Assembly (NCBI GenBank): GCA_002269645.1
Contig: NIVC01002568.1
Location: 47,112 to 111,111 of the forward strand
Direction: 5' to 3'
Length of the DNA stretch: 64,000 nucleotides
Origin: Macrostomum lignano
Lineage: Eukaryota
Numbering within the stretch: the first letter of the stretch is position 1; each line of letters starts with the position of its first letter. Position numbers and translations under genes: made by a program. Below the pieces are notes generated by a model that saw nothing but the letters and a program-made list of their open reading frames with translations, did no database searches and was not told the origin of the DNA. Below, in pieces: positions 1 to 64,000 of the stretch.

Positions 1-857
1 ATGAGAATTGTCGTCTTGGTAGATAAGCAGTCCTTTGATGTCTTCCATGGTGCGTTGGAAGATGAAGGAGCGTTCTTCATCCCATTTGCAGCCGCCGATT
101 GACACGATAGAGCCCCGCGGGACGTGTTTATTACCGATAGGTCCTCTCGCGGCTTCATCAAGCTCGATCTGCCAGTACGCGCGAACGTAGATCGACGTGT
201 GGCGAAAGTTTTGGCGTTCTTTAGCTTGGAGAACATGGTCTCGATGTGTGGAATGGGATATGAGTCTGATTTGATCTTCGAATTGACGTGCACGCTGTAG
301 TCCCGCGCACGCATGCGGAGAGTTCCATCCTTCTTCTTTACCCACACTACGGTGAAGCGTTACTAACCGGACCCTCTGTTGCTCGATGACACCAAGTTGG
401 TGGAGGCGATCCAGTTCTGCGCTGATTTGGCTTTCTAGGGCGAGTGGCACAGACGAGCGCGGCAAAATTGTGGTTTAGCACCGTCCACCAGTTCCATTCG
501 GGCCTTAACGCCTCGGATACAGGGCAGAGGTTCGACGGCAATTTTTTCTGCTTGAACATCGCTGGCATGGAAGACACCGTCAGACTCGAGGAGGTCGCGG
601 CCAAGCAACCCGTACGTCTTTTCCGAAGAGACTACAATCAGTTCCACTGGTTGAAGGCGTCCTCGTAGCTCCACAGTTGCAGTCACTTTACCAAGCGATT
701 TCATGACGTGCCCGTCGAAGGCCTCCAAGCGCCGATTGGAACGCATTAGTGGTGGCTTACCCAGCAGAGCCCATTGCGCACTGGAGAGCACGGAGACTGA
801 TGCTCCCGTGTCGATCTGCATTTTGAAGGGCTTATCGTTGATGCGCACAGTCTCCAT
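1..857 (-). pseudogene. Gypsy pol (aspartic protease + N-terminal RT) with several 1-bp frameshifts
   Basis: ORF 435-857 has DTGA and LLGRD. Manual translation of 1-440 gives VVWVKKKDGTLRM..DY, SYPIPHIETMF, AYWQIEL, APSIFQR and YQDD in shifting frames. Confidence 0.85.
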
Positions 858-922
858 AGATACTTCGATCGAATTGAGCGCATCGATGAGATGCAGTACG
901 TCTGTTTTTTGTTGGGCGGAAT

Positions 923-1741
923 CTAATCCTCCTCACCAGTAGTCGTGTAGTGCATGGATCGAGACTTACAAACAGTACTGAAGTGGTTTTTCTTTCCACA
1001 CTTGGAGCAGCTTTTTCCGAAAGCGGGGCATCTGCCTTCGGGGTGTGACTTGCCACAGTACCGACAGGCGCTGATTGTGCGACGAGAGCTTGCATGCTGC
1101 GATGTCTCAGGCCAACCGGATTGAGCGTAATTAAGGGTGGCTTCGTAGGTGCATGGTGATTTAGATTGGCCGGTTGCCTTGTCCATCTGCCTGGCGACGA
1201 AGCCATCGACTTGCTCTAGGTTGCGTATGAAGTCCGTGATTTCTGAGACGGACATCAGTTTCAGCTGCATTGCTTCGAGTACGCGCTGCTGCTCCCGGCT
1301 ATCGCGCAGTCCTGCGATGAGTGCCGTACTGATTAGCTCCTCGGAAGGGCTTCTGCATGCCTTGAGGTCGTCGAACTTGCAGTCAGTGGCCGCCTGGCGA
1401 AGACGACTGACGAAATCAGAAATGCTTTCTCCTTGCAGTTGTTGCGTCTTGAAGAATCGCGCGCGCTCAGCGATTATCAGTTTCTCTTTGGGGCGCAGAT
1501 ACGTGACAAATGTCGTCTGAATATCCTCGAATGAGAGCTCCGTGAGTGGGCGTGGCGACACCGGACTCTGCAGCTTTTCAAGCGCGGTGAGTCCACAGAT
1601 AGCGAGAAAGTTGTCAGCGATCGTTTTTCTTTCGGTTGAATCAGACCAGCCTTTCGCTCTGGCCAGCGCTTGAAAGGCAGTCAGCCAAACCTGTGCTCGG
1701 TCAGGTTTATCCAGCGGCAGTTCGCCGAGCTGCGACGCCAT
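923..1741 (-). CDS. gag: Gypsy gag protein (272 aa)
   Basis: Retrotransposon gag-like core (FFKTQQLQGESISDFVSRLRQAATDCKF) and C-terminal Cys/His knuckles. Confidence 0.85.
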   Translation of the reverse strand: MASQLGELPLDKPDRAQVWLTAFQALARAKGWSDSTERKTIADNFLAICGLTALEKLQSPVSPRPLTELSFEDIQTTFVTYLRPKEKLIIAERARFFKTQQLQGESISDFVSRLRQAATDCKFDDLKACRSPSEELISTALIAGLRDSREQQRVLEAMQLKLMSVSEITDFIRNLEQVDGFVARQMDKATGQSKSPCTYEATLNYAQSGWPETSQHASSRRTISACRYCGKSHPEGRCPAFGKSCSKCGKKNHFSTVCKSRSMHYTTTGEED

Positions 1742-1975
1742 TGTTGTGAATTGAACTCCGGCTGAAGTATTTAACTCATGAGCTTAAGATTCTTTATATT
1801 TCTTATTTGAAAGAGATCAAAAAGGTGAGCTCTAGCAACTTTGGGCTGGGTTAGTTACCATAGAAGAAACTGTAGCGATAGAATGCTTAGAGGCGATTAG
1901 TGCAAACAAACGGCATTGAATAACGAACTTGAACTTATATAAACTATAGTGCATCTCAGTGTGCGATACACCACA
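1742..1975 (-). repeat. Putative 5' LTR (about 234 bp), followed by a PBS-like TGGCGTCGCAGC at 1740-1729
   Basis: Minus strand starts TGTGGTG, ends CACAACA, contains TTTATATAAG, and is followed by A-TGG. The partner LTR is outside the window, so this is unconfirmed. Confidence 0.6.
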
Positions 1976-2418
1976 AAAATACATGTATTAAAACAAAATG
2001 TTTTTCTTAGAAACGCGAGGATTTAAAAAGGCATAAAAGTAAGATTTGATCACGTAAAAAGATAAAGATAAGTGTGGTAGAGCCCCCCCCTGCGTGAGAC
2101 CCCCTGCTCCCCTCCTCGATGACCAAAAGTGCTTCCTAAGTTCCTTCTCTGATCCCGCGCGTGGCCCTTTCCCTTTTGGGGCCCTTCTTTTCCCTCCTTT
2201 GGTATTATCCTTTGGATAATCTGAAATATACTAAATCTCTAAGGTTTGTATGCTTGAATGACCATAACGATCCAGAGACTTATTAACTACTATAAATATT
2301 AAGTGGTTGATTAGGCCTTACCTAGGCCTTATATTGGTAGTTGATTAAAGTGTGCATAGGAAACAGTTTGTTATAGGCTTAGTTTGTATACTTAATTTTC
2401 TGTATGGGAACTGATCAA

Positions 2419-3273
2419 GGTATCCACGCTTTTCGGTGCCTGTGCTTTTCGGTGCCCGTCATTTCGGTGCCCCAGCTCGCTTTTCGGTGCCCAAATTAAA
2501 CATTAGAATTGGACACAAAATATAGAGATTGAGCTCTAATTTAGCAGTAAGTGCTTTGTCTTTGCGGTACTCTTATTTACTTTAAAAAATAAAGTATTAT
2601 TCATTTAGTTAAGCTGACCTGCTGTTTTAGTGAATTCAAAAAAATGGTTTTCGATTAGGCCTACTCGATTCGATTTACTTCCATGTCGCTATAGCCGCGC
2701 GTCTCAGCCGCGTCAAAATTTTAAACTAATGCCCTAAATGCGCTTGTAATAAAATCTTATAGATTATGGTCCAAGAGTTATGCCCAAAAAGATTTCAGTT
2801 CATTAAATAATACTCGCTACATTATCCTAGGCAGTTTTATGAAATAAAACATGATCGGGTGATTCAAAAAATCAATACTAACTAAAATACATGTAGACTT
2901 GTCACATTTCATAATTTCGATCAAAACTACATGTAGCATTGTTGATGGATTTTAACTTTCCTAACTAAGTCTTCATAGCACTAGCACGCTTGCTGAGGGC
3001 AGCCAGCTTATATTGTATATACAGGATACAGCAACTGTGTGCAATTAAATTGAACGGATTTTTCCAATGTAAAGAAACGTGCCAGTTTAACAAAATTAAT
3101 ACTGCTTTTATTTAAAATATCGAACGTTTTGTAAAGTATTTATCATATTTGTTATAGGATTTCTTTTTTATTATCATCATTTTGGCGTAATATAAACTGG
3201 GGCACCGAAAGGCAATCTGGGGCACCGAAATGCCGGGCACCGAAAAGCACGGGCACCGAAATGCATGGAAACC
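2419..3273. mobile_element. Non-autonomous TIR element (MITE) with GG..CC termini and 8-bp TSD (Merlin- or Mutator-like)
   Basis: About 75-bp imperfect TIRs built from TTTCGGTGCC subrepeats. Perfect TSD CTGATCAA at 2411-2418 and 3274-3281. Confidence 0.8.
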
Positions 3274-4091
3274 CTGATCAAAAGGGCGATAGTCGACAGA
3301 TCAAAAGGGCGACAGTTAAAAGGGTGACAGTCAAAAGGGCTTTCATTCCCTTATTTTTGTTTATTTAAAATTTTTAGTTTGACCTGTTTTAGGTGTTTAT
3401 ATGCATAAAGAAACCAGGACATATATGATATGGTAAATAAATATCCTTGATAATTTCTTTGAATTGCTGAGCACTCACAATTAGCTTAACAACTTACAAA
3501 AGTAGCAAAAAATAATAGATAGAAATAGAAAAAATTGCTGCTATTTCTAGAAAATGCTACTCTTTTGTATTAAATGTTTCACTGGTTTGTTGCTAGCTAT
3601 TGTTTCCATTAGATATAACAATAGACAAAAATATTTGAACTAATAAGCCATTTTTTCTATAGGTTCATCATGTTTAAAGGCAGATAAAGAATGCATTCCA
3701 TATTTTTCCTTTATAATAACTTGTAGTTACATAAAGTCCTAGTACTAAAATAATTTAAAAATAGCACAATCACATTTTATTAATATTATTTTTTTATTTG
3801 TACTCCTATTATCTTTTAGGCCTAACTACAACCTTTCTTTGAAATGTTGATACCTTTGTTATAGAAACTGACAATACTTGCATTTTTAAATAGCTTTTTT
3901 ATACTACTTTTTTGTATACCAAATGCAATTTTATTATATATACAGTATGCCAAATGCAATTTTTAAAGATTTGAGCATGCCAAATGAACTATAAAAGCTA
4001 ATGCATGCTGGAATTTTCAAGCAAAAAAGCCACCTTCCTGACTATGACATATATATTCATGTTTATTTTCTATTACCAACTTTCTAAGGTC

Positions 4092-5075
4092 CAGTGTTGG
4101 GTACCAGTCTTAATAAGTATTAAATCTTAATGCTTAATAATTATGCTTATTAACAGATTAAGTCTAAGGAAAAGTTATATGTATAGCAATAGAAATATAT
4201 TCAAATTTACCTAAATGCCATAGTTTGGAAGGCAACATATATGCCAAGAAATCCTGGTATACAACAAGGATCTTACCATTTTTCAGCGTATATCAGGATA
4301 TATCCTGGCATATATGACATAGCAGATACATTGTGTCAAATGACAATTTTTTGTATTGGTACACAAACCTAGCATACAAATGAGGTCTCATCATTTTTTA
4401 TGGTATTTAGTGTTTACTAGTACACATTCCTAACAATGGCCTAAATGATTTATTAATCTCTTTGTTTATGAAGATCATCATGCAAATGTAATAACTTCTT
4501 ACTAATAAACTTTAATTATGAATTAAACTTGTGAAATTTAATTATTGCTTGTGTGTGAACATTGATTGCTTTGATTCACTTCTTTCTTAATCTTTCATAA
4601 CTTTCTGCTGCACTTGCTAATGCTTCTGCAACAACCTTCCTATTCATATTTTATTATTATACTCATCTAATCAGTTTTCAAGTTCCAAAAAAATAAGTTA
4701 CTTCTTTTACTATATGCCTAGCCTACTTTTAGTAGTATTACATACCTACAAGTTTTTACAATTTTCATGTATTACTTTTTAGCTTGTAAATTGCTTGGAT
4801 GACCTCTGTGTTTTTCTCACATATAAAGATGATAAAAAGTTGCTAAAAAGATAGAAAAGCAAAGACAGTGCATTATGAAGTCTGTTTTGAAAAAAAACTG
4901 CAAGATTTTTGTATTTTCTATGTTAACTTTAATGGATTAACACTCATTTACTCTTATCTATTAACTACTTTCAGTTAACTTAACAAAATTAAGAGTTAAT
5001 AAGTTAAGATTTTTATGTTTTAATGCTTTAGCCCTTAATAGAAGTTAAGATTTTTATTAACAGTGCCCAACACTA
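4092..5075. mobile_element. hAT-like MITE
   Basis: Termini CAGTGTTGGG / CCCAACACTA. Flanking 8-mers CTAAGGTC / GTAAGGTG (6/8 match). Confidence 0.6.
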
Positions 5076-5645
5076 GTAAGGTGTTAAATATCTTGAGGTA
5101 TTAAGGTCTTTAATCTTTTTTAAATCATTTAACATTGAGATTTTGAACTTATTGTTATGAAAATATGAATGTCTAAGTGGTATTAGTAATACATTGTGAG
5201 TGGGCCTTATGCCATAGGCATACAACTCTACAACCAAAAGCCAGCATATACAATATACATACTACTAGTGCTATTACAGTATGTCATAACATTATAACAA
5301 TGCAATGACAAGGATAATAATGGAAAAATATCAATCCTAGGATAATCCTATCGACCTATCCTAGCATCTCAGATTTGATATTTTCTAATCCCAGGATCCT
5401 AGGTTTGAGGGAACATCTAGGATTTTGTGACCCCTAAGTGTTCATAACAATTATAATTATTTCAATATTACACACATTTAAACAAATTAAAAACTTTAAA
5501 ATGAGTTTTTTAAAGAATTGTTTATGGGAATAAGGCCTATTGCATACGTTTTTATTACCTCCCCGCTCCTATTTTTGACTTTGATTTTTTAAATGGCTAT
5601 ACAACATCTACATTTTATTTCATTGCTTTAACTGCTTATTGATTG

Positions 5646-8148
5646 ATGCAGCCGAACACTGGCACCCAGGCCGACTCAGGCTCCTCTCAGAGTGAGCCCG
5701 AGTGCATCAGTCAGACCAGGGAGCAGCGGCAGCAGTCAACCTACCTGGATGAGAAAATCGCGGTGCCCCAGCCCGGCCAGGAGGTGTTCTCCCTGCGCAA
5801 GCTGTGGGCATACACGGGACCGGGCTTTCTCATGAGCATCGCTTACCTGGATCCTGGGAATATTGAGAGCGACCTTCAAACTGGCACCTTGGCCAGGTTC
5901 GACCTGCTGTGGCTGCTGCTGCTGGCGCACATCTTGGGGCTCCTCATGCAGCGGCTGGCCGCCAGGCTTGGCGTGGTCAGCGGCTGCAACCTGGCGGAGG
6001 CTGCGGCCGAGTTTTACCCAGCTGTGCCCCGCTTCCTGCTCTGGCTCATGGTTGAGGTGAGAAGTGCTTGTGTACTGCGTGTGAGCTCATGGTTGAGGTG
6101 AGAAGTGCTTGTGTACTGTGTGTGAGCTCATGGTTGAGGTGAGAAGTGCTTGTGTACTGTGTGTGAGCTCATGGTTGAGGTGAGCAGTGCTTGTGTACTG
6201 TGTGTGAGCTCATGGTTGAGGTGAGCAGTGCTTGTGTACTGTGTGTGAGCTCATGGTTGAGGTGAGCAGTGCTTGTGTACTGTGTATGAGCTCATGGTTG
6301 AGGTGAGCAATGCTTGTGTACTGTGTGTGAGCTCATGGTTGAGGTGAGCAGTGCTTGTGTACTGTGTATGAGCTCATGGTTGAGGTGAGCAATGCTTGTG
6401 TACTGTGTGAGCTCATGGTTGAGGTGAGCAGTGCTGCAATCAGTGAGCAGTGCTGCAATCAGTGAGCAGTGCTGCAATCAGTGAGCAGTGCTGCAATCAG
6501 TGAGCAGTGCTTGCAGTGTGCTGTGACCTCACTATGGATCAATGACGTCATCCATAAAGTCGCTGGTCAGTGCCAGTCTGAAAGCAGCAATGCCATGCAG
6601 CCATCACTTGCCCTCCATAGGTGGCTATTGTGGGCTCGGACATGCAAGAGGTGATCGGGACGGCCATCGCCCTTAACCTGCTGAGCAACGGGGCGATCCC
6701 GCTGTGGGCCGGCGTGCTCATTACCATTGTCGACACCTTCACGTTCCTGCTGCTGGACAAGTACGGCCTGCGCCGCCTAGAGGCCTTTTTCGGCTTTCTC
6801 ATCCTCACCATGGCCGTCACGTTCGGCTACGAGTACGTGGTGGTGCAGCCCGACCAGCGGCAGGTGCTGCGCGGCCTGGTGGTGCCGGGGTGCCGCGGCT
6901 GCGGGGGCCGTCAGCTGCTGCAGGCGGTGGGCACCATCGGAGCGGTGATCATGCCGCACAACATCTACCTGCACAGCGCCCTCGTGCAGTCGCGTGACGT
7001 GAACAGGCAAGACAGGCGGGCGGTGCGTGAGGCCAACAAGTACTTCTTCGTGGAGTCCTCCATCGCTCTGTTCGTGTCCTTTCTCATCAACCTGTTCGTG
7101 GTGTCCGTGTTCGCCCAGGGTTACAGCGAGCAGGCCATGAGTGCCATCTACAACTCCTGTGTGGCCAACGACAATCCGCATGCCGACATCTTCAGCGGTG
7201 AGGAGGCCGTTTTTGTGAATGTCTTTTTTAGAAAAAATGCTTTAACTGCCACTCAAACGAACAATAACGCACTGTATAAAGCTGCTGCTGCTTGTCTTCT
7301 CCAGAAAGTACTCCTAGTACTCCTAGAAATTCCTAGTTTATAGTTTCTTTTTTGAAATTCTATGCCTCAGCGTTAATTTGAAACTTATATGTAGTTTTCT
7401 CAGCAACCTTGAAGCTTTACAAATGTCCAATTGTGGTAAATTTTCAGGCAACTCCAGCAAGCTGGATATGGACATCTACCGGGGCGGCGTCTTCCTCGGC
7501 TGCCAGTTCGGCCTGGCCTGCATGTACATCTGGGCGGTGGGCATCCTGGCTGCTGGCCAGTCCTCCACCATGACCGGCACCTACGCGGGCCAGTTCGTCA
7601 TGGAGGGCTTCCTGCGGCTGCGCTGGAAGCGCTGGCAGCGGGTGCTGCTCACTCGCTCCTTGGCCATCGCCCCCACCGTCCTGCTGGCCGCCCTCACCGA
7701 CATCAACCGGCTCACCGGCCTCAACGATCTGCTGAACGTACTCATGTCCCAGCAGCTGCCGTTCGCCCTCATCCCCATCCTCACTTTCACGGCTTCAGGC
7801 CGCTACATGAGCGAGTTCCGTAACCACCCTGTCATCAGCCTGCTGGCTGCGCTGCTCTCTGCCGCCGTGGTGGCCATCAACGTCTTCTTCATGGCGGTGT
7901 TCGTGCAGCAGCTGCCGCAGGTGTGGTACGTTCTGGCACCTTTAGGCCTGGCCTGCCTGCTGTACTTCTGCTTCATCATCTACCTGGTGGTCCTGGCCTG
8001 CGCGGAGATTTTCCCAGTCTGCTGCGGCCGGCTCGGGGATCGTTGCCGCGGCCGCGGTGGTCAGCAGTTGCTCGGCAGCGGTGGCGACTCCGAGATTGTG
8101 GAGCCGCTGCTGGGAGACAGTGAGCTGGCCGGAGGGACCGCGACTTGA
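5646..8148 (+). CDS. SLC11A2: NRAMP/SLC11 divalent metal transporter; exons 5646-6056, 6621-7197, 7448-8148 (a short upstream exon spliced in at 5652 is possible)
   Basis: Motifs [66 protein letters not shown] junctions keep frame (phases 0, 1). Paralog assignment within SLC11 is not resolvable. Confidence 0.95.
6044..6510. repeat. 41-bp minisatellite (10 copies) followed by a 19-bp repeat (about 4 copies), starting inside the NRAMP exon end
   Basis: Unit GCTCATGGTTGAG|GTGAG(A/C)AGTGCTTGTGTACTGTGTGTGA, then GTGAGCAGTGCTGCAATCA. Confidence 0.95.
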
Positions 8149-9271
8149 GCGCAACTAGGCTGGTAATAGCAGCAGCTTATGGTTCGATTTTTACCGGCTG
8201 TTACAGACATTATTTTTCATGCAAGGCAGTTGAACTGCGTACTTTAGATCTGTTTCAGTCTGTTTCTTTGCCTACTTGGAATGGTCTGCAACAGTTTTAT
8301 GCAGAGGCAATTCAGTTCGCTTATAAGCAGTCAATTATTCGAAGGGTTTTGCTACCAACGTTCCTGCAATTCCGCTGAGGCAATTGGAATTCGGACCTCC
8401 GTACAGTTTCTCAGTACAGTATTGGAATATAACTGGGTGGTATTGAGGCGATTTTGTATGATGAGTTTAACCAGAGCTTCTAAATAATTATGATGGCGCT
8501 TTAACGCTCAGCAGTCTGCACTTGAACTAAAAACACCCTCAATTGTTACAGCTGCGGTTTCAATTTTTGCAAGCTTTTTCAAGACTATAGTGAGGTCGAA
8601 CAGCTGAGTAGCTTTTGTTTTCAGTAGACTTTGTTTTTATATCGTGTTGTTAAAGTTGTCTTATTGTTTTTCCGAGTCTCAGATTTATTATTAATAGAGA
8701 GCTCCTCGTATATGTCCTGTAAACTGCAGACCACTTTTACTCCGGACTGTGGACTGTAAAAGTGCTGCATGTACTTTCGGTGAGTGTAATAAACTGGTAT
8801 CGAATTTTAGTGTACTCAGCTTTCTGAGATTTATGAGCAGTGTATGCTCTGAACGAAAAAAAAAAATTATGAATAGAACTTGCTTTTTTTTTTGGCCCAT
8901 TGCACCAGCGGGATCGACTAAAGCCTCGTAAAGACAAGCCTTTATCGAATTAGTTACAGCAAGCTGTTGCTGTGGAAGCAGTTTAAGTCGTTAATTTATT
9001 GGTGCCTAGTAGTCAATAAGGCTTGCGCGCCTTGAACAATAGAGGAAAGACTAACAGAATTTATAGCTAGCATTATGTACGCTTGATCTTGCAATAGTGC
9101 AGAAGTCTGAAGCTAAACTGTACATGCGGAACATCTGAATGAATCAACTATCAGTAATAACTGATAACATTAAAATGCTCTATAAAACAGATAAATAACT
9201 CTCAGGCATTCTTACAGGTAAAATAAATAACTAAAATGTGAATACTGAGATGAGTAATTAAAGCTTGTGGC

Positions 9272-12200
9272 TCAGCGAGGCTCCGCAGCCAGGAGTGGCG
9301 GCTGGTGGCAGAGCAGCGCCTCGGTCTGGCGCGACCAGAACAGCAGCAGGTCGGACCAGCAGTGGCGCATCCACAGCATGCCAAGCACCACGCACAGGTG
9401 CCAGTGGTTGTGGCTGTGGCCAGCGAAGTCGAAGCGGCCTTGGGTTGAAGAGACAGAAGGCATAATAAGAATATTGACTAGAGTTTTTGCCAAAAAGGGC
9501 AATATTTAAGCCGTCAATTTATTACCATAGAGATATGCAGTACACGATCGTAGCACAATGTTCTTTTAACAGCCTGATTTATTTTCAATGATGGACAAAA
9601 AAGCAACTTATAAAATGACCAAAATTAATAAAATATGAGCAGAATAATTTTTCTGTACATCTTATGTAGGTTTATATTTTAAATAGTAGTTTCTGAATAC
9701 CAGACTCAGTATTGTTTTAGTTGATGATTAAGATAATAAGTGCTATCTTAATAGCACTTGATGGATAGCTATCGATAACTATTGTTTGATAACTAGCTTA
9801 AAGCAAATACCATGGACCACAGGGACAAACTTCATGAAGCAGCTGTCGACGCAAAATACACTGGTCTACTTTTACTTGGATGTAACAGGCATTACATATT
9901 TTGGTGAAAAATTATTCTCATAAGATTTTGTTCTGCAGTTAAAATTGAGACAAGTGGACTGAGTTTCACAAAATACTTGCATGAAATGTTTCGCATTTTA
10001 AAGCTGCTAATAATAATAATAAAGTAAATAATACTACACACGTGGTATGTGTAAGATGCTCTAAAATCTCATCTCAGACCATCTATCCCATTGTGGAGTG
10101 CTTGAACGCACTCAATGAAAGGTTAGTCCGTTGCAATTTTAGATGCCAGCTCAAGCACTGGAATGGAGCCGGACCAAACCGAAAGCAGTCGATACCTTGT
10201 TGGACCAATCGACCAGAAGCGCCGAGACATCATCCCACCCTAGAAGCGCCGAGACATCATCCCACCCTAGAAGCACCGAGACATCATCCCACCCTAGAAG
10301 CGCCGAGACATCATCCCACCCTAGAAGCACCGAGACATCATCCCACCCTAGAAGCACCGAGACATCATCCCACCCTAGAAGCGCCGAGACATCATCCCAC
10401 CCTAGAAGCGCCGAGACATCATCCCACCCTAGAAGCGCCGAGACATCATCCCACCCTAGAAGCGCCGAGACATCATCCCACCCTAGAAGCGCCGAGACAT
10501 CATCCCACCCTAGAAGCGCCGAGACATCATTCCACTCTAGAAGCAACGAGACATCATCCCACCATTGAAGCAACGAGACATCATCCCACCATAGAAGCGC
10601 CGAGACATCAACCCACCCTTGAAGCGCCGAGACATCATCCCACCCTTGAAGCGCCGAGACATCATTCCACTCTAGAAGCAACGAGACATCATCCTACCAT
10701 TGAAGCGCCGAGACATCATCCCACCCTAGAAGCGCCGAGACATCATTCCACCCTAGAAGCGCCGAGACATCATCCCACCCTAGAAGCGCCGAGACATCAT
10801 CCCACCCTAGAAGCGCCGAGACATCATCCCACCCTAGAAGCGCCGAGACATCATTCCACCCTAGAAGCAACGAGACATCATTCCACCCTAGAAGCGCCGA
10901 GACATCATCCCACCCTAGAAGCGCCGAGACATCATTCCACCCTAGAAGCGCCGAGACATCATCCCACCCTAGAAGCGCCGAGACATCATCCCACCCTAGA
11001 AGCGCCGAGACATCATCCCACCCTAGAAGCGCCGAGACATCATTCCACCCTAGAAGCAACGAGACATCATTCCACCCTAGAAGCGCCGAGACATCATCCC
11101 ACCCTAGAAGCGCCGAGACATCATTCCACCCTAGAAGCGCCGAGACATCATCCCACCCTAGAAGCGCCGAGACATCATTCCACCCTAGAAGCGCCGAGAC
11201 ATCATTCCACCCTAGAAGCAACGAGACATCATTCCACCCTAGAAGCCGAGAATAGCAAAAAATCGTGAAGCAGCTTCAGAAAGAGTTTAAAGCAGACACA
11301 ATGAATTGGGTGGGACACTTGCAAACCAAGAATGGTCAAAGTGCAGACCATTGAATGTACTGAGGATTTATCTGAGAACGAGACATATTCGAGCACCGAG
11401 TGCTATCCTGATAGACTTCATGCGAACGTGTTTTCTTTAAGTCGGCGTGAAATCTCAACATAATCGGTTTGGACGGGAGCTTTGAGTCAGGCTTCATTAG
11501 GGCCTGACATCGCCTTAGTCAAAAGGGCTTTGCTAGCAGTACGCCAATAAATAAGATAGTGAAAACATCGCGCATTCTCACCTGGGAGGCAGCGCTCTGG
11601 AAACTGCGAGACATAGAAGCCGAAACCGAGCAGGCCGATTGCGTAAAGCGCAAGCACTTTGGGAAGAAAGTGCTGGAATGGGAAATTTCACTGCTTGTGT
11701 TCGCTGCATATATAATGGATAGTAAATTGGCTACAGGTCTGTGGGCACCCTGGCGCAACGCCTTTAGTGACATCAGGCAGCGCTGAGACGATTCTGCTGA
11801 CTCCTAAGCACAGATATTGTTCAAGCGCGCCAATACTGTACACTCTGTGCCTTGGGGGTTGGCCCTCCCCTCATGGCAAGCCCTCATTAATTTTCTAATC
11901 GCTGGAAATGTACACTCTGTGCCTTGGGGGTTGGCCCTCATGACAAGCCCTCATTGATTTTCTAATCGCTGGGAATGTACACTCTGTGCCTTGGGGGTTG
12001 GCCCTCATGGCAAGCCCTCATTGATTTTCTAATCGCTGGGAATGTACACTCTGTGCCTTGGGGGTTGGCCCTCATGGCAAGCCCTCATTGACTTTCTAAT
12101 CGCTGGAAATGTACACTCTGTGCCTTGGGGGTTGGCCCTCATGGCAAGCCCTCATTGACTTTCTAATCGCTGGAAATGTACACTCTGTGCCTTGGGGGTT

Positions 12201-15111
12201 GGCCCTCATGGCAAGCCCTCATTCACAAGGTTGGCTTTTATTTAAATCGTATGACAACCCCGGCCAATATTCGTACACAAGCTCCAAATTAATGTGGCCT
12301 TTCCCGGAATCGAATCAGGAATTCCCCTGAAGCTGCTCTGCCCCTTCATACTCGCCGCATACCTGCGGCAAAGCAATACCCAGCTTACCGAAACAAGAGG
12401 CGAAGAGATGCCGCCGCAGAGGTGGACCCAGTGCAGGGTGGGCAGAAGGCCGTAGCCCACCAGACAGCAGTACATGGGCAGCACAATGCGACGGAAGGCC
12501 CTGGACGATGTGCGCAGGCGCAGCGAGAAGTACAACACGGCAGCGCAAAGGCTGCAGCAGATGCACATGTACACCTGGCGCCAGTACTGCAGCAGAGAGG
12601 GCAATCAGTTGTTTAGTGAACACTTGCATATCAGATATAAAACGGCCCATTGAACTGCTTTTGAAGCTAAGGGGGTGATGGTGGGAGCATTTTATAAGCT
12701 CGAAAGTAGTTGCATCGTCTAAAAATGCTGCTTGATGAAAATTTTAACGATTTTGACTATGTAAAATTTATAGCTTCTGGATTCGACCGCAATTTTTGCT
12801 TTTGGCGATGTGAAATTTCTAGCTTGTGAAGTTTTGATCGCATCAAATTCACTGCCTTCGAGGATGTGAACTTTTTGAGCCTGCAAAGATCTTACCGGAT
12901 GGCAGCGGAATCCGAAGTGCACCGCGGGCAAATAGCAGCCGACGATGCCAACGCAGATGCCGGCCTGGTCCAGCGCCAGCCAGCGCTTGAACGCCCGCTG
13001 GGAGTGGCAGCGAAACGTGTGGTAGCCGGCCGAGAGCAGCATGCACGCCTGATGGGGCGGGGCGCAGTGAGGCATTGTGAATGAAATGCTTTAATAATCT
13101 GTTCTGATTTTGGTCCATCCTTTCTATTGGGTTCGACAATGCTTTCAGCGACGATAAAGTTGACAAGTTGGACAAGTTGACAAAGCAAAGTCAGGTCGAA
13201 CACTTCAAGTTTACCCAACAGTGTTGCCAAATCTGAGACTGGGTTGAAGGGCCGACTAGCCGTAGGCTTGAACTTGTGGTCTAATAGGGAGTATCTTATG
13301 TGCGGATTGACTTGATGTGTCTGAGGCGTCGCCTGCTAATTGCCAATCAATAAGGGCTCGATATCCGGAGTCCAGCGATGTAGGAGGGGAGGGGCGAGGA
13401 GGCAAGAGAGATTCTTACTCAAATATGAGCTCAGCTTTATGCATGTCTTTCAGCTGTTGGCGGTCGCATATGGGGAAAATCAGATGATGAGAAGTGCATT
13501 GAGAAGCACAGATAGACAATAAAAAAGGATTACACCTGCCCAGTTGGGTCAGATGTGCAACTGACAGCTCAGCCGCAGCTATTGCACGGCGCATCTGAAG
13601 GCTGCGTACGGCTGCTCAATCCAAAGACTGGGGGGCGGGGGGGGGTCCGCCACACACGCTCGATTGCCCCAGCTAATTCTGGTACCCATTTTACAGCTGA
13701 GTGGACTGAAGCAATGCAGAGTTATCTGTAAGTGTCTAGCTCAATTGCACAAATTGTTCCAGTACGATCGGGAATCGAACCCTCGACCTTCAAGTCGTGA
13801 GTCAAATGCTCTAACCACTAGGCTACACCCCATTGCAGATAGAAACAGCTAAATTTCACCAATTCAGTGCCAGCGCCAACCCAGGAGGCTCCCCAGGCTC
13901 ACCTGAAAGCAGAGCAGGGAAGCGGCCGTTACGACTCTGTCGCTGCGCTGCTCACCCCGAAGCCAGACAGGCTCGCAGAGATCCATCAGCATGAGCACAA
14001 AGAATAGAAAGAATGCCAGCAGATGTGACCAGATGTTGACTGTCTCATTGGTCCACAGGAACATGCTGGCAATGGTGCAAGTAGGCGAAAATGCATGCAA
14101 TTCAGAATAAACACTGGCGACCATCAGCCCATTTCGCCAACCCCTGAGCAGACGACGCTCAGCGCACACGCTGCATCTCGGTGGTTGGACGTCATGAGTA
14201 AAACAAATCGCCCACCTCCTGGCCAGCATTGCTGCGCCAACTCCAAAATTAATTTGGACGTGCAGCGAAATCGAATCAGGGAATTCCAAAGTGTACTGGC
14301 GAAATAGGAATGCTTCAGTTGTTAGCACAAAAGAATATACTTCCCAACAACTTTCTAAGATCATTTTAAAGCCGTTTAAAATCAATTCTAAGCCGTTATG
14401 CGTTTGGCCCAATGCGGTTTCACAAGCTTACCGACTGTCATTTCGGAAAGATCACTACTGCAGACTGACAAACTGGCCTACCTCTCCAATTTGCTTCTTT
14501 CTAAACGGATTTTCTCGACTAACTGCTCCAGTTCGAAAGTTGTCCATGGAACCCCCATTTGCAGATGGAATGCAGTCAAATAATTCGTGTAGAAACTCTC
14601 AGTACTTCTGTTTCATTCCGATTTTTTTTAGAATTCTAAACTTATCAGCCTCCAATCAGACAGCAACTTAATATGTATATTGGAAGTTCACACGATGATA
14701 AAATCCCTAGCTATTGCCCCGTCTCAAAGCGAAACCAGGTCTCCGAAAATTATTTCATAAATTTGAGTTGTGGCAGGCAACTCACCTCTTGAGGCACTGG
14801 AAGGCAGTCAGGTAGCTCGTGTAGCCATTTCTCAGATAGGCATTGTGCTGCAGGAAATGCGGTACATCGTCCAGCCTTCTTACTACAATTGGGTCGCCCT
14901 GGCAGGAGGCTGGTAGACTGCAGCGCTTCAACCTGAACAGGTCCTCCTCATTGACCTCCACATCCAGAATGAGGCAGCGGGATGAGCCATTGCGGCCTGC
15001 ATGCTTGTACTCTGTGCGGACTGAGGCTGGCATGGCAGCAGAGAGGAAGACAGGGTAGCTTAGCTGAACCTCTGAGGCAGGTGTGCACTCAAGTATTAGC
15101 AATGTTGGCAT
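9272..15111 (-). CDS. PAQR3: PAQR3-like progestin/adipoQ receptor; exons 15111-14786, 14065-13903, 13048-12896, 12586-12389, 11672-11582, 9438-9272
   Basis: PAQR motifs NETVNIWSH, SAGYHTFRCHS..LDQAGI, FYVSQFPERCLPGRFDFAGHSHNHWH. All six exons join in frame via GT-AG. Confidence 0.88.
10215..11246. repeat. 27-bp minisatellite, about 38 copies, in the last PAQR3 intron
   Basis: Unit GAAGCGCCGAGACATCATCCCACCCTA with a few recurrent variants. Confidence 0.97.
11837..12225. repeat. 67-bp minisatellite, about 6 copies, in PAQR3 intron 4
   Basis: AATGTACACTCTGTGCCTTGGGGGTTGGCCCTCATGGCAAGCCC... recurs at 11974, 12041, 12108. Confidence 0.95.
13521..13831 (-). mobile_element. tRNA-derived SINE in PAQR3 intron 2
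   Basis: Pol III A box TAGCCTAGTGG (13825-13815), B box GGTTCGATTCC (13781-13771), central CCACTCAGCTGTAAAATGGGTACC motif (13705-13681), ends in a T-run. Confidence 0.75.
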
Positions 15112-16014
15112 TCATCTAGCAAGTGGGCTTTTGAAAAATGAAATAGATGGAACCTTTATATGAAAATACTAATATGCAGTAGAATTCAGTTATTAAAGCA
15201 GCCAATGCTATACATGTTTTCCTTAATTTATAAATATTATAAATCATATTCATATATTAGATATCTTTGGCACCAAAGCTCATTTGACAAATTGTAGCTT
15301 AATATGAATATTAAGATGCTCCATTAAATATACTTTAAATAAACTTTCTATTCTCATCTTAAAAAATGTTAGAATTTGATAATGCCTATAATTATTTTAT
15401 CTTTTTAATTATTTACATTTAATAATCCAAGGTGATAACCTTGGAAAAACTACTTTTCTAATTTAGACTTTTTGTGGTATAAATTTGAATATCAATCTAT
15501 TATATAGCTTATATTGATCTACCACAATACACATTGCATGCCATTTGTGTATGCTCATAACTACACTTTCTTCAGTTGCACAGATATTTAAAAATAAAAT
15601 GCATCTTGTGTATGCTGACATTTTTAAATGCATGCCAGAAAATTTTGGCATGCACTATATCTTCTAGAGATAGGTATATACCATAGTCTGGATCATGCTA
15701 GATGCACATCTAAACAAAAATTGATAATTATAAATGCACGCCAAAAAAATTAAGTGTATGCCCATTTTTAAAACTCCACTAGTGTTGCAACATATGACCT
15801 ATTTAATGTTATAATAAAAATGACCTTTTTCATTGCATAATAAATCCTTTTGATAGATAATTTGGTTAATTTTCCTGCTTTTTGGCAAAACAATTTATAG
15901 TGAAAAATTGATATATGCAAAGATTTGTTTAAATGCCCTATTGTGAGCTTAAAAACCCAGAAAGTAGGAAATTTACATTCAAAAATGAACTTTGCCTCAA
16001 AAATGAAAAAAGCT

Positions 16015-17160
16015 AAGAAGGACAAGTTTTTTAAGTTAATCAATTCTACTCATGAGAATATCAAATTCACGATGGAGGGGGGAGGCAGAAGACTTCCTTT
16101 CTTAGACATTGACGTTGACGCCACCAATGAAACTATTTCGACCAGCGTGTATAGGAAACCTAGCTTTACCGGGCTTATGCTTAGGTTTGACACCTTGTGC
16201 CCTAGACAATGGAAAACTGGATTGATTCGTTGCTTTCTTCACTGGGCTTTTTCCACTTGCAGCTCTTGGAGACTTTTCCACAATGAAGTTGAAATCCTCA
16301 CCAATCTGCTCAGCTACAATGGCTATCCTAAGAACTTTGTAATGAAAATTGTCAACTCTTTTCTTAATGACAAACTGACTGAACCTACTCGGATGAAAGT
16401 TCGTGATTCCACCTCTGAATGTCCCTTGATCACTTTGCCTTACTTTGGTATTTGTTCTATAGAGTTTAAAAAGAAGTTAGAAAAGCTGCTCCGTAAAGAC
16501 TTAAACATTCAAATCTGTGTTGTGTTTCGCACCGAAAAGATTGCTAAGTTTGTCTGCAAGTTGAAATCCAGTGTTCCACATCCTCTCGCAGCTGGTGTCG
16601 TGTATAAATTTGTTTGCTCTGAGGACCAGAGCATCTCCTACATGGGAAAAACTAAACAACACTTATACACGAGGGTCAGAGAGCACTGGCTAAAAAACTC
16701 TGCTATTAACGAACACCTACTAACCTACAATTCTTGTTGTGAGGCTGAACCACACGAAATGATAAAGGCTATTGATTTTTGTAATAGAGATCACATGCTC
16801 TGCCTATTAGAAGCCCTGTACATTAAGACCAAACAGCCCACATTAAATAACCAACTTGCGATGGGTGGGGCTAGCTGTCAACTCAGAATTTTTTAGCTGA
16901 TTTGTCAATGACCGGACTGGCTTGAAACTGATATGCACTTTACCCAACCAATACTATATAAAAAAAATTGATTACTATGTACAAGTTTTAAACCATCAAT
17001 TAAAAACTCAATTCAACTACTCTTGTTACTCTCAACTATCTATATATACTGAATATTCGTTCAAATTGTTTCTTAAATAAAAAGACCCTGACAATGTCCT
17101 AATGCAAATAGACGAAATGCATCGGCAACTCAAATAATACTTCATGTTGATATTTACCTT
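16015..17160 (+). mobile_element. 5'-truncated Penelope-like element: RT thumb + GIY-YIG endonuclease (ORF to 16896) + 3' UTR
   Basis: IKFTME..LPFLDI..VYRKPSFTG (PLE RT C-terminus) and GVVYKFVC..SYMGKTKQHLYTRVREH (GIY-YIG). The first ~30 codons of ORF 15925 are flanking A-rich sequence. Confidence 0.9.
17084..17127 (+). ncRNA. Minimal type-I hammerhead ribozyme-like motif with a G8A core variant
   Basis: CC-CTGACAA-T-GTC(12 nt)GAC-GAA-ATGCAT-C-GG. Palindromic stem III and location in a PLE 3' UTR match the minimal PLE hammerheads. Confidence 0.6.
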
Positions 17161-17570
17161 TATTTATGAACTTTTTTTTCACTTTTTTCTACTTCACAAT
17201 AACTTTTCTGCAATTTTATAAAGTGCATGCAAGGTGTATTTTCTTAGGAGTGATACACACCAACTATGCATGCCTACTTTTGGCATGCAAAGCCAATGCA
17301 CGCCTAAATTTTTGGGCATATACTACATGATCTGGAGTGTGGGGTGTATATAGTGTGCAAGACAAAAATTCTTAGATTGTAGTGCATTCACTATATTATA
17401 AGTATTATAGCATATTTCTATTTTCTATAATATTCTATAACATGTTTAAATCTTCATATTCTAGAAAGTTCTCCAACTAAACAACGCGCGTATATGGTAT
17501 AAGATAGGCCTAGCGTACAGTAAGTACAATACTTATATTCTAGAAACTTCCGCGTAAACACGCACTTTCT

Positions 17571-17753
17571 ATATTTGGCATTTTGAACTCCTGCGTACCC
17601 CTTTCTAAAAACCACTTCTCGAACTTTCCGGATTCCGGAACACTGTTAGGGTACTGTATATTTATATACGTGTTGATAGAACATTCCGGAATCCGGAAAG
17701 TTCGAGAAGTGGTTTTTAGAAAGGGGTACGCGGGAGTTCAAAATGCCAAATAT
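17571..17753. repeat. Near-perfect inverted repeat, 70-bp arms, 43-bp spacer
   Basis: 17571-17640 is the reverse complement of 17684-17753, with one mismatch (a G-T wobble). Confidence 0.95.
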
Positions 17754-18233
17754 GCCAAATAATGCCAAATAACACGCAATTACTCAATTCCCTCTATTCT
17801 TTTCCACACGGAAAACAATCAAAGAAAAATTAAAGCAAATGAACCACCGCATTTCACGCCTCAATTATTTTCCCAATCTTACAATATGCATACTGCATAG
17901 TGTTTACTTGGGATTATGTATAGCAACAAAATGATGATCCTAAAGTTTAAAACATTTTAACTACTTTATATGTCTAGGCCTAGGCCTATTGCCTATAATA
18001 TAATGTTAGAGGGCCTATTCTATAGTATAAAGTATCATAGGCTATCAATTATTGATATTGTTGAGTTGACACAATTTACTAGGCCTAGCCTACTGAATAC
18101 TCCCAGATTACTATAACCTTTGGAAAACATAGTTAAAGTTATAGAGTTGCAAAACTTTCCAATACATTTATAACTTATTTGTATAATATATTTTTCCTAA
18201 GGCCAAGGGCCCAAGGGGCATAGACACTTCTAA

Positions 18234-18613
18234 AGGCTTTTCACAAAGATTGGTTCTAGAACCAGAATAATTCCGATTCCAAAACTAGAATCTGTAGGAA
18301 AATGAAAAGCCTCGAACCGATTTTATGTTTGTCAGTCTTACAATTTAATTTAATTTTGTCCTTCACTTTACTTCACTTTGTTTCTCCTCTTGTGGATATG
18401 AGAAAAACAATAATAATAGGGCCTAAAACAATAAAAAATTAATGATTTAAAATATATTTTACTGTTAAAGTGTAAACATGACAGTAAATCCAGATTCCAG
18501 AATTCCAGAACCAGAGCACGGTTCTGGAATGGATTCTGAAAATGGAACAGACAAAATGAAAAGCTTCGAACCGTTTCTGGTTCTGGAATCGGTAACGGTA
18601 ATATGAAAAGCCT
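18234..18613. mobile_element. PIF/Harbinger-like MITE
   Basis: Termini AGGCTTTTCA / TGAAAAGCCT, TAA-like flanks, internal GGTTCTGGAA / TTCCAGAACC motifs. The TSD is imperfect. Confidence 0.5.
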
Positions 18614-18943
18614 AACTGATTTTTATGAATTGTGCCAAAACTTTAAGCTACTAGTAGACTTTGTGCTAGGGCTACTTGAAATTGAAACTGCTTACTAGGC
18701 AGGCCTACTTTAATTTTACTTACCTAAACTGGCTAACTTCTAATCTGAAATCTGAATTTTTTCCAGTATTCGCATTTCCTCGAAACTCATTTCATCATTT
18801 CATATCTGCTCTACACCGTTTATAACGACAACAAGAGCTTTCTATAGTGCTAGAAATGAGCATAATTTCTAAAAAGAAATTAAAAATCTGTTCATATATT
18901 TGCTTACAAAAATAAATTAAAAAAAACTAAAAAATATTTTTAA

Positions 18944-19094
18944 ATATTTAAATTTCAGAATCATAGCGCGGTTTTGGAGCCGATAATCAAAGCCTATCAT
19001 CGCTTTTGGCCTATTAAGGCCTATTACATGTAGTTGCCAAATAGGCTTTAATTATCGGCTCCAGAATCGCGCTATGAAACTGAAATGTAAATAT
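18944..19094. repeat. Imperfect inverted repeat (about 54-bp arms), probable small MITE remnant
   Basis: TCATAGCGCGGTTTTGGAGCCGATAATCAAAGCCTAT pairs with ATAGGCTTTAATTATCGGCTCCAGAATCGCGCTATGA. Confidence 0.8.
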
Positions 19095-19749
19095 TTTTTA
19101 ACATATTTCTCAACAACTTTAATTTCGCTGCAAGCGATTATGATGTCCAAAACTGGCGCGTCGTCAACTTAGACAAACTCGAAACCTGTTTTGGAAAGAA
19201 ATGTGCAGCGAGTGAATATCACTGCATTTAAAACTTTCTAGATACCGTATGAAGCTTACATATAGGAGCACAGCACGTACATTGCTGATCGGTTAGACCT
19301 GTTTCTTTTATTCCATTCTCTTAATGCAGTGTTCCCTAACTCCATTGATCGCTAATTGATCATCTGCGCGCCTGCAGGAAATAGATCGAACAATTTTCAG
19401 TGAGTACGATAAAATCAAAATGGATGCTGTATACATGGATCTGCAGTGGTTTCGAAATCGAAAAATTTATAAACTTCCTCAGAAGCGTTTTTTTAGTTTG
19501 AACTGACCGCGTGCACCTGACCGACATACTCGTACTGTGCGTAACGCACACTAAATTTCTCCCCCTTCGGAATAGACTGTGAGGAAGAAAATTGATTAAA
19601 AAGAAATTCTCGAAAGACTGAATCTGTGAATTAAATATTGAGGAAGTAAAATATTTTAATTAAATGCAAGAGCAAAAATACATGTATTTCAAAAACCCAC
19701 AAGGCATATTTTTAGAAAAAAAGTTAATTTCAGACAACTGGATTCACAA

Positions 19750-21950
19750 ATTCAGTCCTTGTAGATGTTCACGCCACCCTGAAGAGCAGCGCGGGGGTGT
19801 GGGCACAGCGCCAGGCGAGGGCTCGCCTCGTCTGGAGCTCTCGGTGTAGCGGTCTGCGTCTTGGGCGCCACAGCGCCGGCCAAGTTGGCTGACGACGACT
19901 TTGACCGCCGATCCAGGCGTAAGCGGCAGCGAGTTGCTGGCCACCCGCTGCATGCACCGTCCAGGCACCTCGAATGGCGCCTGCGTCTTGACGGCACAGA
20001 CCCACCCTCGCAGCATCGAGTCGCCGACCTGGACGTTGTGCCGCGTGGCTGCACCCTTGCATGCTGCTTCATCAACGCCTTGGCGCCGGCATCCGCTTTT
20101 CTCAGCCGCTGCTCGTTGATGCCGACTCGCTGAGAGCTGGACGGGCAGCGGGATTGCGTCGTTTGGCCGCCGACTCATCAGCAGCTCGGCTGGTGCGCGC
20201 ATGATGGCCGTGTACGGTGTATTCCTGTAGGCCAGCTGCAGTCACTCGTCCAGAGCGGCCCTCCAGTCCAGCCGCTCCTCGATGGCTGCTCACACGACTC
20301 TGTTGATGGAGCGTGAGTCGCTCTATCATGCCGTTGGCCGGAGGTTAGTAGGGCATGATGAGGTGGTGCTTGATCCCGTAACTCGCCAGGAACCGTCCAA
20401 ACTCTTTGGACGAGAATGGCGGTCCATTATCTGTCAAGAGCTCTTGCGGGATCCCGAAGCCAGCAAACATCTCTCATAGGCGGGGTAATCAGTGCCTCGG
20501 CCGTCGTCGTCTGCATGATGCCTCTGGAAACCTCGAGTAGCGGTCCACGCACACCAGAAACATTTTGTTGTTGATGGGTCACACAAAGTCGGTGCTAATC
20601 GACAGCCAGGCTCCCGCGAGGAGGCGCGGCCCAGAGGCGATTACCGGGAGGCGTGGCCCGGAGGCTGGCGTGTGCGACTTTACGGCGTAGCTGCGGTTAT
20701 ATCAACTGACAAACTTCTCCGCTTGAGTTGCCATCCTCAGCCACCAGATCTTTATGCCGAATCTGGCGATCGTCTTTTAGGAGCCCTTGGTGATAGTGAC
20801 CAGCTGGCACGACGATTCGCTGGTGCCGAATGAGGACTCCATCCACCGCGGACAGCTCCTCTTGCAGCGCGTGGAGGGACCCTATCTGGGCTCTGGAGCG
20901 ATCTCAACGACCGCTTTGTGTCACCGCTACAGCCGCCCGGATGACTCTAGTCGACGCTCTTCCTGGTCAGGCGCCGCAGCGATTCCGCCACCTTGGCTAG
21001 CTGTGGCGTGAACACGGCGAGGTAATTCACGAGGCCCAGGAATGAGCGTTGGGGCTCCTTGAAGTCTTAAACGGCGGCAACCTTGCTTTCAAGCCGCATT
21101 CCCATGAAATTTGCCCACCGAGTCTGCCAGGTGAATCGGACCTTCGAAGGCGCATGGCAGACCAGGCGGGCGTTGTCGATGAGGTTTACCTGGTATGTTA
21201 GCAGGCGGTCCGTGAAGCAGCCAAAGTCGCTAAACACGCTGGCGTGCTTGAGCAGTTTTCTGACGATGTCCTCGACGTGTCCTTGGTGCACTCCGCTAGA
21301 TCTCGCCGTTAGCCGTCGACGGCAGGCTCTGCATCAGCGATCTGCAGTACCTGCTGGCCGGCTGTCGGTGGTGGCCCCACCTGCAGGATGTCCATCCGAG
21401 TGGCCGTCTCCCTGCCAATTATGGTGATGCTTTTTCCTTCGACGATGTGAAACGTGGCGACTGCATACCTGCCGGTCGAAAATGGGGACGGTCGTCGCCG
21501 TCTTGCCCAGCAGCTGCATGCCGGTCCGACCCGTACACGAACAGCCTGTCTGAGGTGGCCTGCAGGCGCGGCCGCTGTCTCAGACTCTCGAACGTGGCCC
21601 GTTTGATCACATTTGAGCCGTTCCGCTGTCAATCAACACCGACAGTCTGGAGCCGTTGATCTCCTGGGTGTGCCGACTTCTCGACCCCAAATATGCCGGC
21701 GTCCGGGTCGTCCACCTTCTTGTAGCTGGTCTCGTCTTGCAGCGTCGCGACGGCGCTGGAGTCGCTCTGCGGGCGTCCTGCCTGGGCCTGCAAGCTCACG
21801 CGAAGTGGCCGAGCTTCGCGCACTTTTTGCGGCTCTTGCCCTGCGCTGCTATGCAGGTGGGGCGCCCCGGTGTTAGGGTTTCTGTTCTCCGGTGTTTGTT
21901 TTCTCCGGCCCGGAGATCCAACACGAAAAATCACGCGATTTTGCGATCGC
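19750..21950 (-). mobile_element. Degenerate, internally deleted Ty3/Gypsy remnant (gag knuckle, protease end, RT start, integrase core)
   Basis: Decayed knuckle KKCAKLGHFA*AC (about 21790-21840), IIGRE, YQVNLIDNARLV, integrase GIPQELLTDNGPPFSSKEF..PANGMIER..YRNTP (about 20150-20540), with stops and frameshifts. No LTR pair found. Confidence 0.8.
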
Positions 21951-23116
21951 CCGCACGGATATCAGGAACCATGACATAAGATATGGTTAGAGATCGCCGC
22001 CATGCTAGACTCTCCGGAGTATCATCTTAGAAAATAAGAGCTATATAAAATTTTTCTGATTTTAGAAGCCCAGGATGTGAGCAGCCTAGCTTGCGCAACA
22101 TTCTTCGATAAGTTCATCTATCTAGTACATAGTACATTCACATGCCCTGTGAGGGCTAAATTTAGGGTTGGTCAGACTTGTGCATCATTTTTCGTTTCTT
22201 TGTGCATAAGTCAAATGATTTGATTGTCATATAAGCAGTGAAATAAAAAGTATGATGAGCAAAGAGAAAAGATGCGACAGCGTCATTTGGTTTCGGCTGC
22301 TGGAGCTCAAGAAATCTTAGAAATTAGTCATGCGACGAACACTAGTTTTTTTTCTCGTAAGCTTCGAGATGCGAATTTCAGGGCAAAATATTTGGCTTTT
22401 TCTTTTCCATAGAGCATTGATTCTAAAGATGCTTCTGTACAGGCTATTCATTGTTACTGTGACCTGGTCATAACCTGGTCATACGAAAAACCTATCGCAG
22501 ACGTACAGGTACAGATGCCACTGGTTCTGTGCCCATCGCATCAGATAAATAGAGTCAAAAGACGAAATAATAATTCAAAAAAGTTTTCAAATTGTAATTC
22601 TGAGTCTTGGTATTCAATAGTGTTTCTTGATGTCATGTTAATATTAGAGGCCTTTTTGAAAATGTATACAAAAGGTATATACTGAAGCTGTGACCTACAA
22701 AGCTTAATTAATACAATACTTGTAGATTTATTAAATAAGATATATCTGCAGAGATTTCAAAACAGTACTATAAGCAAGGCGGAAATATAAATAAATATTT
22801 TAGATAAAAGAGACGTGAACCAAATACGAAAAACACTCTGAAAAAAGATCTGCATTCAATGATAAGAATCTTTCCATGCCCGCTGTATAGAGAGGGCCCT
22901 AACAAAAAATTATAAAATTCTTTTAGCTACCTCAATCTGTAGGTGAACTATTAATGGCATCCAATATACCTGTAAAAATATTTAAACATTTTTTCGTATC
23001 ACTACGGTGCAGAAAAAGAAGCTTTTAAATCGGTTTTAGGCAATTAAAAAACCGCCACCACTATTCGCGCTATCAAATTCCTCATCATAGTGGCATTGGA
23101 TAACTATTGTTTGTCA

Positions 23117-24628
23117 TCAAGCTCTGTAACTGAAGATTATCTTGTGGGCCGCCGGAGTCCTGATTGAGTTGCCCTTGAATATCTCTGGGTCCTCCGTGAG
23201 GTCCCACAGGGTGCGGCTGTCCTGGGGATCCAGGCTGAAGCGGTAGCGCTGCATGAGAGCAGAAAAGAAGACGAACAGCTCCATCCTCGCTAGGCTTTCG
23301 CCGAGGCAAGCCCGTCTGCCCAAGCCGAAAGTGGCCAGGTGAGGACACGGCACAAACTGGCTGTCCTTTAAGTGCCGCTCCGGAAGGAACTTAGTAGGCT
23401 CCGGGAACAGCTCGGGATCGTGATGGATGGAGTACACATTGAATGCACAGATACTGTCAGCTTTCAGTGGAACTCCGGACACAGTGATATCTGAGGTGAT
23501 TCGGTGCAAGACCCCCAATGGCACTAAAGAGGCTCTCCGATGGACCTCTTCGATGGCTGCTTGGGTGTAGTGCAGCACGGACCTGTCTTGCATTGTCGGC
23601 AGCCTCTCGCGACCAATTTTCTCGACGATCTCTTCGTACACCTTGTCGGCTACGTCGGGATTTTCGATCATAAAGAGGATGGCCCAGCGCAAAGTGTTTG
23701 CTGTCGTGTCCGTGCCCGCTAGGAACAGCTCCGTCACTGCCATGGCCAGTCGTGTGTCGTTGAACAGCTCCGGCCGGATGTTCTGATGCTGCAGGTGTGC
23801 CTCTATGTAGTCCTTGGCGCGGTCCACCTTCTCCATCTCGGCCGCGTGCTTGTCCCGCTGCTGGCAGCAGTAGTCGTGCAGCTTTTTGAAGTTTGCCAGC
23901 GTCACAGAAGTGCTTGGTAGGAGCTTCAGCAGCGGTAGCAGCATCGGAAGTCTGTCAACCACCGCCAAGACAGACAGTACAACACTCTGTGTGATGTTCG
24001 AGCTGCCAGCCTGAGAGATTTTGTGAAACACATCGAGCAGCTCGTGGAAATACGGATCTTCGGAGGCCAGGCGTGAACCGAACACGAGCTGGCAGATGAT
24101 GTTGCTGGCGGCGGAGCTCATGAGGACGGTTGTGTCCATGGGAGCTCCGGCGGCTGCTTCAATTGAGCGGTGCAGATGGTCGGTCTCAACAGCGATGATT
24201 TCTTCGGCTCCGCGCCGCCCGAAGCCGAAGTCACGGAGCGTCTTCAGAGTAAATCGGCGGTACTCCCGCCAAATCTCCCCGTCAGACATGACAATACCAC
24301 CGATGTCGCCGAAGACACTGGCTGCAAGTGTCTGGCTCTGCCGGCCGCTCAGCTGCTCTGCATTGTCCACCATTGCTTCTTTGAAGGCCGACCATCTGTT
24401 AAACACGTAGACACACTGCGTGCCAAAGTAGACGCGAACAATTGGCTCTGTGCCAAATCGCTCGTAGAGGGACAGGTACATGGGCTCCGGCAGGTGGCGC
24501 AGACTTCCGATCATGGGGTACCTGCCAACCGATGGCGCATCCTTGCCGTTGAAGCGCTTGCTGCTGAACCAGTAGAAGCCCAGAGCCGCCGCACCGCCAG
24601 CGATCGCCAGAGTTGTTGCCGTGGCCAT
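23117..24628 (-). CDS. Cytochrome P450, clan 2-like, intronless (503 aa)
   Basis: N-terminal membrane anchor, WREYRR, AGTDTT, EVHR, PERH, heme motif FGLGRRACLG. Confidence 0.95.
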   Translation of the reverse strand: MATATTLAIAGGAAALGFYWFSSKRFNGKDAPSVGRYPMIGSLRHLPEPMYLSLYERFGTEPIVRVYFGTQCVYVFNRWSAFKEAMVDNAEQLSGRQSQTLAASVFGDIGGIVMSDGEIWREYRRFTLKTLRDFGFGRRGAEEIIAVETDHLHRSIEAAAGAPMDTTVLMSSAASNIICQLVFGSRLASEDPYFHELLDVFHKISQAGSSNITQSVVLSVLAVVDRLPMLLPLLKLLPSTSVTLANFKKLHDYCCQQRDKHAAEMEKVDRAKDYIEAHLQHQNIRPELFNDTRLAMAVTELFLAGTDTTANTLRWAILFMIENPDVADKVYEEIVEKIGRERLPTMQDRSVLHYTQAAIEEVHRRASLVPLGVLHRITSDITVSGVPLKADSICAFNVYSIHHDPELFPEPTKFLPERHLKDSQFVPCPHLATFGLGRRACLGESLARMELFVFFSALMQRYRFSLDPQDSRTLWDLTEDPEIFKGNSIRTPAAHKIIFSYRA

Positions 24629-24677
24629 TTTGTGTTCCAGTTGTACCTTGGCAAAAGAGTGCAGTGAACTGGCATAA

Positions 24678-24711
24678 GCTGAGCTAGAAGAATTCCTTGC
24701 GTCTATTTATA
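24678..24711 (-). promoter_or_regulatory. Core promoter of the P450: TATA box and initiator-like site
   Basis: TATAAATA at 24711-24704; TCAG with A at 24680, 31 nt downstream of the TATA start and 52 nt upstream of the ATG. Confidence 0.6.
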
Positions 24712-25043
24712 GCCAGTTCGTCAGTCCGGTTTGAGGTGGCTGGCTGAGTGCAACTCCTTTCAAATTTTCCGTCACCGACTGCTCTTCAGAAAGCAAGAGC
24801 TGCTAAACTCGTCTGAAAGCAAGGCGACGCGCGACTCCATCCAAAGTTTTTTTTTCATTTACGCTCGTAGAAGCTGCGCTCTCTTTCAAATGAAGGTTAG
24901 TTACAATGGCCTGCAGGCTAGCCAAAAACAAGAAAGGCTGTCAACTCACCACCTCTACTCTACAACTAGCCACGCCGTCGGGTAGACAGCCCACTCTTTC
25001 ATTTCAAGTTCATCGTTCTGTGACAATTAAATGTAGTTTTAAA

Positions 25044-25138
25044 TCAAGGTGGATTCTCATCACAGTAAATTCATTTCAAGGCGGATTCTTATCACAGTAA
25101 ATTCATTTCAAGGCGGATTCTTATCACGGGAAATTCAT
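25044..25138. repeat. 32-bp tandem repeat, 3 copies
   Basis: TCAAGGCGGATTCTTATCACAGTAAATTCATT at 25044, 25076, 25108. Confidence 0.9.
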
Positions 25139-25610
25139 GGAATTGAAAATTTTGTAAAAATGTAAAATTACTTACTACTTACTACTCCTTCACAGCGGAA
25201 GTAAAAGGTTTATTACTACAAAATTTATTGCTACTGTGATAGACTCACTCAATATTTGGTCATGCAGTGCTGATTGCTTTGAAAATAATTATTAACCGTA
25301 TGCTGGAGACAGCTACCATTCAGCAGGTACTTTTGCATACAAAAAATGCACCTAAGGAAAAAGACCACATTTGGCGGAGTGGGGCCAATGCAAGTCTGCA
25401 TCGATCACGTTCAATCCAATTCCATAAAGAAAAGTTTGTTGTAACGGATAGCAAATAATAAGCTTAAGGGGTCAAGCTGATTTGAATATATCAATGAGAC
25501 AAGACCCGCGTACGAAACGGGTCTTAGGCTCCTAAGTTATACATGCGGCAGGAGTTAAACTTGAGAAGTTAAAATGAATTCACGCATATAGCTTTCGTCA
25601 TGTGACATTA

Positions 25611-26110
25611 TTAAAGGGAGCTTTCCAAAGAAGCCCAGCTCTTGACAGCAACCTCGCTGGAAACTTGGTCTCCATTGCTGTTGCCGTCCCCAAGAGTGCC
25701 TGTTCTGTCCTCGAGAGCGGCTGTGCTGTCCTCGAGAGCAGTTTTGCTGTCCCCGAGAGCGGCTGTGCTGTCCTCGAGAGCAGTTTTGCTGTCCTCGAGA
25801 GCGGCTGTGCTGTTCTCGAGAGCAGTTTTGCTGTCCTCGAAAGCGGCTGTGCTGTCACCGAGAGTGGCCGTTCTGTCCTCGAGAGCGGCCGATGAAGACC
25901 TGAGTCCGGCAGCGGCCATACTGGAAACTTGATCACCGTTGTTGTTGCTGCCCCTGAGAGCGACTGTAGAAGCCGTGCGTTGTGCAGCGGCACTGCTGGC
26001 AGCAAGTGTCCGTCGCCTCTTCTTAACGGCAGGTTCAGTCGGGATGATCGGCGGTGGCAGGCCAGCCAGACGATTGGAGCGGCGCATTGGGGCACCGTTG
26101 ACCCTGTCAG
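25611..26110 (-). CDS. Possible terminal exon of an unknown protein with a basic NLS-like stretch and heptad repeats
   Basis: GC-rich open frame with RRSNRLAG, KKRRR and about 8 ALEDS(T/K)(A/T) repeats from a 21-bp unit. Candidate acceptor TTTCTCAG at 26111. No upstream exon identified. Confidence 0.35.
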
Positions 26111-26777
26111 CTGAGAAAGTTCGTTTCTGTGGCATTCCCGAATATGTAACCGTTTTGTATCTTCGTGATAAAGCTTTTATGATTCAAGCATCACAAAGAC
26201 AAAATGTGTCACTCATCCCTGACGGGGAAGGAAGGGGCCATAGACAGCACGCACTCTAGTTGGGTGTTCAACTCTTACCTACATTTTGCAAAGATTTATT
26301 AGATTAAAAAATCAAGAATATGAGTAAATGAAAGTTCAGAAATTCTTTCTCTCAACAGACAAATTTGATTGAGCTATTTATTAGAGTCCGAAGCTCCCTT
26401 AACTGGCTGGTTGATGCACAGATAAGCTGGGAGCACTGTGGTACCTTTAAAGTTTCTGATCAGTCAAAAACTGCGGGCTGAAGCTCCTGACTCCCCTTAA
26501 ACGCGATAGGTAAAACGGATGCTTTCTGGCTATGAAAATTGAGTCTGCAAATTTATTGAAATTTCTGGAGGAGAGAAGTAGCAAAGCTACCTTTTTTCAG
26601 TGGCAATCAAATTGGACGAGGAATGAGGAGCATTGTGCACGTTTACTTAATTCTCACAAGAGTAATAAACAAGAGCACGGTGAGTTCGAGGGGTACGAAG
26701 GTTAATCAGGGACTGGCCAGAGGTGCCCAGCTGAAATACGCTCGTAGATCTTGGATCTAGACAAGTTTAGGGATTTT

Positions 26778-27422
26778 TCAGGAACTGATGCTGTGGTTCA
26801 GCATGCAGACGAACTGGTCGTAACTGACTTTGCCACTGCCGCTGGTGTCCAGCTGGCCGATCATCCGCTCGGCCAGCCGCTCGGCCGGCTCTCCGGCCTC
26901 ACCGTCCCCCATGAGGGCCTCCACCGACATCTGCAGCTCCTCGGCGCTGATGAAGCCGTCGCTATCCTGATCCAGATGCCGGAAGATCGCCTTCAGACAG
27001 GCGTGAGTGCTGCGCCGCTTGCGCAGCTTCTTTGAGCATACCAGGGTGGCAAAGTCGTAGAACTCCATGGACTCCACGCCCTGCGCAGCCAGGGAGTTCA
27101 TGCTCTCCTGTTGGAATGAAAACGGCATCTTTTGTTGGCTCAATAAAAACCCAGCAGCAGTCACACGCAAAGCCTTAGAAATCCGCATCAGCTTATAATC
27201 TCTCAGACCTACCTCAATGACGGTCTCGCTGACGAAGGTCTGGGCCGCCTCGAAACCTTCAATCAGCTTGGCGACTGGGAATCGGCCCTGCTTGTTCTCA
27301 AAGCGGCGGAACGCTTCCATGCACTGCCGCAAGTCGCTCTCCGTCATCTCCACGCTGCTGCTGGGGTCGATGCCCAGAAGGGACTTCAGCTGGCTGCTGC
27401 CCGTCTGCCTGGTCGAGTGCAT
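26778..27422 (-). CDS. Calmodulin-like EF-hand protein; exons 27422-27213 and 27107-26778
   Basis: C-lobe loops DQDSDGFISAEE (canonical) and DTSGSGKVSYDQ; degenerate N-lobe; 105-nt GT-AG intron; acceptor just upstream of the ATG. Confidence 0.8.
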   Translation of the reverse strand: MHSTRQTGSSQLKSLLGIDPSSSVEMTESDLRQCMEAFRRFENKQGRFPVAKLIEGFEAAQTFVSETVIEVGLRDYKLMRISKALRVTAAGFLLSQQKMPFSFQQESMNSLAAQGVESMEFYDFATLVCSKKLRKRRSTHACLKAIFRHLDQDSDGFISAEELQMSVEALMGDGEAGEPAERLAERMIGQLDTSGSGKVSYDQFVCMLNHSISS

Positions 27423-28008
27423 TGCTGTTCGTAGAGGAGAAAATGACTCAGATTTAGAACTGCCTCGCACTGAGACTCTGTTCACAGAGCACTGCAAAGG
27501 GACTCCTTATATGCTGTGGGCAACGACCTTTTTTGACCGATTACTCATTGCAGTAATTTTCTTATTCTCTCGTCCAAGCATTTGCTGACGCAGTGACGAT
27601 TGATGGACAAGCTGAGATGATGATGGCTCTCACAGACTAGCCTGTCAATCACTGCTGCCCAGCCTCCGCACACGGCAGCTGTAGATGGGTGCGAGCGCTG
27701 CCCATCGGATTGACGGACCCTATAAGTTATGAAAGCTTAGCGCTTCTCCTGCAGTTATTTACTAACTCGCAGTGCCGACGGCACATTTCACTCCAGTCAA
27801 GACGTCATGCTGGCCCGTGAGAAGAATTCCTGCACTGCACAGCTTCAAACTCCCACGGGATGGAGAGCTAAAATGTCCAGACCAAAACAAACAACAAACT
27901 GATATGCTGTCGGAGGTCTGCGCTGTCTGCGCTGTTTGCGCTGTCTGAACTTTCTTATCTGGTACCTAAGTGCAATTTGTACATTAATTTAGGGTGCAGA
28001 CTATGATA

Positions 28009-28482
28009 GGGCCAGAGCGGAGACTGCAGGCTGTGATGGGATCAGTGAAGACTGCAGGTTGATGGGGCCAGAGCGGAGACTGCAGGCTGTGATGGGATCA
28101 GTTAAGACTGCAGGTTGATGGGGCCAGAGCGGAGACTGCAGGCTGTGATGGGATCAGTTAAGACTGCAGGTTGATGGGGCCAGAGCGGAGACTGCAGGCT
28201 GTGATGGGATCAGTTAAGACTGCAGGTTGATGGGGCCAGAGCGGAGACTGCAGGCTGTGATGGGATCAGTGAAGACTGCAGGTTGATGGGGCCAGAGCGG
28301 AGACTGCAGGCTGTGATGGGATCAGTGAAGACTGCAGGTTGATGGGGCCAGAGCGGAGACTGCAGGCTGTGATGGGATCAGTGAAGACTGCAGGTTGATG
28401 GGGCCAGAGCGGAGACTGCAGGCTGTGATGGGATCAGTTAAGACTGCAGGTTGATGGGGCCAGAGCGGAGACTGCAGGCTGT
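28009..28482. repeat. 56-bp minisatellite, about 8.4 copies
   Basis: GGGCCAGAGCGGAGACTGCAGGCTGTGATGGGATCAGT(G/T)AAGACTGCAGGTTGATG; the unit is itself made of two AGACTGCAGG subrepeats. Confidence 0.95.
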
Positions 28483-28849
28483 TACTCGCATTTGTGTGCT
28501 CCACAGCTTCCTTCTACTCGCAGGTGTATCGCCTTTGATGATGGAACGGACACCCTCCGAATTTGTATCTCTGAGCCTTCACAGTTCAGCTTAGGCCATA
28601 AAGAGGGTGATTTTATTTCCAGAACCAGCATTTTGAAATTAGAAATTTAGTGGTTTTAAAAAAATCAGCCCTCACCCCTGGAAACTGGAGCGGGAATTTA
28701 CTGCCGACTTCCCCAGCTGTCATCCCTTCATACACAGCCCAGTCTCCCAGCCTGAGTGGCTCAGAGCTGCGGGGCTGCTGGCTGGCAGGCGGATTGGCTC
28801 GGCCGGGGCTGAGCGGGCCAATATCAGCCAGCCATCAGCTGCCGTCTCA

Positions 28850-31800
28850 ATGAGTTCTGTAATCCCAGCCTGGCAATTTACCTGGCAATCAGCAGCAACA
28901 ATGCCATCAGCATCTAACAAGGTGGGCTCGGTGGAGTCGCTGCGAGTCGAACAGGATGATGAAGAGGATCGGAGGCTGGCGATGAAGCTGATCGCGGATA
29001 AGAGACTGGAGGCGCTGGACATAGTCGAGGGATATGAGCTGATCGGGCTGCCCGGCGGTGAGCAACGAAAAGAAAACCATTTTGTTATACCGAATGCCTG
29101 ACCGAACACATTGCATCTCTGCATTGGAATGTTTGTTGTGCCGAATGCCTGACTGAACACATTGCATCTCTGCATTGGAATGTTTGTTGTGCCGAATGCC
29201 TGACCGAACACATTGCATCTCTGCATTGGAATGTTTGTTGTGCCGAATGCCTGACCGAACACATTGCATTTCTGCATTGGAATGTTTGTTGTGTCGAATG
29301 CCTGACCAAATGCATTGCATTTCTGCATTGGCGCCACTTCCCCACCGAACTGTCAGAAATGGCGCACCAGCCGGCGCCGAATCGACAGCCGCGACAGTTC
29401 GACGCCAGAGCGGGCATCAAGTCGTTCGAGCGGTGAGTTGCTCGGAGCCCCGGATCTTTTAAGCTACATTAAAAGTGCGCCTGTCTGCTTCAAACTGCAA
29501 AGCTACCCCAGTGCACAGCCAGAAAGTGTCTCAACCAACGCCAGAAAAACTTACATTTTCCTGCTCCGGTGTCACAACATTTTCGTGAAAAATGCGGCTG
29601 TTTCAGCTGCCTGCTTCTTGGAGTTGACTTCTGCAATCCAGCCGGAAAATCCCGTTCGCTCAGCAGTTGTGCCTGGAAGTTCCGTATTGCTAGTGCAGAT
29701 CACTGAAGCCCTGGGCAAAAGGAACAATAGACGGGCAGTTTTTTGCAGGTGCTGCAGTTGCCTGTTCTGCAATGCAGTTGCACCGAGAATTTCACTGACA
29801 AGGGTGGTTGGTTGATAGTTCAGCATGGCCACACAGCCGTCTGTGGGATGAGTAATCGGAGTTTTTGCGAGTTGCATATGACGGCCACAGCAGAGGACTT
29901 TGTTAAACTTGGTAACGAGGAGAATAAAAAAATACTGTAGCCTTTGGGGCAACTCGTAGCAAGGGTTTGTGCAGTCCGTGCGTGACTGTCATTTGCTGTT
30001 TCACAAGATAGGCCTTTCGAGAATCTCGGTTGAGAGCTGTTGATCTTGCCATCGAAATAACAAAAGCAAGTGAAAATTGCGCAGATATGCAGAGTGAGTG
30101 AGCTACAATAAATGCAGAGTCGTAAACTTAACTTGGTTGGCAGTGCTGCAATTGAGGATCGAACCCATCACCTGGACTTTATTTACCACACGGAAAACAA
30201 GGCAGAAAATATTAAGCAAGAAAAAATATTGTTGAGGAAAATAAGTTTTAATAGAGGGCCTCCACATCACCATCAGACGAGGCCAACTTTCATGCTTTTC
30301 ATGGGTTTGTTTTCTCGCTCTGGACTGTAAACCAATCTGTACTGCGACTTGATGGCTCACTATTGATGGCTCACTAGAATAGCTGAGATCGAGCCTTAAT
30401 CCTAGTGTCAAAGTGAGCAGTTTTGACTTCAGACAGATTGACTTCAAAACCTAGCAATTTATAAATAGTAATTGCATATGTAAGCCATATTTAAGCCATA
30501 TGCCATTGACGAGGGTTTTTTGGTACGCAGAGAGCAGAATGCGTGGCAGAAGAATTTGAGACATTGGAATGCACTATAATTTTCTGGTTTCGGCGACACC
30601 CTGCTTGCAGCTCTTTTAATGAGGCTGAGACAAATTCAAAGCTTATTTTGAGTTATAATTAGAATTTTTTCTCTCTAAAAGTGACTTTAGAGGTGACTAA
30701 ATAACCGCGGTGGATCAATTCATCAAACTTCTGCAGCTGCCTTCCCCAATTTCTGCAGGCTGCCCAAGGTCACAGCTGAAATTGCACGCGAAATTCTGGT
30801 GGCCCAAGCGCCTCAGAAGTGCTGCCAGAGCAAGCAGTTCTTATGGGACATGCCCATTACCAAGGTCGAGAACACACTGGCGTGGCACGTGAGTAGCGGG
30901 CTTGGCTCACAGGGTGAGCAGCTGAGCGGGTTGGTGTGTATTTGCAGTACGCTCGTAGCTGAGCGGCAGTCACAAAGCAGGTACTCAACCGCAGGGTCTG
31001 TAACCGCACCCTCCTCCCAATTGACACCGCTGACCAGCGCATATCGCAGTCTCTACCTGTAAGCCTGCTGCATGAGTTAGAAACATTTCCCTGCAGGGTG
31101 AGCCTTGCCAAAATCCAAAAATTCCCATGGGATGCGGGTAGAAAAATTTTGGGAAATATAATTAATCGGAGGGAGTTAAACAGGGTTTATTGGGCGCGGG
31201 ATATTATTGCTGCAACGGATAGGAAAGCTTTGCAGGTGAGCCTGTGTCGGCATGGCAACGCATTTAGTCTGCCAGTAGAGATTCTACAGCAGCCAGCCTA
31301 TCGCAGGCATCCGGTCATCCGGAAAGTTCTTGCGCTTCTCTACGAACCAAAATTAGTCAGAGTGAAAAGCATATATACAATATTAGCATATATACAATAT
31401 TAGCATATATACAATATTAGCATATATACAATATTAGCATATATACAATATTAGCATATTGAGGCGGAAGGCCTTTTAGTTTCAATAGATGGAATGGCAG
31501 CCAAGATGTTGCACTGCATTGCTCGTATATTTATACAAATGAAAACAGCGCGAGATTATTGAGGGGCCTAGGGAGGTGCGCACATGTGGCGTGGCGTGAT
31601 TGGCTACGCCAACCCCCCTGGCTTAGCGAGCCGGCTAGTGCGGTGCGCCACCACCCCACCTCAGCTGGACAGAGGTTGGCGGGGGGGTTTCCAGTGCGGC
31701 TGCACTGGTGCTGCCGGTCGCGTAGTCTGGCCGCCACACAGCTCCCCCCAGCACCGAGCTAGGCCACGAACGTCGGGTAGTAGCCGAAGCAGCGAGAGCG

Positions 31801-33990
31801 CCGAGGAGCGGGTGCCGAAGACGGCGGGGGCGCGAGGCGGGCGCCGAAGGCAGCAGAGCGCCGATGGCAGCAGGTCGCCGAACGGGCGCCGAGCGGGGGT
31901 GCGAGGCAGGCGCCGAAGGCGGCGGGGCGCCAGGTGGGCGCCGAAGGCAGCAGCAGCAGGGCGCCAGGCGGGCGCCGAAGGCAGCGGGGCGCCAGGCGGG
32001 CGCCGAAGGCGGCGGGGCGCCAGGCGGGCCCCGAAGGCAGCAGGGCGCCAGGCGGGCGCCGATGACAGCAGGGCGCCAGGCGGGCGCCGATGGCAGCAGG
32101 GCGTCAGGTGGGCGCCGAAGGCAGCAGGGGCGCGCGGCCGGACCACACCCGAGGCAATCGACAGTCAGTTGCCGCCGTAGTCTGGCCGCCACAATATATA
32201 CAATATTAGCATATATACAATATTAGCATATATACAATATTAGCATATATACAATATTAGCATATATACAATATTAGCATATATACAATATTAGCATATA
32301 TACAATATTAGCATATATACAATATTAGCATATATACAATATTAGCATATATACAATATTAGCATATATACAATATTAGCATATATACAATATTAGCATA
32401 TATACAATATTAGCATATATACAATATTAGCATATATACAATATTAGCACAACAAAAAGTCACCCAAACTGCAACGAAAGGTATCGCATCTCAAATCTTT
32501 GTGAAGGGCTTCGAGGGAGCAGGCAGGATAAAGGGAACTAAAGCTACTTCAAACTAACAGCCGGAGTCTGACAAATCTTCTGCTGCCCCAAGCAGTGGGG
32601 ATGCGCACACCCCAGGGCTTGCATTCGCATAACTGAATAGCAATGAGCCACTGAGATGCTGAATGAAGATGACGCGCTTGTTCGTCACATAAAATGCCTG
32701 AAGTAGCTGGCGGAGCCTAGCAAGACACGAAATTGGGATACAATGGGCAGGAAATGTAAATATGACAAAATTTTTGTTGGAACACAATAAGCAGGTTGAT
32801 GGGGAAGTCTGGGCGTCATTCTTCAAACGCAGCAAAGCTACCGTACAAGTGCACCGCTTCCCATGATTGCAGTACTGCCTGGAGACTTATGTTGAATCCC
32901 GCTTCACCTGCTGGAGCTACGAGCCTTTCTCTGGCCAGAAGCTGGACAGTCCTAACGAGGGCAAGGCGCCCGGGCCCTGGGAGGTTGAGCTGAGGCCGCG
33001 GGAAATGTTCGTGGATCAGGACAAGGAGCTCATCGTCCCACACACCAGCACTGTGACGGTGAATTTTTTACGCTCGTAGTATGCAACTAGACTTTACACT
33101 TACTCCAGCTTCACCCTCCACACCAAAAGGCTGACTGTGATCCTACTTTTCTGCCCTTTTTAGCCGTGCCACCACTGCAATGCTAAGGGCAAGACGGTGT
33201 GTCACAAGTGCAGAGGGAAGAAGCTGACCCGATGCGGTGACTGCGGCGGCCATGGTCGCAAGACGGTAGCCCAGGGCGCCGTGCTGAGGAAAGTCGACTG
33301 TGGGGAGTGTGATGGACAGGGCAAGCGTCGGTGAGTTGCTGATTCTGGGGCGTCGTATTTGAGGTTTCCTCATGGGTGTGGGTTGCTACACATGTACAGT
33401 GTACAGCATGCGTGCTCCAATAGCGAGCTGTATATAGGAAACTCGTGCAGTGTTTACTTGACAACCCTGCAGCCTCACATCTAACACATCTAACGTACTT
33501 CATAAGTCTAGATAATTCAAAGCACTTAATACACACCATCCCTCACAGCTGTCCCTTGTGCAGCGGCAGCGGGGAGGAAACCTGCACAACCTGCAGTGGT
33601 CACCAGCAGCTCGTGTTCGCCGTGAAGCTAAAGTGTGAGTGGCGCGGAAAGAACGCGGATTACATTGAGGAGCGCACGGACCTACCCGACGAGCTGGTGC
33701 GGGACGTGACAGGCAAAGTGATCTTCGAGGAGGAGGGCGAACTGCTGACTCCCATCAGCAACTTTCCTATCTCGCCGGTGAACCGAGCCTCCAAGTCGCT
33801 GATCGGGGCCCACGAGAACAGCCTGAAAGGCCAGCGGGTGCTGAGACAGAGGCACAACCTTCGCGGAATCCCGGTCACGGAGGTCCACTACGAGCACGAG
33901 GGCAGACAGGGCGTGTTCTTCGTGTACGGATTCGAGAACAAACTCTTCGCCCAGGGCCTGCCCAGCGGCAGCTGCTGCAGCCTTCTGTGA
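28850..33990 (+). CDS. SSUH2: SSUH2-like protein; exons 28850(or 28901)-29057, 29357-29432, 30759-30888, 32873-33058, 33164-33330, 33549-33990
   Basis: AREILV..KCC, YCLETYVESR..YEPF..PGPWEV..VPHTS, CxxCxGxG repeats, RVLRQRHNLRGIPVTEVHY..FFVYG. All junctions GT-AG and in frame; the first two exons are less certain. Confidence 0.85.
29090..29330. repeat. 51-bp minisatellite, about 4.7 copies, in SSUH2 intron 1
   Basis: CCGAATGCCTGACCGAACACATTGCATCTCTGCATTGGAATGTTTGTTGTG. Confidence 0.95.
31369..31459. repeat. 17-bp AT-rich satellite, left array (5 copies)
   Basis: GCATATATACAATATTA at 31369, 31386, 31403, 31420, 31437. Confidence 0.95.
31850..32125. repeat. Very GC-rich degenerate ~28-bp repeat
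   Basis: Recurrent GGCGCCAGGCGGGCGCCGAAGGC(A/G)GC(A/G)G. Confidence 0.85.
32194..32449. repeat. 17-bp AT-rich satellite, right array (about 15 copies)
   Basis: Same unit and orientation as 31369-31459. Confidence 0.95.
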
Positions 33991-35229
33991 TGACTCAAAT
34001 CTGATTGAACTCTGAGCACAGTGAGCTCTAAAGACGCCAATTTTCTTTTAATTTATAGCCTCTCCCGAAAAGGTGCAGGTTGAACTGTTTCGATCAGGTA
34101 GTGAAAATTACTAGACGTTTTCTTTCGTGTACCGACTAAATTTCACATAAAGCTTGCTAACTAATAAAGTTGCTATCTGTGCGACGAGCACTAACCTAGC
34201 TGAGCCTGAGCCGATAAAAGCCTATTAAGCCCTTGTCCCTGTCCTCGTCAAATTTTCGTTGTCCATGTGCAATGGTTCTTAAGTTCAAGTCGCACCTGCG
34301 TATTTACATACTCGTACTGGATGGATATTCAATCAAACTTTGAATGAGGAATTTCCGCATGAAACAGAGGTGCAAGGGATGAAGGCTAATAATGCACACT
34401 TTAAATTACTAGTGAGCTGAAAAGTTGCTTCGATACACTTGCTGCTTTTACTCTGGACAGAGCTCAAAAAGTTCACACTAATCAAGGTAAAATCCGCTCA
34501 ATAATTAATGTATAATGTGTATTTATACAGGTAAGCATAATCAAAAATGTCTCCGCACGCTTGATGGGAATAGCAGCAAAACAGACAGCTGTGGCTCAAT
34601 AGACGGTCCTGCGCCACAATTCGTCATCAATACAAGAAACAGAGAGTGCAGGCCGAACTGTCAGGCCCTGGCGGCAGAGTCGGGAGGTGCAGCCAGCTTT
34701 GAAAGCGGAACATACAGAAGGGGTTTCAGCACTAAATTCAAGACTGCAGCAGAACAACCTGCTGGGGCAGATGCAGCATCGGAGCATGGCTGGCATGCAA
34801 GAAGCAGACAATATAAAGAAATCAAAGACCGCAATCACAATTTCTACATGTGACAGACAATACAAACGATAGAATTCGAAGACAAGGCGAGAAAACTCGA
34901 ACCCGAGATAGCGCCGAGAGTAGCTAGGCGGGAGTGGCAAGCGGCTAACGCTGGGATGAACTTGGTTGGCTGATGAGATGAGGAGCGGAAGCTGCGGGGA
35001 CTGAGGGCAAAGCCAGTGGTAGGGATTCTCGGGCTATCACAGGTGGCAGGAGTTAATGTACATGAGCGGGCAGCAAGCTCGCAGCCTTGCTCTCGGGTGT
35101 CGATGGAGGGCAGACTCTCGGGGGACATGGGAGAACTGCTAAGAGAAAAACGCCGAAATTCTCATTAAAAATGTGGCAGTAAGAAAGACGAGAGACATCA
35201 AAGTGGTGCGCGCGCTGAGAAGGCCAGGA

Positions 35230-38200
35230 TCAGGCACTCGCGTCCCGAGCCTGCCGCTTTTCCAGCATCTCGAGGGTCTCGCGGGCCCATTTAACAGCTT
35301 CAATGTCGTTGCCAACCTCCTGGACGAATTCTAATAGCACGGCATGGCCGCCCTCGGAGGCGAGCAGGGGCACGTACTTGTCGGGCAGGTGCTTGCACAT
35401 GCTCATGAGCGCCCAGGTTCCCCAGGCGTAGCTGGCCCTAGAGCGGCGGCACCGCAGCAGCCGCAGGATGGGCTGAAAGGAGCGATAATTGATCTGCCGG
35501 CTGAGGTTGCTGGTCGGCCAGTTGCGGATCACCTCGCTGACCTTGGCGTCCAGCTCTCGCTCCACCTTGGTGAGCTCTTTTTCCCGCCTGCTGTGCAGGC
35601 AGTGGGCCACAATTCCCGCCGCGTTGTAGGCGGCCTCGACATTATCTGCTGTCCAGCGGCTCAGGTACACCAGTAGGATGTCCGCGATCTCCCTGGACTC
35701 GCCAGTCAGCAGGTCCGCGGCCAGGCTCGGCACCTCGGACACGTTGCCCAGCAGCCCCAGCACATTCCGCATCAGCTCTTGCGAGGCATCCGGCGAAGTG
35801 GAGTGCACGCGGTGACAGTCGACAAGGCACTGCAAACCGCCACTCTGCATGAAGGCAGCGCAGTTTGGCTCACTCTCGTCCGTGATGTTCCACAGGATGC
35901 TCCAGGCTGAGCTCAGGCACTGCGCCTGCGGGGCTCCGGCAATCCGCCTGGGCGGGTTCAAGCAGTTCTGGATAAACTGCAGCGCCCGGGTGACCAGCCG
36001 GCACTCGCAGCCGACGAACTGCCGCTCTGGCTCGTCGAAAGAGATCGCCAAGTAGTTGATCACCGCCAGCACGTAGCGGATGGACTCGGGCTCTTCCTCC
36101 TCGCAGCTCTGGTCCAGCACGAACAGCAGCGACCGGAGCAGCTTCACTCTACGGGAAATGGGCGAGGATTCTCTGATGGGGCGAGGGCGAGGATTCTCTG
36201 ATGGGACGAGGGCGAGGATTCTCTGATGCGGATGAGGATTCTCGGATAGGGCGAGGGCGAGGATTCTCTGATGGGACGAGGGCGAGGATTCTCTGATGGG
36301 ACGAGGGCGAGGATTCTCTGATGAGACGAGAGCGAGGATTCTCTGATGAGACGAGGGCAAGGATTATCTGATGGGACGAGGGCGAGGATTCTCTGATGGG
36401 ACGAGGGCGAGGATTATCTGATGGGACGAGGGCGAGGATTCTCTGATGGGACGAGGGCGAGGATTCTCTGATGGGACGAGGGCGAGGATTCTCTGATGGG
36501 ACGAGGGCAAGGATTCTCTGATGAGACGAGGGCGAGGATTCTCTGATGGGACGAGGGCGAGGATTCTCTGATGAGACGAGGGCGAGGATTCTCTGATGGG
36601 ACGAGGGCGAGGATTCTCTGATGGGCGAGGGCGAGAATTTTCTCTGATTTACTGTACACTCAATGGCATTTGTGCTAAGCTATGCACAAATGATGGCGCA
36701 AATGCACACAGAAAAGTCGAAAAAGGATTAGCTCACCTGGAGCAGCTCATGATAGCCGCCTCAATTTCGTTATTCAGCAGCAGGAAGAGGGACAGCAGGA
36801 AGTTGCGTCTGGTCAGCGGGTCGGCCCGCCAGCGGTAGATGGAGGTGGCAATTACGTCCAGGCAGCGGCAGACTGTGTCGAAAAGGCCGGCCGGGCGGGC
36901 CTGCAGGTAGGAGCGGATGAGGTAGTAGATCGATGCGGAGGCCTGCAGGAACAGTGCCTCGAGCTTTTCGTCGGCCCAGACGAAGTCCTCCATGATGTCA
37001 AGCAGGCGGTGCAACAGGCGCAAGCCGCAGGCGGCGCTGTTGTCGGGGCCTGGCTGAGCGGGCAGCCGCAAGAACTGGAACAGCGAGCGCAGCACGATGG
37101 TCGCAGCCTGGGGGTCGCGGGCGAACTCGCGCAGCAAGCAGGAAAAGCCAGCAAGGCTGCGCTCGGAGCCGACGCGGTCAGCGCCATCAAAGCCATCAAG
37201 GCGGCTGGCCGCGCCAAACAGGCCGAGGTAGTCAAAGGCGGCGAGCTCGGCAGACAGGGCGGGAGCGGCATCGGCCAGGCTGGTGAACGATAGGTCGAGC
37301 CGGCGAAGGCGGGGCAGCCGCTGCAGCAGGCGGCGCAGGCGGTCGGCGGCATCGGCGAAGGGGAACAGCAGCGTCTCCGCGTCTGGCAGCGGGTCGTTGT
37401 GCGGTAGCCCGATGTCCAGCACCTCTAAAAGTGGGAACTTCTCGCACAGGGCATCCAAGCCGCTCGCGTCGGACTCGGACAGCTCGTCGAGGCGCGCGGC
37501 CACCTCGGTGTCGAAGTTGTACGTCTCCAGCAGCTCCGCCACCTGCAGCAGAGATTTGTGCACCGTTATCTTTGCCAGCTTTAGCGAGGGATGGCTATTT
37601 AGTCAGTTAAAGTGCAAACAGGTGCGTGAAATCGGGTTCATGACGGCCAGCTCACCGTGATGTCCTCGGAGTCGGCCAGAAACAGGGCGACGCAGCGGCG
37701 CAGGCCGAGGCAGCGCAGCGCGGGCATCTGCGGCGCCGCCAGCAGCTGTGCGGCCGTGATGCCGCTGCCGGCCAGGTCCAGCGAGACCAGGTTGGCGCAG
37801 ATGAAGCGAACGTCCAGGTCAGCCAGGGGGTTTGAGTCCGGGTGGGCTGGCAGGCGAGCCCGCAAGCAAGTGACGCGGTTAAAGCTGATGCGGTGGTCAG
37901 CCTTGATGAGATCCGGGTAGTGCGCGCCGATGTCCAGTGTGTGCAGCAGGGAGGCGAGGCGGCGTAGGTGCACGATGTAGGTGTCCAGCTTGGGCTCGAG
38001 CGCCAGGCCTTCGTACAGGTAGAGACTGGCGGGCGTGAGGTTGAGCAGGGCGGTGAGCAGCTCCTGCTGAGCGCCGGGGTAGGGCTCGTCCCCAAGGCTG
38101 GGCGCCGTGTTGCTAGGCAGCAGGTCCAGGCGGGGCACACAAGCGCCGCGGAACAGGGCCACCTGGCGGATGGCGGCGGCAGTGACGCGGACGGGCTGGT

Positions 38201-38411
38201 CAGGCATCTGGCGGTAGTCAAAGCGGGCTGGGGTGAACCTGCGCATGCCATCAAGCAGGGGCAGCAGCAACAGCTCGGCCCCCAGCTGGCTCCGGTTCAG
38301 CCAGCTGTGCTGCCCAGCCAGCGGGCCGCCGGACTCCCAGTTGGTGTCGCAGGACAGCAGCTTCCAGGCGCACAGCTCCATGAGGCTCAGGTCTGGCGGC
38401 TGCGTTGCCAT
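35230..38411 (-). CDS. ZER1: ZER1/ZYG11-family Cul2-ElonginBC substrate receptor; exons 38411-37656, 37542(or 37578)-36737, 36148-35230
   Basis: N-terminal VHL/BC-box-like SLMELC, LRR-like segments, ARM region AWSILWNITDE, LGLLGNVSEV, AYNAAGIVAH, INYRSFQPILRLL, WGTWAL..PDKYVPLL..EGG. Confidence 0.88.
36161..36648. repeat. 25-bp minisatellite, about 19 copies, abutting the ZER1 intron-2 acceptor
   Basis: Minus-strand unit AGAATCCTCGCCCTCGTCCCATCAG. Confidence 0.95.
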
Positions 38412-39125
38412 GGTGTCAGATTTGACGGGGTGGCAGGGATTGGGCTTGGCGCCTAGGGCCGCTCAATACAGCCTTCGTCTGTGGGCATTGTGAGGTGCAG
38501 TCAATGCTTTACTAATGGTAGTGCGGAAGGCAACTTTGGCCGAATAAAAACTACAAGCTGCGATTTTTATGACAAAATAAGAAACAATTCTATTAATAGT
38601 AATTTCATAATTTCATAGTAGCACTGGTAGAATTTAGGATAAAGAATTAGACAAAAAAGTCAAACAGGTTGAAAAAATTGAACAATTTGAACAAATTACA
38701 AGTTTAGAATACTACTGCTTCCAGGTTTTTCAATAAAATAAATTACTTATAAATCATTGTAACTTTATCTAAATACATGTTTATCTAAACATATCTAAAT
38801 TTTAGTTGAACTAAGACCAGCTGGGTGCATCATTCATTTCGCTATGCTATATATGTATTGGCATAATGAAATTAAAACAGTGCTCTTATGTTTGAAATCA
38901 GTAGCAGCAGCTAAGCATATAACATTGGTGACACACATTGCTGAAACTGCCAAAAAGGTTTGAGTGAAATGAGTCCATGTCTATAGCAGTCAAACTTTGA
39001 CACTGAGATGCTACATGTAGTTTATTACAAAATTTGTACTGCATTTTTGGCTCCCAGCGCTAAGATACTACAAGTAAGCTAAAAAATACTACTAGCACTT
39101 CAAAACATATGCAGATGTCGGGCTG

Positions 39126-39210
39126 TAGGGTTAGTGTTAGGGTTGGTGTTGGGGTTAAGGTTTAGGGTTAGGTTCAGGGTTATAGCGTTAAGATTCAGGT
39201 TAGGGCTAGG
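39126..39210. repeat. Degenerate TTAGGG-like hexamer tract (a smaller one lies at about 39330-39360)
   Basis: TAGGGTTAGTGTTAGGGTTGGTGTTGGGGTTAAGGTTTAGGGTTAGG... Confidence 0.7.
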
Positions 39211-40406
39211 CCTGGTAGCTTATAACTTTAGCTCATGTAGCTTATTAAAAATGTTTATCATAGAAGCATCATGCAAAAATAATGGAAGCGTCACGCAAAA
39301 AATCATGGACAAAATAATAAATTTAGTGTTATGGTTAAGGTTAGGGTTAAGGTTAGAAGTTTAACAGGAGATTTTTTAAGATTTCAAGGCTACATGTAGG
39401 TTATTAAAAAACGTGTATTGCATTTCTTTGGCTCCCCAACGGGGGGCATAGATTGCTAGTGGGAAGACTATGAGCAAGAAGTCAGCCTCTAGTTGGATGC
39501 GTGTCAAATTAGCTATGGAAAGTGGCAGTAATCAATGTTTTTCCTATGTGTTGGTCCAAATATGTGAGTTTTCTGAAAGCCAGGAAGAAATGGGCAATGA
39601 CTTCTCTATAGCAGAGGGAAAGCTATATGAGCCTTCAAGGATAAGACAAATGTAATTTAGAAAAGTTTCAATCTACTGCAAGCTTGCCAAAAAGATTGTG
39701 AAAATATTGACACTAGAGTTCTACCATAGCTAATAGATATGGGTATGAGAAATTACAGATATGGAGGCTTTTAGACAAAACATATGATATGGATATGGTT
39801 ACAAGAATGTACATTTTCTATATCTTTTCATTGCCTATTGCATTTACCCCCTTTGGCCCTTTGTGCAACCAAAAACCAAAATGCAACTTACATATAAAAG
39901 AAACCTAAGCAACAATTAATGCAATTTTGGATAAATAACAGGAGTAACTATGACTATATTATTAAAGCTAAATGCCTTATTATCTAATTAGAATTAAATC
40001 TGTATTTTTTTAGGTCAGGCATTTTTGCAATTTATATTGGCTAGGCCACTTATTAGCTAGCTAAATCAGCCAGCTTGGTGTTGCACATGGCAATTATTGT
40101 CAATACAAAGCTAATAAGTGGCAATCAATTGATTGAATTATTAAATCATTGATTGATTAAATCAAGTATTAATTTTTTTTATTCTATTGTTAATACATTG
40201 TAATAGAGAATCATGTGTGATTAATAATATAAACATTAATAACATTGACAAAAATGCTTACAAAGTAAAAGAAAACTTGCAACATATATTTAGTCAATCA
40301 TCTTCTAGTATAAGGTCAAGGTTTACATAGTCAAAGGTTTAAGTCAAAGTCAAAGGTCAAAGGTTTAAATCTTCTATGCTTTGTCTCTCATAAGGCTTAA
40401 TATATG

Positions 40407-41285
40407 CAGTGTTGGGCACAATACTCAAAAAAGTATCAATGAAAACCTATACTCCAATACCCTTTCTGAAAAAAAGAATTGTTGATAACCTGAAAGTCTG
40501 ATACCCAAATTTGAATATTGGCAATACACTAATTCCGATACTATATTCAATACCCAGTTTTTGCAAAAAGAAATCTTGACAAATATAAATGCATATAAGT
40601 TAAGATTCTCAGACCTTCTCCTAGGTTTTTAAGGCAAATATAGCAAGCTTAGCATTGTTCTAAATGATGAAGCCTTTAGTAAAGCAAAAAATTAAATTAA
40701 CAAATAAAAACCAATAGTTGCCACTGTAGTCAATCAATTGACTACCTACTAGCCTCTGTAGCATACAGTCTTCTTTATGCCTATTAGTAGAGTTATTGTT
40801 TTAGTATAGTGTGGCAACCTGCTAGACTATGATTAGTACACCTGCACGCTTAACCTCAGCCTTGTTTTTTGGGTTGGGTGCATTTATATATACATGTAAC
40901 TAGCTAGCCAGACTAAATGCTCTAAGCCAAGGTACAGAATTTAAAGCCTTATCTCTGATTGGGTAACACCTTGCCTCTCCACCCTTTATACATGTAAACC
41001 TAAGTAAATCGCGTCACCTTTCTTTCCTTTATTCAACTTGGCCTTGCCCAATATATGCACCTAAAATAGTGGATTTATTTATTTATTGCTGACAGTATAT
41101 ATACACATTGTTTATTAAATTGCTTGTTGCTAGTGTATCAGACTATTGAACTATTGGGAAAATTTGAAAATTGTATTGGAAGTTACCAAAGTCCAATACT
41201 GTCAAAAAAGTATTGGCTTCCAATGCTCCAATACCTAAAAGGTATTGCCAATAGTATTGGAATATTGGAATTGTGCCCAACACTG
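40407..41285. mobile_element. hAT-like MITE
   Basis: TIR CAGTGTTGGGCACAAT / ATTGTGCCCAACACTG; flanks AATATATG / AATATATA; CAATAC/GTATTG subterminal motifs. Same terminal type as 4092-5075. Confidence 0.85.
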
Positions 41286-42329
41286 AATATATATTCAGCA
41301 ACTTTGAAAGTTACCACTATATGCCACTGAGCAATTTCTCTTAGATTATTTTGAAATAAAAGATACTTTACCTACATTCTCAAAAGTGCAACCATGGATG
41401 GAATCTTCTATGATGTGACTTTCAAATGATATTCCTATTGTTAATATATTACAAACAATATAGATTAATGTATCTCAATGACTTTGGCATCCTTAGATAT
41501 TGTTTAGCATATATATTCTTTAGGAAAAATAGTACAGGTGGATTAATACACATTTTGATGTATAATTGATTAGAATAACAAGTATAAATATTCAAATAGG
41601 TATAAGTATATATAAAGTCCAATAAAAAAATATATACATATATTCCATTGAAATAAAATATAAAAATTGTATTCAATATGAATGATAATGACTAGAGTTT
41701 TTACTATAACTAAATTTTTCTATATCTATATCCATAGCTATATCTTGACATTTTTCCTATAGCCATCTGTACTCTATATCTATAGCCATAGCTAGTGAAC
41801 TTTTTGTAACTATTGTATAATACTGAGACCTGAACCTTGATAGATGCCTTGGAAAGGCAGCTAGACACTGTATGTGGCTATGTTATATGCGACATTTGGA
41901 GTGCATAGCCATCTAGGCAGCAAGACTAATATGGCACTATATATAAGGGCATTCCTAATGTGGCCTGACTTACTATGTGAGTGACAACTTTGATTGGCTG
42001 GTAGTCATTTGGTTGGAAGCCTTTTGCATTAGGTTGCTACACAAAGTGCTACTGTTAGCCTTTTCTCTTCTCTCTTCCCTCTTTTTCCCTTTCTTTTGTA
42101 CCTTCTCTCCTTTTTCTTTTGATATATTTTATTGTATTGTTTAAATAACTAAAGTAAAAAAATCCCAAATTTGTATCATGTTTGTATCAGTTGGTTTCCA
42201 AGAAAGCCTCCTTTGTAATCTAGCCTTCTTTGACAATGGAAATGCTAGGTGGCTTTTCCATTAGCTTTATTCAACTTAAAAGCTCCTACTATCCCAAACA
42301 CAATGTGTAAGTGGTATCAAAAATGTTGA

Positions 42330-42860
42330 CCTAAGTCCCTAACCCCAGGGACTTAAAAGCTACCTTTGTATTGAAAGTGAAAATATGTCTTAACTTTAGC
42401 CCCCTCCCTATTTTAGCACCCTATACATATAGTATCAAAATTTCTTTTTTGCTTGAGTTCCCAATTCTAAGGACTTAAGAGTTCCTTTTATAATGAAAAT
42501 GGAAATAGTCATCTTAAATTTAGCCCTCACAATCCTAACCCTATCCTAATCCTTGACCCTAGGGACTTAAAAGCATTAGTCCCTGCATTAAAAGTAAAAA
42601 AAATCTTAACATTAGATCCTATTACCCAACAACATGTATATGGCATTGAAACTTGCTAGGCCTATTGTTTAAGTCACCAAATTCTTGCAAGGACTTAAGT
42701 AAGGCCTAAGAGCTTTTTAAAAATGATAAAACATTCATATTAACTTTAGCCTTTATAAATATAGACCAATCAGAATATGGACATGGCACTAAAAATCTAT
42801 ATAAATGCTTAAATCCTAAAATAAATTACAAGGACTTACAAGTTCCTCTCACTTTGAAAC
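42330..42860. repeat. Old, diverged tandem repeat (about 5 units of roughly 90-140 bp)
   Basis: AGGACTTA(A/C)..GAAA..CTTAACTTTAGCC motifs recur about five times. Confidence 0.55.
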
Positions 42861-43283
42861 TAGCAATATTTATTTATTTCTATTACCATATATCTATCAA
42901 ATCAATCACTCTAATGCCAATGGTCTTTCAAGTCTAAGTTGAATAGTATTACTAGATACAAGAATAGGAACTAGACATAGGAAATATATATTTGCATATG
43001 CTTTGCCAAAAAATCTTTATATCTATAGTTTCCCATACTATATCCATAATAATAATAATTTTTTTATCAAGACTATAAAATATAATATAGCCATAGAGTA
43101 GGCCTAGGCCTAGCCTAGATAATTAGGTCTTAAGGCATTCTTTTATTTTAGGATATCCAGTCCTATTGATTACTTGCATCATTTTTGTTATATAATATCC
43201 AATGGAAAATATAATTTTTAGCATATAGGCCTTGATTAAAACAGACATAGGCAATTGCAAAAATCCAGCTTATAGCTTAATAC

Positions 43284-43856
43284 CAGGATGGAATTCTTGC
43301 TTGGGGTAGGAAAACGCGCGTGCATATTTTTGGAGCAGCGCGCATACTAGCTATAAAAATAAGTCATAATGCGGAACATGGCCCATGCACAAAAAATGAA
43401 ATTTCCTTTTTCTAGTTTTTAAATTCTATGCCAATGTAAATTAAAAAATTGTACTTCAAGTTTAAAGTCGCTTGAACACTATATTTTTTAGAGAAAATAT
43501 TCTTTAAAAATTGTAAGAGTTTTACTAAACTTTAAAGTAACTATTTTTGCTAAAAACTCTTTGTTTTACTTTTATTTTGACATTTTCCAGTGTAAAACAA
43601 CCTTCTAGACTATGAAAAGTAGGAAAACTTGAGCACGCATATGCCACATGGCATATAACCATGTTGAATGCATGTAAAAGTCAATTCCTATCTGTGATTC
43701 TGTGGCAAACAGCTTCTTGTGCAAGCACATACGATGGAGCACGCACACACTTCTTTAAGACTGAGTAAGTAGGCTCCTTTTTAGTACGCAAGCATGCACA
43801 AATTTGACAAGTGTGCACAAATGCGCAACAACTTTTGTGCAAAAATTCTATCCTAG
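43284..43856. mobile_element. Non-autonomous TIR element with perfect 8-bp TSD
   Basis: Termini CCAGGATGGAATT vs CTAGGATAGAATT (reverse complement). TSD GCTTAATA at 43276-43283 and 43857-43864. Confidence 0.8.
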
Positions 43857-44116
43857 GCTTAATAGAACACAATCATATTCTTTTTATATTTATTTTTATA
43901 ATATAATACCCTGAATAAATAATTTGTTAATAATGCATTATAAAACAAAAGTGAAAAAGGTTACCAAAATGAAAATAAGGGAGAATAATAAAAGAATTAG
44001 ACAGTTCAATATTACAATTATAAGATTTTAATATGTCTATATCTAGTTCTTTCTCACTTTTGTCTAATAATATTTTATTAACAAATTATCTATCCATTTA
44101 GGGTAGGCCTAGGGCC

Positions 44117-44423
44117 CCTGATTGCAGCGCATGAGCATTTTGGCGGACGGCGTCCGGCACGGATCAGCCTGCGCGGCGCAGCATTGGTGGTGGACCAGGG
44201 GTAAGTCGCAAAAATGCCACCCCATAGAATACAGGCGTAGTACTAATTAGATGCCAAGGCATTTAGGCTTGATAAGACAGTCATAGTTACTCCTGCCGTT
44301 TACCCAAAACTAATTAACAAAAGTTAATTTTGCTTTAGGGTTTCTTTCACAGGTAAGTCATTTCACAGCGTGGCGCAGGTTGTGTAGGCGTCTGGCATAC
44401 TTAAGCCATGCGCTGCAATAGGG
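44117..44423. mobile_element. MITE with 8-bp TSD
   Basis: Termini CCTGATTGCAGCGCATG vs CCCTATTGCAGCGCATG (reverse complement). TSD CTAGGGCC at 44109-44116 and 44424-44431. Confidence 0.75.
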
Positions 44424-44669
44424 CTAGGGCCTATCATATAACAAATGTGAATATAAGGATTGTGCTCTAATAAGCTTTGATTAGGCCTATAAAATTTTTG
44501 TAATCACAACTATGTTTATTTCAATTCTCACTATTTTCCATTGGGTATTAGGCTATATAATAAAATTGATGCAAAATATAGGCATTGATGGCATAGTTCT
44601 AGTTTACTTCGTTATATTCCAACCCCCCTACCCTTGAATAGAGGGCAAAATAATTTAACGCAGTAAACT

Positions 44670-47531
44670 CAGGGTTTTTTTTTGTGCGCAGAGTGTGCGT
44701 ATGCACCCTAAATTTTAAAATCGCACCCTGAAATTAAAAAAGTAGGTGCGGTTTAGGTGCGGTCTTATAACCATTTTTCTTTAAAGGCTTAACCATGCTT
44801 AAGCTATTTTTTATGCACTGCCTTAAAATATGAAACAAAATAACTCTTTAAATCCTATTAAGTCATATAGATTATAGGCGATATAGCCTATAGCTATAGC
44901 CTTATGTAAGATATTAAAATATACATTCCCAGTTGTCTGAAATGTGAGCAATGTGAGGGTTTCACGAGAGATATTCAGACAAAGGCTCCCTAAAACACGC
45001 CCCGCACAGGGCCCCGAACTGCTACACATTATAACATTTTTTGTCAATGCAGTATTTGATTGCAAGGAAAAGTTAAAATAGTAATGGAATAAATATCTTT
45101 ATTTATTTTTTTAAATATTATTATTTTTTATATTCTCGTTTTCATTATTAAATTATAATATTATTATTAAAATCACTTATTGTTCACCGAATTTTATATT
45201 TCAAAGTAAAAAAAAACTAAATTTAATAAAAACTTGAAGCTTAACAGAAAACGCATTCTGAAGTGTCTTTAGTTATAGTCCAATTTGTTTTAATGTGTAG
45301 CGCTGCAGGGCGGTGCGGGGCATGTTTTAGGGAGACCCATTCAGACAGACATTCAAAATGATTGTCTGTAACTTTAAACAAAATTGACCCGCTTCAACCA
45401 TCTTTTTGGCAAATACTTACACAAGTGTTGGGCATCGAATAAGCTTTAATTTATTAACTGAAGTAAAAATCCTTCTGACATACATTGATTTAAAAATTGC
45501 TTAGCAACACTAGCTCTGATTAGAAATCGCTTTACTGTTGACTAAAATTGTTTTGATCGTAGCAGCCTAAAAGCAGATACTGGATTTAAAAATGCTTCAA
45601 TTTACTCTATATGCATGTCTCAGCTTTAAAATGACACCTCAGGCGTCGCAAAAGACAGCTTTGATGCTGAGATATTTGACACTAAACATGCATTGCTTTG
45701 CGCAATCTCACATTCAGAAATTTCACTGATTTTTTGTCGATATTTGTGCAGTTGCCATGTCCTTGTTTTTCATCAGAATCTTGTCAAATTCTAGTCATGT
45801 CTATACGCATGTCTCAGCTTTAAAATGACACCTCAGGCATTGCAAAAGACAGCTTTGATGCTGAGATATTCGACACTAAACATTGCTTTGCTCAAACTCA
45901 CATTTGGAAACTTCACTGATTTTTATTCAATATTTGTTCAGATGCTTGTCTACTTCTCCATTTATTAACCATCGCATGGAGCCTTGCTAACGTACAAGTG
46001 TATGTAGTTACAGTAAATGGGGTTTTTGTGACTCACTTAAACTTGTTTACGCATTCTGCAGCTATTCGCCGCCTTTCATTGGAGTGATTCATGGAGTCCA
46101 GTTGATAAATTTCCACAAATTGGACTGCTTCTACGTCAGATCTCAACATTTGGAACCGTCCTTGAACTATTTCAGAGTTAAGTGAGCTAATGGCATCAAA
46201 TGGAAGGCTAGTGCTCGTACTTGTAAGCGAAGCAGGTTCACAATTGAAATGGTTGTATTCATGGCCATGGGATCTAAACTGATCTGTTTTACTTTCACGA
46301 TCGCTTTGGTCTCAGAAGGAGCAGCAGTTGATGGACTGAGGTGAGAAGAAGATGTGTCACGATTTGAGCTGTTTTTAGAAAATATCTTTATTATCCAATT
46401 AAATATTTTCATGCGGCTCCTTAGGTTGTTCCGAATTCCGAGTCTAGAAGTCAAGACAGAAAAAAAGTTAAGAACTGCTACTGTAGTCCATAGGGATTGG
46501 AAAGCTTAGCAGTACATTAGAAATCGCCTGTTCAATCTAAAAAGTTTGAAGTACATATAGCTATTGGGTTGCAACAACAGTAGAAAAAATTCTTCCTTTT
46601 TATTTTATTCCCACCGCTTACCTCATTCCGATTTGGATAGCAGAATTGCCACGCAAAAAAAGTAAAAACATAATAATAAACTATTTGCTTCATATTAATT
46701 GCCACTGACTGCTAATAAACGCGACGTCAATTTCTCTCAATAACAGTTGGAACATGTTTCTCGTACACTCATATATTTATTTGAACTGCAAAGTGGTGAA
46801 AAAGTCATGATTGGTTGCCATATGTACAAATGTACACTCACAGACTCACTGACTCAGGTACAATCTATGCAATATAAAGGCAGGAATCATTAAAAAAAAT
46901 ACTTAAGACAGTTTAAGAGAAGTCCAGGTTTAAACTGGACATGACTAGAATTTGACAAGTTTCTGATGAAAAACAAGGACACGGCAGCTGCACAAATATC
47001 GACAAAAAATCAGTGAAATTTCTGAATGTGAGATTGCGCAAAGCAATGCATGTTTAGTGTCAAATATCTCAGCATCAAAGCTGTCTTTTGCGACGCCTGA
47101 GGTGTCATTTTAAAGCTGAGACATGCGTATAGAGTAAATTGAAGCATTTTTAAATCCAGTATCTGCTTTTAGGCTGCTACAATCAAAACAATTTTAGTCA
47201 ACAGTAAAGCGATTTCTAATCAGAGCTAGTGTTGCTAAGCAATTTTTAAATCAATGTATGTCAGAAGGATTTTTACTTCAGTTAATAAATTAAAGCTTAT
47301 TCGACGCCCAACACTTGCGCAAGTATTTGCCAAAAAGATGGTTGAAGCGGGTCAATTTTGTTTAAAGTTACAGACGATCGTTTCGAATGTCTGTCTGAAT
47401 ATCTCTCGTGAAACCCTCACATTCTAAACAAGACTCAAGAGAAATTGCACTCTGAGCCTTAAAATCGCACCTTGAAATTTGGCACAAGGTGCGATTTCGC
47501 ACCTTATCTCTGGCGAAAAAAAAAAACCCAG
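44670..47531. mobile_element. 2.86-kb non-autonomous hAT-like element with long internal inverted repeats
   Basis: Termini CAGGGTTTTTTTTT..CAGAG vs CTGGGTTTTTTTTT..CAGAG (reverse complement). Perfect TSD AGTAAACT at 44662-44669 and 47532-47539. Arms about 44950-45801 and 46938-47424. Confidence 0.85.
44982..45338. mobile_element. Mutator-like MITE nested in the left arm
   Basis: 26-bp TIRs (..CTCCCTAAAACA(C/T)GCCCCGCAC). 9-bp TSD ATTCAGACA at 44973-44981 and 45339-45347. Confidence 0.8.
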
Positions 47532-50149
47532 AGTAAACTAGAACTATACCGCATTGACAGATATAAGAATGTTGGTCTTAATTAAAAAAATGTCAATACT
47601 GTAATTTTTTTAATTAGTTAGGTCTATATAACAATATAGGCCTAATATAAATACTAAAATAGCAATGTTACTATTTAGCAATTGCCACAGCTAAAATGTT
47701 TTAAATAGGCCTAGGGACCTATTGAACATATTTTATTATTTTATATAAATAAAACAAATTTAGACCCTATTTAATTTGTTTATTCAGTATAGATTTTCGA
47801 ATGGGCCTATTACTAGCAATTGCTTAGTTAAAACTTAAATAAAGGTAAAATAGATATTAAATTTATATGTACGCTTAACTTTGCCTAGGCCTAGGCCTAG
47901 TCTTTTTTCTCATTAGCTAAGTGCTTAGATACTAAAACTACCATAGATAGTTTATATCCATCATATCTTCATATCCATTGATCAAATAGATCAAATCAAT
48001 CCCCAAAAGGATCTTCCTACTGTACTGCTCTGGCTAAATCTCTAAGCCCTATTCATTAATCCATATACTGATATACACTACACTGCACTAGCAGGCCTAC
48101 CTGACAGGCTGACACTAAGTGGTGAGTTTCAACCTATGTAACTAAATGGACTCAAAGGATCAAAAATAATGTTTTTCTATAATGGGGCTTCTTTTATCAT
48201 GAAAGAAAAATTAAAGTGATAAAAATGCTTAGGACGTAGATCCGACAAGTGCCATAAAGCCATGAATGAATTATTTAGCAAAGGATTCTAAGAAATCTGC
48301 GCGCAAACCTGAATTTCCCTTTAAAAAACAACAAATCAATTTTTTTGGGAAAATGAAGCCATTTGGCTTTCAGTTTTTTACTTTTGTTGAAAAATGAATC
48401 AGCGGCTACTATTTTCGGGACTTCGTGCAGGCTGAAAGTTGGCCCCAAAATGCATGTCCAAAGTGGAATAAGGTAAGTCTCAGAAATTTAGAAATTCTCA
48501 AAATTCTAAGATGCAGGAGAGGAGATAATGCGATAGATAATGCGACACATTAAATGCAATAGGGACGCATCAGGATTAGCAACGGAATAAAAACAACTGG
48601 TTTAAATTAAAAGACATTTGTTGTGAAGTGAGCTGTACGTGAACACTGGACAAATCATTTACACATGTACATGTATGTACACTGTATAGTACTTCTATTT
48701 CCATGATCGTAAATTTACGAGTACGTGTACATGTACTTCCCGAAGCAGTTTGCGGTGACAGCGAGCGTGTCTCGTGGTCAAAGACCGTCTTGCTCTATGT
48801 TTTGTTAAACATTGGGGGCTTCTATTTCCTGTCGATAATATTAGCTGACGGCCGCAACCCGCAAGCAGATTTTACTCGTGGCGATGTAATATATATAATA
48901 GTGCATTTCGAGCTGTTACCTTTTGTTGGTGTTGGAGGTTTTTGCTGCTTTTGGTCTTCGGAATTAGTTCAAACCTTCCGACCCCGTATCCGAAAGCCTG
49001 CCGCTAACAGAAACAGCTATAGCTCACAGACCACCGAATACCTATCGGGCCAAACAGATCAAGTCACATGCAGCTTCACCGCCACATCGCTGTCTCAAAG
49101 CGTCACGCCTCCCCGCTACTTAATTAGATGCTGCACTGGATAGGTGTTGTTGCATGTTGTGTATTTTTAATACCTCATTTAAGATCGTAAGATTAACTAA
49201 GTAATGTCTCTGGGAAAAGTTTCTTTAGGGTTGTGCATGGGGTAAAATATTTACAGTCAGGTAAAGCAAAAAAACAAAAAAATTCCCTCAATCTGTTCAG
49301 TCTGTAGTTAATAAATTTTTTTTGCATCCGTATCGTCTAAAAAGCAGCACGGATTTGCAAGACAGGGCGTGTCCGGGTCTGCTTGCACGTTGCTCTCGCG
49401 GCTACAAGGTACTACATGAATATCAAAGTAAAAATATTAGAATCAGCTTTGCTTTTGCTTTCTTATCTTGGATGGAAAGGAAATTATATTATCGTCTCTG
49501 TATAAAACAAATAGAAGTGTAAAATATCCAAGCTGGTATGGTAATACTGGTAGTGCAGAGATGTAATGCAGTCGCTACTGAGTAGTGTATAGTCGCTACT
49601 GACTGCGCGCAGTACAGCAGACGTACGTACCCCGCGGGTTATCAATTTAAAGTACCTTATTTTGCTTGCCTATTCGCATCAAAGCAAACTTTTTTACTGC
49701 GACGCAGAAAGCGCAAATACGAGCGTAGCGCCATGCCAGTACATTCGGAGGTGTACGTACACAGGCATATCGCATACTGTACTGGGCATGAGTATTTTTT
49801 CTGTCCTCTCTGACTGAGGGCGGGGGGATGCTGTCTCTGTACAAAGTTTGGATTTATAGTGTGTCACATTCAACTGATTGGCAAAAAAGTATTACGTTCG
49901 TTTAACTGTAAAAATTCTTACCCACAATTAATTATAAGCTCGTAGGAGATCAGCTTACTCTGTGGGTATTTAAATTTTGACACACTGCTTGCCGAAGCAT
50001 GTCAAGTGTAAGTAATCTAGTTGAAACCTTGATTTTTTAACAAGGTACCAAATCATTTGGTTAAAAATGTTGTATAAATCATATGTAAGACTGCATAAAA
50101 AGCTACGTGTAAATATTTTCATGTACGACAGCTGCCCCTTCTCTTTCAG

Positions 50150-53100
50150 AGACCCCCACCACTACAGGATTTCGAACGAATGCTCCGGGAGCACCTGGAG
50201 GAGCTCATGGAGGGAGTTCAAAAAAAGCGGAAAGATGCCAGTTCCACCAGCAGCAGCGAAGATCCGACTTCACCAGCAGTTAAATCCTTTCTGAAGGCGG
50301 CTGCCTCCGGTGATCGTCGGCGGTGCCTGTCCTTCATGGATGGCGGCGGCGACCCAAGCGCTCGAGGCAAAAAGAGTCTTACCGCACTGCACCTTGCAGC
50401 ACATGAAGGACACACGGATGTGATCAGGGAGCTGCTAAGACGAGGAGCGGAAATCGATGCCACAGACGAAGATGGTGATACGCCACTCATATCCGCCGTC
50501 ATCAACAAAAAGCAGGAGCCGGTCGAACTTCTCATTGAGAAGGGGGCCAATGTGGCTCACATCAACAACAAGGGCCACACAGCAGCGGATATCGGTCTGA
50601 TGAAGAGGAGTCTTGTTATCGTCACAACACTGGAGAACGTCAGGCGCTGCCTGCAATTCGACTCGGTGGTGCACGAGAAGACCCTCATGACCGCTGCGCA
50701 GGAAGGTAACGTAAGAATTATCGACTTCTGGTTGAAGAATCACCCGGACCGCAAAGCCTGCAACCATAAGCTCGTCCAGAGCCGCACAATGGCGTTTATT
50801 GCCGCTCTAAATGGGCACCTGGACATTATGCTTCTGCTGAACAAGTACAAGGCTGACTTTGAGCTCACGGACGATCGTGGACACACGCCACTGTTTTGCG
50901 CTGCTCAAAACGATCACTTTGAAGTCGTAAATTTCTTACTGGAGAAGCGCTGCAACATAAACCACACGAGCATCACTGGTCGAACTCCGATTTTTTCGGC
51001 AGTGAACAACGGGCACGACGACATTGTGCGGCTGTTAATTCGCAGTAACGCGAATGTCAACCAGGCAGACGAGGAGGGAACAACGCCACTAGAGTGCGCA
51101 ATCAAGCAGGGCTCTTTGCCCATCTTCCACATGCTCATTGATGCAGGAGCTCGGATTGATCACATCGAGTTTAACGGCTATGACTTCGCCATGATTGCGG
51201 CTTCAAACCAGCAGGTCGACATGCTTAAAGAGCTACGCGCAATGGGCTTGTCAATGAAGCAGGTCAACAAGAAGAATGGTGAAACCGCACTCCTTGGTGC
51301 CTGCCAGGTGGGTCCTGAAGAATCGGTCGGCTTTCTGATCTCCGAGGGCAGCGATCTGAATCATCAGAACAAGCGCGGTGTGTCTCCTGCTTTGAGGGCT
51401 GCCTACAACGGACATTTTGTGATCCTGATGGCTTTGGGAGAGTCTGGAGCTAAACTGGATTTGCCGAACAAAATAAATGAGACCGCCATTTTATGCGCGG
51501 CACAGAAGAGCTCCGTTGACATGGTTCAATACCTACACGGAAAAGGGTGCAACATCTCCGTGAAGGATGACAACGGCAAGACTCTGGCTTGGTACGCAGC
51601 AAAAGAGGACAACATAGAGCTTCTTGAGTTCCTAGCTAAAGTGGGTGCTCCTCTGGATACTCCGGACACCGATGGCAACACGCCATTGATGCGGGCTGTG
51701 AAGGCGGACGCGAGCCCCGAGACAGTGCGATTTCTCATGAGCCGCGGCTGCAGTGTGGGCAAGCCGAACCAGAAAGGGGAGAACGCTGTGGATATCGCAA
51801 AGAAGCGCAATCACGAAGAGCTCCTGAAGGTTCTGCAGAAATCTGGTTCCCGCGAAAAGCCAAGTCCAAGTAGAAGACCTGGCGGCGCCAATCAGAGACA
51901 GGAGTAATTTTTTTGCTTTTTTATGCCTTTAAAATTATGTTCACCTGTGTTATGTATTCAATGATATCCAAAAATCGCATTTCTAGGTCCACAGAGGATC
52001 ATCTGGACGCCACATTTACAGACTGGGACTACATCTATGATGAGAGACGTAAGAAAAAGTTGATCGGCGAAGGGAACTTCGGCAGGGTCTACGAGGCGCA
52101 CACAAACAAGGGCCAAACAATTGCAGTGAAAGTAACCAAGCTCAAGGGTGCCAAGAACGATAGAGTCGTTCAGAAAGCCATCGACTTGGAGATGAAAGCC
52201 GTTGAAGTTTTGAAGGCCATTCGTCACCAAAATATAGCCATCTTTTTAAAGTCCGAACAGAAGGATGGAGCCGTATACGTCTTCACTGAGTTGATTGACG
52301 GCATGAGTCTGGCTGACCACTTGAAGGATCGGCAGTCTTTTGAAGAGTCGGAAATCAGAAGCTATGCTTCCCAGGTAAATATGTAGATTTATATTTTTGA
52401 TGGTGATGCTGATGTTGAATAAATCACAGAACTGATTAACCATGCTTGACATGCTTCTTCAGATTTGTTCAACGCTGGATTTTCTGCATACACGCAAGCC
52501 TGCAATTCTGCACAGGGACATCAAATGCTCCAACATTATGTTGACAAAGCGGGGTGTAATCAAGTTGATTGATTTCGGACTCGCTAAAGAGATCGTCACT
52601 TCAACAATCGCAGCAGTGACTGAGAGCCAGTGCGGCACCTGGTATTACCTTGCTCCGGAACTGTTCAGCAGCCAGGCGCATGTTTCCTACACACCTAAGA
52701 CGGACATCTGGGCGTTTGGGTGCACTATCTTCGAAATGGCAGAAGGCGAGCCTCCAAACAGAGACAAGAGGGAACAGCAGATTCCCAATGTGCTCAAGGA
52801 AATGCAGGAAATGCCTCTGCCATCAAAAAAATACTCTTCTGACATGCGCGAATTTTACCGTCACTGTGTGGCGAAGAATCCTGAGCAGAGGTTCACCTCA
52901 ACTGAGCTTCTGAAGCACCGGTTTCTGCGAAATGTCGAGAGGCCCAAAGCTGCAGCTGGGGCTGGGGCTGGGGCTGGTGCTAGGGCTGCGTCCGAACCCG
53001 CCGCACATTATCTCGACCCCAACTTCACAAAGTGGGACATCATCTGTGACGATGACAACAAGAAGAGGCCCATCGGAGAGGGTGGCTTTGGCAAGGTTTA

Positions 53101-53951
53101 CAAGGCCTACACAGATAAGCACCAGTTCGTGGCTGTAAAGATTGTCACAATGAAGGGCAACGATCCCAAGAGGTACAAAAGAGCAATCGAGCAGGAAAGG
53201 AAAGGTATAGAAATTTTGAAGACCGTCCGACATCCGAATATCGTTGTGTTCCTAAAATCCGAGCTCGATGACAGTGGTCAGTTCTGCATCTTCACTGAAC
53301 TCATCGCCGGAATCAGCCTCTTTGATTTGATGAAACGGCAGAGGAAGCCGTTTGAGGAGTCCGGAATAAAGAAGTTTTCTCAGCAGGTAACGCTGCACCT
53401 GAGTAGCAATATTAGTAGCATGAAATAACTAAATTATTTTTATGAAAACACATCAAATCAGCAAATATTGGTTCACTTCACAGATTTGCGCGGCCCTCAA
53501 CTTCCTGCACAGACGGAGGCCGGCCATCCTGCACCGGGACATTAAGTGTTCCAATGTAATGCTCACTCATGAGGGCATTGTCAAGCTGATCGACTTCGGC
53601 CTAGCTAAAGAAATCACCACATCGAAAATTGCCTACATCAGCATGAACCAGTGCGGCACTCCCTACTTCATGGCGCCAGAGCTGCACAGCGCGGAGGGCA
53701 ACGCCCAGTACACACCCCAGTCCGATGTGTGGGCCTTCGGCTGCACCGTTTTCGAGATGGCAGAAGGCAAGCCGCCGAACAGCCACCTGCTGCCAATGCA
53801 GATCCCACGCTTCTTCCACAAGTACGAGATGCCCGACATTTCAGCAAAAGTGTCCAATGAGCTGCGCAACTTCTACCGCTGCTGCGTTGTAAAGGAACCC
53901 GAGGCGAGGATGGATACCACCGACCTCCTGGAGCACGCCTTCCTTGCCTAA
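50150..53951 (+). CDS. Ankyrin-repeat protein with two tandem STE/MAP3K-like Ser/Thr kinase domains; exons 50150-51903, 51987-52374, 52463-53386, 53484-53951 (about 1177 aa, start codon uncertain)
   Basis: About 15 ANK repeats. Both kinases have GEGxFG, (I/V)[17 protein letters not shown] and D(I/V)WAFGCT. Junctions are in frame (phases 2, 0, 0). Confidence 0.8.
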
Positions 53952-54123
53952 GTTGGGCCCTCACTTTTTCAGCAGCAACAGAGTTCAACTATAGCTATCT
54001 GTTGAAGCACAATTCCATGAGATTTTCTGGATTTATTATACAAGTGGAAAAGTATTCGAAAAAAACTAATTCCCAGGTGTCAACTTATTTGACTCGTAGT
54101 TTTTACATCTGCTGTGAAAAATC

Positions 54124-55370
<1,247 letters not shown>

Positions 55371-56973
55371 ATCGAGACAACTCCTTTTTAGTATATTTTG
55401 AGATTACTAGCTATTGTAAAGTTTTCTACAAACCAATGTGTAGCCACCGGCACCTTTGAATTAATTGGTATTTTTCAGATCTGGTCATTTTCGGCCAGCG
55501 TTCCCCAACTTACAGTCTGATTTCTTTCCTGATATTGTTGGACATATGACCATGTCAAATCTTTGTCTAGTAATACTAGTATGCTTTTTTAGAAATTCTT
55601 TGTTTGAACAAGGACCACTAGAAAGTTTCGTCAAGGATGTCGCAACACTCACGAATTGTAAATGTTTTTGAAGGTGGGATTTAGCGAGCATAAGTGCAGA
55701 TAGTTTTCTAGTTTGCAGTCATACTGAAATTTTGCAGACGGGCACATAATCTGCAGGCAATTTCGTATTCATTAATATGCATCAATACAGGTGATTCTAT
55801 GGTTTTGGCTTTTTTACTTTAATTTGAACTTGAATTGTCTCCTACTTGACAATTGAACTTGAATTGAACTACGCATTTTGTGAGTGTTGCGTCCTTCTTA
55901 GCTTGTCCTTGGTTGCACCTAAGAGAATTTGCTTATCGTCCCATCTCCCCAGCAATTCCGACACTGCTCCATTTTGTTCTGCATTATTAATCTGATTCGC
56001 TATAACAGCCTTTATTAACAAAGCCATCTGATTCTGTCTGAATCTTTTGCTCTCCTTATGTTTTTATTCACGACTATTGTGGTGTTCGCCAGATATAATA
56101 CTCCGATTTATGCTCGTAGCTGATGTTTCGCTGTGCGCGCGTGCGTACTCGCGAAATAATGAGAATACGAGCGTAGTAAATCGCGAGAATATATTACTCT
56201 GCGTCCTACTAAAATATTTTCTCCCCAGCGATTGATTCCTCGGTAAAATTTTCTTTCAATAAGCGATAAGTAAATTTTTTCATGACTTGTCAAGTATTTG
56301 CCAGAAAAGATTTAGGTAGCCGAATTCGGTTTTATGAAATTTGCTTGGTGTAGGACTACCAAATATAATGGGAAACTTAATGCCAAATTCTCGCACAGGC
56401 TTAATTTAAACTCTTTGTATTTCATAAAACCCGTATTTTTCATTCACGTATTAACTTAAGTGATGCAGAGACTTCTAAGTTTACTTTAGAGCGAGGATAC
56501 CTGCTCTGGTGGCCTCGAGAACTCGAACTCCGAGTAAGAGGCCTAAGCTGTTCTCATTCAAACGCACTCAAAGGCAACGCATGACGATGCACAACCGTCT
56601 GAGGACCAACCGCGCCGGTGGGTCCCATGGTAACCTCAACATGCGCACAAAACCGTATCTGTTAGATGGGCTTGCATCATGCCATTGGGTCTTCCAGAAG
56701 CTGACCCACACACTTGATGCGTGTTTGATTCGAGTACTTTATACCCATTAACCAATCACACCACAACAGCAAATGAGACGAACAGCAGGCAGGCAAAGGT
56801 CTATGGCCCGAAGCAGCGCGAGAGGTGGGGAAAGCGACCCCAACCCCGAAAAAAGGAGGAGTAAAGGAGAGAACAGGAAGATAAAAGCAAGGAGGCAGCA
56901 AAAGTAAGCGAAGCCAGGCCACGAACGCCAAGGTAAAACGCCAAAGGGTAAAAAAAAACGAGCGAGTAAGCAG

Positions 56974-58019
56974 TCAAGAGGCCAGGCAGGCAGCGATCCG
57001 CCTAGCTGCTGTCCGACGGCGGGCAAATGACGCCTCATCAGAGAAATACCGAAAGACGCAGTCTGAACGCCAGTCGCCTATGCAACGGATGTCGGCGATT
57101 GAGAGGCCTGACTGAAAGGCAGCGCTGGCCCCCCCCCTCTACGCAGACTGTGACCTGAGAAGCCGCACTCACCAAAACCGCACAGAGACATGCCCCGCTT
57201 TAGGAGCCGGATGAACATAGCGGCAGACAAGAGAGTCCGGCCGCGGCTGCCTAGGGCAGAAAACAGGGGCTGCTGCGACGCGTAGATTTGATTCTCGCGC
57301 AGATGAGTTGCTAGTGCGGAAGCGGGACAGATAAGCAGACATTCAGAGGCCTGCGGCAGAAAAACTTCCAGTTGCCGCTCCTTGAATTGGTTTGTCTTTT
57401 ACCTGTTGAGCACCAGCCGCAGACCACCGGGGCACGCTGATAGGCAGCTCCAGGGAAGAGCGTCCACAGCGGTGGATGGTAAGAGCTCGCCGAGCCTAAG
57501 GACTCCCCACGAGGCCACCTGCAATGCTGCCTTGAAGGCGGCCAGAAGACGGGGCGCCAGCGAATGACGTAGCTCGGTGGAGCTGCAGAGCAAGCGGAGG
57601 TGGCTGGGCTTCAGCAGCGTCGCACGCCAAGACTGCCGGCTCAGAAGATGCCGAGCCCCGCGACACACGAGAGCCAGGCGAGAGCTGCCCTTGGTCAGGT
57701 CTGGCGACGCGGAAGCCCTATGAAGGAAAGACACCGCGCTGAGGCTTGACTGCACACTGGAGTAGGACGCCGGTCCACGTTGTAACAGGAACGAGACAAA
57801 TTGGCAGACATCAGACTCGGAGGCGGCGGTCGCAGGAATTCGACGCTGCCGGCAGAATTCGTTCCAGACTTGTAAGTGGCTCGCATAGGACTTCCTGGAA
57901 CTAGGCGCTAGTGACAGGCGGCACAGAGCGGACACAGACACGGTGGAACGGAGCGGAGCGCGGCTGCGACCTGTGAATAAAGAGGGTGCGAGACACGGCA
58001 GAAATGGTGTGGGAAGCAA
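56974..58019 (-). pseudogene. Tyrosine recombinase of the element, with one premature stop
   Basis: WGVLRLGELL, then LNR*KTNQ (stop at 57399-57401), ICPASAL, FSGHSLRRGGAS, GDWRSDCVFRY. Confidence 0.85.
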
Positions 58020-58079
58020 ATTCGAAAGGGCAAATGCATAAAGAGCCGTAAAGACGGCAGCAAAAATAAATGAGCTCTC

Positions 58080-59629
58080 TGCTCGAGCCCCCCCATTCTA
58101 GAAGCGGAGTCGCTCAGCAGCTGCATCTGACCAGGAAGGTGGAACGCCTGGAGCTGAATTCCCGACGTGAGGCACACGAGAGCAACGGTCTGATAGATGC
58201 GAATGAGCAGAGGATGCCGACAGGACAGCTTATTGACCATGCCATTATTGAGCAGTGCTATCCGAGTAAATCACAACGCGGCTGTTCCTAAGCTGCTCGC
58301 GGAAGCGCAGGATGGTAAGCAGCGGAGCCAGCGCCTCTTTGTGGTTGATGCGAAGGTCGCGGAACTTGCTCTCGAAGTCCTTCTCCCAGCTGAAGTACGT
58401 CCAGTCATTGAATTCGCTGCCAAAGACGATGCCAGCAGCACCCTCGCAACTGCTATCAGATTCGATGGCCACAAGTTGACGAAAACGGGGGCGAATGACC
58501 GTCGGCGGCAGAGAACTCACGACGCGCAGCCACCAGAGGAAGAGGTTGCGAAGCTCAGATGGCAGCCGGGTGTCCATTCTGTAGCTGAGGATGTCGAAGA
58601 GCGGACGCAGGAAAGGATGCAAAAGCCTGTTGATCTGGCTGAGCCAGCACAGCTTTCGGGCCAGTTTTTCGAGCTGCTTCAGCTTAACAACGTCACGTGA
58701 CAGGCAATCGTTCAGCAGTTTCCTAATGTCGTCTTTCTTGTTGCTTGGAAGTGACAGAGTGTCGTTCACAATGTCAACCAGCACGCCGAGAAACACAACG
58801 TGTTGAGCTGGAGCCACGGTCTTCTGCCGGTTGATGTCGAAGCCTAAGTTCTGCAGTAGCTTAACCAGATAATTAAAGGCCTCCTGAGCCGCTTCTTCAG
58901 TATCAGTGGCTACTGCCCAGTCGTCCAAGTAGTTGACGGTAGCTGTGAAGCCAATGCTGAGCATGTGGCGCTTGATGCCGGCCAATAAGCGATGGAAAAT
59001 TTCACATGACGCTCGAGCACCAAAGGGCAACCGGGTGTCAACGAGTACCGAGTCATCGCTGTCGGCAGCAAACCGCCAGCTGAGGCCCGTGAGCACCTGG
59101 TCGTCTGGGTGAATACCGACGGAACGATAGGCCTGCTTGAGGTCGATTTTGCCGATAAACGAGCTTGGGCGAAGATAGCGGTTCAAGTCTTGGACAGAGG
59201 CGAAGCGCAGCCCCTTTCCTGCTCATAGCTGTCGTTGACGGAGGACCCCGAAGGTCTAAAAAGGTCATGAATGACCCGGACACTGCCGTCAGATTTTGGA
59301 ATCGCCCCGATGGCGTTCATCATGACAGGGCCATTGGCGAGCTGCAGGCGGCCGAGACGGAGCTCCTCGGCGAGCTGTTCATCAACCTGCTTGGCTTGGT
59401 CCAAGGCTGAGCGGTAGTTGGCGGAGCAGGCAAGAGAAGGCGGCGACCTATTGACGAGCCGAAAGCCGTAACTAAGGCCGCTGCGAAAAAAATTTTCGTC
59501 TTGGTCACCCAGAAGCAGCGGCTCCCAGGCGGCAAGGTTGATGTTGGACGACAGAGCGCGGCGCGGTGGAGAGAGCAGGGTGGGAGCAGGGCAATGAGCA
59601 GAGGGAGGCAAGATAAAAGGCGACGGCAA
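58080..59629 (-). pseudogene. RT-RNase H of the element, with two frameshifts (about 59185 and 58245)
   Basis: NYRSALDQ..EELRLGR, IGAIPKSDGSVRVIHD, KIDLKQAY, LPFGARASCEIF, NYLDDW, IESDSS, INHKE, AFHLPG..SDSASR. Confidence 0.85.
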
Positions 59630-59651
59630 ACGGGGGTTAAAAGCAGGGCGG

Positions 59652-60074
59652 CTATAAAAAAGATCTAGTTTTTTGCTCCCTCCACAGCGTCGCCGCCGAC
59701 GCCGGCCGGTCGCAGTCGCGCAGCTTGCAGACGTGACGGTACCTACAGGAGGACCGCTGGCAGCCGGCAGGGGAGTTGTAGCTTAGGCAGATGGGAGCTT
59801 GCGACTGGTTGGATGCTGGTCTGCTCAGGGTGACTTTTAAGTTTCTTGGTGCGTCAAGGTGTCGGTGGTACAGCTGTGGAGGCTCGCAGCCCCATTGATG
59901 CGAATCCGAGTCTGCGATCAACTTTCTGTAATCCTCATCGAATTCCCACACGACACTTGGACTGTAGTTAGCGTCTAAGAGCTCGCCGATCTCCCCCACC
60001 CCACGGGGGGTAGAGAGGACGGCGCACAAAGGCGGCACAATGTACAGCGCGAGGGGTGGATGGCTAACACCCAT
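59652..60074 (-). CDS. C-terminal part of the gag-like ORF1 with CCCH/CCHC finger
   Basis: WEFDEDYR..W and ICLSYNSPAGCQRSSCRYRHVCKLRDC immediately upstream of the RT ORF. Confidence 0.65.
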   Translation of the reverse strand: MGVSHPPLALYIVPPLCAVLSTPRGVGEIGELLDANYSPSVVWEFDEDYRKLIADSDSHQWGCEPPQLYHRHLDAPRNLKVTLSRPASNQSQAPICLSYNSPAGCQRSSCRYRHVCKLRDCDRPASAATLWREQKTRSFL

Positions 60075-61036
60075 TTCACTCCAGGCTCACAAAAGAGCCT
60101 AAGAGAAATGGAGGCAGCAATTGCTGCATTTTCAACCACGGGATGGCAACTTATCACTGACTGTGATGCCAATGACATTAAAATGGGCTGTATTCAGGAG
60201 GGCATTGTACCAAACGGGGATAGCCACATCCTGGACGTTGGCGTCAACCAGGGAAGTCATGGAATTCACTGCGTACTGACGGCTCGCTGCTTTAGTGCTG
60301 ACGTCTCAAAGAAGATCTTTTGGGGAGCTTGCGTCTTAGTGAAAGCAGTGCGGTTCGTCCCATTTACCTCACAAACAGGGGCAATCCGTGTGAATTCACT
60401 TTTTATCTGACAGTAAAGTTTGTCAGCATTTAAATAGTTAAAGAGGTTTCTATCAAGTCGACTGTTTCAATGGCTGCAGGATCACTATGAGTCTTGGGTA
60501 ACGAGGCGCCCAGGAAGCCTAAATGTGCCCAATTCAGCTAAAAGATCCTTCAACACTGTACAAACTGACAGACAGAACAGTGACTGTCTGAGTCTGAGTA
60601 GGGGAGTTGCCGGCATCTTGGCTCCCCACTAACTGCCTTCTAGAGGATGCCGGTGACCCTGAGATTTTGAAATTCTATTAACCAGCTGGAAGCAAGAAAA
60701 AAAAGAACTTATAAGTTAACACATTTGTCTGATTATTTTTTTCCTTTCAGCCGCTGACAAGCATCTGTGGTGCTGAATACTGTATTTTGCATATCTAAGT
60801 CTCTGTGCCCATCTGCATCCTGCGTGCGTTTTACCGCTAAAGCGTGCAGCTGGTTAGCTGTGATTCGGAGCTGGAAAATGTAACAGTCAGCGGTGTGCAA
60901 AGTGGCTTCAAAGTTCATTTATTTTGGCTTGTACATGTCTGGATACAAAATACTCATATTCAAACGTCCCATATCAAACGAAATCAATCAAGTTGCCAAG
61001 TTGCATGTCTGGCATGAGCTCTTTAGTCTTCAGATT

Positions 61037-63929
61037 TCAGCCTCCAGTTTTCATCTTCTGGTACATCCGCTTGAATTCATCGCCAAAGCGCTTCCTCAGC
61101 TCAGGCCGCCGGGCTTTGAAGGTGGGCGTCAACAAGCCGTTTTCTATGCTGAAGGCTTCCGGGTGCAGAACAATGTCTTTCGCCTGTTTTGGAACGGAAT
61201 TTTAAGGTTTTAATGTTTTTAGAAGAACTTGGCAGCTTGAGTCAAGGCAGCTGATACGAGTAAGCATTCACATGATAGCACCTTGGTTCAAAATTAATTC
61301 ACTGCAAAGCCTATCATAATTCACAACAAGCCGATCCCGCCTGGATTAGGGTTCAGAGCGGGTCCGCTATCGAGAGGCCTAATCAAGTGGCTAAAATTGC
61401 AGACGCTCTAACAGCCGCAGATTTCTGTGATAACAGCGGTATTTTGAAGGCTTTAATTGAAAAAGACGAAAAAGTGGCAACAGTTTCACACCTGTTCGAA
61501 CGACTTTAGACCAGCCGCCTTCCCCGCCGCCAGCATCTCCTGCATCACGGCCTGCTTGAATTCCTCGCTGCCGCAGGCGGCTGTCATAGCAACTTCAGGC
61601 GAGCCCGCCGAGTCCTCGCGATGGCGATGCGCCCAGGCCTGTGCCGCTTCGGCACTGGGCACTACCACTGCCAGCGCGCAGCTCTCCAGACTGTCACCGT
61701 CAACGTACACCTGCTGGATGGTAGGACAGGTAGCGTACACCTGCTCGATCTTCTCGGGCGCCAGGTACTCGCCTTGCGCCAGTTTGAAAAGGTGCTTCTT
61801 GCGGTCGATAATTCTCAGCAGCCCGCCGGGCAGCCACTCGCCGATGTCGCCCGTGTGCAGCCAGCCAGCGCTGTCGATGGCCTCAGCCGTCTTGTCCGGC
61901 TGGGCGAAGTAACCGCTGGTAACGTTTGGCCCCCGGACGCAGACCTCACCACGGCCGTCCCGAGAGAAATAGTCCATCTCAGGGACGTCCTGCGCGGCAG
62001 GAAGGGGTGCGCTAAACGATGAAAAAACGATGAATCTTGTACATGTAGAGTGTTGAGCGACTGAATACACAATCGCCGAAGTAAACTGTTGGGAAAAATA
62101 AATGTGCATGCCTCCAGTCCACTACCAGCAGCCCCACCCAGAACCCGGATACCTGCAGCATGACGGCATTCTGAAACAGAGGCACGCCCACGTGGCCGGT
62201 CGAGACGCAGGTCGGCGGAGTGCAGGTGGAGCCGCCGGTGGCCTCAGACTGGCCGTAGCCCTCCATGACGGGGCAGCCGAAGGCAGCTCGTGCGAACCGC
62301 ATGACGGACTCGGCGAGCGGCGCGGAACCCACAATGACGAGGCGGATGCGGCCCCCGGTGGGCTCGCGCACCTTGGAAAAGACCAGCGAGTCCCACATCG
62401 AGTTGTTGCGGATAACGCCGCGGTCAACCTCCTCTGTCTTCTTGCGCAGCGCCAGGTTGAAGATGAGCGACTTCAGGCAGCTGCCGGCCACGTTGGCGTG
62501 CGCCAGGTCGTAGATTCGGTTGAGCAGTCGCGGCACGGTGCAGAAGACGGTGGGCTGCAGCTCCCGCATGTCGGCTGTGAGGCCAGCGATTTCGCCGCGG
62601 AAGAAGCCGATCCGCATGCCCTGCATGAAGCAGAACAGCTGCATAATGCGCTCGAAGATGTGCGCCAGCGGCAGGTAGCTCAGGTACACGTCGTCGTGGT
62701 GAGGCACAGGTGCGTGCTGACAAAGGCAGTTTTTGCGCTATTTTGCTTTGAAGTCTCAGGCAATTTACGCTGGACCGCTTTGAATTCCAGTAGATAATGG
62801 AATTAAGATCAGATTTTAAGCTTGGTACAATTAGCGAATGGGCATCGGATTCCCTCCCGCAACAAGCTAAGCTGCAAGCAGGTTGGTCTGGGGACGGAAA
62901 TTCTTTCTCTACCCACTGATACTGCAATTGCTCCGGGATACAGATACTGATACTGATAACTCGTACTCGTACTAGCACTCATACTCATACTCATTCTCAT
63001 GCTCACCTGGCCTCCATGAGCCACCAAGAACTCGTGCATCCCGAGAACCTCTGCCACCAGATTTCCGTGTGTGATTTGCACTCCCTTCGGTGGGCCTGAG
63101 GGGTGATGTTAGTATGATAATTAAGTTCGTCTGAAGTTAATTTCAATCCTCGCTGCGAGGGGAATAAGAAATGACTCAAAAAATGATTTTTTGCCCTCTG
63201 ATATTCTTGCGCTGCACTATCTACTGAAGACACTGATGTTACATTGTTAGGTGATGATGTGCATGCGCGAGATGCCTCAAGGGCTTATGAATGAAGTCTT
63301 GCAATGGCTGCAGAGAACAGAATGCAAGGAATAACCGCAGTATTCGTGGGACTTGAATTTGAAACTATCCTCTGGGAGCAGCAGAAAAGCCAATAGACAG
63401 CTTCCTTTGCAATTAAGTACGGTCAGTTAATCATACTTTGATCGTTTTTCCGCCCACCTGTAGTTCCGCTGGTGTAGCAGAGAACAGCCAGGTCGGCCCT
63501 GCCCACCGGCTGCTCCTGCTGCTTTCCAGCCTGTGCCAGCCGCTCTTCCAGCTCTCGGCCGGTGCTCAGCACGTCCGACCAGCTCCAGACCTTGGGGCCT
63601 TCCGCGACTTCACTGTTGGCCACCTCGGCGAAGTCCAGCTGAATCAGGTGCTGGATCTGAGCGCCCGACTTGAGCCGAGTCAGTCCGGCTGCTTGAGCCC
63701 GGCCCTCGCACAGCATGACGGCCGCGCCAGTCTGCTTCAGCACGTAGTCGCAGGCCTCGTCGCCGAGCGTGTCATACAGTGGCACCGGCACGAGGCCCGT
63801 CATGAAGCAGCCGAGCTCCAGCGTCACCCACTCGGTCCGGTTCTTCGACCAGATTGCCACGAAAGCGCCGCGTCGAAGATGCAGCTGCCCGGTGAGGAAG
63901 TGGCTCACGCAGCGGGCCTGCTGCAGCAC
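61037..63929 (-). CDS. ACSL1: Long-chain fatty acyl-CoA synthetase (ACSL1/5/6-like), 5'-partial; exons 63929-63458, 63095-63007, 62716-62153, 61989-61492, 61183-61037
   Basis: YTSGTTGPPKGV (joined across an intron), YLPLAHIFER, EGYGQSE, GWLHTGDIG, IIDRKKHLFKLAQGEY, NGLLTPTFK. All junctions are in frame. Paralog identity is uncertain. Confidence 0.92.
62941..63006 (-). repeat. Degenerate hexamer ladder beginning at an ACSL splice donor
   Basis: GTGAGC ATGAGA ATGAGT ATGAGT ATGAGT GCTAGT ACGAGT ACGAGT TATCAGT ATCAGT ATCTGT. Confidence 0.8.
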
Positions 63930-64000
63930 CTGTAACCGGTGGGTAAACGGCTAAAGTTGCTAAAGTGGGTAAAGTTGCTGGGGACTGACAAAACTTCCTT

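Follow-up and report, generated by a model that had tools for sequence, protein, structure and literature searches.

An ankyrin-repeat protein with two adjacent MAP3K-like kinase domains in Macrostomum lignano

Introduction

Two kinase folds on one polypeptide, one of them regulating the other, are known from RSK/MSK, JAK and GCN2. RSK/MSK consist of an AGC kinase at the N-terminus and a CAMK kinase at the C-terminus that activates it, and JAK and GCN2 of a pseudokinase and a kinase. Plant tandem kinase proteins (WTK1/Yr15, Rpg1, Sr60/Sr62), whose immune role has been shown genetically, also contain two tandem kinase folds, arose by duplication or fusion and form lineage-specific families; they are of the RLK/Pelle type, usually combine a kinase with a pseudokinase and have no ankyrin (ANK) array. 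The animal proteins obscurin, SPEG and UNC-89 contain a pair of kinase domains that are broadly of one type. These are giant muscle proteins free of ankyrin repeats, in which the CAMK/MLCK-like kinases are non-adjacent, lying hundreds of residues and Ig/Fn domains apart. Ankyrin repeats precede a kinase fold in RNase L, where 9 repeats are followed by a pseudokinase and a KEN RNase, and in some vertebrate forms of MAP3K19 (YSK4), which have N-terminal repeats and a C-terminal kinase (frog P0258, mole-rat P0340).

Here we describe Mlig002250, a gene of Macrostomum lignano located in a window of 64,000 nucleotides (contig NIVC01002568.1, positions 47,112 to 111,111; coordinates below are those of the window unless a contig is named). 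From N- to C-terminus the protein comprises 16 ankyrin repeats, kinase 1 (K1), an Ala/Gly linker and kinase 2 (K2). Unlike RSK/MSK, it pairs two kinases of one STE-like type, and unlike JAK and GCN2 it keeps K, HRD, N and DFG in both. A preliminary description of this DNA had held that two-kinase chains always pair different kinase types or include a pseudokinase, a generalization that overlooks obscurin, SPEG and UNC-89. With the plant proteins Mlig002250 shares the two tandem kinase folds; however, its kinases are STE-like instead of RLK/Pelle-derived, and both motif sets are preserved where a kinase-pseudokinase pair would be usual. The order of ANK array and kinase fold recalls RNase L, but the KEN ribonuclease that follows the kinase in RNase L and IRE1 is absent. 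MAP3K19 and plant MAPKKK1, of the MEKK-type STE11 group, have the most similar kinase domains among named proteins outside Macrostomum and resemble Mlig002250 in the C-terminal position of the kinase, yet have one kinase, with 2-4 ANK repeats far from it. Oomycetes also have predicted proteins (Saprolegnia P0079, Achlya P0256) that contain ANK repeats together with two or three kinases, although there the repeats and the TKL-type kinases are interleaved, and lineage and origin are unrelated to those of Mlig002250.

Gene Structure, Copies and Constraint

The copy studied here (g4) lies on the plus strand, with all features given below, and is composed of five GT-AG exons whose spliced coding sequence of 3543 nt encodes 1180 amino acids. 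Coding exon 1 (49999-50007) is only 9 nt long; it holds the start codon, encodes Met-Ser-Ser and reads ATGTCAAGT before the donor gtaagt. The resulting N-terminus, MSSRPPPLQ, is common to our model and to GenBank PAA56824.1/P0376. Coding exon 2 (50150-51903, residues 4-588) encodes an acidic, Ser-rich N-terminus, the 16 ankyrin repeats and a Pro/Arg/Ser-rich tail. It is separated from the kinase module by intron 2 (51904-51986; 83 nt, phase 2), with donor GT at 51904-51905 after the last exon base 51903 and acceptor AG at 51985-51986 before the first exon base 51987. These are the canonical phase-2 sites by which the preliminary description had joined the repeats to kinase 1, and with the intron spliced the frame is indeed continuous, while without splicing a TAA stop follows at 51905-51907. 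Coding exon 3 (51987-52374, residues 588-717) starts the kinase module with a conserved pre-kinase motif, LDxxFxxWD, and the N-lobe of kinase 1 (GEGNFG, K636, alphaC E656/A659). Intron 3 (52375-52462; 88 nt, phase 0) lies within kinase 1, directly before ICSTLDFLH. Coding exon 4 (52463-53386; 924 nt, residues 718-1025) contains the C-lobe of kinase 1 (HRD 734, DFG 754, APE 781), the linker and the N-lobe of kinase 2 (GEGGFG, K943, E962/G965); it is free of stops, being contained in the open reading frame 52442-53428, and since this one open exon spans parts of both domains the two kinases are physically tied in one protein. Intron 4 (53387-53483; 97 nt, phase 0) interrupts kinase 2 directly before ICAALNFLH, so that introns 3 and 4 occupy the equivalent point of each domain, just before IC(S/A)xL(D/N)FLH. 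The C-lobe of kinase 2 (HRD 1042, DFG 1062, APE 1089) and a TAA stop are found in coding exon 5 (53484-53951, residues 1026-1180). The protein ends directly after this fold, like the single-kinase paralogues described below, and no Pfam domain was detected beyond it. The 9-nt first exon and the two phase-0 introns had been missed in the preliminary description.

Our model shows 0 residue differences from PAA56824.1 (BOX15_Mlig002250g4, "hypothetical protein"; NIVC01002568.1:97110-101062), and the identical 1180-residue model has been in GenBank and UniProt since the 2017 Mlig_3_7 annotation. Mlig002250, put forward earlier as the best candidate for an undescribed system in the window, is thus a real gene, already catalogued and unstudied. 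Copies g1, g2 and g4 each encode 1180 amino acids, and the three contigs have the same structure. The identity with the deposited model and the frame preserved in three copies bear out the earlier proposal of a single ANK-kinase-kinase gene. The Mlig_3_7 annotation derives from transcripts assembled from RNA-seq, with polycistronic units cut at trans-splice sites (PMC5730564), and transcript support for the gene is therefore second-hand, by way of the annotation method; exact look-ups for its transcript contigs returned genomic contigs exclusively. Between g4 and g2, divergence amounts to 2.2% in introns and 0.7% in exons. The exonic changes, 19 synonymous and 6 non-synonymous, give an overall dN/dS of 0.089, with 0.10 for the ANK array, 0.10 for kinase 1 and 0.07 for kinase 2, ratios that rest on 25 substitutions in all. 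Kinase 1 thus appears to be still under purifying selection. A tblastn search of the 64-kb window found no second ANK-kinase copy, and a full-text literature search for Mlig002250 gave no match; none of the three gene identifiers occurs in the supplements of PMC5816591.

Ankyrin Array and Linkers

The array has the tandem 33-residue helix-turn-helix units of an ankyrin solenoid. AlphaFold predicts 16 helix pairs over residues 45-570 (about nt 50273-51850) with pLDDT >90, a slight upward correction of the about 15 repeats counted earlier. Pfam recognizes eight Ank_2 stretches (E 3.9e-88), with Ank and Ank_4 also matching, and a repeat HMM resolves 13 repeats plus degenerate ones. In Foldseek the best matches of the array are the AnkB and AnkR solenoids (E 1e-30), the remainder being generic ANK solenoids together with RNase L, which aligns over about 650 columns covering both the array and the kinase fold, but with low TM-scores (0.20-0.33).

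The linker between the kinases (52937-52996, residues 876-895) is Ala/Gly-rich and predicted to be disordered; its presence had been noted in the preliminary description. Its DNA includes a (GCTGGG)n microsatellite (52955-52988, period 6, 5.7 copies; TRF). Both this region (residues 874-899) and the one between array and kinase 1 (569-610) have pLDDT <50. AlphaFold predicts no fixed arrangement of array, K1 and K2 (pTM 0.45), and as the alignment is shallow for kinase 1, little weight attaches to the absence of a K1-K2 interface from the prediction. The model is compatible with a beads-on-a-string protein made up of a solenoid, a flexible linker, K1, the flexible Ala/Gly linker and K2.

Two STE-Like Kinase Domains

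Pfam identifies Pkinase (PF00069) in two stretches (397 bits against a cut-off of 31.7, E 4.9e-119), and the family HMM scores one kinase domain at 497 bits and the other at 528 bits. The Gly loops (GEGNFG in kinase 1, GEGGFG in kinase 2), the beta3 lysines (K636 and K943), HRDIKCSN (at 734 and 1042), DFG (754 and 1062) and APE (781 and 1089) are all conserved. What both domains lack is the canonical alphaC glutamate, the only catalytic residue not kept: in ungapped alignment to STK24 and STK25 this column holds Ala659 in kinase 1 and Gly965 in kinase 2, and MAFFT, aligning them with MAP3K19 and plant MAPKKK1, which have the glutamate, likewise places Ala and Gly there. The kinases had been called complete, which holds for the Gly loop, Lys, HRDIKxxN, DFG and APE and needs qualifying for this glutamate. 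Most paralogues also lack it, whereas a glutamate three residues upstream of the canonical column (E656/E962) is invariant across the Macrostomum family; one clade has both glutamates. Given the Ala or Gly in the canonical column, kinase activity may depend on this upstream residue, or be atypical.

The closest solved structures are the STE20 kinases MST3/STK24, STK25 and SLK, and ASK1, with NEK7 close behind, and the best named sequence matches outside Macrostomum are MAP3K19 and plant MAPKKK1 (about 35-38% identity). These agree with the STE/MAP3K-like type originally assigned. Both domains are provisionally regarded as STE11/MAP3K-like, orthology to MAP3K19 not being established; among solved structures, the STE20 kinases MST3 and STK25 and also ASK1 score just as high.

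A Macrostomum-Specific Family

A paralogue count and a kinase phylogeny, both proposed in the preliminary description, gave about 40 M. lignano clusters composed of ANK repeats plus one kinase, and a neighbour-joining tree in which K1 and K2 are sisters (bootstrap 55%) beside P0002/P0003. All other family members examined have one kinase. Mlig002250 displays the family traits, namely the ANK array, LDxxFxxWD, identity of some 45% or more to other members in the C-terminal kinase, and the shared intron positions. Its single-kinase paralogues (e.g., BOX15_Mlig024438, P0002, and Mlig023526, P0004) are 53-59% identical to it and have the same ANK array, pre-kinase motif, kinase type and intra-kinase intron position, together with an apparent intron before the kinase, which in the closest, P0002, apparently lies at about the same place as intron 2. 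However, these paralogues end after one kinase, whereas in Mlig002250 a second, apparently faster-evolving kinase is inserted between the array and the presumed ancestral kinase. P0003 is an orthologue of the sister gene P0002 (79% identical), and its array and kinase are encoded on intron-less contigs of 3.1-3.2 kb from sequencing runs. On the g2 contig, about 150 kb separate the gene from its nearest paralogue.

All close relatives found belong to Macrostomum, in agreement with the lineage specificity postulated earlier; in this exhaustive search relatives >50% identical were merged into one representative. Two fragment searches for tandem orthologues returned exclusively M. lignano paralogues and P0003, the gene's own cluster being also absent from the matches, so that the lack of tandem orthologues from other species in these results carries no information. 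Judged by sequence, Mlig002250 is a member of a Macrostomum-specific expansion of proteins combining ANK repeats with a STE11/MAP3K-like kinase. Orthogroup OG0000013 (Brand et al. 2020) contains 73 family members from four Macrostomum species (PMC7336406), according to the part of that source covered here. Mlig002250 does not appear in the rows of the orthogroup table that were examined, and the sole expression information found in the portions of these supplements consulted is a "non-specific" score by body position for a related orthogroup (PMC7336406). Literature searches on Macrostomum ankyrin kinases and on metazoan tandem kinases yielded no description of this ANK-kinase family.

Other tandem kinases of the M. 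lignano genome are P0121 and P0166, both probable merged ab initio models, and Mlig009993, of a sister clade. The latter is a kinase-pseudokinase tandem, as in JAK and GCN2, with a second domain that has HRN, GFG and SPE and no Gly loop.

A Probable Old Internal Duplication

K1 and K2 share 55% protein identity and 61% DNA identity, with saturated dS. A recent duplication is ruled out by this saturation, and a duplication created by the assembly by the 61% DNA identity along with the three agreeing contigs. From these comparisons, the sister position of K1 and K2 in the tree and their common intron position, we strongly infer that the two-exon kinase module was duplicated in tandem inside the gene, which gave rise to the second kinase; the saturated synonymous sites make this event an old one. 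In its course the stop codon of the first kinase copy and the upstream intron of the second would have been lost; the linker is now encoded by the GCTGGG repeat.

The two copies have not diverged evenly. A Tajima relative-rate test, which presumes the sister grouping of K1 and K2, counts 46 changes unique to K1 against 15 unique to K2 (p = 7e-5). K1 has kept all catalytic motifs and agrees with the family at 79 of its 90 conserved columns; its 11 departures, compared with 1 in K2, include K to E624, L to H699, P to S705 and GTPxFMAPE to GTWYYLAPE. Kinase 2 therefore looks like the ancestral copy and K1 like the faster-evolving one, by a factor of about three.

Discussion

The best explanation of these data, and one we regard as fairly probable, is a single transcribed gene encoding ANK(16)-K1-K2, shaped by an old internal duplication, in which K1 may act as a tethered activator or regulator or provide extra specificity. 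MAP3K and STE20 kinases normally become active when dimers form and their activation loops undergo trans-autophosphorylation. Tethered by about 25 linker residues, a second, active paralogue would supply a built-in partner for this reaction. The ankyrin array, like that of other ANK-kinases, would serve as a platform for binding partners or ligands and for localisation; the MAP3K-like output would come from kinase 2, and kinase 1 would be the intramolecular activator or regulator of kinase 2, or the source of a second substrate specificity. The pair would not make up a full two-tier cascade, and the sensor with a self-contained kinase cascade, possibly related to immunity or stress, that the preliminary description had put forward is a speculative reading.

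The faster evolution of K1 and its excess of departures from family-conserved columns would also be expected if this domain were becoming a regulatory pseudokinase or decoy, one that binds, senses or scaffolds but has ceased to signal by catalysis, leaving kinase 2 as the sole working enzyme. JAK JH2, the GCN2 pseudokinase and the pseudokinase of plant tandem kinase proteins are precedents, and Mlig009993 offers a clear case in a sister clade of the same genome. Nevertheless, K1 has kept the Gly loop, K636, the other catalytic motifs and APE despite synonymous divergence from K2 that has reached saturation, its dN/dS between copies is no higher than that of the ANK array or K2, and most of its departures are conservative (V/I, M/L, F/Y), so that we consider this outcome unlikely. 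A more general form of inactivity, in which the whole family would be catalytically atypical or inactive and its members would be scaffolds that bind ATP and are held in place by the ANK array, draws on the missing alphaC glutamate, replaced by Ala659 and Gly965 in all the alignments above and by non-Glu residues in most paralogues. Yet E656/E962 is invariant and the i+4/i+7 hydrophobic pattern is retained, which may mark it as the functional glutamate of a helix one turn longer; one clade possesses both glutamates; and about 40 paralogues have all the remaining catalytic residues in common, which would be unexpected for dead kinases. We regard such wholesale inactivity as quite improbable.

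The fusion itself might be questioned, as polycistronic precursors are many in M. lignano (almost 7% of assembled transcripts; PMC5730564) and older ab initio models of the genome include probable merged genes (P0121, P0166, P0293). The ANK and kinase exons could then be separate genes of a trans-spliced polycistronic unit, or two adjacent kinase genes could have been merged. However, ordinary splicing cannot separate K1 from K2, the C-lobe of the one, the linker and the N-lobe of the other lying in a single open 924-nt exon, and the deposited model spans all parts although the underlying transcript assemblies were cut at trans-splice sites (PMC5730564). Moreover, P0002, P0004 and P0003, the last on intron-less contigs, have ANK repeats and kinase within one protein, and the boundary of exon 3 offers the kinase part no start codon context of its own. 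A gene-model artefact is accordingly extremely improbable, and an assembly artefact is excluded by the low DNA identity of K1 and K2 and the shared structure of three contigs.

On the functional side, the Macrostomum expansion might constitute a repertoire of receptors for biotic or abiotic stress, with Mlig002250 as an animal counterpart of the plant tandem kinase immune receptors, an idea to which we give a very small chance. In this very doubtful scheme the variable ankyrin arrays would sense and the MAP3K-like kinase would be the output, and, with equally little likelihood, the fast-evolving kinase 1 would be an integrated sensor or bait that turns kinase 2 on once it is modified. If it were true, Mlig002250 and Mlig009993 together would make tandem kinases a convergent and recurrent solution.

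Returning to the tethered pair that we favour, the value of Mlig002250 is limited in that the gene is already catalogued, consists of ordinary parts and has no link to a phenotype. Adjacent, paralogous and apparently active kinases are nonetheless uncommon in one animal protein, and the saturation of synonymous sites between them indicates that this pair has been maintained over a long period. Mlig002250 is thus a natural test of what a tethered second kinase does in MAP3K-type activation, be it trans-activation, regulation or new specificity. RNAi and transgenesis are established for M. lignano, which opens the question to experiment, and the single-kinase paralogues offer ready controls. Beyond this gene, the family, which has about 40 clusters in this one species and variable ANK arrays, forms a lineage-specific and uncharacterised expansion of signalling proteins in an animal used as a model of regeneration.

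Gene Structure and Transcript Support

The exon model of Mlig002250g4 was built by reading positions 49800-54400 and listing the open reading frames, four long ones on the forward strand being connected by canonical GT..AG introns. A 9-nt first coding exon (ATGTCAAGT, 49999-50007, followed by the donor gtaagt) precedes exons 2 (50150-51903), 3 (51987-52374), 4 (52463-53386) and 5 (53484-53951, ending in a TAA stop), all on the + strand, and the spliced coding sequence of 3543 nt encodes 1180 amino acids. The junction at the end of exon 2 is in phase 2 (GT 51904-51905, AG 51985-51986), and if 51904-51986 is left unspliced the reading frame ends at a TAA at 51905-51907. The preliminary description had placed this donor and acceptor to within one base, and its splice join stands, but it had overlooked the short first exon, the two phase-0 introns (52375-52462 and 53387-53483, + strand) at the equivalent point of the first (K1) and second (K2) kinase domains, and the 924-nt exon that both kinases share. 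This exon 4, open throughout, encodes the K1 C-lobe, the linker and the K2 N-lobe, thus providing the best evidence from sequence alone that K1 and K2 form a single protein.

The top database match of the protein is from Macrostomum lignano, and our model shows no differences from PAA56824.1 (BOX15_Mlig002250g4, "hypothetical protein"; NIVC01002568.1:97110-101062, assembly GCA_002269645.1). What had been presented as undescribed is therefore an 1180-aa protein already catalogued, yet uncharacterized. Copies g1, g2 and g4 each have 1180 aa and g5 has 830; the window and the g2 contig are ~98% identical, and multiple copies of such identity agree with the known redundancy of the M. lignano assembly (PMC5730564). 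The GenBank annotation derives from genome-guided RNA-seq assembly (StringTie, TACO and a de novo transcriptome) rather than ab initio prediction; sites of trans-splicing and polyadenylation served to split polycistronic precursors, and TransDecoder supplied the ORFs (PMC5730564), so that through the annotation method there is transcript support for the splice junctions and for the continuity of ankyrin repeats (ANK), K1 and K2. Furthermore, two sequencing runs contain contigs of 3.1-3.2 kb, without introns, that encode ANK and kinase together in P0003, a 79%-identical ortholog of the product of the single-kinase sister gene BOX15_Mlig024438 (P0002); these contigs independently back the ANK-kinase join.

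Around the gene, a perfect (TAGA)311 microsatellite of ~1.25 kb (54124-55369) begins 173 bp past the stop codon, and the g2 contig aligns with the window through it. Within an AT-rich stretch upstream, the window has ~3 kb (~44600-47550) with no counterpart in the 98%-identical g2 contig (5389-5383 of L001, the 3899-27850 stretch of NIVC01001141.1), probably an insertion/deletion between duplicated copies. Pfam identified ORFs for a cytochrome P450 (23117-24628, - strand, E 1.6e-95), a ZER1-like C-terminal domain (35230-36360, -, E 1.2e-59) and an Nramp fragment (7378-8148, +), together with a GIY-YIG domain (15925-16896, +) and a reverse-transcriptase fragment (58245-59186, -), the last two probably mobile elements.

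Domains, Relatives and Kinase Type

In Pfam, Pkinase matches the protein in two stretches (E 4.9e-119) and Ank_2 in eight. The ANK array is confirmed, the earlier count of about 15 repeats giving way to 16 helix pairs (aa 45-570, pLDDT >90) by repeat HMM and AlphaFold model. The latter shows three well-folded bodies and two disordered linkers, without confident relative placement (pTM 0.45; shallow alignment for K1). The inter-kinase linker (aa 876-895), predicted to be disordered, is coded by a (GCTGGG)5.7 microsatellite (52955-52988), which suggests that repeat or non-coding sequence became exonic after an internal duplication.

The family was searched exhaustively with K2 and by word-index protein searches; two word-index searches, run with fragments of the window protein, missed its own cluster (P0001), and one of them also P0002 and P0003, so misses in these two do not mean absence. 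Some 40 M. lignano clusters combine ANK repeats with a single C-terminal kinase at 45-59% identity to the query. In Brand et al. (2020, PMC7336406), members of this family make up orthogroup OG0000013, which comprises 73 genes from four Macrostomum species and has a "non-specific" body-position score. Beyond Macrostomum identity falls to ~35% in the word-index search (MAP3K19/YSK4, plant MAPKKK1), upholding the proposed lineage specificity, and the nearest solved structures (~130 bits) are MST3/STK24, STK25, SLK and ASK1. These matches point, as proposed, to an STE-group, MAP3K-like kinase without singling out a subfamily. Some forms of MAP3K19/YSK4 carry a few N-terminal ANK repeats, as in Pelodytes ibericus (P0258) and Fukomys damarensis (P0340), with 2-4 well upstream of the kinase; the pairing of ANK with a MAP3K19-type kinase may thus predate the flatworm family.

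Multi-kinase proteins are abundant in sequence databases, at least two kinase domains occurring in 122 of the 290 collected proteins (oomycetes, amoebae, plants, metagenomes). Among these 290, ANK with at least two kinases occurs in only three places: Mlig002250, two oomycete proteins, whose domains are in contrast interleaved, and M. lignano P0166. In the same genome, the sister-clade gene BOX15_Mlig009993g1 (P0268/P0135; NIVC01001483.1:57826-79108 reversed, exons at 12162-15280 of that locus) encodes a pair of ANK-like repeats followed by an intact kinase, with HRD and DFG, and then by what is clearly a pseudokinase, which lacks a Gly loop and reads HRN, GFG and SPE; an intron joins both kinase folds exactly where the first ends. 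P0121, a protein of an older annotation, has three kinase domains. Tandem kinases are thus recurrent in the M. lignano lineage.

Origin of the Second Kinase

The preliminary description had proposed a paralog count and a kinase phylogeny; besides the ~40 clusters, a neighbor-joining tree of 45 kinase domains pairs K1 and K2 as sisters (bootstrap only 55%), with P0002/P0003 adjoining. K1 and K2 are 55% identical in protein and 61% in DNA (dN 0.33-0.35); the closest match of K1 is K2 (54.6%), and that of K2 is P0002 (58.6%). The duplication is old, since synonymous sites are saturated (LWL85 dS 1.69, NG86 undefined). P0002 has a within-kinase intron at the same position, and its ANK exon seems to stop right before LDxxFxxWD, the conserved motif preceding K1 (N-lobe exon not recovered). 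A copy of its gene, Mlig024438g1 (NIVC01001141.1:165403-173438), lies ~150 kb from Mlig002250g2 (3899-27850) on the same contig, so the sister genes are linked.

In the simplest history, a two-exon kinase module would have duplicated in tandem within Mlig002250, the first copy losing its stop codon and the second its upstream intron, while repeat-derived sequence would have become the linker; afterwards K1 would have diverged faster than K2. We regard this gene structure and history as highly likely. Between g4 and g2, introns diverge by 2.2% and exons by 0.7%, and the small counts of 19 synonymous and 6 nonsynonymous differences give an overall dN/dS of 0.089 (ANK 0.10, K1 0.10, K2 0.07, from these 25 differences).

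Catalytic State and Possible Function

Of the kinases described as complete, both retain the Gly loop, the beta3 Lys (K636 in K1, K943 in K2), HRDIKCSN, DFG and APE, but the canonical alphaC-Glu column holds Ala659 in K1 and Gly965 in K2, both in ungapped alignments to STK24 and STK25 and when MAP3K19 and plant MAPKKK1 are aligned with the family by MAFFT (alphaC sites aa 656-661, ~nt 52189-52206, and aa 962-967, ~nt 53195-53212, + strand). Ala or Gly there is common to most of the Macrostomum ANK-kinase family, and would be consistent with a catalytic core atypical or inactive throughout the family. A Glu three residues earlier (E656/E962) is invariant in the family and fits a helical i+4/i+7 pattern if alphaC were one turn longer, and one clade (P0126, P0294, P0124, P0290) has Glu at both positions; with the other motifs in place, such an atypical or inactive core appears improbable.

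An emerging pseudokinase or decoy in K1 alone is somewhat less far-fetched, though still unlikely. With P0002 as the outgroup, 46 changes are unique to K1 compared with 15 to K2 (p = 7e-5), and K1 departs from 11 of 90 family-conserved columns, K2 from one. Nevertheless, despite the old duplication K1 retains 79 of the 90 together with all catalytic motifs, which argues that K1 itself is under selection. That the ANK-kinase-kinase chain is a gene-model artefact is the most improbable reading of all, set beside the uninterrupted exon 4 and the RNA-seq-derived annotation.

The self-contained cascade and the immune role put forward in the preliminary description would be speculative. MAP3K/STE20 kinases are activated by trans-autophosphorylation driven by dimers. 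By analogy with this and with ANK-kinases, we tentatively propose, as a possibility rather than the expected outcome, that the ANK solenoid would bind partners or ligands and localize the protein, that K2 would be the conserved output kinase, and that K1 may be a tethered, still active paralog, acting within the chain as an activator or regulator of K2 or contributing a second specificity.
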